From: an uncultured SAR86 cluster bacterium
Lineage (GTDB): Bacteria > Pseudomonadota > Gammaproteobacteria > Magnimaribacterales > AG-339-G14
NCBI GenBank assembly: GCA_902553315.1
Contig: CACDKN010000001.1
Span: 216,145 to 280,144, forward strand
Length of the DNA: 64,000 nucleotides
Direction: 5' to 3'
Shown: positions 1 through 64,000 of the stretch, one piece after another
How positions within the stretch are numbered: position 1 is the stretch's first letter
Layout: every line of letters begins with the position of its first letter
Program-made: the position numbers and the translations under genes
Notes under the pieces: generated by a model
What the model saw: only the letters and a program-made list of their open reading frames with translations
Told to the model about the DNA's origin: nothing
The model's database searches: none

Positions 1-1151
1 AGGTCCATTTTCTCTCTCGTCTGCCTATTGTGACAACCCAGTAAAATTCCATTTTCCATAATGTAATCACTCACTTCAAAGGTTCCAAAAGATTCCCAAT
101 TAAATTTTTTGGCAACAGGCTGACGCATAATATTTCCAGTAAAAATTGTTCTGGTCTGAATTCCTGATTCTTCAAGAAAAATTTGTATTTCTTTTCTTTT
201 CTTTTCGAGTTTATTTGTAAAAATTAAGGGAAAAGCTAACCAACCTGTTTCGACATTTTTATAAGAGCTTGGAACGCTAAAATTATCCGATTCGCTTAAT
301 TTTTCTTTGAGATAATTGTAATTATCTAATCTATTTTTTAGGTTTTTCTCTAAGTTTTTGATTTGAACCAAAGCAAATGCAGCTGAAATTTCAGAAGGTA
401 GAAAGTTATAAGCTATATCATCAAAAATATATTTATCGTCATAATTCATACCATCTATTTTTGCATTGAATCTTCTTTCATAATCTTCTGTTTCTCCATA
501 AAGTGAGGACCTTCTTCCCCAGCCTCTTAGTGATAGAGCTAAATCATAATGCTCTTTCTCAGAAAAACATGTCATTCCTCCAAAACCGGCGCCTGTAACT
601 ACGTGAGACGCATAGAAACTTGTTGTGGATACATCAGACCAATTTTTCTTGCTTGTTTCATATTTATACCCAATAGTATCTGCAGAGTCTTCGATAGTCT
701 TGAGATCGTTACTTTTGGCGAAATCAGAAATTTCCTCCCAATTTGCTACATTTCCAATTAGATTGGGAACACAAATTGCAGACACATTTTCCAGGGGCGC
801 TTGTTTTAATTTGTTAATATCAATTTGCATTGTTTCTCTTTCCACATCTATAAAAAAGGGGATTAGTTCTGATTGAACTAATGGAGAAATAGTTGTAGAA
901 AAGGTAAGGGCAGGGGTAAGGACTCTTGTTCCCTTTTTCAAATTAAGTGATTGAACTGCAATTAAATTTGCAGAAGAACCACTGTTAGTCATTAAACCAA
1001 ATTTTTTATTAAATAACTTTGCAACTTGCCCTTCTAAGGCTCTAACATTTTCACCACACATTAATGCTAGTCGGTTTTCTCGAAGGACTTTGATCACTGC
1101 ATCAATTTCTTCATCGGAATAATTCGCTTCGGCATAAAAAACTTTTGTCAT
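1..1151 (-). CDS. DegT/DnrJ/EryC1/StrS-family PLP/PMP-dependent sugar-modifying enzyme, RfbH-like; C-terminus lies beyond the window edge
   Basis: Absent from the supplied track because it is edge-truncated. Hand translation of the minus strand from the ATG at 1151-1149 gives MTKVFYAEANYSDEEIDAVIKVLRENRLALMCGENVRALEGQVAKLFNKKFGLMTNSGSSANLIAV...EDSADTIG...TTSFYASHVVTGAGFGGM...LLGCHN. The frame stays open to position 1. The motif layout is typical of the DegT family, with His at the position of the usual Schiff-base Lys. Confidence 0.7.
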   Translation of the reverse strand, partial: MTKVFYAEANYSDEEIDAVIKVLRENRLALMCGENVRALEGQVAKLFNKKFGLMTNSGSSANLIAVQSLNLKKGTRVLTPALTFSTTISPLVQSELIPFFIDVERETMQIDINKLKQAPLENVSAICVPNLIGNVANWEEISDFAKSNDLKTIEDSADTIGYKYETSKKNWSDVSTTSFYASHVVTGAGFGGMTCFSEKEHYDLALSLRGWGRRSSLYGETEDYERRFNAKIDGMNYDDKYIFDDIAYNFLPSEISAAFALVQIKNLEKNLKNRLDNYNYLKEKLSESDNFSVPSSYKNVETGWLAFPLIFTNKLEKKRKEIQIFLEESGIQTRTIFTGNIMRQPVAKKFNWESFGTFEVSDYIMENGILLGCHNRQTREKMD

Positions 1152-1237
1152 AGTAGAATTATAAATTGTCGTTAATGCTATAGATATATAAAAATATCAA
1201 ATAGAATTAACAAAAAAAATTTCAAGGTAAAAATAAA

Positions 1238-2161
1238 ATGAATAGAGTTACAAATCATTTAGGAACTAAATATCCTATTATTCAAGCCCCAATGGGATGG
1301 ATAGCAAGAAGCCAGTTAGCCTCGGCTGTTTCCAATGCTGGGGGATTAGGAGTAATAGAAACTTCTTCTGGTGAAGTAGAAGCTTGCAAAAAAGAAATTC
1401 AAAAAATGTCTACCCTGACTAGCAATCCTTTCGGGGTAAATTTACCCATTCTTTTTTTACAAGATGACTCAATTGTTGATTTTGTGGCTGAATGCGGAGT
1501 TAAATTTGTTACTACTTCAGCTGGAAGTCCCGCCAAATACATTGACCGCTTAAAATCAGCTGGCTTAATTGTCTATCATGCTGTTCCAAGTTTGGCTGGA
1601 GCTATGAAAGCTCAAGAGGCTGGAGTGGATGGATTAGTTGTAGAAGGGACAGAAGGAGGGGGTTTTAAAAACCCTGAAGAAATTGGCCTTCATGTTCTAA
1701 TTCAGGCGATTAGAAAAAAAACAGATCTTCCAATTATTGCTGCTGGTGGTATTGCCGACGGCGTAGGGATGGCTGCAGCCTTTGCTAGTGGAGCAGAAGG
1801 TGTTCAGATGGGAACTAGATTTGTATCAAGCAAAGAAAGCCCCGTCCACCAAAATTGGAAAGATGCAATTCTAACGGGGTCAGAATCTGATACCTATATT
1901 TTGAATAAATCTGGATCTCCCTGTCTGAGAGCAATTAAAACGGATTACAGCAAAGAGATCTATGAAAAAGGGTCCATGGACATGAGTGTTTTCAAGGGTG
2001 TGCAAGATCTTTATTTTGGAGGTGACTTGAACGCCGCCCCAGCACTTACAGGACAATCTATGGGTTTGATCGATGAAATTAAAAGTGTTGAAGAAATTAT
2101 AAATTTAACTGTGACAGAGTTTAATAGAACTTTAGAATCGCTTAATAACTCTAAAATTTAA
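1238..2161 (+). CDS. NAD(P)H-dependent flavin oxidoreductase, nitronate monooxygenase (2-nitropropane dioxygenase)/FabK-like family
   Basis: 307 aa. N-terminal PIIQAPMGWIARSQLASAVSNAGGLGVI and the later GGIADG...GAEGVQMGTRF are typical of the NMO/FabK TIM-barrel family. Confidence 0.8.
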   Translation: MNRVTNHLGTKYPIIQAPMGWIARSQLASAVSNAGGLGVIETSSGEVEACKKEIQKMSTLTSNPFGVNLPILFLQDDSIVDFVAECGVKFVTTSAGSPAKYIDRLKSAGLIVYHAVPSLAGAMKAQEAGVDGLVVEGTEGGGFKNPEEIGLHVLIQAIRKKTDLPIIAAGGIADGVGMAAAFASGAEGVQMGTRFVSSKESPVHQNWKDAILTGSESDTYILNKSGSPCLRAIKTDYSKEIYEKGSMDMSVFKGVQDLYFGGDLNAAPALTGQSMGLIDEIKSVEEIINLTVTEFNRTLESLNNSKI

Positions 2162-2164
2162 GGA

Positions 2165-3718
2165 CTACTTTGGCTGAAGTATTGTTGAAGAAGCTTTTTT
2201 TAGCTTCTTAGGATAATCAATATTGTAATGTAATCCTCTACTTTCTTTTCTCTTTATTGCGCTATCAATAATTAGTTCCGAAACTAAGACCAAATTTCTA
2301 AGTTCAAGAAAATCTGAAGTAACCTCATAATTTTTATAAAATTCTTGAACTTCTTTTTTAATTAACTCCATTTTTTCTTTTGCCTTTTTTAAACGATCCT
2401 TACTTCTGACGATACCAACATAATTCCACATTAATCTTCGAGTCGCATCCCAGTTGTGATTAATTAATATGTTTTCTCCAGCTCTGATTACTTTTGAACT
2501 ATCCCATGCTGGTAAATCGATAAGATTAGGACTGAATGTTTCCTTTATTTTTTTTGCAGCTGCTTTAGCAAAAACTACGCATTCCAAGAGTGAATTACTA
2601 GCCATTCTATTAGCTCCATGAAGTCCTGTAGAAGAGGTCTCGCCGATAGCAAATAAATTCACTACGTCTGTCTGTCCATCTAGGTCGGTAGCAATTCCCC
2701 CACAGGTGTAATGTGCAGCAGGAACAACCGGTATCGGTTGTTTTGTAATGTCAAAACCAAATTCTAAGCACTTTTTAAAAATACTTGGGAATAGCTTCTT
2801 CACTTCACTAGATGACTTATGAGAAATATCCAATAAAACGTTGTCTTTTCCACTAACTTTCATTTCATTGTCAATCGACCTTGCAACAATGTCCCTTGGC
2901 GCTAGATCTGCTCTGGAATCATATTTTTCCATAAAGGGCTCACCAGAGAGATTTTTTAATATAGCCCCTTCGCCTCTTAATGCTTCACTAATCAAAAAAG
3001 ATTTTGCTTCGGGATGAAAAAGGCAAGTAGGGTGAAATTGATTAAATTCCATATTTTCAAGACGACATCCAGCTCTCCATGCAAGCGCGTAGCCATCGCC
3101 ACTTGCCCCATCAGGATTGCTTGTGTAGAGATAAGCCTTACTTGCTCCGCCAGTTGCTAAAATTATCGAGCCTGCGGAAATACTTAAGACTTCTTCTTTT
3201 TGTTTATCAAAAATATATGCTCCCAAACATCTATTTCTTTTAACAATTAAATCCACCGCCAAGTGATTTTCAAAAATTTTAATATTCTTGCTTTTGAGTA
3301 CTTTGGCAGCTAAAGAGTCAGATACTTCTCGGCCGGTCGCATCAGCAGCATGCACCACTCTTCTAAATGAATGCCCTCCTTCTTGAGTTAAATGCAATTC
3401 TTTATTATTTTTTTTAGTAAAAATTACACCCGAATCCTCTAGCCAACTAATTGCGTCTTTTCCATTTTCAATACAGCGTTCTACGGCTTTTCTATTACAT
3501 AATCCATCTCCAGCTTTTAGAGTATCTTCAATATGACTTTTGGTTGAATCTTCTTTTGAAAGTACGGCAGCGATGCCTCCTTGAGCATACCAAGTTGAAC
3601 TATCGACGATCTGGTTTTTTGAGATTATGGTTACTTTGAATTTATCGCATAACTCAAGAGCTGCCGTTAATCCTGCAGCACCGCTTCCTATTATGAGAAT
3701 ATCGGTTTTAACCTTCAA
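2165..3718 (-). CDS. nadB: L-aspartate oxidase
   Basis: 517 aa. FAD motif DILIIGSGAAGL, then YAQGGIAA, and a full-length succinate-dehydrogenase/fumarate-reductase-type flavoprotein layout typical of NadB. Confidence 0.9.
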   Translation of the reverse strand: MKVKTDILIIGSGAAGLTAALELCDKFKVTIISKNQIVDSSTWYAQGGIAAVLSKEDSTKSHIEDTLKAGDGLCNRKAVERCIENGKDAISWLEDSGVIFTKKNNKELHLTQEGGHSFRRVVHAADATGREVSDSLAAKVLKSKNIKIFENHLAVDLIVKRNRCLGAYIFDKQKEEVLSISAGSIILATGGASKAYLYTSNPDGASGDGYALAWRAGCRLENMEFNQFHPTCLFHPEAKSFLISEALRGEGAILKNLSGEPFMEKYDSRADLAPRDIVARSIDNEMKVSGKDNVLLDISHKSSSEVKKLFPSIFKKCLEFGFDITKQPIPVVPAAHYTCGGIATDLDGQTDVVNLFAIGETSSTGLHGANRMASNSLLECVVFAKAAAKKIKETFSPNLIDLPAWDSSKVIRAGENILINHNWDATRRLMWNYVGIVRSKDRLKKAKEKMELIKKEVQEFYKNYEVTSDFLELRNLVLVSELIIDSAIKRKESRGLHYNIDYPKKLKKASSTILQPK

Positions 3719-3720
3719 AG

Positions 3721-3933
3721 TTAAATAAACAACCTAATCAACAAAGCTGAAATGAACACTGTAAATATCAAAACTAAAAAATATTTGAAGAAATTTCTAT
3801 ATTTACCAGACGACCAATTTATTCTATCCGGTCTATTTCTTTGTTTCGCAGATGCTCTGAGTGGAGCTAACAAAAAAAATACAGCTAATGAAGCAGTAAT
3901 AATTATTGAAAAAATAATAAAATTTAAGTCCAC
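3721..3933 (-). CDS. small two-TM membrane protein, unknown function
   Basis: 70 aa with two hydrophobic segments and a GTG start. It is wedged with 1-nt and 2-nt spacing between the Bax-inhibitor-like gene and nadB on the same strand. Confidence 0.4.
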   Translation of the reverse strand: MDLNFIIFSIIITASLAVFFLLAPLRASAKQRNRPDRINWSSGKYRNFFKYFLVLIFTVFISALLIRLFI

Positions 3934-4706
3934 TATCGACTTCTAAGCTTGGCAAGAAGTCTCAACATCTCCAAATATAACCAAATGAGAGTCACCATGA
4001 GAGAAAAGGCTCCAAACCACTCCATATACTTTGGTGCGTTTTGTTCTGAGCCTTGTTCAATAAAATCAAAATCTAATACTAAGTTTAAGGCGGCAATAGC
4101 TACAACAAAAAGACTAAAACCTATTCCAAACAACCCATTTGAGTGAATGAAACCAATGCTAGAGCCAAACATATTCATCACAATACTAACCATGTAAAGC
4201 AGACCAATCCCCATTGTTGCTGATACGATCATTAATCTAAAATTTTCGGTAGGTTTGATTACGCCAGTTTTATAAAGGACTAGAAGCGAGGCAAGAGTAC
4301 CCAAAGTCAACCCAACGGCCTGTATTACTATTCCTTGGTATTGAGATTCAAAAATTGCGGAGATAGCTCCTAAAAATAATCCTTGAGCCAGAGCATAAGC
4401 AGGGGCTGTCACGCCTGACCAATTTTTCTTGAATATTGTTGCAAGTGCTAAAACAAAACCAACTATAGCCCCACCTATGGCGAGTGGCATCACACTTGAG
4501 GCGTCTTCAGAAATAAAAAAAAGGTTCCAAGTATAGCTTGCAGTAAGGACCACTAAAGCTAAAAGAATCCCAGTCTTATTTACGGTACCTTGAAGAGTCA
4601 TGAAACTTCCAATATTTTCTGAAGGTTCAAAATTAGAGAAAGTGGCATCATTCAAGGCAGGATTTCCTGAGCGGCCAAACATTTGAAGTGCGTTATGTTT
4701 TGACAT
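3933..4706 (-). CDS. Bax inhibitor-1/YccA-like integral membrane protein
   Basis: 257 aa. N-terminal RSGNPAL motif followed by about 7 hydrophobic segments, as in the BaxI_1 family. Confidence 0.7.
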   Translation of the reverse strand: MSKHNALQMFGRSGNPALNDATFSNFEPSENIGSFMTLQGTVNKTGILLALVVLTASYTWNLFFISEDASSVMPLAIGGAIVGFVLALATIFKKNWSGVTAPAYALAQGLFLGAISAIFESQYQGIVIQAVGLTLGTLASLLVLYKTGVIKPTENFRLMIVSATMGIGLLYMVSIVMNMFGSSIGFIHSNGLFGIGFSLFVVAIAALNLVLDFDFIEQGSEQNAPKYMEWFGAFSLMVTLIWLYLEMLRLLAKLRSR

Positions 4707-4743
4707 ATTTATAAGTTAAAATTTAATAATAATATTTTATACC

Positions 4744-5082
4744 ATGTCTGCACTAACCAATGCTTATATTTTTTTGATATTAGCCATTATTGCAGAAGTT
4801 ATCGGGACTTTATATTTGAGGGAAACCGAAGGGTTTACAAAAATAGCGCCTTCCATAATTACTGCTATCTCTTATGCTGCTAGCTTCTATTGGCTATCTT
4901 TCACTTTAGACGAAATTCCAGTTGGAGTGGCTTATGCTACGTGGTCAGGAGTAGGAATTTTTCTGATCACTTTTTTGGCTGCAATTAAGTACTTACAATT
5001 GCCAAATTTACTCACTTCAGTTGGAATGATTTTTGTAATTATTGGAGTTGTTTTGATTAATCTATTCAGTTCAGAAAACTAG
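4744..5082 (+). CDS. small multidrug resistance (SMR) family transporter
   Basis: 112 aa with 4 TM segments. The conserved membrane-embedded Glu lies in TM1 (AIIAEVIGT), as in EmrE/SugE/QacE. Confidence 0.8.
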   Translation: MSALTNAYIFLILAIIAEVIGTLYLRETEGFTKIAPSIITAISYAASFYWLSFTLDEIPVGVAYATWSGVGIFLITFLAAIKYLQLPNLLTSVGMIFVIIGVVLINLFSSEN

Positions 5083-5660
5083 GGGATTAACCACTCTTCA
5101 TTTTGGTTTCCGTTTTTCCAAGAAAATTTACTTCTTCTGTGCCCTATATTTTTAAGGAATAAAAACTCTAACTCATGGTATTCAAATAATATCACTGCAA
5201 AATTTTTGTATCCTTTTTCAACATCTATTTCATCTCTATTTAGGTCATATTTGGAAGGATCTAATATGGAATCACCTGGAGGCCCATTCACTGAATAGCA
5301 TAGCTTAGAATTTTCACGAGAATTTTCCCAAGCCTTTTTAGTAATTTTATCATCTTCATGAACCGTAACTGATCCCGTTAATCGAAGCTGAATTTTTTTT
5401 TCTGAATCATATGAATGGACATATGCTTTAAATCGATCTTCTACAGACTTAATCTTTTTTGATCTAAGGTCGGTATGAAATCTGAGCAACCTATTTTTTT
5501 TATCATATTCTCTCAAGACCACAGTTCTTGGTGAATCAGAAATACAAAGCGTGGGGGTATGAAAAATTGACTTAGCATTGTCAACCGCGTCTTCAAGTAA
5601 ATTCTCCGAGTACTTCAAAGAAAGTTCTAAGGAATTATAAAAATCTAGCTCTGAATTCAT
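5079..5660 (-). CDS. pyridoxamine 5'-phosphate oxidase-like FMN-binding protein
   Basis: 193 aa. The size and the C-terminal W..IP ending resemble the PNPOx-like split-barrel family. Assignment is by pattern only. Confidence 0.45.
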   Translation of the reverse strand: MNSELDFYNSLELSLKYSENLLEDAVDNAKSIFHTPTLCISDSPRTVVLREYDKKNRLLRFHTDLRSKKIKSVEDRFKAYVHSYDSEKKIQLRLTGSVTVHEDDKITKKAWENSRENSKLCYSVNGPPGDSILDPSKYDLNRDEIDVEKGYKNFAVILFEYHELEFLFLKNIGHRRSKFSWKNGNQNEEWLIP

Positions 5661-5687
5661 ATATTATTTCTCATTAAACTATTAATT

Positions 5688-7856
5688 ATGGACGTTTCAT
5701 ATATTTTAGACGAATTAAATCCAATACAAAGAGAAGCTGTAACTGATGAATCTCATCACTCATTAATCCTAGCAGGAGCTGGCTCTGGGAAGACAAAAGT
5801 TATAACGCATAAAGTGGCTTGGCTTTCATCAGTCAAAGGGGTAAATCCTTTGTCTTTGTTAACTGTAACATTCACTAATAAAGCGGCAAAAGAAATGCGA
5901 GGAAGAATAGAAAATATTCTTGAAGAAAATTTAAACCAAATGTGGTGCGGAACATTCCATGGAATTTTTCATAGAATGTTAAAAATTCATTGGCAAGAAG
6001 CCAAGCTAGTAAAAGACTTTTCAGTTATCGATAGTGAAGACCAAATGAGAGTTTTAAAACGCGTTATTCAAAATATGAATCTGGACTTAGATACTTGGCA
6101 ACCAAGAGATACCCAGTGGTTTATTAACAAGCAAAAAGATGAAGGGAGAAGAAAAGCTAAATTGAACAACAATGCTACTTTTGTAGAAGAAAAAATGGTT
6201 GATATCATGGATGAATATCAAAAAACATGTGATCGAGAGGGATTAGTTGATTTTGCTGAAATCTTAATAAGGTCCTATGAGCTCTTGGACCAAAATTCAG
6301 AATTGTTGAAACACTATCAGGCTAGATTTCAGCACATCCTAGTTGACGAATTTCAAGACACGAATGAAATTCAATATTTACTTTTAAAAAAACTTGTTGG
6401 CAAGGATGGTCGCATGACAGTAGTCGGCGATGACGATCAATCAATTTATAGCTGGCGTGGGGCAAAAAGTACAAACATCAAAAGATTTACTAAAGATTTT
6501 AATGAAGTCAAAACAATTAAGTTAGAGCAAAATTATAGATCTTCAAAAAATATCCTAGCTTGCGCAAATTCAGTGATACGGAATAATCCAGATAGACTAG
6601 GTAAGGAATTATGGTCTCAGAAAGATGAAGGTGAGCAGGTAAAGGTTTATCGAGCTTTCAACGAAAGAGACGAGGCCTCCTTTATAGTTGGAATAATTAA
6701 AAGATGGCTTGAAGAGGGAGGAAGCCTCTCAGATACTGCAATAATATATAGGTCTAACGCGCAATCTAGAATATTAGAAGACGCTATTTTAAATTCAGAA
6801 TTGCCTTATAGAATCTATGGAGGTGTTCGTTTTTACGAAAGAATGGAAATTAAGAATGCTTTGGCTTACGCAAAGTTAGCAATAAATAAAAATAATGATT
6901 CTCAATTTGAAAGAGTAATAAACACTCCGACAAGAGGAATTGGAGTTAAGACAATGGATCAGATCAGAGAGCATGCTAAAAAAGATAATTTATCTCTGTG
7001 GCAAGCATCCGAGCAAATCATCGCGAATAAAGAAACTAAAGCTGCTCAAAATATTTCTAATTTCTTTGAAGTAATAAAAAAACTAGAAGAGATGAATTTC
7101 AATGAGAACCTTGATATGTTTTTTGAAAATGTTATTTCTCTGAGTGGACTTAAAGAATTTCATGGAAAAGAGCCAGGAGAAAAGGGTAGATCAAGAGTTG
7201 AAAATTTAGAGGAGCTTATTTCTGCAACTTCTGAATTTTTCTCTTTAGGCGAAGACAAAAACGACGAGAGGTCTCTACTGGAGCTTTTTTTAGATCAAGC
7301 TTCTTTAGACGCTGGCGAAAACCAGGCAAATGAAAATGAAGATGCTATTCAAATGATGACCTTGCATTCTTCAAAGGGCTTAGAATTCCCTTTAGTTTTT
7401 ATCGCAGGCTGTGAGGAAGGTTTGTTTCCGCATAGAAGATCAGCAGAAGACCCCAAACAGTTGGCCGAAGAAAGAAGGCTTTGTTATGTTGGAATGACTA
7501 GGGCGATGGAAAGACTTTATTTAACTCATGCGGAATCGCGAAATATTTATGGGATTGATAGTTTCAGCCCTGTTTCCAGATTTATCAAAGAAATACCAGA
7601 AGAGTTAATCTATGAAATAAGAGTTTCTACAGAAACAGAAATCAAAGATAAAGGATTTGAACCAAGAATAGTTGGCGGAACAGATTACAACGTGGGAAAG
7701 TTTTCTCTTGGAGATAGAGTAGTGCATAAAAATTTTGGCGAAGGGGTAATACTCAATTATGAGGGGGACGGCTCCAATGCTAGAGTAGAAGTAAATTTTG
7801 ATAATGGGGGAATTAAATGGCTGGTACTAAGCTTTGCGAATTTAGAAAAACTTTAA
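5688..7856 (+). CDS. uvrD: DNA helicase II
   Basis: 722 aa, collinear with E. coli UvrD from MDVSYILDELNPIQREAV, through GAGSGKTKV and VDEFQDTN, to the C-terminal FGEG...IKWLV. Confidence 0.9.
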   Translation: MDVSYILDELNPIQREAVTDESHHSLILAGAGSGKTKVITHKVAWLSSVKGVNPLSLLTVTFTNKAAKEMRGRIENILEENLNQMWCGTFHGIFHRMLKIHWQEAKLVKDFSVIDSEDQMRVLKRVIQNMNLDLDTWQPRDTQWFINKQKDEGRRKAKLNNNATFVEEKMVDIMDEYQKTCDREGLVDFAEILIRSYELLDQNSELLKHYQARFQHILVDEFQDTNEIQYLLLKKLVGKDGRMTVVGDDDQSIYSWRGAKSTNIKRFTKDFNEVKTIKLEQNYRSSKNILACANSVIRNNPDRLGKELWSQKDEGEQVKVYRAFNERDEASFIVGIIKRWLEEGGSLSDTAIIYRSNAQSRILEDAILNSELPYRIYGGVRFYERMEIKNALAYAKLAINKNNDSQFERVINTPTRGIGVKTMDQIREHAKKDNLSLWQASEQIIANKETKAAQNISNFFEVIKKLEEMNFNENLDMFFENVISLSGLKEFHGKEPGEKGRSRVENLEELISATSEFFSLGEDKNDERSLLELFLDQASLDAGENQANENEDAIQMMTLHSSKGLEFPLVFIAGCEEGLFPHRRSAEDPKQLAEERRLCYVGMTRAMERLYLTHAESRNIYGIDSFSPVSRFIKEIPEELIYEIRVSTETEIKDKGFEPRIVGGTDYNVGKFSLGDRVVHKNFGEGVILNYEGDGSNARVEVNFDNGGIKWLVLSFANLEKL

Positions 7857-8917
7857 TTTATTTTTTAGTTCTTTTCTTCTTCGCTGCATGCTCTGAAGAT
7901 ACGTCTCAGAATGAAACAACATTTAAAAAAAAGAATTTTTCTTGGACGTTGGTTACGACTTGGCCCAAAAATTATCCAGGAGTTGGTCTTGGTCCGGAAA
8001 ACTTTGCCAAATTAGTTGAGGAAATGAGCGATGGAAGATTAAAAATTAAGGTCTATGGAAACGGTGAGCTCATTCCAGCTTTAGAAGTTTTCGATGCAGT
8101 TTCGAGAGGAACGGTTGAGATGGGGCATGGTGCTTCATATTATTGGATTGGAAAATTACCTGTGGCTCAATTTTTCACTACTCTTCCTTTTGGTTTAAAC
8201 GCACAAGAGCGAAATGCCTGGCTTCATTATGCTGGAGGATTGGAGCTTTGGGAGAAAGCGTATGAACCATTCAATCTAATTCCGATGGCTGGAGGAAGCA
8301 CTGGAGTCCAAATGGGAGGTTGGTTTAATAAAGAAATTAATTCTCTAGAGGACTTAAATGGAATAAGAATTAGAATGCCTGGATTAGCCGGCGAAGTTTT
8401 TTCAAGAGCTGGGGGAGAGGCAGTTTTAATGCCTGGAAGTGAAATTTTTACAAATCTTCAGACAGGAGTGATAGATGCTGCTGAGTGGATAGGCCCTTAC
8501 AATGATTTGACTTTTGGATTTCATCAAGTGGCTAAATATTATTATTATCCAGGTTGGCAAGAACCAGGAGCAATGACGGAATTTATTTTCAATCAAGAGG
8601 CTTTTAATGAGCTTCCAAACGATTTAAAAGCGATTGTCAGAACAGCTGCCAGGGCAGTGAATCAAGACATGTTGGATGAGTATACGGCTAGAAATAATCA
8701 AGCTCTGATTTCGTTGATAGAAGATCATAATGTAATTCTTAAAAAGTTTCCTGATGAAGTCCTTTACGAACTAGAAAGAATCTCTAAAGAAGTATTGGAA
8801 GAGTTTGTAGAAGAAGATAAATTCGCAACAGAGGTGTATCAATCGATCCTTGATTTCAAAAAAGGAGTCACTAATTATCATAAAATTTCTGAAGAAGCCA
8901 TTTACGATCTTAGATAG
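7817..8917 (+). CDS. TRAP transporter substrate-binding protein (DctP-type, lipoprotein)
   Basis: 366 aa with the lipobox FFFAAC. The DctP-family pattern matches COG4663-like receptors. The gene overlaps the uvrD 3' end by 40 nt. Confidence 0.8.
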   Translation: MAGTKLCEFRKTLIYFLVLFFFAACSEDTSQNETTFKKKNFSWTLVTTWPKNYPGVGLGPENFAKLVEEMSDGRLKIKVYGNGELIPALEVFDAVSRGTVEMGHGASYYWIGKLPVAQFFTTLPFGLNAQERNAWLHYAGGLELWEKAYEPFNLIPMAGGSTGVQMGGWFNKEINSLEDLNGIRIRMPGLAGEVFSRAGGEAVLMPGSEIFTNLQTGVIDAAEWIGPYNDLTFGFHQVAKYYYYPGWQEPGAMTEFIFNQEAFNELPNDLKAIVRTAARAVNQDMLDEYTARNNQALISLIEDHNVILKKFPDEVLYELERISKEVLEEFVEEDKFATEVYQSILDFKKGVTNYHKISEEAIYDLR

Positions 8918-9268
8918 TTATTTTTTTAGATAGGAAGGATTATCTATAAAAACTTTTTCCTTGGAAAGTTCAAATAAAAATTTTTCTAAAGAATCTTTAC
9001 TAAAATTTTCATTTTTAATGTTTTCAATTAACTTTTGTTTTGATGAAATTTCCTCACCAAATAAGCTGAGGCTAAGATCATTTAATTTTTTAGAAATTTT
9101 GTTTTCACCATTAATTTGTCTTTTTACAATTTTTAAAATATTTAAAGCAATTCTTACTTTAAAAACGTCCAATTCTTCAAGTTTCTCGAAATCTATTTGT
9201 TCAAAAATGAAATAATGCAGAACATCAATTAGTTCTGCTTTTGTGGGTCTATCAAAAAGATTTTTCAA
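8918..9268 (-). CDS. small acidic helical protein, possible LvaB-like partner of the adjacent kinase
   Basis: 116 aa with a 4-nt overlap to the upstream phosphotransferase gene. I recognise no motif. The call rests on operon position. Confidence 0.35.
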   Translation of the reverse strand: MKNLFDRPTKAELIDVLHYFIFEQIDFEKLEELDVFKVRIALNILKIVKRQINGENKISKKLNDLSLSLFGEEISSKQKLIENIKNENFSKDSLEKFLFELSKEKVFIDNPSYLKK

Positions 9269-10224
9269 AACTCTTTATTTTTGATCATGTTCATTAAATC
9301 AAATTCCGTTTCAGATACTCTCCTGCCAATTGCAGCTTTTTCAATAGAATTTAAATTATTTTGTAGGTGAGCAAAAGTCTGGATCATGCATATTACCCCC
9401 CATCTCAAAGATCCATAGATTTGCCAAGCATCTAATTCAAAGCGATCCACTGTTTCAGATGAAATTGATTCATAGCCCTTTATTAGATCATCTAAGTCTC
9501 CTAAACCAGCAACTCTTTTAGAATTATTTCCGAATCTCCATGATTTCACGCAAGCCCAACTTAAATCTTCTGAGGGATCGCCAATGTGGGCAAGCTCCCA
9601 ATCGATTATAGATTCAATAGAATTTTCTGTGATTATAAAATTTCCCAACCGGTAATCTCCATGAATTAAAACGTTATTTTTTTTCTTTATCTTTACTTTA
9701 GCTAAGTAATTGAAAACATACTCAAAGACTGGCTGCGGCTCATTGAAGGAAGAATAAACCTCATAAAGCTTGTTAAGAGAATCATAAAAAGTCATTTTTT
9801 CTAATTCTTTTATTTCGCTTAAATCCGTCCGATGAATTTTTGCTAAAATCTCCCCAATTCTATAGGTAAGGTTTGGTCTAATTTGAGCGAAATTTTCGTC
9901 TCTTAAAATTTTTCTAGGAATTGTTTCTCCTGAAATAAACTCCATTACATAGCCACTTCCAACCCCACTTGATTCGTCAAATTCTTTAATAATTTCAGGT
10001 ACCGGTATATCGTTCTTCTTAACAATTTTTTGAACTTTAGCTTCTATTTTTTTTGTAATTGCTAATCGAGACCCTGAATTTTCAGGCGTTTTTCTTAACA
10101 CAAACCTTTTTCCATTTTTTAAAGTAATGTTATAAATATCTGCTGATGCACCTCCTGAAAGGGGGTAGAATTCTTCAAATTCAGCCTCAAGAAGGCTCTC
10201 GACGAATTTTTGAAGATCAGCCAT
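9265..10224 (-). CDS. phosphotransferase (APH/choline-kinase fold) family protein
   Basis: Kinase motifs LIHGDYRLGNFI and IDWELAHIGDP. I moved the start to the internal MADLQKF (ATG at 10224), which overlaps the ACAD stop by 8 nt. The track start at 10365 would overlap the ACAD gene by about 150 nt. Confidence 0.75.
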   Translation of the reverse strand: MADLQKFVESLLEAEFEEFYPLSGGASADIYNITLKNGKRFVLRKTPENSGSRLAITKKIEAKVQKIVKKNDIPVPEIIKEFDESSGVGSGYVMEFISGETIPRKILRDENFAQIRPNLTYRIGEILAKIHRTDLSEIKELEKMTFYDSLNKLYEVYSSFNEPQPVFEYVFNYLAKVKIKKKNNVLIHGDYRLGNFIITENSIESIIDWELAHIGDPSEDLSWACVKSWRFGNNSKRVAGLGDLDDLIKGYESISSETVDRFELDAWQIYGSLRWGVICMIQTFAHLQNNLNSIEKAAIGRRVSETEFDLMNMIKNKEF

Positions 10225-11428
10225 TTTGTTGATTTTGAAGTGAAGCATCTCTCTCTCCAAAATCCCAACCAGATCCATTATTTTCGTAATTCTTGAGAAT
10301 TCTTTTAGCAACAGACTGTATATGGACCTCATCTGGCCCATCATAAATCCTAGCCTCTCTAGCATGTCTATACATTAAGCTTAGAGGCGTATCATCTGTT
10401 AATCCTTTAGCACCATGTACCTGAATTGCCCTGTCAATTACGTTGTGAAGCATCTGTGCTCCTAATACTTTAATAAGTCCAATTTCTATTCTTGCATCGT
10501 CTCCTTGATCTATTCTTTTTGCAGCATCAAGAGTAAGTTGTCTAGACGATTGAATTTCACACGCACTATCAAAAACAAATTTCTGAAGGAGCTGCTTTTG
10601 AGTTAATGAAGTTCCAAAAGTTTCTCTTTCATGCATTCTTGAACAAAGTAAATCAAATGCTCTTTGGGCTTGGCCCAGCCATCTCATGCAGTGAAAAATT
10701 CTTCCTGGGCCCAGTCGTTTTTGAGCTATTAAAAATCCATGTCCCCTAGGACCAAGTAAATTTTCCTCTGGAACTTCTACGTTGTCATATTCAACCTCAT
10801 AGTGGCCGCCATTTATCCCAAGAACAGGAGTTTCTCTAATGATTTTATAACCAGGATTATCAGTTGGAACAATTATCATGCTAAAGGCTCCATGACCTGG
10901 AGAGTCTAATTCAGTTTTGCACATAACCGTTGTATAGGCCGCTCTAGAAGCACCCGTGGTGAACCATTTCCTTCCGTTAATTCGCCATACGCCATTTTCT
11001 AAGACAGCTGTTGTTTTAAGTTGCGTAGGATCGGAACTAGCAACATCTGGCTCTGTCATTCCAAAACTTGGAAATATTTCACCTTTGATCAATGGTTCAA
11101 GGTATTTCTCTCTCCAATTATCGGATGCAAACTCTCTTAACATGATTGAATCTTGAAGGGATACTGTTCCAAGACCTACGTTTGCATAAGCTGATCTTCC
11201 AATAACTTCATTGACATAGACGTATTCCATAAATGGCATGCCCCCGCCACCGATGTCTTTTGGATGCCCTAAGGCCCAAATATTTTCATCCTTAGCCATT
11301 TGAGTAATACTTTTCAGTATTTTTTGAGATTCTTTTGAATTATTGGCTAATATGTCTTCGACCGGATAGATCTCTTCTTCTATAAAACTTTTTACTTTAG
11401 ATCTAATTTTGGTCCAATCGTTTTTCAT
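10217..11428 (-). CDS. acyl-CoA dehydrogenase family protein (ACAD10/11-like subtype)
   Basis: 403 aa with full ACAD N/M/C domain layout (GMTEPDVASSD, WFTTGA, QVHGAKG). Confidence 0.85.
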   Translation of the reverse strand: MKNDWTKIRSKVKSFIEEEIYPVEDILANNSKESQKILKSITQMAKDENIWALGHPKDIGGGGMPFMEYVYVNEVIGRSAYANVGLGTVSLQDSIMLREFASDNWREKYLEPLIKGEIFPSFGMTEPDVASSDPTQLKTTAVLENGVWRINGRKWFTTGASRAAYTTVMCKTELDSPGHGAFSMIIVPTDNPGYKIIRETPVLGINGGHYEVEYDNVEVPEENLLGPRGHGFLIAQKRLGPGRIFHCMRWLGQAQRAFDLLCSRMHERETFGTSLTQKQLLQKFVFDSACEIQSSRQLTLDAAKRIDQGDDARIEIGLIKVLGAQMLHNVIDRAIQVHGAKGLTDDTPLSLMYRHAREARIYDGPDEVHIQSVAKRILKNYENNGSGWDFGERDASLQNQQNG

Positions 11429-11434
11429 TTAAAA

Positions 11435-12523
11435 TCAGCCTTTAGAGAATTCTTTAACAGCTTTCCATACTCTGAGAATATTTCCATTCAGAATTTGGTC
11501 TATTTCGCTCTCAGAATAACCTCTTACAAGAAGCTCTTCGATAAGATTTGGAAACTTAGACACATCATTAATGTCTTCAGGTAAAGGGACTTCACCATCA
11601 AAATCAGAACCTAAACCGACATGATCAATACCAACAAGATTTTTTACACGATCAATATTGTCTACTACATTTTTTACAGTCACTATCATGTCAGGATTTG
11701 ATTTTGTATCTGCTACAAAATCAGAGCCGAAGCAAATTTGTAGCACTCCATTGTTTTTAGCCAAAGCAATTAGCATCTCGTCTGAAACATTTCTCTCCCA
11801 ACCAGGCGTAAAATGTCTTAAAGAACTATGTGTCGCTATAACTGGAGTTTCGCTAATTTCTAAAACCTTCATGAATGCGGCATCCGAGACGTGAGATATA
11901 TCAATCATTACCCCTTGCTTATTCATTTCTTTGACAACTTCAAATCCAAAAGGACTGAGACCGTCTTTCCATCTCTTGTTTTCATCGTATGAACTATCGG
12001 ATATGTGATTACTCTTAGAATGCGCTAAGGTAATGTAATTTACTCCGAGATCAGCAAAATATTTTATGTTTTCTAACTTTCCTTCTATTGGAGCTCCATT
12101 TTCGATTCCATAGGCAATTCCTACTAAATTTTTATTCTTCTCTAAAATACTAATATCAGACGGATCTTTTATAAAAGTGAATTTATCCGAATTGTCTGAA
12201 ATAATTTTGTTCATCATTTCTATTAATTCTACAGCTAAGTCGAAAGAGGTGCCTTCTGGTTCAGTGCTTGCTGGAATATAAATTGCAAAAAAAGGAAGAT
12301 TTAGACCACCCTCTATGGCTCTTGGATAATCAAAGTGATAGGAAGAAATTTTTGTTATGTCGTCGCTTACACCGGTATTATTTTTTTGACGCCAAATCTG
12401 AAAGGGAGTGTCAATATGGGAATCTATGATAATTTTATTTTGACTATACTCTTTTGCTTTTTGACTTAAATCTTCTGCGCAAGAGACTAATAAAATGATT
12501 AAAAAAATGAAAATTTTTTTCAT
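11435..12523 (-). CDS. membrane dipeptidase (peptidase M19), lipoprotein
   Basis: 362 aa with lipobox LLVSCAE. IIDSHIDTP, HSKSNH and the GLGSDFDG motif are typical of the renal-dipeptidase family. Confidence 0.8.
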   Translation of the reverse strand: MKKIFIFLIILLVSCAEDLSQKAKEYSQNKIIIDSHIDTPFQIWRQKNNTGVSDDITKISSYHFDYPRAIEGGLNLPFFAIYIPASTEPEGTSFDLAVELIEMMNKIISDNSDKFTFIKDPSDISILEKNKNLVGIAYGIENGAPIEGKLENIKYFADLGVNYITLAHSKSNHISDSSYDENKRWKDGLSPFGFEVVKEMNKQGVMIDISHVSDAAFMKVLEISETPVIATHSSLRHFTPGWERNVSDEMLIALAKNNGVLQICFGSDFVADTKSNPDMIVTVKNVVDNIDRVKNLVGIDHVGLGSDFDGEVPLPEDINDVSKFPNLIEELLVRGYSESEIDQILNGNILRVWKAVKEFSKG

Positions 12524-12566
12524 AGCTATTTTTTAATATAACAAAAAAACTTTTGTTTCGTTAGAA

Positions 12567-13928
12567 CTAAAAGATTAATTCTGGCAACAATGTAGCTAGA
12601 AAAGGAAAATAAGCAACTAAACACAAAACCAAAATTTGAATCAAAATAAAAGGAAAAACGCCTTTGTACATTGACTCAGTACTAATAGTTTCCGGAGTTA
12701 CGCTTCTTAAATAAAATAAAGCAAATCCAAAGGGAGGGGTAAGAAAAGATGTTTGCAGATTGATTGCGAGCATCACTCCTAACCAGAGAGGATCAGCCCC
12801 CATAGCCATCAAGATCGGCCCAACGATTGGCACAACTATAAAAGTAATTTCAATGAAGTCTAAAATAAATCCTAAGACAAAAACTAAAAGCATTACTAAA
12901 AACATTGAACCAAACAATCCGCCAGGTATTGCATTGAAAATTTCAGTTATCAGTTCTTCACCTCCCAGTCCTCTGAAAACTAAAGAAAAAATTGACGCTC
13001 CAATTAAAATTAAGAAAACCATAGAAGATATAAAAGCACTTTGGGTAGTAGATTCTTTAAAAATTTTAAAATTTAATTTTTTGTGAATTAAAGCAATAAA
13101 TATAGCTCCCAAAGCTCCTATGCCAGCAGCTTCTGTGGGAGAAGCAATGCCAGTAATAATTGATCCCAGAACAGCAAAAATAAGAAAGAAAGGAGGGATC
13201 AGTGTTGAGATTAGTTCAAAAAAGTTTTCGTGTTTTTGATTTTCATCTAAAGTTAAGACTTCCTTTTTTAAGGATAAAACAAAATAGAGACCGTATAAAA
13301 ATACTAAAATTAAACCAGGTATTATAGCTGCCATAAATAAATCACCAACCGAAAGAGATTTAGCTACGTAGTTACCAATCTTTAACTGAGATTGTTGATA
13401 AGCAGTGGCTAATACGTCTCCCAATATTACCAATGCAATTGATGGTGGAATTATTTGCCCTAAGGTTCCTGTTGCAGCAATGAGGCCGGTAGATACTTTT
13501 TCAGAATAACCCCTTGCTAACATTGCGGGCAAAGATATTAAGCCCATAGCTATTACTGTTGCGCCAACAATTCCTGTACTAGCAGCAAGTAAAGTTCCAA
13601 CAAACAAGATAGAAATTCCAAGACCACTTTTATATCTACTGAACAAGTTAGACATGGAAGTTAACAACAGCTCAGCAACTTTAGATTTCTCTAAAATAAC
13701 ACCCATAAATACAAATAATGGCACGGCAACGAGCGTTGCATTTGTCATAATCCCAAAAAGTCTATTTGGCATTGTTTCAAGCAAGTTTATTTCAAAGGCT
13801 CCAAAAATACTTGCTACGAAAGCGAAAAGGATTGAAACACCTCCCAAAGTAAAGGCAACTGGGAATCCTAAGAGAAGAGTCAAACAAATTACAAAAAATA
13901 ATAACAGCGGGAGAAGTTCAATCATCAT
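12567..13928 (-). CDS. TRAP transporter large permease (DctM)
   Basis: 453 aa, polytopic, with a DctM-type sequence. It overlaps the small-permease gene by 11 nt. Confidence 0.85.
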   Translation of the reverse strand: MMIELLPLLLFFVICLTLLLGFPVAFTLGGVSILFAFVASIFGAFEINLLETMPNRLFGIMTNATLVAVPLFVFMGVILEKSKVAELLLTSMSNLFSRYKSGLGISILFVGTLLAASTGIVGATVIAMGLISLPAMLARGYSEKVSTGLIAATGTLGQIIPPSIALVILGDVLATAYQQSQLKIGNYVAKSLSVGDLFMAAIIPGLILVFLYGLYFVLSLKKEVLTLDENQKHENFFELISTLIPPFFLIFAVLGSIITGIASPTEAAGIGALGAIFIALIHKKLNFKIFKESTTQSAFISSMVFLILIGASIFSLVFRGLGGEELITEIFNAIPGGLFGSMFLVMLLVFVLGFILDFIEITFIVVPIVGPILMAMGADPLWLGVMLAINLQTSFLTPPFGFALFYLRSVTPETISTESMYKGVFPFILIQILVLCLVAYFPFLATLLPELIF

Positions 13929-14421
13929 TAAAGTAAGAAAGAATATTTGCGAAACTTTGCATAATTAGCAGAACGGCAGAAACTAGAATAATTGATTTAT
14001 AAAGGTATACAAATGGCAAACCTCCAGGTTCAGCAGAAGTTTCTTTTATCAACCAAGAAAATGAAACGTAATCGATTGATAAAATGAAAATGACCCACAA
14101 CATTGGTTGTAAGAAAAAAATATTTCCAAAAAGATTAATAATTTTTTTTCTTCTTTTGGAAAATTTTCTATAAAAGATATCAACCCTTACATGTTGATCT
14201 TTCTTTAAAGCATATGCAGCACAAACTAGGAAAGTGATCCCGTGACAATAAATTATAAGCTCCTGCAGGCTCAATATTCCAATCCCAAAAACATATCTAG
14301 ATACAACAACGTATGCTGTCAAAAAGATCATAAGAACCATAAACCAGGTACTTACCTTGCCAAGAATAGAGGGAAAAAATATTAGTATAGATTGGCAAAT
14401 TTGGTTAATATTTTTTATCAT
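13918..14421 (-). CDS. TRAP transporter small permease (DctQ)
   Basis: 167 aa with 4 TM segments, immediately upstream of and overlapping DctM. Confidence 0.7.
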   Translation of the reverse strand: MIKNINQICQSILIFFPSILGKVSTWFMVLMIFLTAYVVVSRYVFGIGILSLQELIIYCHGITFLVCAAYALKKDQHVRVDIFYRKFSKRRKKIINLFGNIFFLQPMLWVIFILSIDYVSFSWLIKETSAEPGGLPFVYLYKSIILVSAVLLIMQSFANILSYFNDD

Positions 14422-14442
14422 TATTAAAATCTTAATATAAAC

Positions 14443-15216
14443 ATGTTAGTAGTTATATCACCAGCTAAGACTCTAGATTATTCTCCTTTGAAAGAATCTA
14501 TTGGTTTTTCTGAACCTTTGTTTATAGATAAAACAGAATCTCTAGTCAAAGAAATGCGAAATTATGACCCCGATATGCTTTCATCACTAATGAAAATTAG
14601 TGAAAATTTAGGTTTTTTAAATTTTGAAAGGTTTCAAACCTGGAAACAAGATTCGGCTCCTGGAGTTGATTCAAAACAATCTGTTTTTGCTTTTCAAGGA
14701 GATGTTTATAAAGGCCTAGATATTTCTTCTTTAGACGAGGATGTTGTTAATTACTCTCAAAAATATCTAAGAATCTTGTCTGGTCTTTATGGACTTTTAA
14801 AACCTTTAGATTTGATAGCTCCTTATCGCTTGGAGATGGGTACTAAATTAAAGATTGGAGATTCTTCAAATCTTTATGAGTTTTGGAAGCCATATTTGAC
14901 CAATGCCATTAACAAAGATTTAAGGATTCAAAAAACTAATTTTTTAATTAATTTAGCTTCAAATGAATACTTTTCTGTACTAGATCCTAATAATGTTGAG
15001 GCTGAAATTATTTCTCCTGTTTTTAAAGATTTTAAAAATGGTGACTACAAAATCATCAGCTTTCACGCCAAAAAGGCAAGAGGACTCATGACTAGATTTA
15101 TTATGACCAATAATATTAAAGACCCAACAGATATAAAACAGTTTGATTATGAAGGTTATAAGTTCTCTTCCAAATTTTCTAAAGACAATTCCCCAGTTTT
15201 TTTGAGGAAGCTTTAA
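14443..15216 (+). CDS. yaaA: peroxide stress protein YaaA (UPF0246)
   Basis: 257 aa. The N-terminal MLVVISPAKTLD is diagnostic of the YaaA family. Confidence 0.85.
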   Translation: MLVVISPAKTLDYSPLKESIGFSEPLFIDKTESLVKEMRNYDPDMLSSLMKISENLGFLNFERFQTWKQDSAPGVDSKQSVFAFQGDVYKGLDISSLDEDVVNYSQKYLRILSGLYGLLKPLDLIAPYRLEMGTKLKIGDSSNLYEFWKPYLTNAINKDLRIQKTNFLINLASNEYFSVLDPNNVEAEIISPVFKDFKNGDYKIISFHAKKARGLMTRFIMTNNIKDPTDIKQFDYEGYKFSSKFSKDNSPVFLRKL

Positions 15217-15221
15217 ATTTC

Positions 15222-16085
15222 TTAGGATTTATTATTTTTTCCGTACTCTTTAATCTCTAAAATATCTTCGAATTCAGGTTCTCTTTTCTCTACCCTAGAC
15301 ATCATGGCTTCAGCCATATCTTCTTGAGGAAGCATGGCTCCGCTCCAAAGTGCATTATATTCAAGACCATCTGATATTGAATGATCACGTGAAAAGTTTA
15401 ATACAGCTTTGGTTCCATAGACTGCTAAAGGACTTTTAGAAGCAATCTCATTTGCCATTTCTTGAATTCCTTCTAACATGGATTCATGAGTCTCAAATAC
15501 TTTGTTAACTAAACCGCATTCTAAAGATTCTTCGGCATACATTCTTCTTCCTGTGTAGGCCAGTTCTCTGACTTTTCCTTCTGGAACAACTCTAGGCAAA
15601 CGCTGGAGAGTACCAATATCAGCAGCCATACCAATATTTACTTCTTGGATACAGAAAAATGCATCTTTGCTTGCAAATCTTATATCTGCTGCAGTTGCCA
15701 TATCCAGTCCTCCTCCGATGCAGCCACCTTGGATTCCGCAGAGCACAGGAATTCTTAATTTCTCTAATTTTGTTAAATTTTCTTGAAGTTCCATGGCAAC
15801 TCTATATAAACCTTCACCAATTCTTGCTTTGTCTGGTCTGTTATCTTTTTTTGCTTCTCCTGTCCCGAGTGTTCCAAAATTTGCAAGATCCATTCCTGCA
15901 CAAAAATGTTTTCCGGTAGATGAAAGAACTAAAACTCTTAAGGATGTATCTTTCCTAATTTCATCAAGAACTCTTGGCAGCTCGTACCAAAAATTAAGAG
16001 TCATCTTGTTGAATTCCTCACCTCTATTTAACTTTAGGTGACCAATTCCATTTTCTTTTTTGAAATCAAAACTTTCGTAAGTCAT
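15222..16085 (-). CDS. enoyl-CoA hydratase/isomerase (crotonase) family, dienoyl-CoA-isomerase-like
   Basis: 287 aa. Crotonase-fold motifs FCAGMDL and GGCIGGGLDM. Confidence 0.8.
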   Translation of the reverse strand: MTYESFDFKKENGIGHLKLNRGEEFNKMTLNFWYELPRVLDEIRKDTSLRVLVLSSTGKHFCAGMDLANFGTLGTGEAKKDNRPDKARIGEGLYRVAMELQENLTKLEKLRIPVLCGIQGGCIGGGLDMATAADIRFASKDAFFCIQEVNIGMAADIGTLQRLPRVVPEGKVRELAYTGRRMYAEESLECGLVNKVFETHESMLEGIQEMANEIASKSPLAVYGTKAVLNFSRDHSISDGLEYNALWSGAMLPQEDMAEAMMSRVEKREPEFEDILEIKEYGKNNKS

Positions 16086-16094
16086 TTAATTCTC

Positions 16095-16268
16095 CTACTC
16101 TTTCGTCTTTAAATCTTCGACTAAGCTGTCAGCTATGTCCTCTAATTCATCTATTAAATCATAAGAACTATGATAAGGAAGGACAACTTTTCTACTTTTT
16201 TTACTGAGTCTTTTGAGACCTTTAGAAATTTCTTCAGCTTTTTTAACTAATTCTCTTTCGTTTTCCAT
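16095..16268 (-). CDS. hypothetical 57-aa charged protein
   Basis: Below the track cut-off. Hand translation gives MENERELVKKAEEISKGLKRLSKKSRKVVLPYHSSYDLIDELEDIADSLVEDLKTKE. The stop lies 9 nt before the hydratase ATG, with AGGAG in between. Confidence 0.25.
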   Translation of the reverse strand: MENERELVKKAEEISKGLKRLSKKSRKVVLPYHSSYDLIDELEDIADSLVEDLKTKE

Positions 16269-16335
16269 AGTTCACTTATAATTAAAACATAATTGTAAAT
16301 TAATTAGATTATTTTTAAAGTTAGCATTTATATCC

Positions 16336-17145
16336 ATGGAAATCTCCAAGCTAGAACAACCCATATATAAAATTTTAAAAAAAGCTTCGTTAATTGCTAA
16401 AAAATACTTTGAAAACAGAAAATCTCTTAACGTTCAAAACAAAAAAGATTTTTCCCCCGTTTCTGAAGCTGACCTTAAAATAAACGATTTTCTTGTCTCG
16501 AAAGTATCAAAACTAACTCCTGGAATAAAAATTTTGTCGGAGGAAAATGAATCTCAACCTAATAACTTTAATGAAAAATATTTCTGGCTGATCGATCCTT
16601 TAGACGGCACGAAAGAATTCATAAAGGGGTCTAAGAGCTTTTCGATTAACCTTGCCTTAGTTTTTGAAGAGAAGCCTATTTTTGGTGCAATTGCAAAGCC
16701 TTGTGAGGAGGAAATAATCATCGGCTCAGTTCATAATTCCGCTAAGTTATATAGAGAAGATATTTCTTGCAATTTACACCCTAGATCAATTGAGGAAAAA
16801 TGCATCGTTAGTGCCAGCGCTAGTCATTCAGATAAAGAAGAGGAAAAATTTTTTATTAAATTAAAAAAAGAGTTTAAAAAAGTTGATATTCTAAAAAAAG
16901 GAAGTTCTCTGAAATTTTGTGATTTAAGCAGCGGCATTAGTAATATTTACCCCAGGTTTGGACCAGTTTATCAATGGGATTTGGCAGCAGGGCAAGCTAT
17001 TATTGAGTCTCTGGAAGGTTCAATAATTTTTAAAAATTCCGAAGAGAGTGTTTATAAGTTTGATCCTTCGAGAAAAATTAATGGATTTATTGCAGTCTCG
17101 TCTAAAAAAGACGAAGAAATTATAAAAAAACTGTCGTTTTTTTAA
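16336..17145 (+). CDS. cysQ: 3'(2'),5'-bisphosphate nucleotidase / inositol monophosphatase family
   Basis: 269 aa with WLIDPLDGTKEF and the WD.AAG motif. Confidence 0.75.
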   Translation: MEISKLEQPIYKILKKASLIAKKYFENRKSLNVQNKKDFSPVSEADLKINDFLVSKVSKLTPGIKILSEENESQPNNFNEKYFWLIDPLDGTKEFIKGSKSFSINLALVFEEKPIFGAIAKPCEEEIIIGSVHNSAKLYREDISCNLHPRSIEEKCIVSASASHSDKEEEKFFIKLKKEFKKVDILKKGSSLKFCDLSSGISNIYPRFGPVYQWDLAAGQAIIESLEGSIIFKNSEESVYKFDPSRKINGFIAVSSKKDEEIIKKLSFF

Positions 17146-17214
17146 ATTTGTACCTTTTTTTTTTCAACTTAAGACTTTGTATATAATTTAATTTTTACTA
17201 TAAAATCCGCAATT

Positions 17215-18066
17215 ATGGGTAAAGAATTGCAACCTATGGACGTTTCAGCCCCAGGCCAAAATCTGGAGGCTTATTTATCGTCTGTTCAAAACATTGCCAT
17301 CCTGACTCCAGAAGAAGAAAAACGTCTTGCGGAAGATCTCTATTATAAGAATGATCTTGAAGCTGCGAGACAGCTAGTAATGGCACATCTAAGATTTGTT
17401 GTTCATATTGCAAGAGGTTACTCAGGGTACGGCCTTCCCCAAGCAGATCTTATCCAAGAGGGGAATGTAGGATTAATGAAAGCGGTCAGAAAATTCAACC
17501 CAGAAGTTGGGGTTAGATTGATTTCATTCGCTGTGCATTGGATAAAATCAGAAATGCATGAATACATCATTAAAAATTGGAAAATAGTTAAAGTCGCTAC
17601 AACAAAAGCACAAAGAAAGTTATTTTTTAATTTAAGAAGTCAAAAGAAAGAATTAAATTGGCTTACCGATGAAGAAATTAAGACTATATCAAATGAATTA
17701 GGGGTGGATGAAAAATCTGTCAAAGAAATGGAATCAAGGTTGTCTTCATCAGACATGTCTTTTGATCCGCCTACCGAAGCAAGTGATGATGAAGCTTCTT
17801 TTACGCCTTCCGGTTTCTTAGCTGATGAAACTAAAGATCCTGCTGATCTCATTGAAAAAGAAAATTCTGATGAATACAGCCATGAACTTCTTCACAAAGC
17901 TCTTTCTGCTTTGGATCCTAGAAGTAAAGAAATACTTATTGATAGATGGTTGCAAGATCAGAAACTTACACTTCATGAATTGGCAGATAAGTATGGAGTT
18001 AGTGCAGAAAGAATTAGGCAGATAGAAAAAGCTGCCATGGAAAAAGTAAAAAGTTACATTTCCTAA
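17215..18066 (+). CDS. rpoH: RNA polymerase sigma-32 heat-shock factor
   Basis: 283 aa. Contains the RpoH box region (VATTKAQRKLFFNLR) and sigma-70 regions 2 and 4. Confidence 0.9.
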   Translation: MGKELQPMDVSAPGQNLEAYLSSVQNIAILTPEEEKRLAEDLYYKNDLEAARQLVMAHLRFVVHIARGYSGYGLPQADLIQEGNVGLMKAVRKFNPEVGVRLISFAVHWIKSEMHEYIIKNWKIVKVATTKAQRKLFFNLRSQKKELNWLTDEEIKTISNELGVDEKSVKEMESRLSSSDMSFDPPTEASDDEASFTPSGFLADETKDPADLIEKENSDEYSHELLHKALSALDPRSKEILIDRWLQDQKLTLHELADKYGVSAERIRQIEKAAMEKVKSYIS

Positions 18067-18078
18067 ACTTTATTTTGA

Positions 18079-18288
18079 ATGAATGAATTAAGCATAGTCT
18101 TGAATGGCGAGTCGTTTAAATTAAACAAGCAAGTTTCTATAACTGAATTATTTAAAGTTTTAGATCTTTCAAGCAAATTTATGGCAGTCGAAATCAATGA
18201 CGAAATAATCTTCAGAAGCTCGTGGGATTCTTATCTCATCAATGAAAATGACAAGGTTGAACTGGTCAGGGCTATTGGGGGAGGGTAG
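18079..18288 (+). CDS. thiS: sulfur carrier protein ThiS
   Basis: 69 aa with a ubiquitin-like size and a C-terminal GGG end. It lies directly upstream of thiG. Confidence 0.85.
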   Translation: MNELSIVLNGESFKLNKQVSITELFKVLDLSSKFMAVEINDEIIFRSSWDSYLINENDKVELVRAIGGG

Positions 18289-19074
18289 TTGTCTAAACAA
18301 TCTTTTAAAATTGCAGGAAAAGATTATTCGTCAAGACTTTTAGTCGGTACAGGAAAATACAAAAACGAAGAAATTGCCTTTGAAGCCATTCAAGCCTCTG
18401 GCGCTGAAATTGTAACGGTTGCAGTTAGAAGAATTGAATTAGATTCAAAAAAAAGACTTGATTGCATTTTAAATTATATTTCCCCAAAAAAATTTACAAT
18501 TCTTCCAAACACAGCTGGATGTTTTAATGCAAAAGATGCTATCAGGGTTGCCAAATTAGGAAGAGAAATCTTGTCTGATTCAAATTTAGTTAAATTAGAA
18601 GTTCTATCAGATCCTAAATCATTGTTGCCAGTAATGGATGAAACGTTAGTAGCCGCTAAAGAACTGGTAAAGGATGGATTTGAGGTAATGGTTTATAGCA
18701 CCGATAATCTAGATTACGCCATGAAGTTAGAAGATCTTGGATGTGCAGCGGTTATGCCCTTAGCAGCCCCTATTGGCTCAGGTTTAGGTATAGTCAATCC
18801 AAATGCAATATCAAAAATAGTTGAAAAACTTTCTTGTCCAGTCTTGGTAGACGCTGGAATTGGCACTGCTTCTGAGGTTTCTCAGGCGATGGAACTTGGT
18901 TGTGACGGAGTGTTATTAAATACTGCAATTGCAAGAGCAAAAAATCCGGTACTAATGGCTGAAGCCATGAAAGAAGCTGCCATTTCAGGAAGGAAAGCTT
19001 TTCTTGCTGGAAGGATCCCTAAAATAGACAAAGGTTCTCCAAGCTCGCCAACTAAGGGAAGAATAAACTCTTGA
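18289..19074 (+). CDS. thiG: thiazole synthase
   Basis: 261 aa with a TTG start abutting the thiS stop. ThiG motifs LLVGTGKY and NTAGC. Confidence 0.9.
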   Translation: MSKQSFKIAGKDYSSRLLVGTGKYKNEEIAFEAIQASGAEIVTVAVRRIELDSKKRLDCILNYISPKKFTILPNTAGCFNAKDAIRVAKLGREILSDSNLVKLEVLSDPKSLLPVMDETLVAAKELVKDGFEVMVYSTDNLDYAMKLEDLGCAAVMPLAAPIGSGLGIVNPNAISKIVEKLSCPVLVDAGIGTASEVSQAMELGCDGVLLNTAIARAKNPVLMAEAMKEAAISGRKAFLAGRIPKIDKGSPSSPTKGRINS

Positions 19075-19712
19075 AAAATAGTGTAAGAAGTTTCGTTAGA
19101 CCAAGGACAAGATTATCTAAAACTAAAAAAAATCTAATTTCTCATGCATCATCTCAAGAATTTTGTTTGTCAGAAAACTTTGAAAATTTCAAACATCATT
19201 CGCCTTATAAAAAAAATATTTTAGAAATAGGTTTTGGAGATGGAGAAAATCTTATTTTTAATGCTTTAAAGGACTTAGATTCATTTCATGTTGGTATAGA
19301 AGTCTATGAAGCAGGTGTTGCTAAAGTACTGGAATTTAAAAAAAAAAATAATTTAGAAAATATTTTTTTAATTCAAGGAGACGCAAAAGCGATTCTAGAA
19401 AAAAATACTACTATTAAATTTTTTGATGAGGTTATAATTTTTTTCCCCGACCCTTGGCCTAAAAGAAGACATAATAAAAGAAGACTCTTGTCTAACAATT
19501 TTTTAAATTCTCTTAAGATGGTATTAAAAGACAAAAGTGTCTTAAAAATTAAAACCGATTGGGATGATTATGCTCATGAGATAGAAAATGACTTAAATCA
19601 AATTTTTTCGAATACTAAAAAGCATATCAACAAAAAAATAGATCTTTTTACAAAATACGAAAAAATGGCAATTGAAGAAAAAAGGAATATTATTTATTTT
19701 GAAGCTTACTGA
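19071..19712 (+). CDS. trmB: tRNA (guanine-N7)-methyltransferase
   Basis: 213 aa with a TTG start in a TTGA overlap with the thiG stop. Motifs EIGFGDGE and FFPDPWPKRRHNKRR. Confidence 0.85.
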   Translation: MKNSVRSFVRPRTRLSKTKKNLISHASSQEFCLSENFENFKHHSPYKKNILEIGFGDGENLIFNALKDLDSFHVGIEVYEAGVAKVLEFKKKNNLENIFLIQGDAKAILEKNTTIKFFDEVIIFFPDPWPKRRHNKRRLLSNNFLNSLKMVLKDKSVLKIKTDWDDYAHEIENDLNQIFSNTKKHINKKIDLFTKYEKMAIEEKRNIIYFEAY

Positions 19713-20280
19713 GTTCGTTTAACATTTTTTTAACTGATAACGATCTGTGGCTTAACTCCATTCTTTTTTTAAAACTAATTTGAGCCATCGTTTGATTACT
19801 ATTTTTTATTTTAAACAATGGATCGTAACCAAATCCCTTATCTCCAATTTCACTTTTACCAATTGTCCCATTTAACTCTCCATAAGTATAAAGTTCGATG
19901 TCATTGTTTGGATCATAAAAAAAGAGAACGGATATATATTTTGCCTCCCTTTTTGTAGTGTTGATCATTTTTTTTAAAAGTTTTTTATTATTTCTTTCGT
20001 CGCTTGCGTTTTTACCGGAATAACGAGCCGAATATATTCCTGGCTCGTTATTTAAAAATTTTACTTCTAATCCGGAATCGTCTGCTAAAGCTGGAAGTCC
20101 AGAGATTTCATTAGCTCTTTTAGCTTTTAAAAATGCATTTTCTTCGTAACTTGTTCCAGTTTCCGGAATATCTATTTTTGAGACTTCCTTTAATGGAATA
20201 ATTTTAAATTTAGTCTCTTTAAATAAAAAATTAAACTCTTTAATTTTTCCATGATTGTTTGATGATAGAACTATTTTCAA
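19690..20280 (-). CDS. rdgB: dITP/XTP pyrophosphatase (Ham1/RdgB)
   Basis: 196 aa with KIVLSSNNHGKIKEF and FGYDPLF. It converges on trmB with a 23-nt 3'-end overlap. Confidence 0.85.
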   Translation of the reverse strand: MKIVLSSNNHGKIKEFNFLFKETKFKIIPLKEVSKIDIPETGTSYEENAFLKAKRANEISGLPALADDSGLEVKFLNNEPGIYSARYSGKNASDERNNKKLLKKMINTTKREAKYISVLFFYDPNNDIELYTYGELNGTIGKSEIGDKGFGYDPLFKIKNSNQTMAQISFKKRMELSHRSLSVKKMLNELSKLQNK

Positions 20281-20864
20281 ATTTTTTGTTTCAACTTATA
20301 CAAAGCAACTTCGGTAAATAAGTTTGGGGCTAGATTCATTAACATTGTCGATTTCCCAAAACTGTTCGTTAATTTTCTTTCAATAATTTCAACGTTTAAC
20401 TTTTGACAAAGATTTTCAAAATCCTTCAATGAACAAAGATGAAGATTTGGAGTCGCATACCATTCATGAGGTAAGGCGCTAGAAACTGGCATTTTACCTG
20501 TAAGTGCTAGTTGCATTCTGCAACGTAAATTTGCGAAATTCGGAATACTTACAACACATTCTTTCCCAATTCTTACAATTTCTTTTAATGCACTTTCAGG
20601 TTTTTTTAAGGCTTGAATTGATTGGCTCATTATCACCACATCAAAAGAACCATTTGCAAAATTACTTAAGCCTTTATCAATGTCTTGCTCAATGACATTT
20701 AATCCTTTGCTTAAAGATAGCTCAATATTTTTTTCTGAGATATCTATTCCATAACCAGATACGTTTAGGGTCTCTTTCAGACTTGCCAATAGAGTTCCAT
20801 CACCACAGCCCAAATCTAAGACTTCAGCATTTTTTTGGATCCATGAATTTAAAATACTATTCAT
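20277..20864 (-). CDS. metW: methionine biosynthesis protein MetW
   Basis: The SAM-MTase-like LDLGCGDGTLL motif is present. I moved the start to MNSILNSW (ATG at 20864), which overlaps the metX stop by 8 nt. The longer track ORF would overlap metX by about 120 nt. Confidence 0.85.
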   Translation of the reverse strand: MNSILNSWIQKNAEVLDLGCGDGTLLASLKETLNVSGYGIDISEKNIELSLSKGLNVIEQDIDKGLSNFANGSFDVVIMSQSIQALKKPESALKEIVRIGKECVVSIPNFANLRCRMQLALTGKMPVSSALPHEWYATPNLHLCSLKDFENLCQKLNVEIIERKLTNSFGKSTMLMNLAPNLFTEVALYKLKQKI

Positions 20865-21957
20865 TGTTAAGGAAAGTTTTGATACTTTTAACATATCTTT
20901 CGTCAGGAAACAGAAAGCCGTCATGCCCTTGAGAACTTTTAATTTCAGCATAGCTAACTGACTTTTTTGAAGCAATTAGTGCATTAACAATTTCTTTTGA
21001 TCTTTCAGGAGCAAATCTCCAATCAGAAGAAAATGACAAGACTAAAAAATCTGTATTTGTTTTTTCTAAAGTTTTATTTAAGTCGTTTCCATAATCTCTG
21101 GATGGATCAAAATAATCTAATGCTTTCGTCATCAATAAATAAGTATGCGCGTTAAATTTCTCTGAAAACGTATCGGCTTGATATCTCAAATAGCTTTCAA
21201 CTTCAAACTCAACGTCAAACCCGTAATCATAATTTTCCTTTTTTAAATCTCTTCCAAATTTTTCTTTCATCATTTCCTCTGAGAGATAGGTTATGTGACC
21301 AAGCATTCTAGCTAGTCCCAGTCCTCTTTTCGGATGGAAATTACCTTTGTCAAAATTTGGGTCGGTAACTATGGCTTGCCTCGCCACTTCATTGAAAGCA
21401 ATATTTTGAGCACTTAATTTGGGTGCAGCAGCTATTACGACACTTTTCTTTATGTACTCGTCATAATCAATGGTCCACTGCAGAGCTTGCATTCCTCCTA
21501 AACTTCCCCCGGCAACCGCATGCCAAAAATCTAATCCGAGATATTCACGGAGTAAGTTTTGACTTTTAACCCAGTCTTTTACAGTTATCAACGGAAAGTC
21601 TTTTCCGTAAGCCTCTCCAGTTTCTGGATTGATAAATCCAGGGCCGGATGAGCCATGACATCCACCAAGGTTATTGAGAGACACAACAAAATACTTATTA
21701 GTATCGAAGGCCTTGTCAGGACCGATTAACTCATTCCACCAGCCGGCTTTATCTTGATCCTCCTTGGAATATCCAGCGGCGTGGTGATTTCCACTCAGAG
21801 CGTGGCAGATAAGAATTGCATTGGATTTGTTTTCATTTAAAGATCCATAGGTTTCATAAATAATCTTAAACTCTTTCAAAAGCTTTCCAGATTCAAGATG
21901 AAAGTCTTCTTTGTAATCAAAGAAGTTTGGTTCAATAATTCCTAAGTTTTCTGACAT
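20857..21957 (-). CDS. metX: homoserine O-acyltransferase MetX (acetyl versus succinyl not determinable here)
   Basis: 366 aa alpha/beta hydrolase with GGSLGGMQALQW, paired with metW. Confidence 0.9.
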   Translation of the reverse strand: MSENLGIIEPNFFDYKEDFHLESGKLLKEFKIIYETYGSLNENKSNAILICHALSGNHHAAGYSKEDQDKAGWWNELIGPDKAFDTNKYFVVSLNNLGGCHGSSGPGFINPETGEAYGKDFPLITVKDWVKSQNLLREYLGLDFWHAVAGGSLGGMQALQWTIDYDEYIKKSVVIAAAPKLSAQNIAFNEVARQAIVTDPNFDKGNFHPKRGLGLARMLGHITYLSEEMMKEKFGRDLKKENYDYGFDVEFEVESYLRYQADTFSEKFNAHTYLLMTKALDYFDPSRDYGNDLNKTLEKTNTDFLVLSFSSDWRFAPERSKEIVNALIASKKSVSYAEIKSSQGHDGFLFPDERYVKSIKTFLNNE

Positions 21958-21959
21958 CT

Positions 21960-22514
21960 TTAAAATAAACCAGGTAGTTCTAGGTAAAATCTTAAGTTAT
22001 GAATCACTCTGTCAATTTGAATTAAAATGAAAAAGACTATTATTGGAGAAAAATCAATTCCTCCAAAGGCTGTTAATCTTTGAAATGGTCTCAATAGAGG
22101 CTGAGTAATTCCATGGCATATAAATAGCAAGGCATTGTTACTTGTTGGCGCTACCCAGCTTCCAATTATAGAGATGAACAAGGAATATCTTAGTATTAGA
22201 GATATCGTAAGAAGAACGCTTAGACAAGCCCAAGTTATTGACTCAATCGAATCCGTTCCTAAAGATTGACTCTCAACATAAAGATAAAAAGATAGACCTT
22301 TAAAAAAAATAGACAACACAAGACTGGACAAATCTATATTAAAAATTACTGGCAGAATTAGTCTCAAGGGCCTAGATATCGGCTCTAAAATTGAAAACGA
22401 GTACTTCACAATTGGGTTTAAAAAACTCAATTCAAAAAATCTAAAAAGTAAATAAATTAAAAATAATATTGATAATAAATTTGATACAACCGAAGAAACG
22501 AATAATGGATCCAT
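21960..22514 (-). CDS. yggT: YggT family membrane protein
   Basis: 184 aa with a repeated YGGT-type unit (IDLSS / IDFSPI). It occupies the conserved position after proC. Confidence 0.7.
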   Translation of the reverse strand: MDPLFVSSVVSNLLSILFLIYLLFRFFELSFLNPIVKYSFSILEPISRPLRLILPVIFNIDLSSLVLSIFFKGLSFYLYVESQSLGTDSIESITWACLSVLLTISLILRYSLFISIIGSWVAPTSNNALLFICHGITQPLLRPFQRLTAFGGIDFSPIIVFFILIQIDRVIHNLRFYLELPGLF

Positions 22515-23308
22515 TAGCTTTCTCCTAGTTTTTTAGATTTATTTATAGCTTCTTCAATCGCAAATTTTAAAATATTTTCGATTCCAGACGATTCTATTTT
22601 ATTTAAAGCAGCTTCAGTTACTCCTCCTTTTGAAGCAACCATAGATTTAATATCATTGAATGATGGACTTTCATCTGATTTATGCATTTCAAAAGTCCCT
22701 CCTAAAAGATCTCCTATCCACGGTTCAGGATTATCAAATCCATTAGATTTAGCTATTTCAGAAAGTAGGTTTGCTAAGTAACTTATGTAGGCTGGACCAG
22801 CTCCAAAAATTGAAGTGAATGCATCAAATTTTGATTCTTCAATCTCAAGGCATCTACCTAATTTATTAAGAATGCCTAAAGCTTCATTTTTATCAATCTC
22901 ACAATTTGAACAAATTGCAATTGGGCTGATTCCTTTACTTACCCCCAGAGTAGGCATGGCTCTAATAATATTTTTTGAACTCTGTAGTTGAGAATTTAGT
23001 TTTTCAAGAGATATTCCAGCAATGAATGAGATGATCAATTTTGTCCCGATTAAGTTTTTAATTTTAGATAAAATTTCTTCTGTCTTATTCGGCTTAATTG
23101 TAAGGAAAATAACATCTGAAATCTCACACAATTCACCTAAAGGGACATAAGTGACTCCTAATTTTACGACTTCTTTGGCTTCGATCGGGTCAAAAGCATA
23201 AATTTTATAGGAATCTTTTAAACCATGAATGGTGTGACGAGCTAAGTTCCCCGCCCCAATAAATCCTATATTTTTATTATTCTCTTTCACCAAAAATACC
23301 CGTTCCAA
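22514..23308 (-). CDS. proC: pyrroline-5-carboxylate reductase
   Basis: 264 aa with IGFIGAGN and a ProC C-terminal domain. The track start is a TTG overlapping yggS by 32 nt. An in-frame GTG at 23290 is an alternative start. Confidence 0.85.
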   Translation of the reverse strand: MERVFLVKENNKNIGFIGAGNLARHTIHGLKDSYKIYAFDPIEAKEVVKLGVTYVPLGELCEISDVIFLTIKPNKTEEILSKIKNLIGTKLIISFIAGISLEKLNSQLQSSKNIIRAMPTLGVSKGISPIAICSNCEIDKNEALGILNKLGRCLEIEESKFDAFTSIFGAGPAYISYLANLLSEIAKSNGFDNPEPWIGDLLGGTFEMHKSDESPSFNDIKSMVASKGGVTEAALNKIESSGIENILKFAIEEAINKSKKLGES

Positions 23309-23942
23309 TTCTAACCATTGACGAACCAGCCTCTACAGCAATTTTAAAATCGTGCGTCATTCCCATAGATAATTCACATTGTTTTTCACTGGGCTCACAA
23401 ATTTCTTTTGCTAATTTCCAAGCCTCCTCATAAATAAATTTTAATTCACCATCATCGGCATTGACACTAGGCATAATCATTATCCCATTAAAATCAAGAT
23501 TGCTTAGTTTCTGAACTTCTTGTTTAAAAGAAACTACTTCTTCTTTTTTAATTCCACCCTTATTCACGTCGTTGTCTAAATTTACTTGTATTAGAATTTT
23601 TAATTTTTTCCCAACTGGAACATACTTATTTAGCTTTACAGCTATTTTAAGCCGATCTAGGGTGTGGACCCACGCAAAATTTTCTGCGATGTCTTTACAC
23701 TTATTAGACTGGATTTTCCCTATAAAGTGCCAAATTATTTTTTTATTCTTTAAATTCTTAATTTTTTCTAAAGATTCTTGCAAGTAGTTCTCACCGAAAT
23801 TTTCTATTCCCAATTTATTTGCTTTTATAATTTCAGAACAAGGCTTTTTTTTACTTACAGCAATGACTTGGACTTTTTGAGATTTATTCTCTTTCGAAAT
23901 TTCATCTATTGAGTCAAAAATTTTTGTAATTTTTTCCTTCAT
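23277..23942 (-). CDS. yggS: PLP-binding protein YggS (alanine-racemase N-domain fold)
   Basis: 221 aa with VIAVSKKKP (PLP Lys), HFIGKIQSNK and SMGMTHDF. Confidence 0.85.
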   Translation of the reverse strand: MKEKITKIFDSIDEISKENKSQKVQVIAVSKKKPCSEIIKANKLGIENFGENYLQESLEKIKNLKNKKIIWHFIGKIQSNKCKDIAENFAWVHTLDRLKIAVKLNKYVPVGKKLKILIQVNLDNDVNKGGIKKEEVVSFKQEVQKLSNLDFNGIMIMPSVNADDGELKFIYEEAWKLAKEICEPSEKQCELSMGMTHDFKIAVEAGSSMVRIGTGIFGERE

Positions 23943-23948
23943 CTTAAA

Positions 23949-25658
23949 TTACATTTCCTCAGGAGCATTAATTGCAAGAATATTTAAGCCGTCAGTAATT
24001 ATTCTTTTGATTGATAAAACAATTGTGAATTTTGCATCTCTTAAGTTTTTTTCTTCTTCAATAAACTTGTTTGCATTGTAATAAGAATGAAATTTAGAAG
24101 CTAAATCACGCAAATAAAAACACAGAGGATGAATTTCTAAATCAATTTGACATTGCTCAAGAGTGTCCTGAAATAATTCTATTTCATTTATTAAACTTAA
24201 TTCTTGTTCTCCAGTTATCAAATTTAAGTTTTCAAGACCGTTTTTGGAATCTATAACAAAATCTCTTTTCTCAACTTCTTTTAAAAGGCTGCAAATTCTG
24301 GCGTGCGCGTACTGTATGTAATAAACGGGATTATTCTTATCTTTCTTTAATGCTAATTCGACATCAAATTCTAAAGCTTGATCACTTTTTCTTGCCAAAA
24401 AGAAAAACCTTGATGCGTCTATTCCAACCTCTTCTATTAATTCATTAAGAGACACAAAATCACCTTTTCTTGTAGACATGCTTACAGTTTTCCCAGATCG
24501 ATTGAGTGAAACGAATTGTATAATAATTGTTTCAAGCAAATCTCCTTTCAAACCCAAAGCATCTAAGGCTCCTTTAATTCTGGGGATATAACCATGATGA
24601 TCTGCACCCCAAATATTTACTAAGCGATCAAATTTTCTATCAAATTTAAATTTGTGGTAAGCAACATCAGAAGCAAAGTAGGTCGGATCTTTGTTATCTC
24701 TTATCAAAACCCTATCTTTTTCGTCTCCTCTTTCCTTTGATTTAAACCAAAGCGCATCATTAGATACATATGTTGAATTATTTTTTTCTAAGGTATGAAT
24801 AACCTCATCGAACATACTCTTTCCTTTTGATTTCTCATAAAGTTTTTTTTCACTTATCCAATTCTCATGAAACACTCTAAACTTTGAGAGAACTCTTTTA
24901 ATGTCATCTATTTGAAGAGAGAGAATAAAAACAGTTAGCTCGTCGAAATCTGGAAATTCTTCTTTTACTTGCTTGAGTATTTCTGGAATCACGTCAGAAC
25001 TTAGTACTGAAGAATCTCCCTTAACAACGTATTTGTCGCCAAAGGTTTTTTTAACCGACTGCGCGGAATGAATTATATATTCGCCTTGGTAGCAGTCTTC
25101 TGGAAATTTTATTTGTTGGTCAAAAAGTTCTTGATAACGCAAAAATACACTTAGCGCTAAAATGTCTGTTTGTAGCCCTCTATCGTTAACGTAATATTCT
25201 TCTTCAACTTCGTTTCCTGAGTGTCTTAAAAGGTTGGCCAGGGCTGAACCAAAAGCTGCTCCTCGCCCATGGCCAACATGTATCGGCCCGGTTGGGTTAC
25301 TAGAGACGTATTCAATTAAATATTTTTTTGGCGACTCGGTTCTACAAAAGAAAAAATTTTCATTTAAAGCATTATTAAGAATGGAAGCCTGAGCTTCTTC
25401 TGCTAAAAAAAAATTTATAAAGCCTGGATCTGCAACTTCTACTTTTTTTAACCACTTCTTTTCGGGAAGTCTTTTAATAATTTTTTCTGCAATCACTTTA
25501 GGTTGTTCTTTTAATTCTTTACCAAGCACCAAAGCGATATTTGAGCTCCAATTTCCATGTGTTTTTAATTTAGTTCTTGAGACTTCAAAAGCTTCAATCT
25601 CTATAGAAAATAATTTCTTCGTCGTACTTGCTAAAATACCTCTTATTTCGGACTTCAT
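23949..25658 (-). CDS. argS: arginine--tRNA ligase
   Basis: 569 aa with the class I HIGH variant PTGPIHVGHGRGAA and full-length ArgS architecture. Confidence 0.9.
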   Translation of the reverse strand: MKSEIRGILASTTKKLFSIEIEAFEVSRTKLKTHGNWSSNIALVLGKELKEQPKVIAEKIIKRLPEKKWLKKVEVADPGFINFFLAEEAQASILNNALNENFFFCRTESPKKYLIEYVSSNPTGPIHVGHGRGAAFGSALANLLRHSGNEVEEEYYVNDRGLQTDILALSVFLRYQELFDQQIKFPEDCYQGEYIIHSAQSVKKTFGDKYVVKGDSSVLSSDVIPEILKQVKEEFPDFDELTVFILSLQIDDIKRVLSKFRVFHENWISEKKLYEKSKGKSMFDEVIHTLEKNNSTYVSNDALWFKSKERGDEKDRVLIRDNKDPTYFASDVAYHKFKFDRKFDRLVNIWGADHHGYIPRIKGALDALGLKGDLLETIIIQFVSLNRSGKTVSMSTRKGDFVSLNELIEEVGIDASRFFFLARKSDQALEFDVELALKKDKNNPVYYIQYAHARICSLLKEVEKRDFVIDSKNGLENLNLITGEQELSLINEIELFQDTLEQCQIDLEIHPLCFYLRDLASKFHSYYNANKFIEEEKNLRDAKFTIVLSIKRIITDGLNILAINAPEEM

Positions 25659-26224
25659 TTATTCACTCTATTTTGATATTCGCAATTACGGGTGTCCACT
25701 TTGACAATATCTCCTTGTTCAATAAAAAGAGGAACTTTAATTTCTATTCCATTTATTAAAACTGCGTCTTTTAAAGTATTTGTAGAGGTATCTCCTTTGA
25801 ATCCCGGCTCAGTAGCTGATATTTCAATCTCTACAAAATTTTTAATTTCTACACTCACTATTTTTTCATTCCACATTGATATTTCATATTCTTCCCCTTC
25901 GGTCATCCAATTTACTTTTTCTTCAATTAAGTTTTTTTCTACATTTGTTTGTTCAAAAGTCTCAGAGTTCATAAATACCAGCTGATCTTCTTGCGAATAC
26001 AGAAATTGCATTTTTGAAATTTCAATATCCGCTTTTTCAACTGTCTCTCCAGTCTTAAATGTTTTATCTAATACTTGAGAGGTTGAGAGATTTTTATATT
26101 TTACTCGCATTACCGCCTGCCCTTTGCCAGGTTTATGGAATTGATGATCAATAATTTCGCAGAGGTTATCATCAATAATTATCTTCATGCCTGTTCTAAA
26201 TTCATTAGTTTGGACTATAGTCAT
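25655..26224 (-). CDS. efp: elongation factor P
   Basis: 189 aa with the KPGKGQA loop and three-domain EF-P length. Confidence 0.9.
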   Translation of the reverse strand: MTIVQTNEFRTGMKIIIDDNLCEIIDHQFHKPGKGQAVMRVKYKNLSTSQVLDKTFKTGETVEKADIEISKMQFLYSQEDQLVFMNSETFEQTNVEKNLIEEKVNWMTEGEEYEISMWNEKIVSVEIKNFVEIEISATEPGFKGDTSTNTLKDAVLINGIEIKVPLFIEQGDIVKVDTRNCEYQNRVNK

Positions 26225-26382
26225 TTTTTTGGATTTTCGGATTGATAAGGGTTAAAATCTGCTCTCTTATTTTTTAAGTACATTAAATTGTTGCAAGATA
26301 ATTTTATTTTACTTAAAGTGAGAACTTTAAGGGGTTATTTAAGTAATTATTTTATTGGATCCCCTTTTTTTTTGTAAAAAAA

Positions 26383-27159
26383 ATGAGGACTAATATGTCA
26401 TTTTTAATAATAAATAGATCTCTGCTCACAATTTTTTTGCTAGTTTCATTTAATCTTCTTTCTCAAGTAGATCCTGTGTTGCAAGAAAATAAAGTTAGAG
26501 CTGATAATGCAGCAATTTCCCAAGAAAAAATCGATTCCTCTCAAGTCAAAATAGATCAAGATGCTTCAGAATATAAAGGCGTTACAAAGCAAATTGAGGG
26601 GTTAAAGGTTTACAACGCTCAAAAGAAAAAACAGATTAAAAGACAGATTGCTAGGATGGAAGAAATTGAAGAAACAATGAAATATGCAGCTGTCCTGCAA
26701 AGGCAAATTCCTCCTTTATCAAGGAGAATGCATGAAGGGCTAAGCAAATTTGTTGAACTGGATCTTCCTTTCAGAACAGGTGAAAGGGCAGAAAGGCTAA
26801 AATTTATTCAAGATGCCTTAGATAATCCAACGGTTTCTCCTGCTGAAAAACTCAGACAAGTTTTGGAAGGTTTTACTGTTGAAGCTGAGTATGGTCGAAA
26901 AATAGACACTTATAAAGACACGGTCATTATTGATGACCAAGAAAGAGAAGTTAACATTTTAAGAGTTGGCAGAATGGTGTTGGCTTACCAAACTACTGAT
27001 CTAGACGAGACAGGAATTTGGAACAAGGAGACTAAAGGTTGGGAAAGTCTACCCGGAAGGTATCAAAGACCTGTTAGAGATGGAATTTCTATGGCTAAAA
27101 AACTTAAGACAGTTGGAATGCTTGAGTTGCCAGTACCAGCAGCTGAGGTAATTCAATGA
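26383..27159 (+). CDS. DUF3450-type periplasmic coiled-coil protein (TtpB-like, TonB2 system)
   Basis: 258 aa with a signal peptide and coiled-coil character. It is the first gene of the cluster and overlaps the next gene by 4 nt. Confidence 0.65.
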   Translation: MRTNMSFLIINRSLLTIFLLVSFNLLSQVDPVLQENKVRADNAAISQEKIDSSQVKIDQDASEYKGVTKQIEGLKVYNAQKKKQIKRQIARMEEIEETMKYAAVLQRQIPPLSRRMHEGLSKFVELDLPFRTGERAERLKFIQDALDNPTVSPAEKLRQVLEGFTVEAEYGRKIDTYKDTVIIDDQEREVNILRVGRMVLAYQTTDLDETGIWNKETKGWESLPGRYQRPVRDGISMAKKLKTVGMLELPVPAAEVIQ

Positions 27160-28550
27160 AAACATTAGTTAAATTATCTTTATTTTTATCTCTTTTATTT
27201 TCGGGATTTATATCTTCTCAAGAAAACGAAGATAAACCTGAAAACATAGCATTAGATCTAGATCAACTTTTAGAATTAGTTAAGCAAGGAAGATTTGCTG
27301 AGGCTGAGGAAGCGGCTGAGAGAGAAGAGAGATTTATTAAAGAAAAGAATAGACAGGCAACGCTTTTAGCAAACGCTAAAGCTGAAAGATCTCGTTTAGA
27401 AGCAGAAGCGTCTCGTTTAGAGACTACCTTTGAAGCTAATGACGCTAAGCTCGTTTTGTTAGAAGATCAATTAAAGACTAGATTGGGTTCGCTTTATGAG
27501 ACATTTGGGCACCTTCAAGGTGTTGCGTCTGATACGCAAGCAACTTTTGAAACCTCTCTTACCTCAGGCCAATTTGGTCAGGATAGAGAAATATTCTTAG
27601 AAGATCTTGCTAAAAAGATGGGAGAAGGAGTAAGCGTTGCTACTATAGAAGAATTGGAAAGGCTATGGTACGAACTTTCAAGAGAGCTGGTCGCGTCAGG
27701 CAGTGTAGAAAAATTTTCTGCCACGGTAATAGACAATAACGGTGATGCTTCAACAGAAGAAGTTGTCAGGATAGGGAATTTTAACGTCGTATCTGAGGGA
27801 GAGTATCTTACTTATCTTCAAGGCAGAGGAGCATATGAAACCTTACCAAAACAACCAAGCAGATTCTTAGATGGATCCTATGATATCTTTGATGAAGATT
27901 CCGGATTTGTCCAATTTGCATTGGATCCAACTGGTCCTCAAGGCGGAGCATTGTTAGTGAATTTAATATCATTACCGTCTTTTTTTGAACAAATCCAATA
28001 CGGAAGAATCACTGGTTACACTATAATTCTTCTTTTCTTACTTGCTACAGGAGTTTTTGCTTGGAGATTCTATTCCTTGTTCACAATAAATAATGCGATT
28101 AAAAAAGAAGTTAGTGGTGAAAAATCTTCTGATAATCCACTTTCAAGGATTTTTACTGTTGCAAATGAAAACAAAACTGACACAGAAACTCTCGAATTAA
28201 AATTAGCAGAACAAATTCTTGTAGAAAGACAGTCCATTGATCAGTACATTTGGGTTGTGAGATTAATTTCTGTCATTTCTCCTCTTCTAGGGTTGTTTGG
28301 AACAATAATTGGAATGATTAATACTTTCCAAGCTATAACTTTGTTTGGCACAGGCGATCCAAAAACTATGGCGGGAGGAATATCTGAAGCTTTAGTTACA
28401 ACTATGTTAGGGCTTATGAGTGCAATTCCAACTACATTTATGGCGGCAGCTTTAAGTAATTACTCCAAAGGCATACTTTCAGTTCTTGAGGAGCAAAGTA
28501 CAGGAATGGTTGCAGCTCGAGCGGAAGAAACTCAACAAGTAACAAGTTAA
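27156..28550 (+). CDS. large MotA/TolQ/ExbB proton-channel family protein (TtpC-like)
   Basis: 464 aa. A long periplasmic N-domain is followed by a C-terminal ExbB-type channel region (LGLFGTIIGMI...GISEALVTTMLGL). Confidence 0.8.
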   Translation: MKTLVKLSLFLSLLFSGFISSQENEDKPENIALDLDQLLELVKQGRFAEAEEAAEREERFIKEKNRQATLLANAKAERSRLEAEASRLETTFEANDAKLVLLEDQLKTRLGSLYETFGHLQGVASDTQATFETSLTSGQFGQDREIFLEDLAKKMGEGVSVATIEELERLWYELSRELVASGSVEKFSATVIDNNGDASTEEVVRIGNFNVVSEGEYLTYLQGRGAYETLPKQPSRFLDGSYDIFDEDSGFVQFALDPTGPQGGALLVNLISLPSFFEQIQYGRITGYTIILLFLLATGVFAWRFYSLFTINNAIKKEVSGEKSSDNPLSRIFTVANENKTDTETLELKLAEQILVERQSIDQYIWVVRLISVISPLLGLFGTIIGMINTFQAITLFGTGDPKTMAGGISEALVTTMLGLMSAIPTTFMAAALSNYSKGILSVLEEQSTGMVAARAEETQQVTS

Positions 28551-28554
28551 AGTT

Positions 28555-29079
28555 ATGGCTTGGTTTTATAACCTTCAATCAATACTTTTTGAATTCCTGG
28601 AGAAGGGGGGTGGAGTAGTCTTACTGATCGCTTTCTTGATACTAGTTATGTGGTTTTTTATTTTTGAGAGAATTTGGTATTTTCAATTTATTCATCCCAC
28701 AGTTGAAAGAGACACCATTCAAGAATGGTCAGAGGTAAAAACTCACAAATCTTGGGAAGGCCATGTGATAAGAGTCATGCTTATTTCAAAGGCCGAACAA
28801 CAAATTAAAACTAATATTGAATTTATTAGAGTTTGCGTCGCCTTAGCGCCTTTATTTGGTTTGCTTGGTACAATTATTGGTATGATCGAAGTTTTTCACA
28901 TTTTAGCTGTGACTGGCGGCGGAGATGCCAAAGCGATGGCAGGCGGCGTTGCAAGATCAACAATTCCTGCGATGTCAGGTTTAATGGCAGCTATTCCAGC
29001 AAGCATTGCAGCAAGATGGCTTGACAATAACGTTCGAAAAAAAACAGATTTGTTATCTGAACGCTTAACATACGAATAA
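28555..29079 (+). CDS. exbB: biopolymer transport protein ExbB
   Basis: 174 aa, MotA/TolQ/ExbB family (LGLLGTIIGMI). Confidence 0.8.
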   Translation: MAWFYNLQSILFEFLEKGGGVVLLIAFLILVMWFFIFERIWYFQFIHPTVERDTIQEWSEVKTHKSWEGHVIRVMLISKAEQQIKTNIEFIRVCVALAPLFGLLGTIIGMIEVFHILAVTGGGDAKAMAGGVARSTIPAMSGLMAAIPASIAARWLDNNVRKKTDLLSERLTYE

Positions 29080-29086
29080 AAAAATT

Positions 29087-29497
29087 ATGAGAAGATCACT
29101 TATTAACCAAGCAGTAGAAGACACAGAAGAGCCAAATATTACGCCAATGCTCGATGTGGTTTTTATTTTATTAATCTTTTTTATTGTTACAGCTAATTTT
29201 ATTAAAGAACCGGGATTAGAAATAAATCGACCAGATTCAGAGACATCAGAGATTACTGAAAATGCAGCTATTTTAATTGCTATAGGAGCCGCAGGTGAAA
29301 TTTATATGGATGGTAGAAGAATTGACGTGAGGCAGGTTAAAGCTAATGTAATCAGATTGATTGCTGAAAACCCTCAAGGATCGGTAGTCATTCAAGCAGA
29401 TGTAAAATCAACAGCCGAAAAAATAGTAGCGGTTATGGATGAAGTTAGAGAAGCTGGAGTTGTTGATATTTCGATTGCGTCAGAACCTAATTTTTAA
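29087..29497 (+). CDS. exbD: biopolymer transport protein ExbD
   Basis: 136 aa with the ITPMLDVVFILLIFFIV N-terminal TM segment typical of ExbD/TolR. Confidence 0.85.
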   Translation: MRRSLINQAVEDTEEPNITPMLDVVFILLIFFIVTANFIKEPGLEINRPDSETSEITENAAILIAIGAAGEIYMDGRRIDVRQVKANVIRLIAENPQGSVVIQADVKSTAEKIVAVMDEVREAGVVDISIASEPNF

Positions 29498-30163
29498 ATG
29501 ATTGAAAAATTTTTAAATACTGATTTAGACAACGTTTACCAAAAATATGGGCTTGCTGCCGCTGCTGGTACAACGATATCAATCGCCTCCTTGATGTTAA
29601 TGGCAGTTCTAATTGCAACTGGAGACGTTTCATTAGATGACGTAAAAACTCGAAAAATTGTAGACATTGTAATGCCTCCAAAAGATTTAGAACTAATCGA
29701 TAATTTTGAAAGACCCGATGAGGCTGAACCTGAGCCTGATCAACTACCTCCAGACGTTGATATCGAGACAGTTGATGACTTTGATGACGCTATGAATTTG
29801 AATTTTAATTTTAAGGCCAAAAGACAAGGAGTATTTGCGGATGGCTCTTATGTTCCGATATTCCAAGTTCCGCCGCAATATCCTAGAAGAGCTGCAGAAA
29901 GAGGAATAGAGGGATGCGTGCTTCTTGAATATACAGTTACTCCTTTAGGAGCTGTTTCCGAGCCAGTAGTTATTCAAGCTAATCCTCCTGGAATTTTTGA
30001 TAGAGCTGCAACAAGAGCTGCGTTAAGATATAAATATAAACCACTTATTAGAGACGGTGTTGCCGTAGCTGTAGAGGGGGTGAGACAAAGAATAACTTTT
30101 ATTTTAGAAGGTGAAGGAAAAGGGCCGGGCTATGTTCCACAAAACTGTTTGGAGATGATTTGA
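29498..30163 (+). CDS. tonB: energy transducer TonB
   Basis: 221 aa with an N-terminal anchor, an acidic and Pro-rich spacer (EAEPEPDQLPPD), and a C-terminal TonB domain (YPRRAAERGIEG). Confidence 0.8.
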   Translation: MIEKFLNTDLDNVYQKYGLAAAAGTTISIASLMLMAVLIATGDVSLDDVKTRKIVDIVMPPKDLELIDNFERPDEAEPEPDQLPPDVDIETVDDFDDAMNLNFNFKAKRQGVFADGSYVPIFQVPPQYPRRAAERGIEGCVLLEYTVTPLGAVSEPVVIQANPPGIFDRAATRAALRYKYKPLIRDGVAVAVEGVRQRITFILEGEGKGPGYVPQNCLEMI

Positions 30164-31557
30164 TGCGAGTTTTAAGTTTTTATTCAATATTTTTTGTCTG
30201 TTTATTTCTAAGTTCATTTTTAGTTGCTCAAGAAAAAGAAGAAAGAAAATTTAATTTTCCTGGATACACCATTGAAAAATGTCTTAAAAATTACGAAATC
30301 GCTAAAAAACCTAAAAGACGTGTCGCAAAATTACCCAGTCAAAAAGCACAAAGGTTTTTAAAAAGGTTATTTCCTGCTTTAGAAGAGGATGACTTACTAC
30401 TTGCTCTTGAAATATTAGATGAAATGAAAATTTCTGAAGATTTAACCAATGTGGATAAAGCTCAAATGTGGTACTACTATGCTTATGTACATTTCAGTCA
30501 AGATAAATTAAAAGAGGCAGAGAAAGACTATGAAAATTTTTTAAAAATTGAAGAGGCAGATCCTAGGTTAAAAGCAAACGTAATTTTCAGTTTAGCTCAA
30601 ATAGCTTACTCTAGAGAAGAATACAGAAAATCTATACAAACTATGAAAGAGTGGCTTTCCATTGAGTCCAATCCCAGCTCAACAGGATTTGACATAATGG
30701 CTGCTTCTCACTGGCAACTGAATGAAAAGAAAATGGCTTTAAGAAATGCAGACACAGCCATGTGTGTTGCAAAAGCAAATAATTCTAAACCGAGAGAATC
30801 TACTTACAATCTTTTATTGGCTCTATTTAATGAATCTCAAAAAACTGATGAAATGTTGCCTCTTTATAAAGAGTTAGTAGATTTTTATCCTAAAAAAAGA
30901 TACTGGGTTCAACTTTCATCTTTGTACGGAACTATGCAGCAAGAATCTAATCAGCTTTCAGCATTGGAAGCAGCTCACGATCAAAGATTGTTGGATAAAG
31001 AATCAGAATATATAGCTTTGTATCAGCTATTGATGCGAGCAGATGCTCCTTTTAAAGCTGCTAAAGCTCTTCAATATGGTGTCGATGAGGAGTTTGTAGA
31101 AAGAAAAGAAAAGAATCTAAAGATGCTGGCTCAAGGTTGGCATATGTCTCAAGAATTAAAAAAGGCTGAACCTCTATACAAGGAAGCAGCTGAGAAATCA
31201 GAAGAAGGCGAGTTATTTGTGTTTTTGGGACAACTTTATCTAGCTACGGATAGATACGATCTAGCAATGGACTCTTTAAAGCTAGCTTTGAAAAAGGGAA
31301 AATTAAAAGATCCGGTCACAGTAAATATTCTTTTAGGTCAAGTATCTTATGAAAAACAAAGTTTTGATGATGCTACAATTTTTTTCAGAAAAGCCCTTGA
31401 TAGGCTAACTGACTTAAAAATAAAGGACAAAAAATTAAAAGAAAAGAAACAAGACAAGCTTAGAGCGCAAGCTCTTACGTGGTTATCTTATACAGAAAAA
31501 GAAGCTAAGAGAGTTAAAATTTTAGAGCAACGAAGGAAGGATCTAGAAGAAAGTTAA
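30160..31557 (+). CDS. TPR-repeat protein (TtpD-like, last gene of the TonB2-type cluster)
   Basis: 465 aa with a signal peptide and repeated TPR-like helical pairs. It overlaps tonB by 4 nt. Confidence 0.6.
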   Translation: MMRVLSFYSIFFVCLFLSSFLVAQEKEERKFNFPGYTIEKCLKNYEIAKKPKRRVAKLPSQKAQRFLKRLFPALEEDDLLLALEILDEMKISEDLTNVDKAQMWYYYAYVHFSQDKLKEAEKDYENFLKIEEADPRLKANVIFSLAQIAYSREEYRKSIQTMKEWLSIESNPSSTGFDIMAASHWQLNEKKMALRNADTAMCVAKANNSKPRESTYNLLLALFNESQKTDEMLPLYKELVDFYPKKRYWVQLSSLYGTMQQESNQLSALEAAHDQRLLDKESEYIALYQLLMRADAPFKAAKALQYGVDEEFVERKEKNLKMLAQGWHMSQELKKAEPLYKEAAEKSEEGELFVFLGQLYLATDRYDLAMDSLKLALKKGKLKDPVTVNILLGQVSYEKQSFDDATIFFRKALDRLTDLKIKDKKLKEKKQDKLRAQALTWLSYTEKEAKRVKILEQRRKDLEES

Positions 31558-32036
31558 TCTTTAATATAAGTTTTAATTTCACATTCAATTTTGCTTTTTT
31601 CATCGGTAAAACTCTCACTTTTTACCTCCTTCCAATTCTTTAAATCAATTGAAAAAAAAGCATCTCCTTTAAAGTCTTCCATTACATGTGTAAGCACCAT
31701 CTTGGAACAGTGTGGCTCTAACAAGTTATAAATTTCAGAGCCTCCGATAATAAAAATCTCTTGATCAAGAGCATTAAGGAAATTTAACAACTCGTTTGTC
31801 TGTTTAAAAACTTTTATTTCATCTGAAGCTTGGAATCCTTTTTTTGTAAGAATTATATTCAATCTGTTTGGTAAAGGGCGTCCAATAGATTCATAAGTCT
31901 TTCTCCCCATGATTACGGGACTTCCAGAGGTAAGTTCTTTAAACCTTCTCAGATCTTCCGGGATATGCCAAGGCAAAGAATTATTCCTTCCAATTACGTT
32001 ATTTTTTGCTAATGCTGCTACGATTGTTAGCTTCAT
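31554..32036 (-). CDS. folA: dihydrofolate reductase
   Basis: 160 aa with IGRNNSLPW and a GGSEIY-type motif. It follows thyA with a 1-nt overlap. Confidence 0.85.
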   Translation of the reverse strand: MKLTIVAALAKNNVIGRNNSLPWHIPEDLRRFKELTSGSPVIMGRKTYESIGRPLPNRLNIILTKKGFQASDEIKVFKQTNELLNFLNALDQEIFIIGGSEIYNLLEPHCSKMVLTHVMEDFKGDAFFSIDLKNWKEVKSESFTDEKSKIECEIKTYIKD

Positions 32037-32830
32037 TAAACAGCTATTGGCGCCGAAATTAATGGGTGGAATTCATAGTCTAAAATTTCTATATCTTCAT
32101 ATTTAAAGTCAGATATTTCCTTAACTTCTTTATTTAATTTTAAACGGGGCAAACTTTTTGGGTCTCTAGTTAATTGAAGATTTGCTTGGTCTAAATGGTT
32201 TAAATATAAGTGAGCGTCTCCAAGAGTATGAACGAATCTGTATGGTTTTAATTCACAGACCTGAGCAACCATGTGAGTTAGGAGGGCATATGAGGCTATG
32301 TTGAAAGGTACTCCTAAAAAAACGTCTGCACTTCTTTGATAAAGTTGACAAGAAAGATTTCCGTTTGCTACGTAGAATTGAAAGAGAGTGTGACAAGGTG
32401 GCAAAGCCATTTGATCAATTAAGGTTGGATTCCAGCCACTGACAATATGCCTTCTTGAATCTGGATCATTTTTTAAACCATCAATTAGATTTGTGATTTG
32501 ATCAATTGGTTCTTTTCCTGGATTAGGCCATGATCTCCATTGAGCGCCATAAACTGGACCAAGCTCACCATTTTCATCAGCCCATTCATCCCATATCGAT
32601 ACTCCATTTTCTTTTAAATATTTAATATTCGTAGAACCTTTGAGAAACCATATGAGTTCATGGATTATTGATTTTAAATGTATTTTTTTAGTGGTTACGA
32701 GGGGAAAGCCTTCACTAAGATCAAAATGCATTTGATGACCAAAGATGCTTTTTGTTCCTGTTCCAGTTCTATCAGATTTTTCAACTCCTTCATCGAGTAT
32801 TTTTTGCATTAAATCAAGATATTGTTGCAT
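32036..32830 (-). CDS. thyA: thymidylate synthase
   Basis: I set the start at the canonical [15 protein letters not shown] (ATG at 32830). Contains the active-site region ALPPCH. Confidence 0.9.
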
Positions 32831-33620
32831 TTTTATTTTTATTGAAAGCAAATATTAATAAAATAATTCCCGCCAAAACCATTGGCAAAGAAAGAATCTG
32901 ACCACGGGTAATCATATCAAATAAATCAAATCCAATATGAGAATCCGGTGTTCTAAATTGTTCAGTTATGATTCTAAACAATCCATAAAATACTAGAAAA
33001 TAACCCGACAATGCCATCCGAGGCATCTTTTTCTTAAATAGAAAAAACATTATAAAAAATAATACAGGCCCCTCTAAAAAGGCTTGATACAGTTGGGAAG
33101 GATGCCTAGATAACTGAAGGGGATCGCTCCAAAAGGTCATTCCCCATGGAAGGTCAGTTGGCCTTCCAAGCAACTCTCCTCCAAGGAAGTTTCCAATTCT
33201 TACAATTCCCAAACCAAGAGGAAAGCTTACAGCGATGTGATCGGAAAATTCGAAAAAAGGAATATTTATTTTTTTACTAAAGATCAAGAATGCAACAATT
33301 ACTCCAAATAGCCCTCCATGAAAAGACAAACCACCTTCCCAAACCCTGAGAATGGAAAATGGATCAGATAATATTTGATCCATTCCATAGAACAGCATGT
33401 AACCAAGTCTTCCTCCTACAATCGCTCCTAAAACTCCATAAAACAAAAAGTCTTCGACATGTGCTTCTGTGAAATTTGCATTAGTGGCAATATTTCTTTT
33501 GGCAAACCAATGAATAGATAGGATTGCTATTACCCAACTAATCCCGTACCAGTAAACTGGCCACCAACCAACAAAGGGAATAGGTAAATAGAAAGCAACA
33601 GGATTTATATCAATGATCAT
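32814..33620 (-). CDS. lgt: prolipoprotein diacylglyceryl transferase
   Basis: 268 aa with GLSFHGGL and the Lgt signature region [12 protein letters not shown]. Confidence 0.9.
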
Positions 33621-34417
33621 AGGAAAGTAATATAAAAAATTCTTACGGCAACCAAAATAACTAAAATTGAAAAAGCTATTCTTAAAGACTCCCCTTTCAT
33701 TTTATTAGAAATCTCAGCCCCATATTTTGCAAAATAAATACTTGATATTCCGGCCACTAAAATTGCAGGTATAAATACCGAGCCATAAACAAAATCAATT
33801 TTGTCTAGATCAATAGGTGCAAATAAAAGTCCTCCAATTAATCCCGACAATGCAAAAAAGAAGCCCATGATTGAAGAAGTTCCTACAGCTTCATGAATTT
33901 TTAAACCTCTGAATTGAAAATAAGGAACCATTAAAATTCCTCCACCTATTCCAACAAATGAAGTAATCAGTGCAATAAAACCTCCGACCACGAATAACTC
34001 TATTCCGCTAAAAGATGGAATTTTATTTTTTGGAGAAAAATTAAAGGCAAGTTGAATTGCAGCTAAGATAAGTGAAACCGCAATTATAATCTGTAGAATA
34101 CTTCCCGAAATATAGACAGCAACATACCTACCAAACATAGTTGAAATAATTGCTGCTAAAAACATGTATTTTACAATTTCTAAATTAATATTTTTGTTTA
34201 GATAATGGGTATAAGCCGCCATTGGAATTGTTATGGCCATAGTTCCCATTGATGTTCCGGTCGCTAGTAAGGGAATGAATTCAGGAGGAAAATTTAAATA
34301 ATTAAAGAGAAGAATATAAGCTGGAACAAGAATGATCCCGCTACCAATACCAAAAAAACCTGATAATAATCCTGCAAAAATTCCAAGTAAGATTAATGGG
34401 ATAATGATTTCTATCAT
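33617..34417 (-). CDS. TauE/SafE (DUF81) family anion exporter
   Basis: 266 aa with about 8 TM segments and internally duplicated G-rich helices typical of the family. Confidence 0.7.
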   Translation of the reverse strand: MIEIIIPLILLGIFAGLLSGFFGIGSGIILVPAYILLFNYLNFPPEFIPLLATGTSMGTMAITIPMAAYTHYLNKNINLEIVKYMFLAAIISTMFGRYVAVYISGSILQIIIAVSLILAAIQLAFNFSPKNKIPSFSGIELFVVGGFIALITSFVGIGGGILMVPYFQFRGLKIHEAVGTSSIMGFFFALSGLIGGLLFAPIDLDKIDFVYGSVFIPAILVAGISSIYFAKYGAEISNKMKGESLRIAFSILVILVAVRIFYITFL

Positions 34418-34471
34418 TTCAACGCATTATCGCTTATCTAAGACCTCTGATAAACTTAAGTTTTCTCAAGC

Positions 34472-35224
34472 ATGTGTTTAATTTTGTTGTCAAAACCAAG
34501 TCTAGGCGATTATAAATTCGTTCTTTCTTCGAATAGAGACGAATTTTACGAACGGAAAACTAGAAATATGTTTTGGTGGAATAATGTTGAAGGATTACTC
34601 GCTGGACAAGATTTAGAACAAGGCGGTACTTGGCTTGGAATAACAAAATCTGGAAGATTTGCGGCGGTAACTAACGTAAGAGAATTTTACCAAACAGATA
34701 CAAAAGAAAATTTTTTGTCGCGAGGAGACTTAGTAAAAAATTTTTTAAATTCATCCTTGTCGCCTGAGGAGTATGTTCAAAAAGTCGAAGCAAATAAATA
34801 CATGGGTTTTAACTTGGTTGTTTCTGATTTGAAATATTTTTCAATAATTTCCAGTCAAGGAATCGAAAGTTTCAATCAAGAATTAGTAGTCGTTGGTAAT
34901 CGAGCTTTGAATACAGAAACAAAGAAATTGAATAATGCAAAAGAGGATTTTAAAAGTATCTTAAATCAAACTTTTACTCATCAAGATTTAATTGAACTTA
35001 TGCAAAAACCAAAAAAAAATTATGAATTCAATTTCGAACAAATAAACCAAAACCATGGAAGCGAGTTTGATTCAAGATTTATAACGTCTGATATTTACGG
35101 AACTAGATCAACAACTGTCATTACAATTGATCGGAAAGACATAGTCAAAGTCACAGAGGTAATATATGACAGTTCAAGCAATTTATCTGATTCAAATACC
35201 TTTGAATTTAAAGTTCACTCTTAA
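34472..35224 (+). CDS. NRDE family protein (TANGO2 homologue)
   Basis: 250 aa with an N-terminal MC.. and the eponymous SNRDE motif. Confidence 0.75.
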   Translation: MCLILLSKPSLGDYKFVLSSNRDEFYERKTRNMFWWNNVEGLLAGQDLEQGGTWLGITKSGRFAAVTNVREFYQTDTKENFLSRGDLVKNFLNSSLSPEEYVQKVEANKYMGFNLVVSDLKYFSIISSQGIESFNQELVVVGNRALNTETKKLNNAKEDFKSILNQTFTHQDLIELMQKPKKNYEFNFEQINQNHGSEFDSRFITSDIYGTRSTTVITIDRKDIVKVTEVIYDSSSNLSDSNTFEFKVHS

Positions 35225-35228
35225 GTAA

Positions 35229-35687
35229 ATGCAAGGATATAGAAAGAATGTTGCAATGGTTGTTCTAAATAAAAATAACCAAGTTCTTCTTTGCAGGAGA
35301 AAAGGAACAGAAAATTGGCAGTTTCCTCAGGGCGGAATAGATGAAAATGAACTTTGTGAAGATGCAATGTATAGAGAGCTTTATGAAGAGGTAGGGCTTA
35401 AATCAACAGAAGTAGAAATTTTAGGTAAAACAAAAGAGGAAATAAAATATGATATTCCCATTACTATGAGATCAAGAGTTTTAGGTGGAAAATACAAAGG
35501 TCAATTACAAACCTGGTTTTTACTAAAGTTGAAAGGAGAAAATTTTTCAATTGACTTGAGTAAAGATGTCTCACCGGAGTTCGATAAATTTGATTGGGTT
35601 TCTTTTTGGTTTCCTCTGGCAAAAATAATACATTTTAAAAAAGAAGCCTATCGATTGGCATTGAAGGAGTTAAGAGAATTGTTATGA
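35229..35687 (+). CDS. rppH: RNA pyrophosphohydrolase (Nudix)
   Basis: 152 aa with GYRKNVAMVV, WQFPQGGI and the Nudix box (RELYEEVGL). Confidence 0.85.
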   Translation: MQGYRKNVAMVVLNKNNQVLLCRRKGTENWQFPQGGIDENELCEDAMYRELYEEVGLKSTEVEILGKTKEEIKYDIPITMRSRVLGGKYKGQLQTWFLLKLKGENFSIDLSKDVSPEFDKFDWVSFWFPLAKIIHFKKEAYRLALKELRELL

Positions 35688-36328
35688 AAAAATTAGCAAT
35701 TTATGATTTGGACGATACATTACTTTGTGGCGATAGCGAGTTCCATTGGGCTAAATTTACTGTTGAAAAAGGATACATAGAAGAAGAGGTTTATTTGAAA
35801 AAAATTAAGGCCTTCGAAATTGACTATAGATCAGGCAACTTAAATTTTGATGAATATTGTTCATTTCTTCTGAATCCGTTGATTGGCATGAATGTCAATG
35901 ACTTAAACAAATTAGTTGAAGAATTTATTGAGTCTCATGAGAGAAAATTGATTGATTCTTTTACGTTTGAGTTACTCAAAAAACATGAAAATGATTTTAG
36001 GATAATAGCATCTGGATCATTAGATTTTATTGTTGAAGGATTTTCTAAATATTTCGGAATAAATGAATTTATCGGCTCATCATACGAAGTTATAGACAAT
36101 AAGATTACAGGAGTGCTAAACAAAGCCGCTTTTGGAATTGGAAAATTAGAGAAAGTTAAAGAGTGGTGTCAAAATAAAAATTATTTCCTTGAAGAATCTG
36201 TTTTTTATACTGACTCGATAAACGATTTGCCTTTAATAAAAGCTTGTCCGAGTAGTATCATAGTTTCACCTGACAAAAAATTAGAGCAATATGCTTTGGA
36301 AAGAAATCTACTAATTTTAAATAGATGA
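35684..36328 (+). CDS. HAD-IB family hydrolase
   Basis: 214 aa with motif I YDLDDTLL and a C-terminal YTDSINDLP. Confidence 0.7.
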   Translation: MKKLAIYDLDDTLLCGDSEFHWAKFTVEKGYIEEEVYLKKIKAFEIDYRSGNLNFDEYCSFLLNPLIGMNVNDLNKLVEEFIESHERKLIDSFTFELLKKHENDFRIIASGSLDFIVEGFSKYFGINEFIGSSYEVIDNKITGVLNKAAFGIGKLEKVKEWCQNKNYFLEESVFYTDSINDLPLIKACPSSIIVSPDKKLEQYALERNLLILNR

Positions 36329-36335
36329 AAATCTT

Positions 36336-37538
36336 ATGACAAAAAAAGAAATAGAAAAAAATTATAAGAAATTATTGGACCAGAATTTAAACCTCGACCT
36401 GACAAGGGGTCAACCATCCAAAGAACAATTAAAGCTTTCCGAACCCATGGACCAAATTTTGAAAAATAAATTTAATTTTGATGGTGAGGACTTGAGGAAT
36501 TACGGATTAATAAAAGGCTTAGATTCAACAAGAAAATTAGGCGCAATATTATTAGGAATAAATTATAAGAACGTAATAGCAAACGGAACAAGTAGTCTTA
36601 ATTTGACTTCAATGGTTATTCAAGCTCTTTTCTTTAAAGGCATCAACGGCGAAGCTTGGAAACATTATAAAAAAATTTCTTTTTTATGTCCGGTGCCTGG
36701 ATACGATAGACATTTTTCTCTCTTAGAAATGATGGGCATTAATATGATAAATGTTCCTCTCAGGGGCGATGGTCCGGATATGGATTATGCTGAAAAGTTA
36801 GTGAAAAAGGATAAATCGATAAAAGGAATAATTTGCGTACCAAAACATTCTAACCCTACTGGAGAAACTTACTCTCTTAAAGTTTTGGAGCGTCTGGCAA
36901 GACTTCCGAAAAAAGCCTCTAAAGATTTTATGATTTTCTATGACAACGCCTATAGTGTTCATGATTTTAAAAAATCAAAGAAACTAGGAAATATTTTTAA
37001 TTTTTGTAAAAAATCAAATACTTCAAATAATATTGTTATGTTTGCGAGTACAAGCAAGATTACTTTCGCAGGAGCTGGGATTTCTTTTTTAGCGGCCTCG
37101 GAAAAAACTTTATCTAATTTTTTGTCCTTTTATCAAAACACCAGAGTTGGCTCGGATAAAATAAACCAAGCCAAACATTCAAAGTTTTTAAAAGATAAAA
37201 AATCTTTAGAAAAACACATGAATAAACACTCTTTAGTGTTATCAAAAAAATTTGAAATTGTAGAAAAGTATCTCTCAAAACTACCATCCGATATGGCTGA
37301 CTGGACAAAGCCAACGGGCGGTTACTTCGTTTCTTTTAATTCAAAACCAGGTAAAGCTAAGAAAATCTACAAGCTATGTGAAACCGCTGGTTTAAAACTC
37401 ACTCCAGTAGGCGCAACATTCCCTTATGGAAAAGATCCCAACAATCAAAACTTGAGAATTTCTCCCACGAAAATAAGCAATTTAGAGTTAAAGAAAGCGA
37501 TGGAAGTTTTTATAACTTCGGTAATGTTAGCAGGTTAG
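36336..37538 (+). CDS. PLP-dependent aminotransferase (fold type I)
   Basis: 400 aa with DLTRGQP, an N.TG region and a STSK (PLP Lys) pattern. Confidence 0.65.
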   Translation: MTKKEIEKNYKKLLDQNLNLDLTRGQPSKEQLKLSEPMDQILKNKFNFDGEDLRNYGLIKGLDSTRKLGAILLGINYKNVIANGTSSLNLTSMVIQALFFKGINGEAWKHYKKISFLCPVPGYDRHFSLLEMMGINMINVPLRGDGPDMDYAEKLVKKDKSIKGIICVPKHSNPTGETYSLKVLERLARLPKKASKDFMIFYDNAYSVHDFKKSKKLGNIFNFCKKSNTSNNIVMFASTSKITFAGAGISFLAASEKTLSNFLSFYQNTRVGSDKINQAKHSKFLKDKKSLEKHMNKHSLVLSKKFEIVEKYLSKLPSDMADWTKPTGGYFVSFNSKPGKAKKIYKLCETAGLKLTPVGATFPYGKDPNNQNLRISPTKISNLELKKAMEVFITSVMLAG

Positions 37539-37867
37539 TTTCTTGCGCCTTGAAGGATTTCGTAAACTTTTCCATTAAAAGGACCAAAATTAGCGTTTAC
37601 ATCAGGATGTGCTACTGGCTCATTAGACTCATCTACTAATAAGTTTTGTTGAGAAACATATGCAGTGTAGAAAACGTCATCATTCTCGGCAAAGACATGA
37701 TAGAAAGGTTGATCTTTACTAGGCCTTATTTGTGATGGGATGCTTTGGTACCATTCTTCTGTGTTGTTGAACTCGGGATCAACATCAAAAATGACTCCTC
37801 TAAAATCGAGAAATTTATGCTTAACAACTTGTCCTATTGAAAAATTGGTTTCGACTACTTCTTTCAT
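37535..37867 (-). CDS. hspQ: heat shock protein HspQ (YccV, hemimethylated-DNA-binding fold)
   Basis: 110 aa with FSIGQVVKHKFLDFRGVIFDVDPEF. Confidence 0.8.
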   Translation of the reverse strand: MKEVVETNFSIGQVVKHKFLDFRGVIFDVDPEFNNTEEWYQSIPSQIRPSKDQPFYHVFAENDDVFYTAYVSQQNLLVDESNEPVAHPDVNANFGPFNGKVYEILQGARN

Positions 37868-37916
37868 TTAATTAATTTATTCTACACTATTATATCTAGT
37901 GACATCTTAAATTAAT

Positions 37917-38972
37917 TCAAGCCTTATGAGCTTCTTTTAAGTAATCTTTAGATTGCATTTCTATCAACCTGCTAATTGTTCTTTTAAATTTTTCTTTAAG
38001 ATTTGTTCCTTTGTAAATATCTCTGAAATCTTCCTCAGCACTGATTATTATTTTGACTCTTCTGTCGTAACATTCGTCGATAAGACTAATAAAACGTCTG
38101 GCGACATCATCTGACTCAATCTTTTTCATATCAGAAATGATTAAAGTTTGAAATTCTTTAGATATTTCTATGTAATCCATTGAGCTTCTCGGAGCAGAAC
38201 AAATGTTGCTGAAATCAAACCAAATAACACCTTTAGAGGATTTTATTATTTCAATTTTTCTTCCAAGAATCTCAATTTGTTTTATTTGTATTTCATTAAT
38301 TCCTTTGAGGGTGTTGAATATAGTTTCTAACTTTTCTTTAACTATTCTTGAGGTTGGAAAAAAAAATAATTCATTTTGCTCTAAAGTTCTTAAGCGATAA
38401 TCGTTTATTGAGTTTAGGTTAAAAACTTCGCAATTGGCTTCAATTGCTTCGATTGCCGGAATAAATAATTTTCTTTGCAGCCCACCCTCATAAAGCCTTG
38501 AAGGCTCCAAATTAGACGTTGTGATAAAACAAGCTTTAGATTTAAAAAATTCTTGCATAAATTTCCCCAAAAGCATGGCATCTCCGATGTCCTCAACAAA
38601 AAATTCGTCAAAACAAAAAAAAGAATATTTTTTAGTCAAATTTTTAACTATTTTATTGATAGGATCTTTTTGGCCTTTTAATTTATTTAAATCTTCGTGA
38701 AGAAGCTTCATAAATCTGTGAAAATGTAGCCTTAATTTTTTTTCGGACTTGAGTTCTTTAAAAAATAAGTCCATTAAAAAAGTTTTGCCTCTTCCAACCT
38801 CTCCGTGTATATAAATACTCTTAGGAAGTCTAGATTTCCTAAAAATACTTAATGGAAAAGCATATCTTTCTGAATAAACTAATTTAGGTTCTAACTTTTC
38901 AATTAATTTGATTTGGTTTTCATCAAATTCTATTTGGCCATTTTCAACGGCTTGTAAGTAATACTTTCTCAG
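37917..38972 (-). CDS. zapE: cell division protein ZapE (AFG1-like ATPase)
   Basis: The track ORF (37917-38774) starts at MDLFF, just after the Walker A. Hand translation of the same frame upstream reads (L)RKYYLQAVENGQIEFDENQIKLIEKLE...SIYIHGEVGRGKTFLMD. The frame opens right after a TAA and contains no ATG/GTG/TTG. A CTG at 38972-38970 overlaps the upstream TGA. Confidence 0.7.
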   Translation of the reverse strand: MRKYYLQAVENGQIEFDENQIKLIEKLEPKLVYSERYAFPLSIFRKSRLPKSIYIHGEVGRGKTFLMDLFFKELKSEKKLRLHFHRFMKLLHEDLNKLKGQKDPINKIVKNLTKKYSFFCFDEFFVEDIGDAMLLGKFMQEFFKSKACFITTSNLEPSRLYEGGLQRKLFIPAIEAIEANCEVFNLNSINDYRLRTLEQNELFFFPTSRIVKEKLETIFNTLKGINEIQIKQIEILGRKIEIIKSSKGVIWFDFSNICSAPRSSMDYIEISKEFQTLIISDMKKIESDDVARRFISLIDECYDRRVKIIISAEEDFRDIYKGTNLKEKFKRTISRLIEMQSKDYLKEAHKA

Positions 38973-39256
38973 CTTATTAGCTTATGAGTAGTTATCTCAG
39001 GCGCGCCATCTAAAAAAGGTGCTAGCTCCATCGCAATAGTTTGGAAATGCTCGGTTTGGGTATGATTGGCATGAGCTTCCTCGTCTTTGTAAATTTCTAT
39101 CATCATAATAATCTGAGGATCAGACGTTTCATGCATTTGGTAATATTCGCAACCGGGTTCATTTTCAGATACGGCTTGAACAAGTTTTCTCATTACCTCT
39201 TTGAAATTATCTAATTCGTTTTCTTTTATTTTTAATTTTGCAATTGCTCCAATCAT
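38969..39256 (-). CDS. antibiotic biosynthesis monooxygenase (ABM) domain protein
   Basis: 95 aa with a ferredoxin-like ABM pattern (IEIYKDEEAHANHTQTEHFQ). Confidence 0.7.
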   Translation of the reverse strand: MIGAIAKLKIKENELDNFKEVMRKLVQAVSENEPGCEYYQMHETSDPQIIMMIEIYKDEEAHANHTQTEHFQTIAMELAPFLDGAPEITTHKLIS

Positions 39257-39328
39257 AATATTCCTCTCATTAAGTTATAATCATTTTACTTTTCTAAATA
39301 GTTTGATACAAATCTGGGGATAATAATT

Positions 39329-39943
39329 ATGATAAAAATTTGGGCAACAGAAAGTTCAAGGGCGATGAGACCAATCTGGACGGCTGAAGAAATGGGTCTA
39401 AATTATGAATTAACAATGATGCCTTTTCCTCCAAGAGTATTCATGAAAGAGTATCTCGAGGTAAATATGCTTGGAACAATTCCTTACATGATCGACGGAG
39501 ATGTGAAAATGACTGAATCGGTTGCAATGTCTCAATATCTGGTAGAAAAATATGGTCCGTCTGACTTAAGAGTGATGCCAGATGAAAAGGATTATCCCAC
39601 TTATTTGAATTGGCTTTATCATGCTGACGCAACGTTAACTTTCCCGCAAACAGTTGTTTTGAGATATAAGCTTCAAGAGCCTGGAGTTGCAGATGCTGCG
39701 GTTGATGGTTACAGCAGATGGTTTGTTTCAAGATTGAAACTTTTAGAAACCTCTCTCGAGGGAAAAGAGTATTTATGTTCCGATAGATTTACTATTGCAG
39801 ACATATGCGTTAGTTACGCAATACTTTTGGCAGATTCTCTAGGTATACATCAAGCTTTTAAGCCAAATATAAAGCGATGGACAGATTCCCTTTTTGAAAG
39901 AGAAGCATTTAAAAAATCTAAATCTTATAAATTCGAAGAGTAA
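39329..39943 (+). CDS. glutathione S-transferase family protein
   Basis: 204 aa with a thioredoxin-like N-domain (GTIPYMIDGD..MTESVAMSQYL) and a helical C-domain. Confidence 0.75.
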   Translation: MIKIWATESSRAMRPIWTAEEMGLNYELTMMPFPPRVFMKEYLEVNMLGTIPYMIDGDVKMTESVAMSQYLVEKYGPSDLRVMPDEKDYPTYLNWLYHADATLTFPQTVVLRYKLQEPGVADAAVDGYSRWFVSRLKLLETSLEGKEYLCSDRFTIADICVSYAILLADSLGIHQAFKPNIKRWTDSLFEREAFKKSKSYKFEE

Positions 39944-39978
39944 TTAAATTATGGAAATTAAAAAAAATTGTGAAGTTT

Positions 39979-40848
39979 TTAACTCTTCGGTGGAAAGGGG
40001 ATCAAAGAGCTTGTTCTTTTTAGGTAACTCAAATAATCCTCCTCATGACCCCACTTTTGCATTCCCTGTCTTTCTAAAAGGTTAACACCACTAACCATCG
40101 TCAGTAAAAAAATTACAAAAATAGGAGAAATAAGCGCTACATATTGCCAACCTTCAATAACTGGGTAGGCAATAACGGCAATTCCAATCCATAAAACAAT
40201 TTCTCCAAAATAATTAGGGTGTCTGGACCAAGACCAAAGACCACTTTGAATAAATTTATCTGCATTTTCAGGATTATTTTTAAATTTACTTTTTTGTTGA
40301 TCTGATATTACTTCAATCACAAAACCCAACAACCAAATTATTCCACCAGTTACAGCAAAGGCGTCGATACCTATTTCTTTTTGAGAACTTAAAGCAGCAA
40401 AGGCCATTCCAGCAGTAATCAGCACCCAAAGTCCTTGAATAGTCCAGGCCATCAAAAATTGATAGAAATTGGGCTTAATATGTTTAAACCTTTTATCTTC
40501 ACCAGCATTTTTTACTCTTCTTGAAAGAAATAAACCTAATCTGCTTGCCCAGATTAAAATAAGCGAACAAATTAATACGTCTCTTAAATTTATCTCTTGG
40601 GAAAATAAGGTAACTAATAAAATAGCGGTTATATAAGTCATTGAGCCAGTCAGATCGTAATAATGCTCGGTTTGATAGACATAAGAAGGAATAAAAATTA
40701 TCCACTGCAAGATAAATATATACAGAGTAACAATATACATTATTGGTATGTCCGCAAAGAGAACAGAGTTTGCAGAAATAGCTAAAGTGAAAAGAAAGCC
40801 AATTGAGATAGAAAGAAGCGTAAAAAATATTGAAGAAAAAGGCTTCAT
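39979..40848 (-). CDS. DUF1295 / steroid-5-alpha-reductase-like membrane protein
   Basis: 289 aa, polytopic, with the WSWSRHPNYFGE motif. Confidence 0.7.
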   Translation of the reverse strand: MKPFSSIFFTLLSISIGFLFTLAISANSVLFADIPIMYIVTLYIFILQWIIFIPSYVYQTEHYYDLTGSMTYITAILLVTLFSQEINLRDVLICSLILIWASRLGLFLSRRVKNAGEDKRFKHIKPNFYQFLMAWTIQGLWVLITAGMAFAALSSQKEIGIDAFAVTGGIIWLLGFVIEVISDQQKSKFKNNPENADKFIQSGLWSWSRHPNYFGEIVLWIGIAVIAYPVIEGWQYVALISPIFVIFLLTMVSGVNLLERQGMQKWGHEEDYLSYLKRTSSLIPFPPKS

Positions 40849-40907
40849 ATTTTGCCAGTATAAACTTAATATAGATTGAAAGGAAAATTAAAAAAGAAAG
40901 GAGAAAT

Positions 40908-42050
40908 ATGATGAAATCACCCATTTGTGAGATGTTAGAAATTGAATTTCCTCTGGTAGCTTTCTCGCATTGCCGAGACGTAGTAGTTGCTGTTTCGAAA
41001 GCAGGGGGCTGCGGTGTTCTTGGAGCTGTTGGAATGTCGCCGGAACAACTTGAAAAAGAATTGAAATGGATCGATGATCACATTGATGGAAAGCCTTATG
41101 GAGTCGACGTCCTCATTCCAAACAAAATGGTTGGCAAGGATGAAAAATTTGATCCTGAAAAATTGGCAAAAATGATACCTCAAGAATATGCTGATTTTAG
41201 GGCCGATGTTTTAGAAAAACATGGTATTGATTCTCCTGAATTAAGAGAAATAGATACCGCAGGATCAGGATTTGCTGAAAATACTCAATCCGATGGAGCT
41301 AAAGCTCTGCTAGACGTTGCCTTTAATCATCCCATAAAAATTATTGCCAATGCTCTTGGAGTTCCGCCAGATTGGATGATTGAGATGGGCAAAGAGAATA
41401 ATTGCAAGGTGGCAGCTTTATTGGGAACAGCAAAACACGCTATCAATCAGGTGAAAGCCGGAGTTGATATTCTTGTCGTTTCTGGAACTGAAGCTGGAGG
41501 ACACTGTGGGAGTGTTTCTACGATGGTTTTGATCCCTGAAGTGCACGAAGCTATTCAACCTTACGGAGATGTACCTATTTTGGCTGCTGGTGGAATTGTG
41601 ACTGGTAAACAGATGGCTGCTGCTATGGCAATGGGTGCGTCAGGGGCCTGGTGTGGATCGGTTTGGTTGACCACAATCGAGTCTGAAGTTGATCCAATTG
41701 TAAAAGAGAAAATGGTGGCTGCTAATTCAAGTCAAACGGTAAGATCCAGAAGCAGAACTGGTAAGCATTCAAGGCAATTAGTGACACCTTGGACGGAAGC
41801 ATGGGAATCAGAGACGGCTCCAGAACCTTTACCGATGCCTTTACAACCAATGGTTGCTGAGCCAGCATTGCAAAAAGTTAATAAACTGGCAGCAGGAGGG
41901 CACGATGGTGCAAAAGATCTTGCAACTTATTGGGTTGGCCAAGGCGTTGGATTAATGAACCAAAGTATCTCAGCTAGTGACGTAGTCCAAGAGTTTAAAG
42001 AAGATTTTATAAATGCTTATGAAAGGCTTGATAATTTTCTAGGAAACTAA
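40908..42050 (+). CDS. nitronate monooxygenase family flavoprotein (second paralogue)
   Basis: 380 aa with GGCGVLGAVG, VSGTEAGGH and AAGGIVTG. Confidence 0.8.
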   Translation: MMKSPICEMLEIEFPLVAFSHCRDVVVAVSKAGGCGVLGAVGMSPEQLEKELKWIDDHIDGKPYGVDVLIPNKMVGKDEKFDPEKLAKMIPQEYADFRADVLEKHGIDSPELREIDTAGSGFAENTQSDGAKALLDVAFNHPIKIIANALGVPPDWMIEMGKENNCKVAALLGTAKHAINQVKAGVDILVVSGTEAGGHCGSVSTMVLIPEVHEAIQPYGDVPILAAGGIVTGKQMAAAMAMGASGAWCGSVWLTTIESEVDPIVKEKMVAANSSQTVRSRSRTGKHSRQLVTPWTEAWESETAPEPLPMPLQPMVAEPALQKVNKLAAGGHDGAKDLATYWVGQGVGLMNQSISASDVVQEFKEDFINAYERLDNFLGN

Positions 42051-42053
42051 ATC

Positions 42054-42530
42054 TTAGTTTAAGTTTAAGATTTCCGATTTTAGACCTTCGATTACTTTAT
42101 GGTAGCCACCTTCTTTGGTTCTAAAATCGTTGGTAAAACCATCTAGAACCTTCATCAAGGAATCTTCGGAATTTCCTAAGACTTGGAAATCTTTGAGTTC
42201 AAAAATTTCAAAGAATTCTTTTTCCCAATCACTTCCTTGAAATTGTTCTACGTGAAAAACTGCAGCGTTATTATTTTTATAAACTTCGTATAAAAAAACT
42301 TTTTTATTGTCTGGAGAAAAATAATATTGATAAATTAAAGTATTGGGTTCATTTTTTTTTACATTATCCGAAATCGCATAAGTGAATTCCTTTGCGGCTT
42401 GTTCTTTTCCTTCTAATACCGATAAGTCAATTTGAAAAATAATTGGATCAAGTTTTTTATGATCCATAGAAAAAGTGTTCAAAGAAAATATAAATAAAAG
42501 TGCTACAAAGTATTTCATAATGTTTTCCAT
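42054..42530 (-). CDS. secreted ABM-like domain protein, unknown function
   Basis: 158 aa with a signal peptide after MENIM. The ABM-like segment is LIYQYYFSPDNKKVFLYEVYKNNNAAVFHVEQF. Confidence 0.4.
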   Translation of the reverse strand: MENIMKYFVALLFIFSLNTFSMDHKKLDPIIFQIDLSVLEGKEQAAKEFTYAISDNVKKNEPNTLIYQYYFSPDNKKVFLYEVYKNNNAAVFHVEQFQGSDWEKEFFEIFELKDFQVLGNSEDSLMKVLDGFTNDFRTKEGGYHKVIEGLKSEILNLN

Positions 42531-42534
42531 AAAA

Positions 42535-43293
42535 TTAGCTATTCCACCAAGAAGTGTCAGAAAATGATCTTATATCAATCTCATGAGTCCAAGTAGATTT
42601 TTTTTGTTTCGCAATAAAAAGGTAAGTTTCAGCTACTTCCTCAGGAATTATCATACCGTTTTCACCTTTCTTTTCTTTGAACTGCTCAAATAATTCAGGG
42701 CCTAACATTTTTCCTAAAGTATCTGGAGCATCTACAGCGCCATCAATAATAATATGGGCTACGTGAATTCCATCTTTTGCAAACTCAGCGTTCAAGGATT
42801 GACACAGCATTCGTCTTCCACCCATCGCAGCAGCATGAGAATGTTGACCACCATTACCGCGAACTGCCGATGTTGCTGAGGTAACAATAATGTTGCCAGA
42901 TTGTCTTTCTTTCATCTTTGGGGTGAGTACTTGGGCGAGCCTGAACAAACCAAAAGTCGCCATGCGCCAGCCCATTTCGAAAGCTTTATAACTAGTATCG
43001 GCCAAAGCTCGATCCCCAATTTGTGCGCCAATGTTATAAATTACCGTATCAATAGGACCAATTTCTGATTCAATTTTATTTACTAAATCTTCGATAGAAC
43101 TTTCCTCTATAACATTCAAAAGCGAACCTGAAGCCTTGCCGCCTGCGTCTTCTATTTCTTTTATAAGTCTTTTTAAACCCTCTTCATCGGTCCTCCTCGC
43201 AAGGTATGCATGATAACCATCGGAGGCAAATTTTTTAGCCACTGTTCCCCCAATACCAGCACCGGCTCCAATCACTAAACAAACTTTTTCCAT
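42535..43293 (-). CDS. short-chain dehydrogenase/reductase (SDR)
   Basis: 252 aa with the VIGAGAGIGG cofactor motif. Confidence 0.8.
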   Translation of the reverse strand: MEKVCLVIGAGAGIGGTVAKKFASDGYHAYLARRTDEEGLKRLIKEIEDAGGKASGSLLNVIEESSIEDLVNKIESEIGPIDTVIYNIGAQIGDRALADTSYKAFEMGWRMATFGLFRLAQVLTPKMKERQSGNIIVTSATSAVRGNGGQHSHAAAMGGRRMLCQSLNAEFAKDGIHVAHIIIDGAVDAPDTLGKMLGPELFEQFKEKKGENGMIIPEEVAETYLFIAKQKKSTWTHEIDIRSFSDTSWWNS

Positions 43294-43310
43294 AATTTAT
43301 TTAAAGCTCC

Positions 43311-44441
43311 TCACATTGCATCTAAAAATAATCTTTCCCATTCTTCAGGATTAGGTAATCTTGGCGTTGTCACGTTACTGGGATCAGTTATCGAGTGTTT
43401 TACAAGTTCAGGAATCATATCTTCGGTAACTCCCATTTCTTTTAGTCCCCCGGGCAAACCAATTTTTTCATTTAATTTCTCAATTTCAATCGCAAGGTCT
43501 GCCGATGCATTTTTCCCCATTGCTTGCGCAATTCTTGGATACTTGTCACCCACATGATCTTTATTAAATCTCAATACGGTAGGTAATATAACTCCATTTA
43601 GAGTTCCGTGGTGCAACCTTAGTTCTTGATCAGCACCAATGGCATGACTCATGGAATGAACTGCTCCCAGTCCTTTTGAAAATGCCATAGCTCCTTCAGT
43701 TGAGGCCATCATCATATTCCATCTCGCATCCTTATCCTGACCGTCTTCACAAGCTCTGACAAGACTTTCTTTCTTAACTATTTTTTCAATACCATCTAAG
43801 CCAACTGCTTCGGCTGGTGGATCGTTAATTGGTGACATGATAGCTTCTATACAATGAGTTAAAGCATCCATTCCTGCTCCGGCTGTCAAGATTGGCGGCA
43901 AGCCTAGTGTAAGTTCTGGGTCGCATATTGCAGCGGCTGGTCTTAAATGTTCACTTGCTAAAATAAGTTTCCTGCCATCATTCATAATAATTACAGAACC
44001 AACCGAAACTTCACTTCCTGTTCCAGAAGTTGTTGGAATAGCTATCATTGGAACGGTTTTATTTATCTTTCCAAAACCTCCTTCATTCAGAGAATAGTCC
44101 ACTACATCTCCTTCATGATTAGCCATCAAGGCAACAGCTTTGCCGAGGTCCATGCTGGATCCACCACCAAATCCGATTACACCATCACATTCGTTTGTTT
44201 TATAAGCGTCCAGCGCTTCATTTACTGCCTTCTCTGTAGGATTTGCCGGAGTTTCTTCGTAAAATGTAGGAGAAAGTTCATTTGACAAAAGATTTCTAAT
44301 CTTATCTGTCATCCCAATAGATGAGAGCCCGGGGTCCGTACAAATGAGAGGTTTTTTTATTCCATGAGCCTTTAAAATCTCTGAAATTTTCTTCAAAGAT
44401 CCATTTTCGAAGTGAGGTTTATTAAAAAAATTTAGCTGCAT
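43311..44441 (-). CDS. iron-containing (group III) alcohol dehydrogenase
   Basis: 376 aa with GFGGGSSMDLGKA and the His cluster HAIGA...HG. Confidence 0.85.
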   Translation of the reverse strand: MQLNFFNKPHFENGSLKKISEILKAHGIKKPLICTDPGLSSIGMTDKIRNLLSNELSPTFYEETPANPTEKAVNEALDAYKTNECDGVIGFGGGSSMDLGKAVALMANHEGDVVDYSLNEGGFGKINKTVPMIAIPTTSGTGSEVSVGSVIIMNDGRKLILASEHLRPAAAICDPELTLGLPPILTAGAGMDALTHCIEAIMSPINDPPAEAVGLDGIEKIVKKESLVRACEDGQDKDARWNMMMASTEGAMAFSKGLGAVHSMSHAIGADQELRLHHGTLNGVILPTVLRFNKDHVGDKYPRIAQAMGKNASADLAIEIEKLNEKIGLPGGLKEMGVTEDMIPELVKHSITDPSNVTTPRLPNPEEWERLFLDAM

Positions 44442-44442
44442 T

Positions 44443-44745
44443 TTATCCCAAGCTTTTGATCACAGATAAATTATGCATTATTGAATTTGGATGTCTGTGT
44501 TCTTTCGAAAGGTTTTGATATTCCTCATCGTTATACCACTTGTCAAACTCGTCTTTTGAATTAAATGTCCACATTGCAACTCGACCTTTTAAACCCTCGC
44601 CTTCAATTTTTTCTGGAGCATCATCAAAGGTTATAAATTCACCACCATGTTTTTTTAAAATCCCAAAAAAACCTTTTTCATAGTTACGAAAATTCTCGGC
44701 ATCTTTAATTTCAAAATTTGCAATCACGTATACTTTACTTGACAT
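44443..44745 (-). CDS. DUF1330 domain protein
   Basis: 100 aa with the family-typical N-terminal VYVIANFEIKD...HGGEF pattern. Confidence 0.6.
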   Translation of the reverse strand: MSSKVYVIANFEIKDAENFRNYEKGFFGILKKHGGEFITFDDAPEKIEGEGLKGRVAMWTFNSKDEFDKWYNDEEYQNLSKEHRHPNSIMHNLSVIKSLG

Positions 44746-44878
44746 AGTCTTACCCCATACTTTCGACGAATAAATATCTTAACAAAAAAAACAAGATTTT
44801 TTCTTTATATTAATTTACCGACTCAAAGGCGGCTTAATTGTCTTTAATTCAGAAACAATAATCAGTAATATTTAAGAG

Positions 44879-44893
44879 AATTGCTTAGCAATT
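44879..44893. promoter_or_regulatory. perfect 15-bp palindrome AATTGCTTAGCAATT upstream of the TonB-dependent receptor gene; candidate operator
   Basis: Read directly as 7+1+7 perfect dyad symmetry ending 21 nt before the ATG at 44915. The cognate regulator is unknown. Confidence 0.25.
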
Positions 44894-44914
44894 TATACAT
44901 ATGGGGGAAAATAA

Positions 44915-47419
44915 ATGAAAATTTTTAAGCTATGTTTAATGGCAGCGCCGTTAATCACGTCTTTATATGCATTTTCACAAGATGCAGTTTTAGAAGAGTT
45001 GGTAGTTACCGCTCAAAAAAGAGAATCAACTTTAATGGATACGTCAGCTGCTTTGGTTGCTGTTTCAGGAGAAGATCTTGATCAGGCCGGAGTAAACGCA
45101 ATTGACGACATTGCTCTTTTAACTCCTGACGTTCAAGTCTCTGGAGAAGGAAAAGCCAGAATGGGAGTAAGAATAAGAGGTGTAGGAACCTATGGTTTTG
45201 ATATTGCTGTTGACCCATCTGTTGCCATGGTTGTAGATGGAGTAACTCAGCCAAGAGTTTCTACTTTTATGAACGGATTCGATGACATTGAAAGATTAGA
45301 AATCCTAAAAGGACCACAAGGAGCAATTTATGGAACTAATGCTTTAGGTGGAATCGTAAACATTGTTACAAAAAAACCAACCCAAGAACAATCCGCTCGA
45401 ATAAAAGTCAAAGGTGGAAACAATGGTAGACAAGATTTAAATTTAAGTCTGCAAGGTGGAATTAATGATGCCGTATCTGCTAGATTTAATCTAATTAGAG
45501 AAGTCGATGAGGGAGTTTCATTTGACCCTAATTCTGGCCAAGACGATGGAGTCCATTTGTCTGGTTATAGGCTTTCTTTTTATGGAGAAGCTGGAGCCAC
45601 GGAATGGAATTTGAAAATGGCTAATACTTTGCTTGAGCAAGACGCAACTATTTCTGAAGTAGCTTTTCTTTGTAATTCAAAAGCACCCGGTCAAGCAGCT
45701 GAATATTTTGGAGTTGCTGGGTTACCTCCAAATAATACCAATGGAGATGTTTGTTCAGCTAATGCAGCTCCGTCTTCCTATCAGACTTTAGGAACAGCAA
45801 ATATGTCAAACCCTTTAGTAGTAGCTGCACTTTCGGATCAGTACAGCCAAGCGATGACTATTTCTGGTTTTAATGTAGTTGAAACAACGGATGTCTCTTT
45901 TTCTTCAACAACTGATCTTGGTGGAATGTCATTGACTTCAGTCCTTGGATACCAAAAGGTTAATTCCTTTGAAGACAGAGATTTTGACCAATTAGATCTT
46001 AATGCAATATTTCAAGAACATGCTGCGGATACTGAAACTACTTCTCTTGAGCTCAGACTTGATTCAGATCCTTCTGATGAAATCGAATGGTCTGTAGGGG
46101 TTTATGCAATGAGAGATGAAGGTTCAAGATTAGATACGTTTGCCTCTGGAAATCAAAGTAGTTTTGCTGCCGCCTTTGGATTAGGAGCAGCTGCAGCTGC
46201 AGTCTCTACAGCTAACACTACCGAAGCTGCTGCAGGAGATTACGCAATTGGTGTTAATCCAAGAGCTGTGCCAAATATCATTGCAGCATATCAAGCTTGT
46301 GCCGCTGCAGGAAACTGTAGAGCTTTCTTGAATCCAACTACTCAAAGACCTGTTCCATTTGGTGAGTTTGTCGATGCTATTGATGTTGCAAATTTAAACC
46401 AAGCTTTAAATGGAGAGTGGACAAGTTCAGTAAATGTAGATTTGGACACCGAATCAAATGCAATTTTTGCCAATGTTAAATTTCCTCTAACAGAGCAGCT
46501 TAATTTATTACTAGCAGGAAGATATACTGACCATGACAAGCCTTATACTTACACCGGTTCAACAAATGCTCTTAGAGTACCTTTCGTATCTGCTCCATTT
46601 GTAGTAAATAATGGTTCCTTTCATGAAGAATTTAATCCCAAAGCAACTCTTGAATATGTCGGTGATGATAGTTTAGCTTGGCTAACTTTTGCCGCTGGAT
46701 TTAAAGCAGGAAGCGTTGGATTTGCTAACTTCAGCGCATCTGCGGCAGATACGCCTGCTGCCATGGAAGAACTTGAAATGATTGAATTGGGTTATAAAGC
46801 AACTCTTCAAGATGGTAGAAGTCAATTAGAAGCCATTGCTTACACTTACGATTATACCGATCATCAACAATTGTTAGTTTGTACCACTGCGGCTGGTCCT
46901 GCAGGTTGTGTTAAGACTGGAGACGCAACAATCAATGGTCTTGATTTAGCCTACAGAACGGCTTTAACTTCGCAAACAAGATTTTCCGTTGCTTATTCTT
47001 ACATTGATGCCAGTTGGGATAGATTCTTAGATGATAGAGATCCCTCTGCAGCAGTAAACCTTGCCGGGAAACAAATGCCTCAAAGTGCTGAAAACAACTT
47101 AAACGTTAGCGTCGAACATGTGCAACCAGTTGCAGCTGGCGACATTGTTTACAGTCTTGCGGCAGCTTATAAAGATGATTACGTTTTAGGACTAGATCCT
47201 TGGACAAATGTTAATGATGTTCAAGATTTCACAATGGTTAATTTAAATATAACTCTTGAAAGAGCAGGCAACTTTGACATTGGCTTTTTCTGCACTAACT
47301 GTAGTGATTTTGAGTACAAGCGAGTAGCGCTTGAACTTGGAAGAGGCGGTGGTGGAGGCCAGCGTTATGCTATGGCCGACGGAAGAAGATACGGTATTGA
47401 AGCAACAAGTAACTTTTAA
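44915..47419 (+). CDS. TonB-dependent receptor
   Basis: 834 aa with a signal peptide, a plug region (ELVVTAQKRESTLMDTSAAL) and a C-terminal aromatic end (...ATSNF). Confidence 0.85.
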   Translation: MKIFKLCLMAAPLITSLYAFSQDAVLEELVVTAQKRESTLMDTSAALVAVSGEDLDQAGVNAIDDIALLTPDVQVSGEGKARMGVRIRGVGTYGFDIAVDPSVAMVVDGVTQPRVSTFMNGFDDIERLEILKGPQGAIYGTNALGGIVNIVTKKPTQEQSARIKVKGGNNGRQDLNLSLQGGINDAVSARFNLIREVDEGVSFDPNSGQDDGVHLSGYRLSFYGEAGATEWNLKMANTLLEQDATISEVAFLCNSKAPGQAAEYFGVAGLPPNNTNGDVCSANAAPSSYQTLGTANMSNPLVVAALSDQYSQAMTISGFNVVETTDVSFSSTTDLGGMSLTSVLGYQKVNSFEDRDFDQLDLNAIFQEHAADTETTSLELRLDSDPSDEIEWSVGVYAMRDEGSRLDTFASGNQSSFAAAFGLGAAAAAVSTANTTEAAAGDYAIGVNPRAVPNIIAAYQACAAAGNCRAFLNPTTQRPVPFGEFVDAIDVANLNQALNGEWTSSVNVDLDTESNAIFANVKFPLTEQLNLLLAGRYTDHDKPYTYTGSTNALRVPFVSAPFVVNNGSFHEEFNPKATLEYVGDDSLAWLTFAAGFKAGSVGFANFSASAADTPAAMEELEMIELGYKATLQDGRSQLEAIAYTYDYTDHQQLLVCTTAAGPAGCVKTGDATINGLDLAYRTALTSQTRFSVAYSYIDASWDRFLDDRDPSAAVNLAGKQMPQSAENNLNVSVEHVQPVAAGDIVYSLAAAYKDDYVLGLDPWTNVNDVQDFTMVNLNITLERAGNFDIGFFCTNCSDFEYKRVALELGRGGGGGQRYAMADGRRYGIEATSNF

Positions 47420-47430
47420 GTTTATTCATC

Positions 47431-47463
47431 AAAAAGGCGTCTATGGAATTAGACGCCTTTTTT
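47431..47463. terminator. bidirectional rho-independent terminator
   Basis: Sequence AAAAA-GGCGTCT-atggaatt-AGACGCC-TTTTTT. A 7-bp GC-rich stem is flanked by an A-run and a T-run, between the convergent receptor gene and the regulator gene. The T-run overlaps the regulator's stop codon. Confidence 0.7.
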
Positions 47464-47947
47464 AATTTCTATTTTCCAATTCTTCAATTATATTTCTTAA
47501 TTCTTCTGCGGAAATATTAAGATTCTTTTCGTAAACCTCTTTAACTCCCTCTCCTAATGAATTCATAAGCACCTCCATTAAGGAAAGATGCATCGCTATC
47601 ATAGAAAAAGTCTCTTCAGTTGGGTGATACTCAATTACTCTTTTGTCTTTACTAGGTTTTTTAACAAAGTAGTTAGCTTTAGTCGATCTGCTAATTAATC
47701 TTTCAATACTCCTTGTATTTAAATTAGTCACGCCAACCAAATCACTCATCGTGAAATAACCTTTTGTTACAAATTTAGAAATCATAATTAATCTGATGAG
47801 TTCATACCTACTATCATTCACATAAACCTGATTCCAATCTGAAGTTTCAGCAAATTTAGAAAACACTTCATATTTTGATAATTCAAAATGAAGCATAGCT
47901 TCTGATAATGCTTTTAGTTTTGATAGGTCTTTCAATTTATTGCTCAT
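47462..47947 (-). CDS. winged-helix (MarR-like) transcriptional regulator, tentative
   Basis: 161 aa. The central segment MSDLVGVTNLNTRSIERLISR...KDKRVIEYHPTEE looks like an HTH plus wing. It is divergent from the sulfatase gene. Confidence 0.4.
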   Translation of the reverse strand: MSNKLKDLSKLKALSEAMLHFELSKYEVFSKFAETSDWNQVYVNDSRYELIRLIMISKFVTKGYFTMSDLVGVTNLNTRSIERLISRSTKANYFVKKPSKDKRVIEYHPTEETFSMIAMHLSLMEVLMNSLGEGVKEVYEKNLNISAEELRNIIEELENRN

Positions 47948-48017
47948 AAAGATAAATCCATTTAACTTATTTGTTAGAATAGTATCTCAAAGGGGAAAAA
48001 TTCTAAAATAAAAAGTT

Positions 48018-49589
48018 ATGAAGTGGATTAAGTTTTGCGTTATTTTTTTGGCTGTATTTAGTTCATTTCTTATAAAAGCCTACGATAATCCAAACGTTTT
48101 AATAATCCTAACGGATGACCTGGGATGGGGTGATGTCTCTTATCATGGAGGCTTCATACCAACCCCAAATATTGACCAACTAGTTGAAAAAGGGATGGAA
48201 ATGAATAGATTTTATTCTAACCCTGTATGCAGTCCGACGAGAGCTTCTATGTTGACAGGTCTGCATATATTTAATCACGGTGTTGTCAGGCCTTTCATGA
48301 ATCCAGCAGCAGAACAAACGGGAATGCCTTCAGATTTGAAGATTATGCCTCAGTATTTTAAGGAGGCAGGATATCAAACAGCGTTATCGGGAAAATGGCA
48401 TCTGGGTATGGCAAAAGAAGAATTTTGGCCAACTAACAGGGGGTTTGATAGCAGTTATGGGCACATGACTGGAGGCATCGGGTATTTTGATCATACCGCC
48501 GCAGGTCGGTTGGATTGGCATAGGAATGAAAAGACATTATACGAAGAAGGGTATTCAACTGAGTTAATTGCAACCGAAGCCATTAAAATTATTCAAAATA
48601 AGGATCAAAATACACCCCTTTTTCTCTACGTAGCCTTTAACGCGCCGCACACTCCAATTCAGGCTGAACCAAAAGATATTGAAGCTTTCTCATACTTAGA
48701 AGACAAAAAAGACAGAGTCTATGCTGCCAATGTTTCTGCCTTAGATAGAGAAATAGGAAGAATAATTCAAGCCGTCGAGAGTGAAGGGATATTAGAAGAG
48801 ACTATTATCGTATTTTTTAGTGACAATGGCCCTGTTTTTGATATTGATCCGATTGTTAAAGTGATCGCACCGAATTTAATAGATGCCAAAGGTAGTACTG
48901 CTGGGTTGAGAGGCAGTAAAGTCTCAGCACTTGAAGGGGGCATCAGAGTTCCAGCAGCTATTTGGTGGAAGGGCGTGATTGAAGGCTCTAAATCTGATCA
49001 ATTTTTCTTTGTTCAAGATCTATTACCTACTTTGCTGGCTGCAGCAAATATCGAAACGGAAGGAATGGAAAAATTAGACGGCAAAAATAAATGGGACAAT
49101 CTAATTTCAAATACAGTAATCGCTCCAGAAAATGCGTTTGTTGGGGCTAGAGTAATTGCAGATGAGAGAGCTTTATTCGATGGACAATGGAAACTTTATT
49201 CATCCAGACCTCAATTGATACCTGTCTCTGCTTCTTACAGTCTATATAACATCTTGGATGATCCTTACGAAACGGTTGATCTTTCAGAAGTAGAACCTAA
49301 GATTTTTGAAAAGATGAAAAAAACTCTCTCTTCGATTGTCGAGCGAGACATTGTAGGTGACATGAATCCAGCCCATGCTTACTTGCATGGTGATGACAGA
49401 CAAGGAGGAGAATCTTTAGCTTCGCCTTGGTTGGAAGGAAATTATGAGCTCAACCCTCCACCGAATGCTATTAATACTTTTTTTATAACTTTATGGATTT
49501 TGACTTTGGCTTTCATAGAGTACCTAACGATCTTAGTATTATTAATATTGGCTCCTTTAATTTATTTTAAATTTTTCAGAAGCAAATGA
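48018..49589 (+). CDS. arylsulfatase (Cys-type formylglycine sulfatase) with C-terminal hydrophobic anchor
   Basis: 523 aa with a signal peptide, LTDDLGWGD, the CSPTRASMLTG signature and GKWHLG. The last ~45 aa are strongly hydrophobic. Confidence 0.85.
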   Translation: MKWIKFCVIFLAVFSSFLIKAYDNPNVLIILTDDLGWGDVSYHGGFIPTPNIDQLVEKGMEMNRFYSNPVCSPTRASMLTGLHIFNHGVVRPFMNPAAEQTGMPSDLKIMPQYFKEAGYQTALSGKWHLGMAKEEFWPTNRGFDSSYGHMTGGIGYFDHTAAGRLDWHRNEKTLYEEGYSTELIATEAIKIIQNKDQNTPLFLYVAFNAPHTPIQAEPKDIEAFSYLEDKKDRVYAANVSALDREIGRIIQAVESEGILEETIIVFFSDNGPVFDIDPIVKVIAPNLIDAKGSTAGLRGSKVSALEGGIRVPAAIWWKGVIEGSKSDQFFFVQDLLPTLLAAANIETEGMEKLDGKNKWDNLISNTVIAPENAFVGARVIADERALFDGQWKLYSSRPQLIPVSASYSLYNILDDPYETVDLSEVEPKIFEKMKKTLSSIVERDIVGDMNPAHAYLHGDDRQGGESLASPWLEGNYELNPPPNAINTFFITLWILTLAFIEYLTILVLLILAPLIYFKFFRSK

Positions 49590-50227
49590 AATTTCCAACA
49601 TGGCTTAGATGGACGATATTCGCAATAATTCTTTTTACTTCTTTGATCCTCCCGCTGACTCTTTTTGAAGGTCCTCTTTCTAATTACGGCGAAACCGTCT
49701 TGGATTGGGCTGGTAATAATGAATTATTTATCGCCATAGTGGTGATAATTGCCTTGACTGCCGATGTTCTTTTACCCGTGCCAAATGGATTAACAAATAC
49801 ATTAGCTGGCATCTCACTGGGCTGGGCGCTTGCATCGTTTGTTGTTTGGATAGGCTTGAACTTTGGAGCTTGTGTTGGCTATATTTTAGGTAGATTTGCA
49901 GCAAGACCTTTGGCAAAAAAAATGATAAGTGAAAGTGATTTTATTGAGGCTGAAAAATCGTTAAACAATTTTAGCGTTCTAGGGTTAATTCTTTCAAGAC
50001 CAGTTCCGGCTTTTGCCGAGCTTATTACTATAAGTGCTGGACTAGCAAAAATGCCCTTCAAAAATTTTTTGGTTGTAATTGGATTAACTAATATTGGCGT
50101 GGCTGTTATTTTTTCGGGTATTGGCGCAGCTGCTATGGAAACAAATTCATCTACATTAGCTCTTATTGGAGCTGCAATATTGCCTGCTGGACTCTATTGG
50201 GCTTATTACAAGTTCTTAAAAAAATAA
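49586..50227 (+). CDS. DedA/VTT (TVP38/TMEM64) family membrane protein
   Basis: 213 aa, polytopic, with an LPVPNG...AG motif. It overlaps the sulfatase gene by 4 nt. Confidence 0.6.
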   Translation: MKFPTWLRWTIFAIILFTSLILPLTLFEGPLSNYGETVLDWAGNNELFIAIVVIIALTADVLLPVPNGLTNTLAGISLGWALASFVVWIGLNFGACVGYILGRFAARPLAKKMISESDFIEAEKSLNNFSVLGLILSRPVPAFAELITISAGLAKMPFKNFLVVIGLTNIGVAVIFSGIGAAAMETNSSTLALIGAAILPAGLYWAYYKFLKK

Positions 50228-50233
50228 AAGCTC

Positions 50234-52717
50234 TTAAAAGGATTGCTGATAAGTTAACTTCCACTCTTCCCCAGGAGCGTAATAAGTTGTTTGAAAACTT
50301 GCAAGAAAAGGATCTCCAAATTGAGCGTAGCCATATAATTCGTCTGTTATATTTTTTCCAATTAAAGAAATGGTCTGACTATCAGAAATTTGCCAACTCG
50401 AGTTAAAGTCCAAAGTTGAATAGCTATGAAGCTGAGAATAGTCGTAAAGCTCTGTAGTTGTGAAATCGTCGCCAACATGAGTCCAACTGAGAGAAGTTAA
50501 TACAGATCCTCCCCTTAAAGAAAAGTTATGCAAAAACGTAAAATTCGTTCTAGATTCAGGACCCTCTGCATCATAAGCATATTTTGTAAAGTCGTTACCA
50601 CTGTCGTCAAAAAACTCTTTGTATTTTCCTCCGTAAACTCCTCTAGAAGACAATAAGGATAGATTGTCCGTTAATGAAAATTTCAATTCGATTTCATAAC
50701 CGTCCACTTCAGCTTTTTGAATGGGGACAGTAACTATAGAAGCAACTCCGTTTTGAGCAATCTTTCCAATAGTCCTTTGGTTATTGACGTATTCAAAGAA
50801 AAATAAATTTGCGTTCAACTGCAGTCTATTGCTCAGGTAAGTTCCTTTGGTTCCGATTTCATAATTGTCCGCAGTTTCTGCTGGGAAGCCTGTAACTTTG
50901 TCGTCATTACTAAATCCCCCAGAGGCAAAGCCCTTTGCATAAGAAAAGTATATTAAAGAGTCATTATTCAAAGAATAATCGATAGCAAATCTGGAAGAAT
51001 CGTTTTTAAACTCTTCATTTCCAAGACAATAGGAGTCTTTATAAAAAGTTCCAGCAGGTCCAAAATTTAAAGCAGTGCCTTGAAAAAATGTTTGAGAGCA
51101 TGTTTGCGCTACGGGCGATCTCACACCTCCAAAGCCATTACTCAGCCCAGGAATTATTGCGTCTGAATAAGTTTTTACCATCTTGTTTTCCTTGGATGTT
51201 CTGAAACCAAGTGTCATGTTAGTTTTATCATTCAATGCATATGTGCCTTCAAAGAAATATGCGGTAGAGTCATTTTCTGCAAAAGTAGTTTGCTGAGAAC
51301 TAAAAGCTTGTAAACTTTGAACAGTTGCACAGTATCTGGCTTGGGTAGCTGGGTCAGAACAATCTTTTCCTAACAAAGCAAACACAGAAGCCAGCATGAC
51401 ATTAGCTCTTGCATCAACTGATGCTTGGGTTTCATCAGTTCCGACTCCGTCATAATACATTGTGTTGAGTTGATTAATACCGGTTTCATCAAAAGTATAA
51501 GCACCAATAACGTAATCAAGTTTTCCATTTAAAGCTTTGCCAGACCACCTCAGTTCAATTTGATTTGCGTTGGCATCGTTTACGATGTCTCTTGGATCGA
51601 GATATCCGGCAGCTTTTTTACCGTCTGATGGCAAAGCATTTGAAGGTCTATTGCCACCAACACTTAACCCTAGATTTCCATTTAAAGAATCCAATTGAGT
51701 GCTTCCTATCAAAAGCTTTAAGTTGCCATGATCATTAGAATAATTAAAATCTAAAGTTGTTCTCTCTAAATCATCCTCTACTCTCGGACTGCTCAGAGAA
51801 GTGCCACTCACTCCAGGAACGCTAGCGTTGCAATTATTCTGAATGGCTGCAGCTAGCGTTGGATCAGCAACTGCAGCAGCTCCCATTAAAGCTGAAGCGT
51901 TTATACCAACAACTCCAGTACCATTCAAAGGGTGGGCAACGATTTTACAGGCTCCTAGTGCTCGACTTCCATCTCTGTTGTAAATAACGTGAGAAAGGTT
52001 AAGAGTAAAATCGTCGTTAAATTTATACAAACCAGACAGTCTTAAAGTTTCAGCATCTATTTCTCCGGAAAAATCATTCAAAGTATTGTTGTAAATGTAT
52101 CCATCTTGTCTCTCGCTACTATACGACACCCTTAACCCTGAATTAGCCGAAATAGGTAAATTAGCCATAAAAGCCAATTCATCTCTAGAATCACTACCCA
52201 CACCAATTCTGACTTTAAAATTTTCTCCTTCCAGGTTTGGCTTATTGTAAAAAAAGGAAACGGCCCCAACAGTTGAGTTTTTTCCAAATAAAGTTCCTTG
52301 GGGTCCTTTTAGAACTTCGACCCTGTTTAAATCCCAAAGGTCTAGGAAATTTCCTTGAGTTCTCGAGACATAAATTCCATCAATATATGTTGCCGCTTGA
52401 GACTCTGAAGTTACCGAAAATCCACTTCCGCCAACACCCCTTATTGTTACTGCTGCTGTTCCATAAGCACCATTCTTAACAACCTGAAGATTAGGCGAAA
52501 CTCGATCGAGATCTTCGTAGGTGAAAATGCCAACTTCTTCAAGAGTTTCACCAGAAAAAGCTGAAATCGAAATAGGTACAGATTGAGAACCTTCTTCACG
52601 TTTTCTTGCGGTAACTATGACTTCTTCAGAAATATTACTGAAAGTATTTTGACTAGATTGAGAAAATCCTAAAACAGGGTTTAATAAAATAGTTATTAAT
52701 AAAATTCTTAAGTGCAC
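50234..52717 (-). CDS. TonB-dependent receptor
   Basis: 827 aa with a signal peptide, a plug region (EEVIVTARKREEGSQSVP) and a C-terminal ...YQQSF. Confidence 0.85.
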   Translation of the reverse strand: MHLRILLITILLNPVLGFSQSSQNTFSNISEEVIVTARKREEGSQSVPISISAFSGETLEEVGIFTYEDLDRVSPNLQVVKNGAYGTAAVTIRGVGGSGFSVTSESQAATYIDGIYVSRTQGNFLDLWDLNRVEVLKGPQGTLFGKNSTVGAVSFFYNKPNLEGENFKVRIGVGSDSRDELAFMANLPISANSGLRVSYSSERQDGYIYNNTLNDFSGEIDAETLRLSGLYKFNDDFTLNLSHVIYNRDGSRALGACKIVAHPLNGTGVVGINASALMGAAAVADPTLAAAIQNNCNASVPGVSGTSLSSPRVEDDLERTTLDFNYSNDHGNLKLLIGSTQLDSLNGNLGLSVGGNRPSNALPSDGKKAAGYLDPRDIVNDANANQIELRWSGKALNGKLDYVIGAYTFDETGINQLNTMYYDGVGTDETQASVDARANVMLASVFALLGKDCSDPATQARYCATVQSLQAFSSQQTTFAENDSTAYFFEGTYALNDKTNMTLGFRTSKENKMVKTYSDAIIPGLSNGFGGVRSPVAQTCSQTFFQGTALNFGPAGTFYKDSYCLGNEEFKNDSSRFAIDYSLNNDSLIYFSYAKGFASGGFSNDDKVTGFPAETADNYEIGTKGTYLSNRLQLNANLFFFEYVNNQRTIGKIAQNGVASIVTVPIQKAEVDGYEIELKFSLTDNLSLLSSRGVYGGKYKEFFDDSGNDFTKYAYDAEGPESRTNFTFLHNFSLRGGSVLTSLSWTHVGDDFTTTELYDYSQLHSYSTLDFNSSWQISDSQTISLIGKNITDELYGYAQFGDPFLASFQTTYYAPGEEWKLTYQQSF

Positions 52718-52823
52718 TTTCCCCCCGAAAAAAACTAAATGATAATGTAATTACTCAGCTAATCAACTATTAAATAAAAATTATAATACTGGAAAAAAAT
52801 AAAAAAATAATTATCATTTCTGT

Positions 52824-54023
52824 ATGTTAGTCAAAGAACAAAATAGGCTCTTGAAGGGCTTAATTGGGCATCTTGATGCTAAAACTAATGTAGACGCTGG
52901 AGGTATTATGAAGACCCCAGCTGACACCTACACTTGTCAAAAAAGGCTAGATTTAGAATGGGACACGTTTTTTAAAAATCATCCTCAAATTATTGGCATG
53001 TCTGGAGATTTATCCGAACCAAATAGTTATGTGACTGTTGAAGATTTTGGTTCATCAATCCTTGCTACAAGAGACGCTAAAGGAAAGTTCAAGGCATACG
53101 CTAATGTTTGTTCACATCGTGGTGCCCAAATAGAGCAAGCAAAGCGCGGGGTTAAAGCGAAATTTTCTTGTCCTTTCCACGGTTGGACTTTTGATAACAA
53201 TGGAGCTTTAGTCGGATATCCTAAGAGTGATCAGTTTGGACAAATAGATAAAGACTGTTACGGACTGACGGAATTACCAAGTCTAGAAAAATACGGATTT
53301 CTTTGGGTTCACCCTCGATCAGATGGAGAGATAAAATTAGATGAATTATTGGGCAGTAAGTTAGAAAAAGAATTTCAAGCTTGGGATTTCGACAGATTAA
53401 TTCTTTCCAATGAAGAAGAATATCAAACAGAGATGAATTGGAAATTAGCAATCGATACTTTCGGAGAAACCTATCATTTTTCGGTTTTGCATAAAGATTC
53501 TCTTTTTCAGTCATTTCATGGCAACTGTCAGATGTTTGATAGTTTTAAGAGGAATGGAAGATTGATTTTATGTAAACGTGATATAGATGAAATGAGAAAA
53601 TTACCCGAGAAAGATTGGAAGATTTGTACTGGTTCTTTACCAGTTTACTATTTGTTTCCAAACATAATTTTTATGCCCACTCCTGAGGGAGCCTTTCTCG
53701 TAAAAGAATATCCTTTAGAGAATTCACCACATAAAAGTGTTTCAAAAATTTCATTTTATTTTTATCCAGAAGCTATAGAAGCAGCTAACAAAATGGGCGT
53801 ATCCGCGGAGACCGGACAAAACCCCTTGGAAGAGTTATACAGCGCTTTTGGCAGTGTGATTAGAGACGAGGATTACGTCGCTGCAGCATCCTCACATAAA
53901 GGGTTAAATTCAGGCCATCTAGATTTTTTGACTTTTGGAAAAAATGAACCCGCACTTCATCATTATCACAATACTTATAGAGACGCTCTGGGCTTACAAA
54001 AATTGCCTTTGATAAAGGTTTAA
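52824..54023 (+). CDS. Rieske [2Fe-2S] non-heme-iron oxygenase, alpha subunit
   Basis: 399 aa with the Rieske motif CSHRG...CPFHGW and the mononuclear-iron region DTFGETYHFSVLH. Confidence 0.8.
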   Translation: MLVKEQNRLLKGLIGHLDAKTNVDAGGIMKTPADTYTCQKRLDLEWDTFFKNHPQIIGMSGDLSEPNSYVTVEDFGSSILATRDAKGKFKAYANVCSHRGAQIEQAKRGVKAKFSCPFHGWTFDNNGALVGYPKSDQFGQIDKDCYGLTELPSLEKYGFLWVHPRSDGEIKLDELLGSKLEKEFQAWDFDRLILSNEEEYQTEMNWKLAIDTFGETYHFSVLHKDSLFQSFHGNCQMFDSFKRNGRLILCKRDIDEMRKLPEKDWKICTGSLPVYYLFPNIIFMPTPEGAFLVKEYPLENSPHKSVSKISFYFYPEAIEAANKMGVSAETGQNPLEELYSAFGSVIRDEDYVAAASSHKGLNSGHLDFLTFGKNEPALHHYHNTYRDALGLQKLPLIKV

Positions 54024-54026
54024 AAA

Positions 54027-54761
54027 ATGATCGATTTATATTACGCGCCAACTCCTAATGGTTGGAAGATTTCGATAATGCTTGAAGAGTGTGGAATGGA
54101 TTACAAAGTAGTGTTTGTAAATTTGGGTAGCGGCGATCAATTTAAACCTGATTTTTTAAAGATAAGTCCCAACAATAGAATGCCAGTAATTGTTGATCAT
54201 GAAAATATTGTTAATGGTGAGCCGATAAGTGTGTTCGAGTCTGGCGCTATTTTGATGTACTTAGCAGAAAAGGCTGGGAAGTTTTTTCCTCAAACTTCGC
54301 CTGAAAGAGAAAGGGTTCTTGAATGGTTATTTTGGCAAGTTGGCGGTTTAGGCCCAATGGCAGGACAGGTGAGTCATTTTGTAAATTACGCATCAAATTT
54401 TCCTGGCGATCATTCTTACTCTGAAAAAAGATACAAAGACGAATACGATCGTCTGCTCGGCGTAATGGATCGAGTTTTGGCTGAAAGAGAATATCTTGCC
54501 GGAGAGTATTCAATTGCAGATATGGCTTCATTCCCTTGGGTTACAGCTTACAAGCGATATGAAGTAGATTTGGATTCTTTTGCAAATGTTAGAAGGTGGT
54601 TTGATGCCATCAAGTCTAGACCAGCAGTGAGAAAGGGCATCGAAGTCGGTAAGGAGGTTAGAAATTTTGGAAAGGGTATATCCAAAGAAAGTCTAAAAAC
54701 TATGTTTAATCAAGACGCAAAGAGTATTTCAGAAATGGCAAAAGCTAAAAAAGAGGAATAA
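54027..54761 (+). CDS. Nu-class glutathione S-transferase, YfcG-like
   Basis: 244 aa. The N-terminus MIDLYYAPTPNGWKISIMLEE...ISPNNRMPVIVDH closely parallels E. coli YfcG. Confidence 0.8.
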   Translation: MIDLYYAPTPNGWKISIMLEECGMDYKVVFVNLGSGDQFKPDFLKISPNNRMPVIVDHENIVNGEPISVFESGAILMYLAEKAGKFFPQTSPERERVLEWLFWQVGGLGPMAGQVSHFVNYASNFPGDHSYSEKRYKDEYDRLLGVMDRVLAEREYLAGEYSIADMASFPWVTAYKRYEVDLDSFANVRRWFDAIKSRPAVRKGIEVGKEVRNFGKGISKESLKTMFNQDAKSISEMAKAKKEE

Positions 54762-54766
54762 TCAAA

Positions 54767-55360
54767 TTAAATTATTTTTTCTATAAGTTGAAGCCGATCA
54801 TTGCCAAAATACATATCATCTACATCAAGAAAAAAAGTTGGTGAGCCAAAGCCACCTCGATCAATTAGATTTTGGGTATTATCAATTAGTCTCTGTTTTA
54901 CTTCAGAATTATTTATGAACTCGATAAATTCTTTCGGATTGACTTCCATTTTCTCTACGAGTCTCTCTAGAAATTCATCTTCAGAAATATTTTCTCCATT
55001 GGTCCAGTAAGCTTGAAAGATTTGCTCAACATAAGGTTCTAAATTTCCGTGATCGATAAAATAAAAGCAACCTCTCATAGCCTTAACACTATTAACAGGG
55101 AAGATTTTAGGCCAATTGATTTCTATGCCTCTATAGTTAGCCCAATCTAAAAGATCTTTTTGAGAATATTCTAATTTCTCTTTTACTGGATTTTTTCTGC
55201 TTTCATAAACACTAGGATTAATAGAATTGAAAATGCCACCAACTAAAATTGGCTTCCAAATGATTTTAAAATCTTTTCTTTTTGATAGATCTAAAATTCC
55301 TTTGAATGAAAGATATGTCCAGGGACTACTGCAGTCAAAAAAATATTCTAAAGATTTCAT
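54767..55360 (-). CDS. 2-hydroxychromene-2-carboxylate isomerase family (DsbA-like thioredoxin fold)
   Basis: 197 aa with the FDCSSPWTY N-terminus and a GSPTFF...FGNDRL C-terminal region. Confidence 0.7.
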   Translation of the reverse strand: MKSLEYFFDCSSPWTYLSFKGILDLSKRKDFKIIWKPILVGGIFNSINPSVYESRKNPVKEKLEYSQKDLLDWANYRGIEINWPKIFPVNSVKAMRGCFYFIDHGNLEPYVEQIFQAYWTNGENISEDEFLERLVEKMEVNPKEFIEFINNSEVKQRLIDNTQNLIDRGGFGSPTFFLDVDDMYFGNDRLQLIEKII

Positions 55361-55363
55361 CTC

Positions 55364-56590
55364 TTAAAAATCTATTATTCCAGATTCTTTTAACGCACTT
55401 ATATCTGCTTCGCTCTTACCAAGGCTTATTAAAATTTCTTTTGTATGTTCACCAAGATCTGGGCCTTTTGCCGGAGTTTTTTTAGGTTCGTTTTTTAGAA
55501 AAACTGGACTATTTACAGTAAGGGTATCTTCTTCGAAGGCTTCGTTTTCATACTTAATCAATACTCCACTATCAAGAAATTGTTGATCGCTTGCAAGATC
55601 ATTTGATTTGTTCATGAATCCAAAAGTAACACCAGAATCTCTCAATTTATCGATAGCTTCAGTAAGGCTATATTGCAGAAATACATCTTCTAAAATTTTG
55701 TATAACTCACGAAAATTAGAATTCAATTTTTTAAAACTAGAAAATTTTGCATTCTCGTTTAAATAATTTAAATCCATTGCATCTAGAAATTTAGGCCATT
55801 CTTTAGCTGCGTCGATTATAGCCAAGAGTAAAAACCTACCGTCTTTAGTTTTGTATCTTCCTCCGAAAGGATGAAGAGGAGATTCTTCTTCTCGGTCTGG
55901 AAATTCTGCGTTGAACAATCCTGCTTGAATGTAACTACCATTTGACCAAGCTCCATTTGCCATCAATGAAGTGTAAACTTCTCCTCCTTTTCCAGTTTTC
56001 TCTCTTCTATATAAAGCTGTCATTATGCTTGCAAACAAAGCAACACCACTTGGCTGATCGCCCATACCAATCGGAACAAATCCTGGGGAAGAATTATCAG
56101 ATGGTCTCACCATATCCATCAAACCACTTCTTGCCCACCAAGCCAACACATCAAAAGCAGTTCGATGAGAGTCTTCACCGCTTTCACCATAACCAGTCAA
56201 TGATCCATAAACTAGCCTTTCGTTTGTAGGTAATAAATCCTCGGCACGTATTTTTAACTTTTCTCTAGTTTTTTTTGGCATGTTGGTGACAAATACATCT
56301 GCTTCTTTTATCAACTCCTTTAAGATTTCTTGACCTTTAGAGGTGTTTAGATCCAATGCGAGACTTTTTTTATTCCTAGAAGTTAAATGCCAACAGTAAT
56401 CTTTGTCTCCCTGTGGGTTAACTCTTCTAGTTCGCAGGATAAGATGTCTTAAACTGTCTCCTACTTTAGGAGGCTCGATTTTAATAACCTCGGCCCCAAA
56501 ATCAGAAAGTATGGTTGTGGAAGCAGGTCCAGCGATAAAGCTAGCGGCATCAATTACTTTTATTCCCTTTAATAATAAATTTTCCGACAT
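55364..56590 (-). CDS. family III CoA-transferase (CaiB/BaiF)
   Basis: 408 aa with LKGIKVIDAASFIAGP and DVFVTN motifs. Confidence 0.8.
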   Translation of the reverse strand: MSENLLLKGIKVIDAASFIAGPASTTILSDFGAEVIKIEPPKVGDSLRHLILRTRRVNPQGDKDYCWHLTSRNKKSLALDLNTSKGQEILKELIKEADVFVTNMPKKTREKLKIRAEDLLPTNERLVYGSLTGYGESGEDSHRTAFDVLAWWARSGLMDMVRPSDNSSPGFVPIGMGDQPSGVALFASIMTALYRREKTGKGGEVYTSLMANGAWSNGSYIQAGLFNAEFPDREEESPLHPFGGRYKTKDGRFLLLAIIDAAKEWPKFLDAMDLNYLNENAKFSSFKKLNSNFRELYKILEDVFLQYSLTEAIDKLRDSGVTFGFMNKSNDLASDQQFLDSGVLIKYENEAFEEDTLTVNSPVFLKNEPKKTPAKGPDLGEHTKEILISLGKSEADISALKESGIIDF

Positions 56591-56646
56591 TTAAAAATCT
56601 TTTCTCAACATAATAATATTGAGTTTGTATTTAGTCTGTCAATCAA

Positions 56647-57612
56647 CTAATTTCTTGAAAACTCATCAGTTGTTTCAATTAATAATTGAGAAATTTCTTT
56701 TTCAAAAGCCGAGTGTCCCGAAAATGGAGCAATTTTTAATTTAGATTCAGGCCAACGCGAATGTAATTCGTAAGCAGTGGTTGCTGGACAGACTACGTCA
56801 TATCTACCTTGAACAATAACTGTGGGAATATGTCTTATGGTATCAATATTATCTAGGAGCTGATTTTCATGATCTAGGAAACCATTGTTAATAAAGTAGT
56901 GATTTTCTATTTGAGCAAAAGCTAGCGCAAATTCAGCATTGATCGAATCTTTTACTGCATTTGGATTATGATTTATAAAGCTCGTTGAGGCTTCCCACTT
57001 TGACCAGGCCTTAGCAGCCGATAGTTTTTTTTCTTCATCAGATCCGTTAAAAATCTTTCTGTAAGCATCGATTAGATCAAATCTTTCGGCTTCCGGTATT
57101 TCATTTAAAAATCCTTGCCAAGCTTCAGGATAGATTTCACTTGCTCCATATTGATAAAACCATTTCAACTCTTTTTCTCTCAGCATGAAGATTCCTCTCA
57201 ATACAAGTTCTGTAACACACTCTGGGTGTTTTTGTGCATAAGCAAGTGCAAGTGTACTTCCCCAAGATCCGCCAAATACTAACCACTTTTCAATTTCTAA
57301 CTTTTTTCTTATCGTTTCTATGTCTTGGACTAAATGCCAAGTTGTATTATTTTCTAAATAAGCATGAGGTTTACTTTTTCCACAACCCCTTTGATCAAAA
57401 AGGACAATTCTGTATTTTTTTGGATTAAAAAATCTTCTTGAAAATTTACCAGCGCCACCGCCAGGACCGCCGTGAAGAAAAACGGCTGGTTTTCCTCTCG
57501 GATTCCCACATTGTTCATAATAAATTTCATGAATTCCGTCCTTAATAAAACCTGAGTCAAACGGCTCTATTGCAGGGTAAAGAATTTGTTTCTTTCTGAA
57601 GAATTTCATCAA
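56647..57612 (-). CDS. pip: prolyl aminopeptidase (proline iminopeptidase)
   Basis: 321 aa with HGGPGGG, the GGSWGSTL nucleophile elbow and a C-terminal SGHSAFE. Confidence 0.85.
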   Translation of the reverse strand: MMKFFRKKQILYPAIEPFDSGFIKDGIHEIYYEQCGNPRGKPAVFLHGGPGGGAGKFSRRFFNPKKYRIVLFDQRGCGKSKPHAYLENNTTWHLVQDIETIRKKLEIEKWLVFGGSWGSTLALAYAQKHPECVTELVLRGIFMLREKELKWFYQYGASEIYPEAWQGFLNEIPEAERFDLIDAYRKIFNGSDEEKKLSAAKAWSKWEASTSFINHNPNAVKDSINAEFALAFAQIENHYFINNGFLDHENQLLDNIDTIRHIPTVIVQGRYDVVCPATTAYELHSRWPESKLKIAPFSGHSAFEKEISQLLIETTDEFSRN

Positions 57613-57654
57613 GACATCATACTTTAGGTTTTTTTTGAAAGATATTTTTTAAAA

Positions 57655-57699
57655 GGTGCCCAGAGGTAGAATCGAACCACCGACACAAGGATTTTCAGT
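57655..57699 (-). repeat. tRNA-Phe 3'-half copy 1 (distal att-like repeat, slightly diverged)
   Basis: ggtgcccagaggtAgaatcgaaccaccgacacaaggattttcagt matches 61523-61567 with 1 mismatch. The terminal A of CCA is absent. Similarity decays over the next ~13 nt. Confidence 0.8.
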
Positions 57700-57779
57700 T
57701 CTTCGTTCGTAAGTCCTAATCCCTTTAAAGTATTACCTTTCAGACCATTTGTGTGCACACATGAAAGCAGCAATTTAAT

Positions 57780-58040
57780 TTATCTTTTAAGGGTTTTTAA
57801 TATTTCCTCAACCTTATTGTCAAAACCCTTCTCATCATTTAAGGCTTCCTTAACACATTCTTTCATATGTCTTTTTAATATTTTTCCTTCAATACTTGTA
57901 AGAGCATTTCTAACTGCCTTGATTTGATTGAGTATATCAATGCAATATTTTTCTTCATCAATCATGTTAGCAATTCCACGAACCTGTCCTTCAATTCTGT
58001 TAAGACTAGGAATTTCTTCTTTATGGCATGGACTTTTCAT
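57780..58040 (-). CDS. CsoR/RcnR/FrmR-family metal-sensing repressor, C-H-C (CsoR-type) ligand pattern
   Basis: 86 aa with Cys in KYCIDILNQ and His and Cys in KRHMKEC (H-x3-C). The protein is all-helical in the DUF156 family layout. Confidence 0.8.
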   Translation of the reverse strand: MKSPCHKEEIPSLNRIEGQVRGIANMIDEEKYCIDILNQIKAVRNALTSIEGKILKRHMKECVKEALNDEKGFDNKVEEILKTLKR

Positions 58041-58402
58041 ACGAATTTAGGAACTAAATAAGTAAATATTGTAGCAAAAATAAACAATACAACTGAAATG
58101 TAATAAACGTATCTTGATTGTTTTCTAGTTTGCATGCATAACTTGCCTAACTCAGGATCTGTGGGGCAAGGCATATAATAAGTTTTATAATTCACATATC
58201 CAGCAAAAATGATCGTCACTGAAGCAAATATTGTTATAGATAATTTATATTGAGATAAGACAATTAAAAATGGAAAGACTGTTATTAAACTTGCAAAAGA
58301 AGCACCTGCACCAATTGCAATAAATAATGAAGGAAGTGCACAACATATTAAAGTTGATGACGAGGCAAACAAGGATAAAAAATTTGCTGATTTATCTTGC
58401 AT
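58037..58402 (-). CDS. MerT-like three-TM membrane protein with CC motif
   Basis: 121 aa. TM1 carries LICCALPSL. The loop after TM2 carries C-P-x9-C (PCPTDPELGKLC). This matches MerT in size and Cys topology (CC in TM1, a Cys pair in the cytoplasmic loop). Confidence 0.55.
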   Translation of the reverse strand: MQDKSANFLSLFASSSTLICCALPSLFIAIGAGASFASLITVFPFLIVLSQYKLSITIFASVTIIFAGYVNYKTYYMPCPTDPELGKLCMQTRKQSRYVYYISVVLFIFATIFTYLVPKFV

Positions 58403-58407
58403 AATTT

Positions 58408-58821
58408 TTAAAGATTAATAACCTGCATATCAATTGCATTTTGTCCGTTTATTAGAATTTTTTCCTTGATATCATCAAAGATTATTTCATGAGCAACATT
58501 GTATGCAATTAAAACTTTTCCTTTGCTCAGATCAACGTCTACTTTTTTTACATTAGTGTCTTTTTTAAATGTTTTTTCAATACCTCTAGCACAAAAATCA
58601 CACACCATACCTTGAACATTCACGATTGCAATTTGGGTATCTTTAAGATCCATAACGAATTTATCAAATCTCTCAGGATCAACTTCTAATTTCTTACCAT
58701 CTACAAATTCTTCATGCACATGTCCTTCATGATTATGATGCATGCCGTTATGAGGGGTTTCTCCCCATGCCATTGAAGTAAAAATAAGAATTAATAATAT
58801 ATTTTTCATTTTTCCTCTCAA
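58408..58821 (-). CDS. periplasmic heavy-metal-associated (HMA) domain protein with His-rich N-terminal region
   Basis: 137 aa with a signal peptide, the His-rich stretch HNGMHHNHEGHVHEE, and an HMA fold with GMVCDFC. Confidence 0.75.
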   Translation of the reverse strand: MRGKMKNILLILIFTSMAWGETPHNGMHHNHEGHVHEEFVDGKKLEVDPERFDKFVMDLKDTQIAIVNVQGMVCDFCARGIEKTFKKDTNVKKVDVDLSKGKVLIAYNVAHEIIFDDIKEKILINGQNAIDMQVINL

Positions 58822-59417
58822 AATCTATACATTAGATGAATATCCCATTCAGTTTTTTTGCTATAACCAAACTCCATAAGAACATTTCCTTTAAAAAATT
58901 TTAACACAGGGTAAGTTGACCACTTATTCTCAAGAGAATTATCTTTTGCCTTAATCATTATCCATGTGTGCAAGTCACCGTAATCACCAAGATAGGGTGC
59001 AACTCCTATTTGATAGTATTGTTCTAAATAGTCTTGAATTTTTCTTTCAGTTTCCTTTATTCCAAAACCAACAAATAATCTTCTTGTTTCCCAATCTCCA
59101 TGTACACCATAAAAAAATTCATCAAAACCTTTTGAACTAACACCAGATTGAAAATACAAATTTCTTTGAGAGTTTTCAGTATTCTTTCTATTTATCAAGT
59201 ATGTATATCTAACATATGAATAATTATCATTAAAATATTTATTTCTCATAACTTCAATCCCAATCGAGTATTTATAGGATGGCGAATAATGGTAGTAGAT
59301 AGAATTTTTTATGTTATCTGAAAATGCCATTATGGTTGAACCACCTGTGTAAGATATAGGTCTAGCATCAAGTCCAAACGACATGACAGACAAGAGACAA
59401 ATAATTCTTATACCCAT
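58818..59417 (-). CDS. putative small outer-membrane beta-barrel protein
   Basis: 199 aa with a signal peptide, an alternating aromatic/polar strand pattern and a C-terminal ...LMYRF. No recognisable SD precedes the ATG. Confidence 0.45.
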   Translation of the reverse strand: MGIRIICLLSVMSFGLDARPISYTGGSTIMAFSDNIKNSIYYHYSPSYKYSIGIEVMRNKYFNDNYSYVRYTYLINRKNTENSQRNLYFQSGVSSKGFDEFFYGVHGDWETRRLFVGFGIKETERKIQDYLEQYYQIGVAPYLGDYGDLHTWIMIKAKDNSLENKWSTYPVLKFFKGNVLMEFGYSKKTEWDIHLMYRF

Positions 59418-59426
59418 TGGGGGTAT
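59410..59426. promoter_or_regulatory. CsoR-type operator candidate: ATACCC-N5-GGGTAT inverted repeat overlapping the first start codon of the islet A operon
   Basis: Plus-strand text is ATACCCattggGGGTAT. The C/G tract is conspicuous in this AT-rich sequence. The ATG (59417-59415) lies inside the repeat. A TAAAAT hexamer lies immediately upstream on the coding strand. Confidence 0.45.
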
Positions 59427-59465
59427 TTTAGTATTATTGTGTTGGTTTTAAAAAGTTTATTTCGT

Positions 59466-59511
59466 TGGTGCCCAGAGGTGGAATCGAACCACCGACACAA
59501 GGATTTTCAGT
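59466..59511 (-). repeat. tRNA-Phe 3'-half copy 2 (internal att-like repeat, exact)
   Basis: tggtgcccagaggtggaatcgaaccaccgacacaaggattttcagt is identical to 61522-61567. Confidence 0.85.
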
Positions 59512-59560
59512 TCATGACTCGAGAATAGAAACCCTTTATTATTCCATGTTCCAAACTCTT

Positions 59561-59584
59561 CTGTTCACCTAACTGTTCACCAAA
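59561..59584 (+). repeat. tandem 12-bp motif CTGTTCACC(T/A)AA x2 at the left end of islet B
   Basis: Read directly as ctgttcacctaa ctgttcaccaaa. A related copy lies at 61469-61483. Confidence 0.4.
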
Positions 59585-59747
59585 TAGTTAAAATTAAATG
59601 TTATTTTCTTAGAAATATGAACATCAAAGATAGAGTTTTTCAATGAGAAGATTCTATTATGCATCAAAGTATCGAAAAGGTTCTTTTGAGATTATATAAT
59701 TGAACTTATGATTATTGAAAATAATTACTATGGGAAATTGATACAAG

Positions 59748-60680
59748 ATGCATAAGACTTCTCACTCAGTAATGTTTCACCACTTTCATGATGACAAACA
59801 TTTGCGTGCTCAAGGCAGTTTAAGTTCATCTGACTTTATCCAAATGATTGACTGGTTAAACAAACACTATTCAATTTTGGGTGCCAGTCAATATAAGGAG
59901 AAGTTTGAAAACGGCACTTTAAAAAATACAGATATATGCATGTCTTTTGATGACGCATTGAAGTGCCAATACGACATTGCTGTTCCAGTGATGGAGAGAT
60001 TGGGTATTGAAGCATTCTTCTTCGTTTACAGCAGTGCTTTCGGTCAAAACCCCGACCCATTGGAAATCTATAGGTATTTTAGAACTGTTTGCTATTTTGA
60101 TATTGACAAGTTTTATGAAGATTTTTTTGATTCAGTTGAGCAAATAGATACGAAAGAATTTTCTCGGCATCATGCCAAATACTTAGAACTAAATTACCTA
60201 GCAGCATTTCCCTTTTATACCGAAAACGACAAATGGTTCCGATATCTCCGAGACCAGTATCTAGTTGGAAATCAATACGATGAACTCATGAATGAGTTGA
60301 TGATTCAAAATGATTTTGATGCGAATGCTGCAAAGAAAGACCTATGGATGTCAGAAGAAGATTTGGTTGCTACAGAGTCTAAAGGTCATCTGATTGGTTT
60401 GCACTCATACTCACATCCAACTCAGATGAGCAAATTAAGTAAAGAAAAGCAAGAATTGGAATATCAAAAGAATTATGACCATCTTAAGGGTTTAATTGGA
60501 AAACCTATTAGAGTCATGTCACATCCATGTGGTGACTACAACGAAACCACTCTAGAAATTCTTAAGAGTATGAAAATAGACATTGGATTCAGGTCTAATA
60601 TGTCCTTAACAGAAATTCGTTCCCCTCTTGAGATTCCTAGAGAAGACCATGCCAATGTCTTCAAGGCAATGCGTCTATGA
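59748..60680 (+). CDS. polysaccharide deacetylase (CE4/NodB-like) family protein
   Basis: 310 aa with MSFDDAL (the D-D motif) and HSYSHP (the His-His motif). Confidence 0.65.
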   Translation: MHKTSHSVMFHHFHDDKHLRAQGSLSSSDFIQMIDWLNKHYSILGASQYKEKFENGTLKNTDICMSFDDALKCQYDIAVPVMERLGIEAFFFVYSSAFGQNPDPLEIYRYFRTVCYFDIDKFYEDFFDSVEQIDTKEFSRHHAKYLELNYLAAFPFYTENDKWFRYLRDQYLVGNQYDELMNELMIQNDFDANAAKKDLWMSEEDLVATESKGHLIGLHSYSHPTQMSKLSKEKQELEYQKNYDHLKGLIGKPIRVMSHPCGDYNETTLEILKSMKIDIGFRSNMSLTEIRSPLEIPREDHANVFKAMRL

Positions 60681-61459
60681 AAGTCACTATTTTCAGCAGC
60701 AACCAACCACGACACCTAAACATCGCAAAGGAGTTTTCAAAAATTTGTGATTCAGTCTTTCTGGTTAGTGAAGTAAATACCGTGTTTCCTGGTCAAGTTA
60801 ACGACTTTTACAAAAAGTCGGAAATAATGCAGACATACTTCCAAAATGTAATTCAATCAGAAAGAAACATATTTGGTGACATCAGTTTCATGCCACACAA
60901 CGTGAGAAACCTCTCCATTAAATCAGGGGACTTAAATAAACTTAGTAGAAAGCAACTATCTGATGCACTTCAATCCGATGTCTATGTTGTCTTTGGTGCT
61001 AGTTACATCAAAGGGTGGTTAATTGATTTTCTTATAGAACATCGTGCAATAAACATTCACATGGGTCTTTCTCCTTATTACAGAGGTTCCTCATGCAATT
61101 TTTGGGCACTCTTTGATAATAATCCAAGTTATGTGGGAGCAACCATACATCTGTTGAGCAAAGGTTTGGATAGTGGGGATATGCTTTTCCACTGTGTCCC
61201 AAAACTTCATCCAGAAGACACTCCATTTGACTTTACTATGCGTTCAGTATTAGTAGCACAGCAAGGTTTGGTCTCTTTGGTTGACTCCAAATTAATATTC
61301 TCTGCCCCCACAGTAAAACAGGATAAATCACAAGAAATACGATATACAAAGAACCAAGATTTTACAGATGATGTTGCAAAAGAGTTCTTAGATAGAAATC
61401 TTCAATTGAATCCAGATTCATTTTCATATCCTAAGTTATTGAATCCTATTTTTGGTTAA
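60677..61459 (+). CDS. formyltransferase-like protein (Fmt/PurN N-domain fold)
   Basis: 260 aa. INIHMGLSPYYRGSSCNFWALFDN...GATIHLLSKGLDSGDML parallels the N-I-H...G-x-T-I-H...D-x-G core of formyltransferases. It overlaps the upstream gene by 4 nt. Confidence 0.55.
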   Translation: MKVTIFSSNQPRHLNIAKEFSKICDSVFLVSEVNTVFPGQVNDFYKKSEIMQTYFQNVIQSERNIFGDISFMPHNVRNLSIKSGDLNKLSRKQLSDALQSDVYVVFGASYIKGWLIDFLIEHRAINIHMGLSPYYRGSSCNFWALFDNNPSYVGATIHLLSKGLDSGDMLFHCVPKLHPEDTPFDFTMRSVLVAQQGLVSLVDSKLIFSAPTVKQDKSQEIRYTKNQDFTDDVAKEFLDRNLQLNPDSFSYPKLLNPIFG

Positions 61460-61468
61460 TTTTTATAA

Positions 61469-61483
61469 TCACCAACTGTTCAC
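61469..61483 (+). repeat. TCACCAACTGTTCAC motif at the right end of islet B
   Basis: Matches CACC(T)AACTGTTCAC at 59566-59580 in the same orientation, 38 nt from the tRNA 3' end. Confidence 0.35.
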
Positions 61484-61521
61484 TTATTTTTATCTCGAAA
61501 ACTCTAAAAACATTGAAGGAA

Positions 61522-61597
61522 TGGTGCCCAGAGGTGGAATCGAACCACCGACACAAGGATTTTCAGTCCTTTGCTCTACCAACTGAGCTATCTGGGC
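61522..61597 (-). tRNA. tRNA-Phe (anticodon GAA), CCA encoded
   Basis: The reverse complement GCCCAGATAGCTCAGTTGGTAGAGCAAAGGACTGAAAATCCTTGTGTCGGTGGTTCGATTCCACCTCTGGGCACCA folds by hand into a 76-nt cloverleaf with 7/4/5/5-bp stems and is very close to E. coli tRNA-Phe. Confidence 0.92.
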
Positions 61598-61611
61598 TTG
61601 GGAAAGAAAAT

Positions 61612-61640
61612 ATCTTAGAAGAATCGTCTTTAATGCGCAA
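61612..61640 (-). promoter_or_regulatory. candidate sigma-70 promoter for tRNA-Phe (TTGCGC-N17-TAAGAT)
   Basis: Hexamers read on the minus strand. The -10 element ends 14 nt before the mature 5' end. Hexamer matches are weak and AT-rich sequence gives many chance hits. Confidence 0.25.
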
Positions 61641-61680
61641 TCAATTTAGAATATATGTTTAGCAAAAGGGGAGAGTTTTA

Positions 61681-63675
61681 TTGCCTAAGAAAAAATTAAA
61701 ATGGGGAGTAATTGGAAATGGGGGAATCGCCAATGCTTTTTCTCATTCGATCAAACATTCTGAAACTTCAGAACTTCAAGCGGTATTCGGAAGGAATGAA
61801 ACTAAAGTAAAGAATTTTGCACAAAAACATGAAATAGATTCTTTCGACAAACTAGATAATTTTTTGAAAAGCGGCATTGAAGCGGTCTATGTAGCTACTC
61901 CTCATGTTTCTCATTTCAAATATTCTTTGGACTGCATAAGAAGTAATCTTCATGTGTTGTGTGAAAAACCTTTAACGATAAATTCCTCTGAATCAACGAT
62001 ATTAATTAATGAAGCCCAAAAAAGAGAAGTTTTTCTTATGGAGGCATTTATGTATAGATGTCACCCTCAGACTTTTAAGATTTTGGAGTACATTGAAAAG
62101 CATTTTTCCAATAAAAGAGTTTTTTTAAAGAGTTCATTTGGCTTTAGTGCTGACGTGTCAAAAGAGCATAGATTAAGAAATCCAAAGTTAGCAGGAGGTG
62201 CAATTCTAGATGTAGGTTGCTATCCCTTATCTATGGCGAGACTAATTGGCGGAAAGCTAACAGGTCTCCCTTTTGCAGAGCCTTCTAAAATAACCGTAGA
62301 AGGGGAGTTAGATGAAACCGGTGTTGATGCTAAATCAATATCGACGATTAAATTTTCAGAAAATATTTCTGCAGAAATCAAGACGGCTATTAATGAGAAC
62401 TATGAAAACAATTTGATTGTTGAAGCAGAAAACTTGAGATTAGAAATTTCTGACCCTTGGCATTGCGGACAATTTAACAATGGCATTTCTTCGGTTAAAT
62501 TTATTAATCAAGGAAAAGAAGAAATCATCCAGATAAATGATGAAGTAGGATTGTTTACTAGAGAAATTGATGAGGCGGCAAATTGCATAGCTCAAAATAA
62601 TTTCGAATCGTCTTTGATGTCCCATAAGGATACTTTAGGAAACATTCTTTCCTTAGAAAAATGGTATTCCAAGCTAGGAGTAATTTACCCAAGCAACGAA
62701 ATCAAAAATTCTCCAATAATTGATCATTATTTTCATTTAGATTCCAACTTAGAAAAAGATACAACTGAAATACTAGGAAAATCAACTCCGAAAGTAGTCT
62801 TTGGTTGTGATAATCAAATTTCAGATTTACATGCCTACTGTATGTTTGAACATTTCTATCAACAAGGTGGAAGAATTTTTGATACCGCTTACATCTACAA
62901 CAATGGTCTTTCAGATAAATACCTCGGCAATTGGATAAGAAAAAAAAATATTCAAGACGAGGTGATTATTCTTGGAAAGGGCGCCCATACACCACAGTGT
63001 GAACCAAGTTTTATAGAGCCTCAAATAAAAGAATCTTTAAAGAGACTTAGCTTAAATAAATTTGATATTTATTGTTTGCATAGAGATAACCCTGAAGTTC
63101 CTGTAGGCGAATTTATTGATAAATTAAATGAATTAAAACAAGCTGGATTCATTTCAATTTTGGGTGCGTCAAATTGGAGTCTTAATAGGTTTAGTGAGGC
63201 AAATGAATATGCCGAAGCTAATGATAAAGAAGGATTTAAAGTATTGAGTAACAACTTTAGTTTGGCAGAAATGAATCAGCCTGTTTGGCCTGGTTGTTTG
63301 AGGTGTGATGAAGAATTTTTAGATTACGTAATTAAGAATAATATTTATTTGTTTCCATGGTCCAGTCAGGCTCGTGGATTTTTTGTACAACAACAATCAT
63401 TCCCAAAAGTTGCCCATGGAGCTAACCCAACTCTGGAAGAAGAATTAAGGGTTTGGCATAGCCGGTCAAATTTAGATAGAAGAGAGAGGTGTTTTCATTT
63501 GGCCGGTGAATTAGGTTGCACGGCAATTGAGTTAGCATTAGCTTACGTCATCAATAGACATGAAAATATTTTTCCTTTAATTGGTCCAAGAAATCTATTT
63601 GAATCGGAGAGTTGTATGCGAGCCTTGTCAATCAAACTTACAAGCAAACAAATTACCTTTTTATTAAATGGATAA
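61681..63675 (+). CDS. bifunctional fusion: Gfo/Idh/MocA-family oxidoreductase (N-terminal) plus aldo/keto reductase (C-terminal)
   Basis: 664 aa with a TTG start 7 nt after AAAGGGGAGAG. The N-terminal half has WGVIGNGGIA and LCEKPL. The C-terminal half has FDTAYIY..G.S..YLG, YCLHRDN and LGASNW. Confidence 0.75.
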   Translation: MPKKKLKWGVIGNGGIANAFSHSIKHSETSELQAVFGRNETKVKNFAQKHEIDSFDKLDNFLKSGIEAVYVATPHVSHFKYSLDCIRSNLHVLCEKPLTINSSESTILINEAQKREVFLMEAFMYRCHPQTFKILEYIEKHFSNKRVFLKSSFGFSADVSKEHRLRNPKLAGGAILDVGCYPLSMARLIGGKLTGLPFAEPSKITVEGELDETGVDAKSISTIKFSENISAEIKTAINENYENNLIVEAENLRLEISDPWHCGQFNNGISSVKFINQGKEEIIQINDEVGLFTREIDEAANCIAQNNFESSLMSHKDTLGNILSLEKWYSKLGVIYPSNEIKNSPIIDHYFHLDSNLEKDTTEILGKSTPKVVFGCDNQISDLHAYCMFEHFYQQGGRIFDTAYIYNNGLSDKYLGNWIRKKNIQDEVIILGKGAHTPQCEPSFIEPQIKESLKRLSLNKFDIYCLHRDNPEVPVGEFIDKLNELKQAGFISILGASNWSLNRFSEANEYAEANDKEGFKVLSNNFSLAEMNQPVWPGCLRCDEEFLDYVIKNNIYLFPWSSQARGFFVQQQSFPKVAHGANPTLEEELRVWHSRSNLDRRERCFHLAGELGCTAIELALAYVINRHENIFPLIGPRNLFESESCMRALSIKLTSKQITFLLNG

Positions 63676-63676
63676 A

Positions 63677-64000
63677 TTATTTAAAAGAAAGTTTTTCTTT
63701 TAAGTGAATATTTTCTGAAGAAGAGCCAATTAAAATTTCGTATTCACCTTCTTTTAATTTCCAATTTTTTGAATTGATGTCCCAATAAGAAAAATTTCTT
63801 TCATCTAATTCAAGGGTCACTAATTTTGTTTGTCCTTTTTTTATTCTTACTTTAATAAATGCTTCAAGAGTTTTAAGTGGTTCATTTTTGTTTGGACTTG
63901 GAGAACTGACATAACATTGAATTATCTCTTTTCCTTCTCTTTTTCCAATATTTGAAACTTCAAGATTGCAATAAACTTTTTTATTTTTTTGAATGAGACT
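63677..64000 (-). CDS. glycoside hydrolase family 3 protein, C-terminal fibronectin-III-like domain (N-terminus beyond the window)
   Basis: Absent from the track because it is edge-truncated. Hand translation gives ...CNLEVSNIGKREGKEIIQCYVSSPSPNKNEPLKTLEAFIKVRIKKGQTKLVTLELDERNFSYWDINSKNWKLKEGEYEILIGSSSENIHLKEKLSFK*, which matches the typical GH3 C-terminal Fn3-like pattern. Confidence 0.65.
   Translation of the reverse strand, partial: SLIQKNKKVYCNLEVSNIGKREGKEIIQCYVSSPSPNKNEPLKTLEAFIKVRIKKGQTKLVTLELDERNFSYWDINSKNWKLKEGEYEILIGSSSENIHLKEKLSFK

Follow-up and report, generated by a model that had tools for sequence, protein, structure and literature searches.

A SAR86 gene triad resembling LvaABC and ACAD10/11, predicted to feed 4-hydroxyacyl-CoA thioesters into beta-oxidation

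A phosphorylate-then-eliminate route for 4-hydroxy acids has reportedly been described for the bacterial LvaABC system, in 2017, and for ACAD10 and ACAD11, in 2024–25. Our account of LvaABC (Rand et al. 2017) follows summary passages in PMC6692424, PMC12440821 and PMC11342911; the passage in PMC6692424 states that LvaA and LvaB are both required in P. putida and that they were co-purified in a pull-down. In ACAD11, the HCMR motif and an upstream Arg (H634, R637 and R626) bind the 4-phospho group, and phospho-elimination is abolished in mutants of the signature residues (PMC12440821). Here we characterize three adjacent genes in a 64,000-nt window (the whole stretch of DNA that was analysed), whose products belong to the same families as P. 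putida LvaA, LvaB and LvaC: an APH-fold kinase, a DUF6285 subunit and an acyl-CoA dehydrogenase (ACAD) of the HCMR/Asp type. Unlike the P. putida genes, the triad is found in a streamlined marine SAR86 bacterium. The genes and their overlaps, taken from the ORF listing and from reading of the sequence (overlaps from direct reading), are:

11428–10217, minus strand: ACAD gene, 403 aa
10224–9265, minus strand: APH-fold kinase gene, 319 aa, ATG start
9268–8918, minus strand: DUF6285/LvaB-like small gene, 116 aa, TTG start
10217–10224, minus strand: overlap of ACAD stop and kinase start, 8 nt, ATGGCTGA
9265–9268, minus strand: overlap of kinase stop and small-gene start, 4 nt, TTGA

Three minus-strand genes with 8-nt and 4-nt overlaps had been proposed in the original prediction, and this layout was borne out. 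The same two overlaps are present in the relative L092. At the position matching the junction of kinase and small gene, relative L001 has TTGA and the 61% relative L004 has ATGA, so that the TTG start of the small gene coincides with an ATG in L004. Extended mechanically, the kinase ORF would reach 10365 (366 aa), and a 337-aa version is used in some public annotations; the relatives at 67–71% identity have 319 aa, and the small protein is kept at 116 aa in all relatives. In comparisons with relatives, dN/dS was 0.02–0.03 for the ACAD, 0.11–0.13 for the kinase and 0.21–0.25 for the small ORF. All three are real genes under purifying selection. A scan for promoters and terminators returned counts equal to the shuffled expectation and did not delimit the operon boundaries.

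We propose, with a probability of about 0.75, that the triad is a two-enzyme module through which 4-hydroxyacyl-CoA thioesters enter beta-oxidation. The kinase, acting with the DUF6285/LvaB-like subunit, would transfer phosphate from ATP to the 4-hydroxyl group of a 4-hydroxyacyl-CoA. An Arg/His cluster of the ACAD (R238, H246, R249) would hold the 4-phospho group, and the enzyme, with Asp363 and a redox-active FAD, would eliminate the phosphate to leave a 2-enoyl-CoA, which could then enter an ordinary enoyl-CoA hydratase step and the remainder of beta-oxidation. Both the substrate class and the chemistry are ones that we infer from LvaABC and ACAD10/11, which have been characterised. Most likely the triad represents this known kinase-plus-flavoenzyme route and no new kind of system.

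The resemblance to LvaC-LvaA-LvaB and ACAD10/11 on which the original prediction was built was supported by HMM and alignment comparisons at three points, namely the clade of the ACAD, the alignment of the kinase and the DUF6285 kinship of the small protein. As in P. putida, the small-subunit gene directly follows the kinase gene with overlapping stop and start, and the predicted chemistry is the same. The gene order differs (ACAD-kinase-small here, kinase-small-ACAD in lva operons) and identities to LvaABC are low: the kinase reaches 29% and the ACAD 32%, and the small protein is related at profile level only. With respect to ACAD10/ACAD11 (8v3u, 8v3v), ACAD11 is the best solved relative of the ACAD, which shares 36% identity with its dehydrogenase domain, and the kinase has the APH3-like type of the mammalian enzymes, including an equivalent catalytic Asp and Asn. 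The mammalian proteins are each one fused chain, whereas the triad encodes separate polypeptides; the triad has no HAD phosphatase domain, unlike mammalian ACAD10/ACAD11, and has a DUF6285 subunit in addition, of which the cited ACAD10/11 papers describe none.

In the ACAD, Pfam found the N, M and C acyl-CoA dehydrogenase domains, in agreement with the family first assigned to it. Its best PDB match was mouse ACAD11 (8v3u, 5e-69, 236 bits), with a margin of ~70 bits over the best ordinary ACAD (164 bits). As a control, a Sulfitobacter ACAD lacking the HCMR motif was searched in the same database, and its top matches were all ordinary ACADs with no ACAD11 near the top. R238, R243, H246, R249 and D363 of the window enzyme correspond to R626, R631, H634, R637 and D753 of ACAD11, and the HCMR motif (H246-C-M-R249) and the upstream Arg can be read directly from KRLGPGRIFHCMRW. 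All of the residues that mutagenesis found to be needed by ACAD11 for turnover of 4-phosphoacyl-CoA are conserved. Asp363 lies in RIYDGPDEVH, which aligns with RLADGPDEVH of ACAD11, and ordinary ACADs have Glu at this position; LvaC and the Thermus and Azoarcus ACADs read DGPSEVH, and the neighbouring-type ACAD of Sulfitobacter has EG. In a neighbor-joining tree the enzyme fell inside the ACAD11/LvaC (HCMR) clade with the Thermus and Azoarcus enzymes. The closest of the sequences compared was the Thermus ACAD (38% identity, 256 bits), and identity to LvaC was 32%. PDB ranking, signature residues, tree and control agree in grouping the protein with ACAD11 and LvaC, and as judged from its sequence it is a member of the ACAD10/11/LvaC clade and not an ordinary FadE-type dehydrogenase.

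These results bear on another explanation of the locus, in which an ordinary beta-oxidation ACAD sits beside a kinase for antibiotics or small molecules that is unrelated to it, and the small ORF is spurious. Such an arrangement would account for the NCBIfam output: the curated models name none of the triad proteins, giving generic sub-threshold matches for the ACAD and the kinase and none for the small protein, although RefSeq-named LvaB is likewise unmatched. We find it hardly credible, given the Asp at the catalytic Glu position, the HCMR cluster, the ranking of ACAD11 above all other solved structures together with the behaviour of the HCMR-less control, a small ORF that is a Pfam member of constant length under purifying selection, and the occurrence of the three genes together across different genome contexts.

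The kinase was assigned to the APH family by Pfam (7e-30), again as first proposed, and the two motifs quoted at that stage are present, HGDYRLGN at residues 188–195 and IDWELAHIGDP at residues 207–217. It aligned with LvaA end-to-end at 27–29% identity (29% over residues 22–313, E 1e-38 to 9e-44; 29% over 306 residues at 9e-44) and with the ACAD11 kinase domain at 28% identity over ~200 residues. When the kinase, LvaA and relatives are aligned, R44, E61, H188, D190, N195 and D208-W-E do not vary, and with the catalytic HxDxxxxN and the metal-binding DWE motif the active site is intact. In the PDB the kinase matched 3dxp (1e-12), the ACAD11 kinase domain (4e-8, 36 bits) and one generic APH (7e-4). 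Scores over the shared region were 87 bits for LvaA, 74 bits for 3dxp and 62 bits for the ACAD11 kinase, so that LvaA is hardly closer than the others. Scores against NCBIfam antibiotic-kinase models were far below the cut-offs; among solved structures 3dxp and the ACAD11 kinase come closest, ahead of any antibiotic or choline kinase, and the window kinase aligns full-length with LvaA. We predict the protein to be the catalytic subunit of a kinase that acts on 4-hydroxyacyl-CoA.

A different activity for this fold has been reported in a preprint, in which several prokaryotic ACAD10-kinase homologues phosphorylated 1-O-alkylglycerols in vitro, some of them in an acetyl-CoA-dependent manner (PMC13596139). 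If the window kinase were likewise an ether-lipid kinase, its position next to the ACAD would not imply a shared substrate. It does have DWE and, placed by alignment position only, the pairing of a beta3 Arg (for Lys; R44) with an alphaC Glu (E61) that is described for the bacterial ACAD10-type kinase (PMC13596139). However, the homologues assayed there lie near human ACAD10 (up to 63% identity), whereas the window kinase scores only 36 bits with the kinase domain of ACAD11 and reads HGDYR where the preprint has an HYDxK motif. It also has an LvaB-type partner subunit and overlaps by 8 nt with an ACAD of the phospho-eliminating type, and no other feature of the window indicates ether-lipid metabolism. 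We regard alkylglycerol phosphorylation as very unlikely here.

The small protein belongs to Pfam DUF6285 (PF19802; 37.8 bits against a cut-off of 28.1, 3e-9). So does RefSeq-named LvaB from a complete Pseudomonas lvaR-ABCDEFG-type operon (85 bits, 4.8e-24), and the gene at the LvaB position of a second lva-type operon is annotated as DUF6285. Alignment of the small protein with LvaB by hhalign gave 96.7% probability (E 4e-10, 109 columns), and an HMM trained on LvaB and members from outside SAR86, with no SAR86 sequences, retrieved it at 4.4e-17 as the sole match among the 198 ORFs of the window. Pairwise BLASTP against LvaB returned no alignment, and the relationship is therefore remote, at profile level only. 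With the SAR86 small-protein profile as query, HMMER retrieved only 69 relatives among 1.84 billion representatives, mostly stand-alone and 110–135 aa long, which indicates that the SAR86 branch is divergent. The kinship with LvaB suggested at the outset is thus supported by Pfam, hhalign and an independent HMM. Of the earlier description as a small helical protein, the size stands at 116 aa, and helicity is represented by the five helices of an AlphaFold2 model of low confidence (pLDDT 54.7, from a 9-sequence alignment). The small protein is predicted to be a non-catalytic partner subunit of the kinase, related to LvaB.

In a survey of genomic loci, DUF6285 was found directly after the kinase, or fused to it, in 78 of the 80 best-matching loci; the survey used the first iteration of the DUF6285 HMM, since a second iteration drifted to 167 matches and was discarded. 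Pairing or fusion of the two is near-obligate. Six of these 80 loci carry in-frame natural fusions, which argues for physical pairing, and by analogy with the LvaABC and ACAD10/11 systems we infer that the kinase and the small protein form a complex. The literature searched makes no mention of DUF6285; tying this Pfam family to LvaB, with its almost invariable pairing with the kinase clade, could improve annotation across many bacterial genomes.

The triad is conserved in SAR86, where it moves as a unit between two different genome contexts. SAR86 bacteria are among the most abundant marine heterotrophs, and their genomes are very small. That such genomes keep an intact, tightly coupled triad in two subclades suggests that the surface ocean regularly offers 4-hydroxy acids as a source of carbon. 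No link between SAR86 and the 4-hydroxy-acid pathway was present in the literature searched. Outside SAR86 the nearest kinase relatives are 35–43% identical. Kinase-DUF6285 pairs there occur in unrelated contexts or beside an ordinary Glu-type ACAD, and in 70 of the 80 kinase loci no HCMR-type ACAD lies nearby, so the pair may serve several substrates. Clusters in Thermus thermophilus pTT27, Azoarcus sp. KH32C and Stutzerimonas stutzeri do have an HCMR-type ACAD beside the kinase and DUF6285. These are uncharacterised lva-like operons, and they add an SDR, an AMP-binding enzyme and a histidine phosphatase that are absent beside the window triad.

The genes that surround the triad are:

14421–13918, minus strand: dctQ, upstream and co-oriented (Pfam, via identical synteny in L001 and L092)
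13928–12567, minus strand: dctM, upstream and co-oriented (Pfam, via identical synteny in L001 and L092)
12523–11435, minus strand: M19 dipeptidase with a lipoprotein-like N-terminus, upstream and co-oriented (Pfam)
7817–8917, plus strand: TRAP solute-binding protein DctP, convergent (Pfam DctP, 5e-59)
15222–16085, minus strand: enoyl-CoA hydratase-family gene (Pfam ECH_1, 5e-44; NCBIfam PRK06142, 309 bits)

The enoyl-CoA hydratase-family gene is syntenic in L001 and L092, and its product might act on the 2-enoyl-CoA predicted for the module. The gap between the M19 gene and the ACAD start is just 6 nt, and the DctP stop codon directly abuts that of the small gene. The dctQ-dctM-M19 synteny persists to a kinase identity of 68% and is absent in the 61% SAR86 subclade, in which the triad follows lysS without TRAP or M19 genes. 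Tight packing is found throughout this streamlined genome, so that gene adjacency is weak evidence, and a functional link of the triad to the dctQ, dctM, M19 and DctP genes is uncertain.

Two readings give these neighbours a role. In one, the chemistry is the same and the substrate another: the kinase-DUF6285 pair would phosphorylate a different hydroxylated CoA thioester (branched, amino-substituted or with a differently positioned hydroxyl), the ACAD would eliminate the phosphate, and the TRAP transporter and periplasmic M19 enzyme would supply the precursor. The many kinase-DUF6285 contexts without an HCMR-type ACAD are consistent with this, as are the conserved embedding of the triad within the dctQ-dctM-M19 run with its convergent dctP and the TRAP transporter that also adjoins the ACAD-SDR-kinase-DUF6285 cluster of Azoarcus, which is TRAP-flanked like the window triad. 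We nevertheless consider it unlikely, because the ACAD keeps the exact 4-phospho-binding residues of ACAD11, the lysS-linked triad of the second subclade does without TRAP and M19, and adjacency counts for little in so compact a genome. Between clusters, the DctP proteins also share only 23–29% identity, and on this basis a TRAP substrate common to the clusters was rejected as evidence. In the second reading, which extends the 4-hydroxyacyl-CoA module and which we offer tentatively as a possible elaboration, the module in this SAR86 subclade would be built into a dedicated uptake operon: dctQM, the periplasmic M19 lipoprotein hydrolase and the convergent dctP would take up free 4-hydroxy or 4-oxo acids, or liberate them from an amide-linked precursor, for subsequent catabolism, and a large, multi-pathway clade of bacterial acyl-CoA kinases would depend on DUF6285/LvaB as an obligate subunit. 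If the uptake operon is real, 4-hydroxy acids from lipid peroxidation or lactones would form a class of dissolved organic carbon of their own, and an important one, for SAR86.

Finally, we searched the window for the remaining parts of a levulinate pathway. With the eight proteins of a Pseudomonas plasmid lva operon as tblastn queries, only the LvaA and LvaC homologues were matched; the LvaD reductase, LvaE synthetase, LvaR regulator and LvaFG transporter that an lva operon has gave no match in the window. Since there is no LvaD, LvaE or LvaR homologue, the window holds a 4-hydroxyacyl-CoA module only and not a levulinate operon. The earlier statement that the window has no acyl-CoA synthetase also held, with no match to three AMP-binding queries at tblastn E<=1e-3. 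A family III CoA-transferase is encoded at 55364–56590, 44 kb from the triad.

Three minus-strand genes at 8918–11428 overlap by exactly 8 nt and 4 nt, as originally described:

11428..10217, minus strand, ACAD family gene (403 aa)
10224..9265, minus strand, APH-fold kinase gene (319 aa, ATG start)
9268..8918, minus strand, small ORF (116 aa, TTG start)

The ACAD stop and the kinase ATG share 8 nt within ATGGCTGA, and the kinase stop and the small-gene start share 4 nt (TTGA); identical overlaps are seen in scaffold L092, which carries a related kinase. The mechanical kinase ORF reaches up to 10365, and public calls for close relatives give a 337-aa form that starts 18 codons upstream and overlaps the ACAD gene by 62 nt (window 9265-10365; L001, a related locus, 8001-9014). 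The kinase is 319 aa in relatives of 67–71% identity, and gene calls for more distant relatives also give 319 aa and the 8-nt overlap. The small gene of L004, a 61% relative, has an ATG start at the site of the window TTG. Compared with their relatives, all three genes show purifying selection (dN/dS 0.02–0.03 for the ACAD, 0.11–0.13 for the kinase and 0.21–0.25 for the small ORF), and because this includes the small ORF, it is a real gene.

The window ACAD contains three ACAD domains (Pfam), and its top solved structure is mouse ACAD11 (8v3u, E 5e-69, 236 bits), followed by human ACAD11 and a mycobacterial relative, versus 164 bits for the top ordinary ACAD among solved structures. Residue-level alignment shows that it carries KRLGPGRIFHCMRW and RIYDGPDEVH, and that R238, R243, H246, R249 and D363 correspond to ACAD11 R626, R631, H634, R637 and D753. 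Around the HCMR motif, R626, H634 and R637 bind the 4-phospho group, are needed for turnover and are conserved solely in ACAD10/11 and LvaC, in which Asp replaces the Glu of ordinary ACADs as catalytic base (PMC12440821). The same motifs are found in LvaC of a Pseudomonas lva operon and in the ACADs of the Thermus and Azoarcus lva-like clusters, and a neighbour-joining tree groups the window ACAD with these proteins and ACAD11. Structure match, signature residues and tree therefore agree with the proposed placement in the ACAD10/11/LvaC clade. As a negative control, a Sulfitobacter ACAD adjoining a kinase-DUF6285 pair lacks HCMR, has the Glu and matches only ordinary ACADs in the PDB; that the window gene is likewise an ordinary ACAD, adjoining an unrelated kinase, is extremely improbable. 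LvaC of the plasmid lva operon (L007 8337-9509) is 34% identical to mouse ACAD11 380-769 by BLASTP, a value for the dehydrogenase domain that differs from the 56–62% given for KT2440 LvaC against ACAD10/11 (PMC11342911).

The kinase belongs to Pfam APH (7e-30). Solved relatives at E<=1e-5 are limited to the ACAD11 kinase domain and 3dxp, a protein of APH fold from Cupriavidus whose deposited name is 'putative acyl-CoA dehydrogenase', and the window kinase falls far under the cut-offs of antibiotic-kinase models; a grouping with antibiotic kinases, which would have spoken against the prediction, is thus not seen. Its alignment with LvaA covers the whole length (29% identity, E about 1e-40), as do those with the kinases of Thermus, Azoarcus, Azotobacter and Sulfitobacter, and R44, E61, H188, D190, N195 and D208-W-E are invariant across all of them. 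Over the core region LvaA scores 87 bits, slightly above 3dxp (74) and ACAD11 (62). The kinase clade is broad, and the substrate is not fixed by kinase sequence alone. That it serves as an alkylglycerol kinase, the activity described in a preprint on ACAD10 (PMC13596139), is very unlikely.

The small protein falls in Pfam DUF6285 (37.8 bits; gathering score 28.1). A tblastn search of plasmids with the window kinase reached an lva operon on P. aeruginosa plasmid p12939-PER, in the order sigma-54-type regulator, phosphotransferase, lvaB, ACAD, SDR, acyl-CoA synthetase, DUF485 protein and acetate symporter, which we take to agree with the P. putida lvaR-lvaABCDEFG operon reportedly described by Rand et al. 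in 2017. The other papers cited here describe lvaABCDE and LvaR only. The plasmid lvaB bears the RefSeq name 'lvaB, 4-hydroxypentanoyl-CoA kinase subunit LvaB'; its 90% cluster takes in P. putida-group proteins of the same name, and it matches DUF6285 at 4.8e-24. A Stutzerimonas lva-type operon has, at the LvaB position, a gene annotated plainly as DUF6285. The predicted kinship of the 116-aa protein with LvaB is upheld through this shared family and at the profile level, pairwise BLASTP between the two giving no alignment: profile-profile comparison of the SAR86 group with LvaB and three other DUF6285 proteins gave 96.7% probability (E 4e-10, 109/116 columns), and an HMM seeded from LvaB and non-SAR86 members alone found the small ORF at 4.4e-17, as its sole match among the window's 198 six-frame ORFs. 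AlphaFold2 models it with five helices, though at low confidence (pLDDT 54.7).

To survey co-occurrence, the kinase alignment was run against one genome for each bacterial species, and counts were taken over the best 80 loci among the matches listed, the top ones being SAR86 single-cell genomes. In 78 of the 80, a DUF6285 protein comes after the kinase or is joined to it in one chain (72 of these confirmed by a SAR86-free HMM). Only 10 have an HCMR-type ACAD within 3 kb, namely those of SAR86, a Spongiibacteraceae MAG, and Bradyrhizobium and Actinomadura relatives; other pairs sit beside a Glu-type ACAD, in housekeeping surroundings or by an indolepyruvate:ferredoxin oxidoreductase. Kinase and DUF6285 thus make up the obligate unit. 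Direct coupling to a phospho-eliminating ACAD, as in the window, is one arrangement among several and is shared by Pseudomonas, Stutzerimonas, Thermus and Azoarcus. At six of the 80 loci (L069, L070, L072, L074, L083, L089) the two are naturally fused in a single ORF of 479–580 aa, with DUF6285 in frame after the kinase domain (e.g. L070 7596-9302); the hosts are Nocardia, Actinomadura, and MAGs of Pseudomonadales and alphaproteobacteria. Such Rosetta-stone fusions suggest that the two proteins function together, which fits the pull-down reported for LvaA and LvaB (PMC6692424). A second ACAD type of ~425–445 aa, with catalytic Glu, without HCMR and in a clade of its own, also adjoins kinase-DUF6285 pairs:

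L008 7339-8670; L038-L075 (Bradyrhizobium loci); L081; L082: second ACAD beside kinase-DUF6285, in Sulfitobacter, Bradyrhizobium and Phenylobacterium

On Cupriavidus pinatubonensis plasmid p2 (L094 3956-9889) the pair has a dapA-like gene on one side and a gene of the indolepyruvate:ferredoxin oxidoreductase family on the other, and no ACAD, which suggests that it serves other pathways too.

Sequence relates the three proteins to LvaC, LvaA and LvaB, and the ACAD and kinase also to ACAD10/11, as first claimed; the triad is most likely the 4-hydroxyacyl-CoA module of that system, and it is not a levulinate operon. The kinase/LvaB-like complex would phosphorylate a 4-hydroxyacyl-CoA; the flavoenzyme of ACAD10/11/LvaC type would then transiently oxidise the substrate, eliminate the phosphate and re-reduce, as proposed in PMC11342911 and PMC12440821, to yield a 2-enoyl-CoA for beta-oxidation. 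We give about 75% probability to the triad being this known two-step route, for which we infer substrate, chemistry and complex; family placement, motifs, pairing and conservation were observed directly. Compared with lva operons, the gene order differs and the accessory genes are absent, with no LvaD, LvaE, LvaR or LvaFG homologue in the 64-kb window, and the proteins are only 29–36% identical to characterised ones of the lva/ACAD10-11 system. The Thermus, Azoarcus and Stutzerimonas clusters have a further gene directly after DUF6285, whereas none is found beside the window triad:

L009 7249-7902; L011 7364-8041; L095 7283-8044: histidine phosphatase family gene

Such a gene was likewise noted in P. 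citronellolis (PMC6692424). The literature searched yielded no mention of DUF6285 and no link of SAR86 to the 4-hydroxyacyl-CoA pathway.

The triad is flanked by transporter genes:

11435-14421, minus strand, dctQ, dctM and M19 dipeptidase, running directly into the ACAD gene
7817-8917, plus strand, dctP, convergent with the small gene and abutting it

The M19 gene, whose product has a lipoprotein-like N-terminus (LLVSC), ends 6 nt from the ACAD gene. This SAR86 subclade shares the order dctQ, dctM, M19 dipeptidase, ACAD, kinase, DUF6285 with dctP convergent, an order kept down to 68% kinase identity, and has an enoyl-CoA hydratase gene near the triad. In another subclade (61% identity) the triad follows lysS in wholly different surroundings without the TRAP/M19 arrangement; the conserved unit is the triad, not this neighbourhood. 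Since genes are tightly packed throughout this genome, a functional link to TRAP/M19 can only be hypothesised, and the same chemistry on another hydroxylated thioester, perhaps supplied by these genes, is possible but unlikely. From its predicted start, dctP shares 40 nt (7817-7856) with the end of a uvrD-like helicase gene, and several further window gene pairs overlap or abut, so adjacency is a weaker sign of shared function. Consensus promoter and terminator scans of the window were uninformative. A single candidate for a CoA-activating enzyme was seen in the window, a CoA-transferase:

55364-56590, minus strand, family III CoA-transferase, 44 kb from the triad
54767-55360, minus strand, DSBA-like protein adjoining the CoA-transferase
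52824-54023, plus strand, Rieske ring-hydroxylating oxygenase alpha subunit, adjoining the CoA-transferase/DSBA-like protein

Finally, two TonB-dependent receptors (44915-47419, plus strand; 50234-52717, minus strand) flank a sulfatase (48018-49589, plus strand).

Follow-up and report, generated by a model that had tools for sequence, protein, structure and literature searches.

Tandem integrase-less cassettes at a tRNA-Phe gene in SAR86 bacteria and their probable link to a tyrosine integrase family

Introduction

Downstream of an intact tRNA-Phe gene of an uncultured SAR86 bacterium lie two short operons, each closed off by a partial copy of the tRNA and neither accompanied by a recombinase gene. 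This layout raises the question of how operon-sized units come to be stacked at one tRNA gene, and whether they still move as units or are what is left of larger elements. A sequence-only reading of the locus had interpreted the partial copies as attL/attR sites of tyrosine-recombinase elements and the two operons as integrase-less islets resembling a cassette array. The locus was analysed here within a 64-kb stretch of DNA (the window), together with loci of related species and metagenomic contigs, which are designated by L numbers.

Structure of the tRNA-Phe locus

The features of the locus are listed in Table 1. A 46-mer comprising the tRNA-Phe 3' half, at 61522-61567 in the intact gene, recurs exactly in core copy 2 and with two mismatches in core copy 1 (A at 57668 and a different base in place of the final A of CCA). 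All three copies share one orientation, and the 46-mer was found in none of 100 shuffles of the window, in keeping with the copies described in the sequence-only reading. The repeat spans the full 46 nt from the anticodon loop to CCA, with its left edge at the anticodon loop in every case, and the two half copies have two additional bases in common (TC) that the tRNA does not share. The 3' half shows almost no variation across SAR86. It does not behave as a dispersed repeat, extra copies being close to the tRNA-Phe site in every locus that has them.

Table 1. Features of the tRNA-Phe locus, with positions in the window.
Feature	Position	Strand	Description
pip-like alpha/beta hydrolase	56647-57612	-	core-genome flank, attR side
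Core copy 1, outermost	57654-57699	-	42 nt from pip start
Islet A	57700-59465		1766 bp; metal-handling operon of four co-oriented genes, distal to tRNA
P arm of islet A	57700-57779	-	truncated; one GTGCACAC arm repeat kept (57751-57760)
CsoR/RcnR-family metal-sensing repressor, 86 aa	57780-58040	-	Pfam PF02583; RicR/RcnR-like NCBIfam matches
Small membrane protein, weakly MerT-like, 121 aa	58037-58402	-	Pfam and NCBIfam, below curated cut-offs
Exported heavy-metal-associated (HMA/CopZ-like) protein, 137 aa	58408-58821	-	Pfam PF00403
199-aa protein	58818-59417	-	first gene of the operon; no Pfam or NCBIfam match
Core copy 2	59466-59511	-	exact 46 nt of tRNA 3' half; between islets B and A
Islet B	59512-61521		2010 bp; deacetylase/formyltransferase operon of two genes, adjoining tRNA
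P arm of islet B	59512-59600	-	conserved core-proximal motif; GTGAACAG at 59561-59568 and 59573-59580
Polysaccharide deacetylase family protein, 310 aa	59748-60680	+	Pfam PF01522; islet B cargo
Formyltransferase-like protein, 260 aa	60677-61459	+	Pfam PF00551; islet B cargo
P' arm of islet B	61460-61521	-	one intact GTGAACAG (61476-61483), then a degenerate second copy
Intact tRNA-Phe(GAA)	61522-61597	-	ARAGORN; Rfam 75 bits; sole tRNA-Phe call
GFO/IDH/MocA-aldo/keto reductase fusion	61681-63675	+	core-genome flank, 5' side of tRNA

The outermost copy ends in CACC-T, with no encoded terminal A, exactly as does the tRNA at the empty site of L003. It does look like the displaced native tRNA 3' end, as had been proposed, and this sets the direction of insertion. 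The intact gene is best read, from the sequence comparison, as a composite attL in which the 5' part belongs to the host and the 3' 46 nt stem from the newest cassette. By position, islet B, adjoining the tRNA, would be that newest cassette, and islet A, distal to it, the older of the two.

Each islet is a single operon, with non-coding ends of 80 and 48 bp in islet A and of 236 and 62 bp in islet B. In islet A, the CopZ-like NCBIfam matches of the 137-aa protein fall below curated cut-offs, and the 199-aa gene is invariably accompanied by the other three. In islet B, the formyltransferase-like gene begins before the deacetylase gene ends, and its product weakly matches NCBIfam models of sugar and ArnA-type formyltransferases. 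Pfam detected no recombinase, transposase or replication domains, and no phage-type structural, packaging or replication genes, in the six islet proteins. Across the whole 64-kb window, too, neither an HMM for the integrase family in question, run against the six-frame translation, nor a tblastn search gave a match.

Site polymorphism and horizontal transfer

With pip as anchor, 80 loci from SAR86-related species were compared, and the tRNA-Phe site proved highly polymorphic among them. The tRNA gene lies at most 10 kb from pip in 53 of the 80, and one or more extra half copies are present in 22. Both the empty sites and the single-islet or alternative-cargo variants that the sequence-only reading led one to expect are present: an intact tRNA-Phe stands 23-93 bp from pip in five loci (L003, L033, L035, L045, L070), one islet is found in L002, L037 and L010, two in L004 and L005 besides the window, and other loci hold larger inserts and different cargo. 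The oxidoreductase fusion on the other flank is syntenic in L001-L003, L010 and L081. Twenty cassettes, of 0.65-5.6 kb and with unrelated cargo, are fully bounded by core copies; 19 lack an integrase, and one (L094) has it.

Islet A is 98.0% identical to its counterpart in L004, 97.6% to that in L005 and 93% to those in L001 and L002, and the identity stops at the core copies; pip and the upstream flanks are 67-82% identical in the same comparisons. Islet B does not occur among the 80 species loci. The identical 310-aa deacetylase is indexed in 31 blocks of a metagenome collection, and 23 carrying contigs were examined. One contig, L228, matches islet B at 99.95% over 2139 bp, and its flank, 94.5% identical to L068 and just 72% to the pip of the window, belongs to another SAR86 clade. 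The sole mismatch coincides with a host-specific base in the D-loop of the tRNA, which places the junction inside the tRNA gene. Identities of 98-99.95% in the islets against 67-82% in the flanks, ending at the cores, thus argue that both islets have moved horizontally, recently and as discrete units.

Arm-type repeats and integrase-bearing relatives

Outside the cores, the islet ends carry short repeats of the arm type. The motif GTGAACAG occurs three times in the window, always on the tRNA strand and always in one of the two ends of islet B. The two-repeat P arm, with its conserved core-proximal motif of about 45 nt, also flanks unrelated cargo in L005, L019, L048, L057, L066, L074, L075 and L111, and the P' arm of L005 has GGTGAACAG twice together with one inverted copy. 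In islet A of the window, alignment revealed a 55-nt deletion that leaves one of two GTGCACAC repeats; both are kept at equivalent positions in L227, L004 and L005, and the entire arm is absent from islet A of L001. In this architecture the cassettes function in the manner of lambda/P4-type attP elements, arm-type sites included, and not in that of integron cassettes. The likeness to a cassette array holds for small one-operon units stacked at a tRNA gene, and fails for the way in which these units are delimited.

A tyrosine integrase directly beside the same tRNA-Phe half, which the sequence-only reading had suggested seeking in the population, was found in six loci (L017, L025, L091, L093, L094, L225). 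In L025 and L017 the integrase gene abuts the tRNA-Phe half, and in a Pfam scan both proteins match Phage_integrase and that of L017 also Arm-DNA-bind_3, a domain that precomputed annotation places on most database homologues. Arm repeats similar to those of the cassettes accompany these genes: in L225 (integrase 72% identical), three copies of GTGAACAT and one of GTGAACC lie between the core and the start of the integrase, and L025 has TGTGAACCTA repeats. L094 is a complete 5.6-kb element in which the integrase is accompanied by both cores and each arm has matching repeats, and L093 has arm repeats on either side of a core, although it may represent two neighbouring elements and not a circle. 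The core-proximal P-arm motif differs between integrase-bearing elements and cassettes, and among these relatives none has exactly the GTGAACAG or GTGCACAC arms.

Neither the cassettes nor the integrase-bearing relatives showed any gene for conjugation or mobilisation. Replication or hallmark genes (primase, helicase, excisionase) were absent from the islets and were not recognised in L081, L088, L091 or L094. No member of the integrase family occurs in IMG/VR contigs, and its identity to the phage integrases of the INPHARED collection does not exceed 26%. A prophage or phage satellite was rejected on the lack of phage-type genes in the islets and of the integrase family in IMG/VR.

Origin and mobility of the islets

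These observations support the sequence-only interpretation. They are best explained, with a good degree of probability, by the successive stacking at a tRNA hotspot of cassettes that lack an integrase and resemble cis-mobilizable elements (CIMEs); there they were inserted, and are probably mobilised, by the integrase family acting in trans or in cis. In circular form, a cassette would consist of one operon and a portable attP of roughly 200 bp. The P arm of this proposed attP would hold two arm-type repeats, at roughly 57 and 69 nt from the core, the core would match the tRNA-Phe 3' half over 46 nt from anticodon loop to CCA, and the P' arm would carry the same repeat once or twice, some 30-40 nt beyond CCA. 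Recombination of attP with the tRNA gene would be carried out by a tyrosine integrase that has an Arm-DNA-binding domain at its N terminus, the incoming core copy rebuilding the tRNA and the old 3' end being displaced outward. Two rounds of such site-specific recombination, the first adding islet A and the second islet B, would yield the present arrangement.

Because the cassettes encode no integrase, their excision and integration would require one supplied in trans; alternatively, they could travel in cis with a neighbouring integrase-bearing element that excises via outer att sites, as CIMEs do. We infer both the action of the L025/L225-type integrase family on the islet cassettes, from sequence, and the manner in which the DNA moves between cells. 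Islet B looks still competent for mobility because its arms are largely intact, and islet A, having lost one arm repeat in the window strain, may be heading to fixation there. Reads from an excised circle or an empty site were not observed for this strain.

The strongest rival, although unlikely, is that the islets are dead remnants of larger integrase-bearing elements, with the integrase deleted, the att and arm sites fossil and no movement of the units as such. The P arm of islet A, damaged in the window and lost in L001, and the degenerate second P' repeat of islet B would fit such decay, the integrase-bearing elements at the same site offer possible ancestors, and decay is the standard proposed origin of CIMEs (PMC5704250). 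Near-identity that ends at the cores within far more divergent flanks speaks against it, as does the same arm layout kept by at least eight cassettes with unrelated cargo; moreover, 19 of 20 bounded cassettes without an integrase are hard to explain by independent precise deletions.

Less probable still is movement by RecA with no integrase at all, a cassette looping out between the 46-bp repeats and entering a new genome through a single crossover in the tRNA-Phe 3' half. Repeats that are exact or almost so over 46 bp exceed the minimal length for RecA-dependent recombination, and the near-invariance of the 3' half across SAR86 would make homology available in any recipient; however, this route leaves unexplained the conserved arm-type repeats at fixed distances on either side of the core and the constant left edge of the repeat at the anticodon loop, and a dedicated integrase family sits at exactly the same core. 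An assembly artefact or chance similarity can practically be dismissed: breaks in metagenome contigs are frequent at the half copies (e.g. L111 and L228), which shows that the repeats trouble assemblers, but the three-copy layout recurs in an independent 9.6-kb contig of a 97.9% identical strain (L227), further contigs span parts of it, related layouts are present in many single-cell genomes, and the shuffled windows gave no match.

Comparison with known systems

Integrase-mediated accretion of cassettes, as favoured here, has close parallels among marine bacteria. Additive flexible genomic islands at tRNA genes have been described in Alteromonas, Ca. Actinomarinales and Ca. Methylopumilus, with tRNA-Phe among the most frequently used sites in Alteromonas (PMC4898812; PMC7771536; PMC10872708). 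As presented in the relevant passages of these papers, they share with the SAR86 site a fixed tRNA hotspot, a varying number and kind of small cassettes, and almost identical cassettes in divergent species; varying cassettes, partial tRNA copies and high identity over divergent cores were all found here. The present case differs in its host, SAR86, and in a repeat that is the full 46-nt segment from anticodon loop to CCA, and it resolves arm-type repeats and a cognate integrase family, which those passages do not mention.

CIMEs are att-flanked units without integration or transfer genes, known from the Streptococcus ICESt1 family, in which they accrete in tandem at att sites, and are regarded as ICEs or IMEs that have decayed and travel with conjugative helpers (PMC5704250). 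The islets likewise lie between attL and attR, cores flanking each of them, with arms present in islet B and the P arm partly deleted in islet A; they also lack integration and transfer genes, the Pfam, tblastn and integrase HMM searches all being negative. Unlike CIMEs, the SAR86 site gives no sign of conjugation genes, and its units are single operons of 1-3 kb that far outnumber their integrase-bearing relatives.

Tycheposons of Prochlorococcus are defined by a tyrosine recombinase clade of their own and by replication hallmark genes (bioRxiv 10.1101/2020.12.28.424599). As in SAR86, the host is a streamlined marine bacterium, the elements integrate at tRNA genes and lie side by side with partial tRNAs as separators, further partial tRNAs mark degenerated elements, and the cargo is adaptive or defensive. 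The islets of the window have the repeats of the tRNA 3' end and the tandem arrangement, but neither recombinase nor replication hallmark genes. The ssrA-specific islands of Dehalococcoides reportedly also occur as tandem arrays in which the 3' end of the gene is directly repeated, and are said generally to be larger and to carry their own integrase. Their target is the tmRNA, as against tRNA-Phe here (PMC3146451).

Integron arrays are similar in logic only, in that they consist of small promoter-proximal units, mostly of one operon and without a recombinase, the newest of which lies beside the attachment site. An integron was rejected as an explanation, since the array head is a tRNA gene with a GFO/AKR oxidoreductase as neighbour and the cassettes are delimited by 46-nt direct repeats of a tRNA half with lambda/P4-style arm-type sites instead of by attC sites, which are imperfect inverted repeats folding into hairpins. 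Neither intI nor attI, which adjoin each other at the head of an integron array, was found, the search for a recombinase having given no match in the window with one tyrosine-integrase-family HMM, which is not specific to intI.

The arrangement corresponds to what has been described in marine bacteria as additive flexible genomic islands and as tycheposon arrays, and it clearly illustrates, for SAR86, a known route by which ocean bacteria exchange gene cassettes. More tentatively, and with the balance of probability somewhat against it, SAR86 and perhaps other streamlined plankton might run a tRNA-anchored exchange in which the unit is an operon with its portable attP, rare integrases, acting in trans or in cis, shuttle a large stock of integrase-free cassettes from species to species, and the cassettes are maintained and not products of decay. 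If true, this would amount to a functionally integron-like gene market built on lambda/P4-type recombination.

Structure and gene content of the tRNA-Phe locus

Two operon-sized cassettes, islet A and islet B, lie at tRNA-Phe and are delimited by copies of a 46-nt core, the 3' half of the gene, spanning from the last base of the 5' anticodon-stem strand to CCA. The three repeat copies claimed by the sequence-only reading were reproduced, all co-oriented, and no core match was found in 100 dinucleotide-preserving shuffles of the window; the interpretation of the locus as islets targeting a tRNA was likewise supported, the observation being real. In both half copies, two more bases depart from the tRNA sequence in the same way, and the outermost copy also carries one mismatch and the native CACC-T end seen at the empty site of the SAR86-related locus L003.

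Features of the tRNA-Phe locus in the window, and tRNA sites adjoining a sister branch of integrases in other contigs
Feature	Position	Strand or orientation	Length	Remarks
pip-like hydrolase	56647-57612			flank
Outermost core copy	57654-57699	same as tRNA		two differences: A at 57668 and the base replacing the final A of CCA
Islet A	57700-59465		1766 bp	between outermost and middle core copies
Exact (middle) core copy	59466-59511	same as tRNA		3' 46 nt of the tRNA
Islet B	59512-61521		2010 bp	between middle core copy and tRNA
Islet B P-arm repeats, GTGAACAG	59561-59568, 59573-59580	tRNA strand	8-mer
Islet B P'-arm repeat, GTGAACAG	61476-61483	tRNA strand	8-mer
tRNA-Phe(GAA)	61522-61597	minus		sole tRNA gene in the window
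GFO/AKR fusion oxidoreductase	61681-63675			flank
Examples at the 3' half of a CAT-anticodon tRNA	L081:9777-10001, L085:1-132, L088:5860-6121			sister integrase branch

Each islet consists of one co-oriented gene block with short non-coding ends. Islet A encodes four proteins, namely a CsoR/RcnR-family metal-sensing repressor, a small and weakly MerT-like membrane protein, an exported HMA/CopZ-like protein, and a 199-aa protein without family. The overlapping reading frames of islet B encode a polysaccharide-deacetylase-family and a formyltransferase-like protein, a pair whose families suggest a role in cell-surface sugar modification. A domain scan of the islet proteins returned no recombinase, transposase or replication domains in either islet. 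Promoter-like hexamers occur inside the islets just 5' of the first gene (59672-59700, plus strand; 59452-59425, minus strand), and each cassette may bring its own promoter, to judge from these hexamers; across the whole region, promoter-like matches are not commoner than in shuffled sequence.

Site polymorphism among SAR86 species

Eighty loci, nearly all labelled SAR86, were collected with pip as an anchor from one-genome-per-species bacterial assemblies, the closest being 89% identical at the protein level, and their core copies were located by a Hamming-distance scan. tRNA-Phe lay within 10 kb of pip in 53 of them. Five sites were empty (L003, L033, L035, L045 and L070), with an intact tRNA 23-93 bp from pip, and at least one extra half copy was present in 22 loci. 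Twenty cassettes were fully bounded (0.65-5.6 kb), of which 19 are without an integrase while retaining the cis sites. Cargo included the metal operon, HIT and HNH proteins, a Dcm methylase accompanied by two small genes without family matches, FG-GAP and fn3 lipoproteins, and unknowns, as well as large genes whose sequences suggest type III and type I restriction-modification systems. The site polymorphism sought by the sequence-only reading is therefore present, and the repeat does not belong to a dispersed family, the alternative that it had raised.

Other arrangements were also observed. In one SAR86 clade (L047-L072; for example L058:8202-8942 and L066:6666-8918), tRNA-Phe is inverted relative to pip, a PhyH gene lies between the two, and cassettes or half copies pile up on the far side of the tRNA. 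At L001:7579-9999, the outer half copy and pip are separated by the gene for an 806-aa FG-GAP-like lipoprotein, which no further core copy bounds, so some insertions here leave no recognisable repeat. Downstream of tRNA-Phe, L080:5384-7030 contains an inverted operon with 67% identity to the metal operon of islet A and without a core copy towards pip; this homologue may have been acquired earlier and become fixed, or may reflect a different source of the operon. A 166-aa ORF beside a half copy in L026 (937-1437) has a weak, sub-threshold match (E = 0.007) to REP_ORF2-G2P, a family of rolling-circle replication proteins.

Movement of the islets between species

Islet A is 98.0% identical to its counterpart in L004, 97.6% to that in L005 and 93% to those in L001 and L002, whereas in the same comparison the upstream flanks are only 67-72% and pip 78-82% identical. 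This high identity ends at the core copies, and beyond the last copy the sequence is clade-specific, matching the empty site of the respective clade. Islet B was not found in any of the 80 species loci. An identical deacetylase protein is indexed in 31 metagenome-collection blocks, and 23 carrier contigs were examined. In one of these, L228, islet B is 99.95% identical over 2139 bp, and the sequence beyond the tRNA 5' end is 94.5% identical to L068, which belongs to the inverted-tRNA clade and has a pip region 72% identical to that of the window. The single mismatch in L228 is the host-specific D-loop base, which places the junction inside the tRNA. Cassette identity set against flank divergence shows that both integrase-less islets recently moved between species as discrete units; a vertical relic is rejected, cassette identity being far above flank identity.

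Arm-type repeats at the cassette ends

In tRNA orientation, each cassette has a P' arm directly after CCA and a P arm just before the next core. Within the 64-kb window, GTGAACAG occurs only three times, always in islet B and on the tRNA strand. Arms of this design also flank unrelated cargo in L005, L019, L048, L057, L066, L074, L075 and L111: in the shared P arm, a pair of repeats begins about 57 and 69 nt from the core, together with a conserved core-proximal segment of about 45 nt, and in the shared P' arm one or two repeats, frequently accompanied by an inverted copy, lie about 30-40 nt past CCA. L005 resembles the window most closely: it is a two-slot array whose distal slot is occupied by the same metal cassette, and in its proximal cassette, which has GGTGAACAG arms, HIT and HNH genes replace the deacetylase pair. 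Islet A carries GTGCACAC twice at equivalent P-arm positions in L004, L005 and the 97.9% identical strain L227; the window has lost one of these repeats to a 55-nt deletion, and in L001 the entire islet A P arm is missing. Arm-type sites flank the core in lambda/P4-type attP, and the layout of the cassette ends is, by analogy, the same.

The pattern GTGAACAGN{3,4}GTGAACAG was unspecific in metagenomes, retrieving soil and gut contigs, with L111 the only SAR86 cassette end among the matches listed; another match, L108, was unrelated. Viral contigs gave no match to the exact 45-mer core or to the P-arm-plus-core pattern, and all matches to a shorter core pattern were tRNA-Phe genes or gene halves from unrelated organisms, most of them higher in GC. 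In three such contigs (L097:10976-11018, L099:12174-12216 and L102:5753-5795), the partial tRNA-Phe copies start at ACTGAAAATCC. This is the same anticodon-loop position, a boundary that may be common to tRNA-Phe-targeting integrases.

Integrases adjoining the same core in relatives

A tyrosine integrase beside the same 46-mer, which the sequence-only reading had proposed looking for elsewhere in the genome and population, was found at a tRNA-Phe half in L017, L025, L091, L093, L225 and L094. In L017 and L025, proteins of 461-489 aa directly beside the half copy match Phage_integrase, that of L017 also Arm-DNA-bind_3, and homologues are present in marine metagenomes. The integrases of L091, L093 and L225 are 65-94% identical to that of L025 and adjoin the same core; in these three and in L025, short direct repeats lie between the core and the integrase start (GTGAACAT three times and GTGAACC once in L225, TGTGAACCTA in L025, CGTGAACC in L093). 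A complete element of 5.6 kb is present in L094, comprising an integrase, an intact tRNA and a half copy; its two arms carry matching AAGTAATCA repeats. In the 1.8-kb metagenome contig L093 (1-410), CGTGAACC lies on both sides of one tRNA-Phe core with the integrase adjoining, which could represent an excised circle, a tandem, or a neighbouring cassette of the same arm type; it was not accepted as proof of a circle, as L031 demonstrates that a P' arm of this kind may be part of an adjacent cassette.

A sister branch (L081-L090; 41-46% identical) adjoins the 3' half of a CAT-anticodon tRNA (Met or Ile2), with its own arm repeats (GATGACC, GATAACT, GGTGACT) and a cargo including DNA methylase and Z1 plus HATPase defence-like genes. 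The family shares at most 26% identity with INPHARED phage integrases, was not found in IMG/VR, and was not found in the 64-kb window by homology or family profile searches. Pfam and PHROGs gave no informative function for the accessory genes of the integrase-bearing elements.

Mode of integration and alternative explanations

The best-supported explanation is that elements integrated one after another, by site-specific recombination, at the tRNA-Phe 3' half. Each integration would rebuild the tRNA with the element's core and move the earlier 3' end outward; of the two islets, the tRNA-proximal islet B is better preserved and has spread more recently. Because nearly all bounded cassettes have kept their cis sites without an integrase, two routes are possible: the cassettes would be mobilised in trans, or excised in cis along with an integrase-bearing element next to them, as documented for cis-mobilizable elements (CIMEs; PMC5704250). 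The action of the relatives' integrase on these cassettes is inferred, as is the manner in which DNA passes from cell to cell.

If the islets were pure decay remnants, neither their near-identity across species nor the repeated conservation of the arm layout would be explained. Campbell integration by RecA alone, using the 46-bp homology, leaves the arm repeats and the constant anticodon-loop boundary unaccounted for. Independent assemblies, namely L227 and many single-cell genomes, rule out an artefact.

Comparison with known systems and significance

Alteromonas has additive flexible genomic islands with a "tell-tale" tRNA repeat, identical cassettes in distant species, and tRNA-Phe as a favoured site (PMC4898812); such islands are also reported from Ca. 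Actinomarinales (PMC7771536) and Ca. Methylopumilus (PMC10872708). The SAR86 islets share the tested features of additive islands and the structural features of CIMEs. Prochlorococcus tycheposon arrays have partial tRNAs between elements and degenerated remnants (bioRxiv 10.1101/2020.12.28.424599), but the islets, having no recombinase or hallmark genes, are not tycheposons; nor are they integrons (no intI or attC) or prophage remnants (no phage genes). A term search of one SAR86 isolate-genome paper (PMC11582366) returned no mention of integrases, tRNA sites, genomic islands or mobile elements, and the SAR86 case, with its arm and integrase details, thus appears undescribed in the searchable literature.

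The locus is a useful and clean example, but one that specialists in marine mobile elements would find unsurprising. It provides a testable parts list of core, arm repeats and candidate integrase family, and the tRNA-Phe half with the arm motif is a practical marker by which SAR86 cassettes can be harvested from metagenomes, where assemblies usually break at these regions. It also shows in concrete form how SAR86 species acquire flexible genes and pass them on to one another, for instance those for metal handling, surface-sugar modification and restriction-modification.
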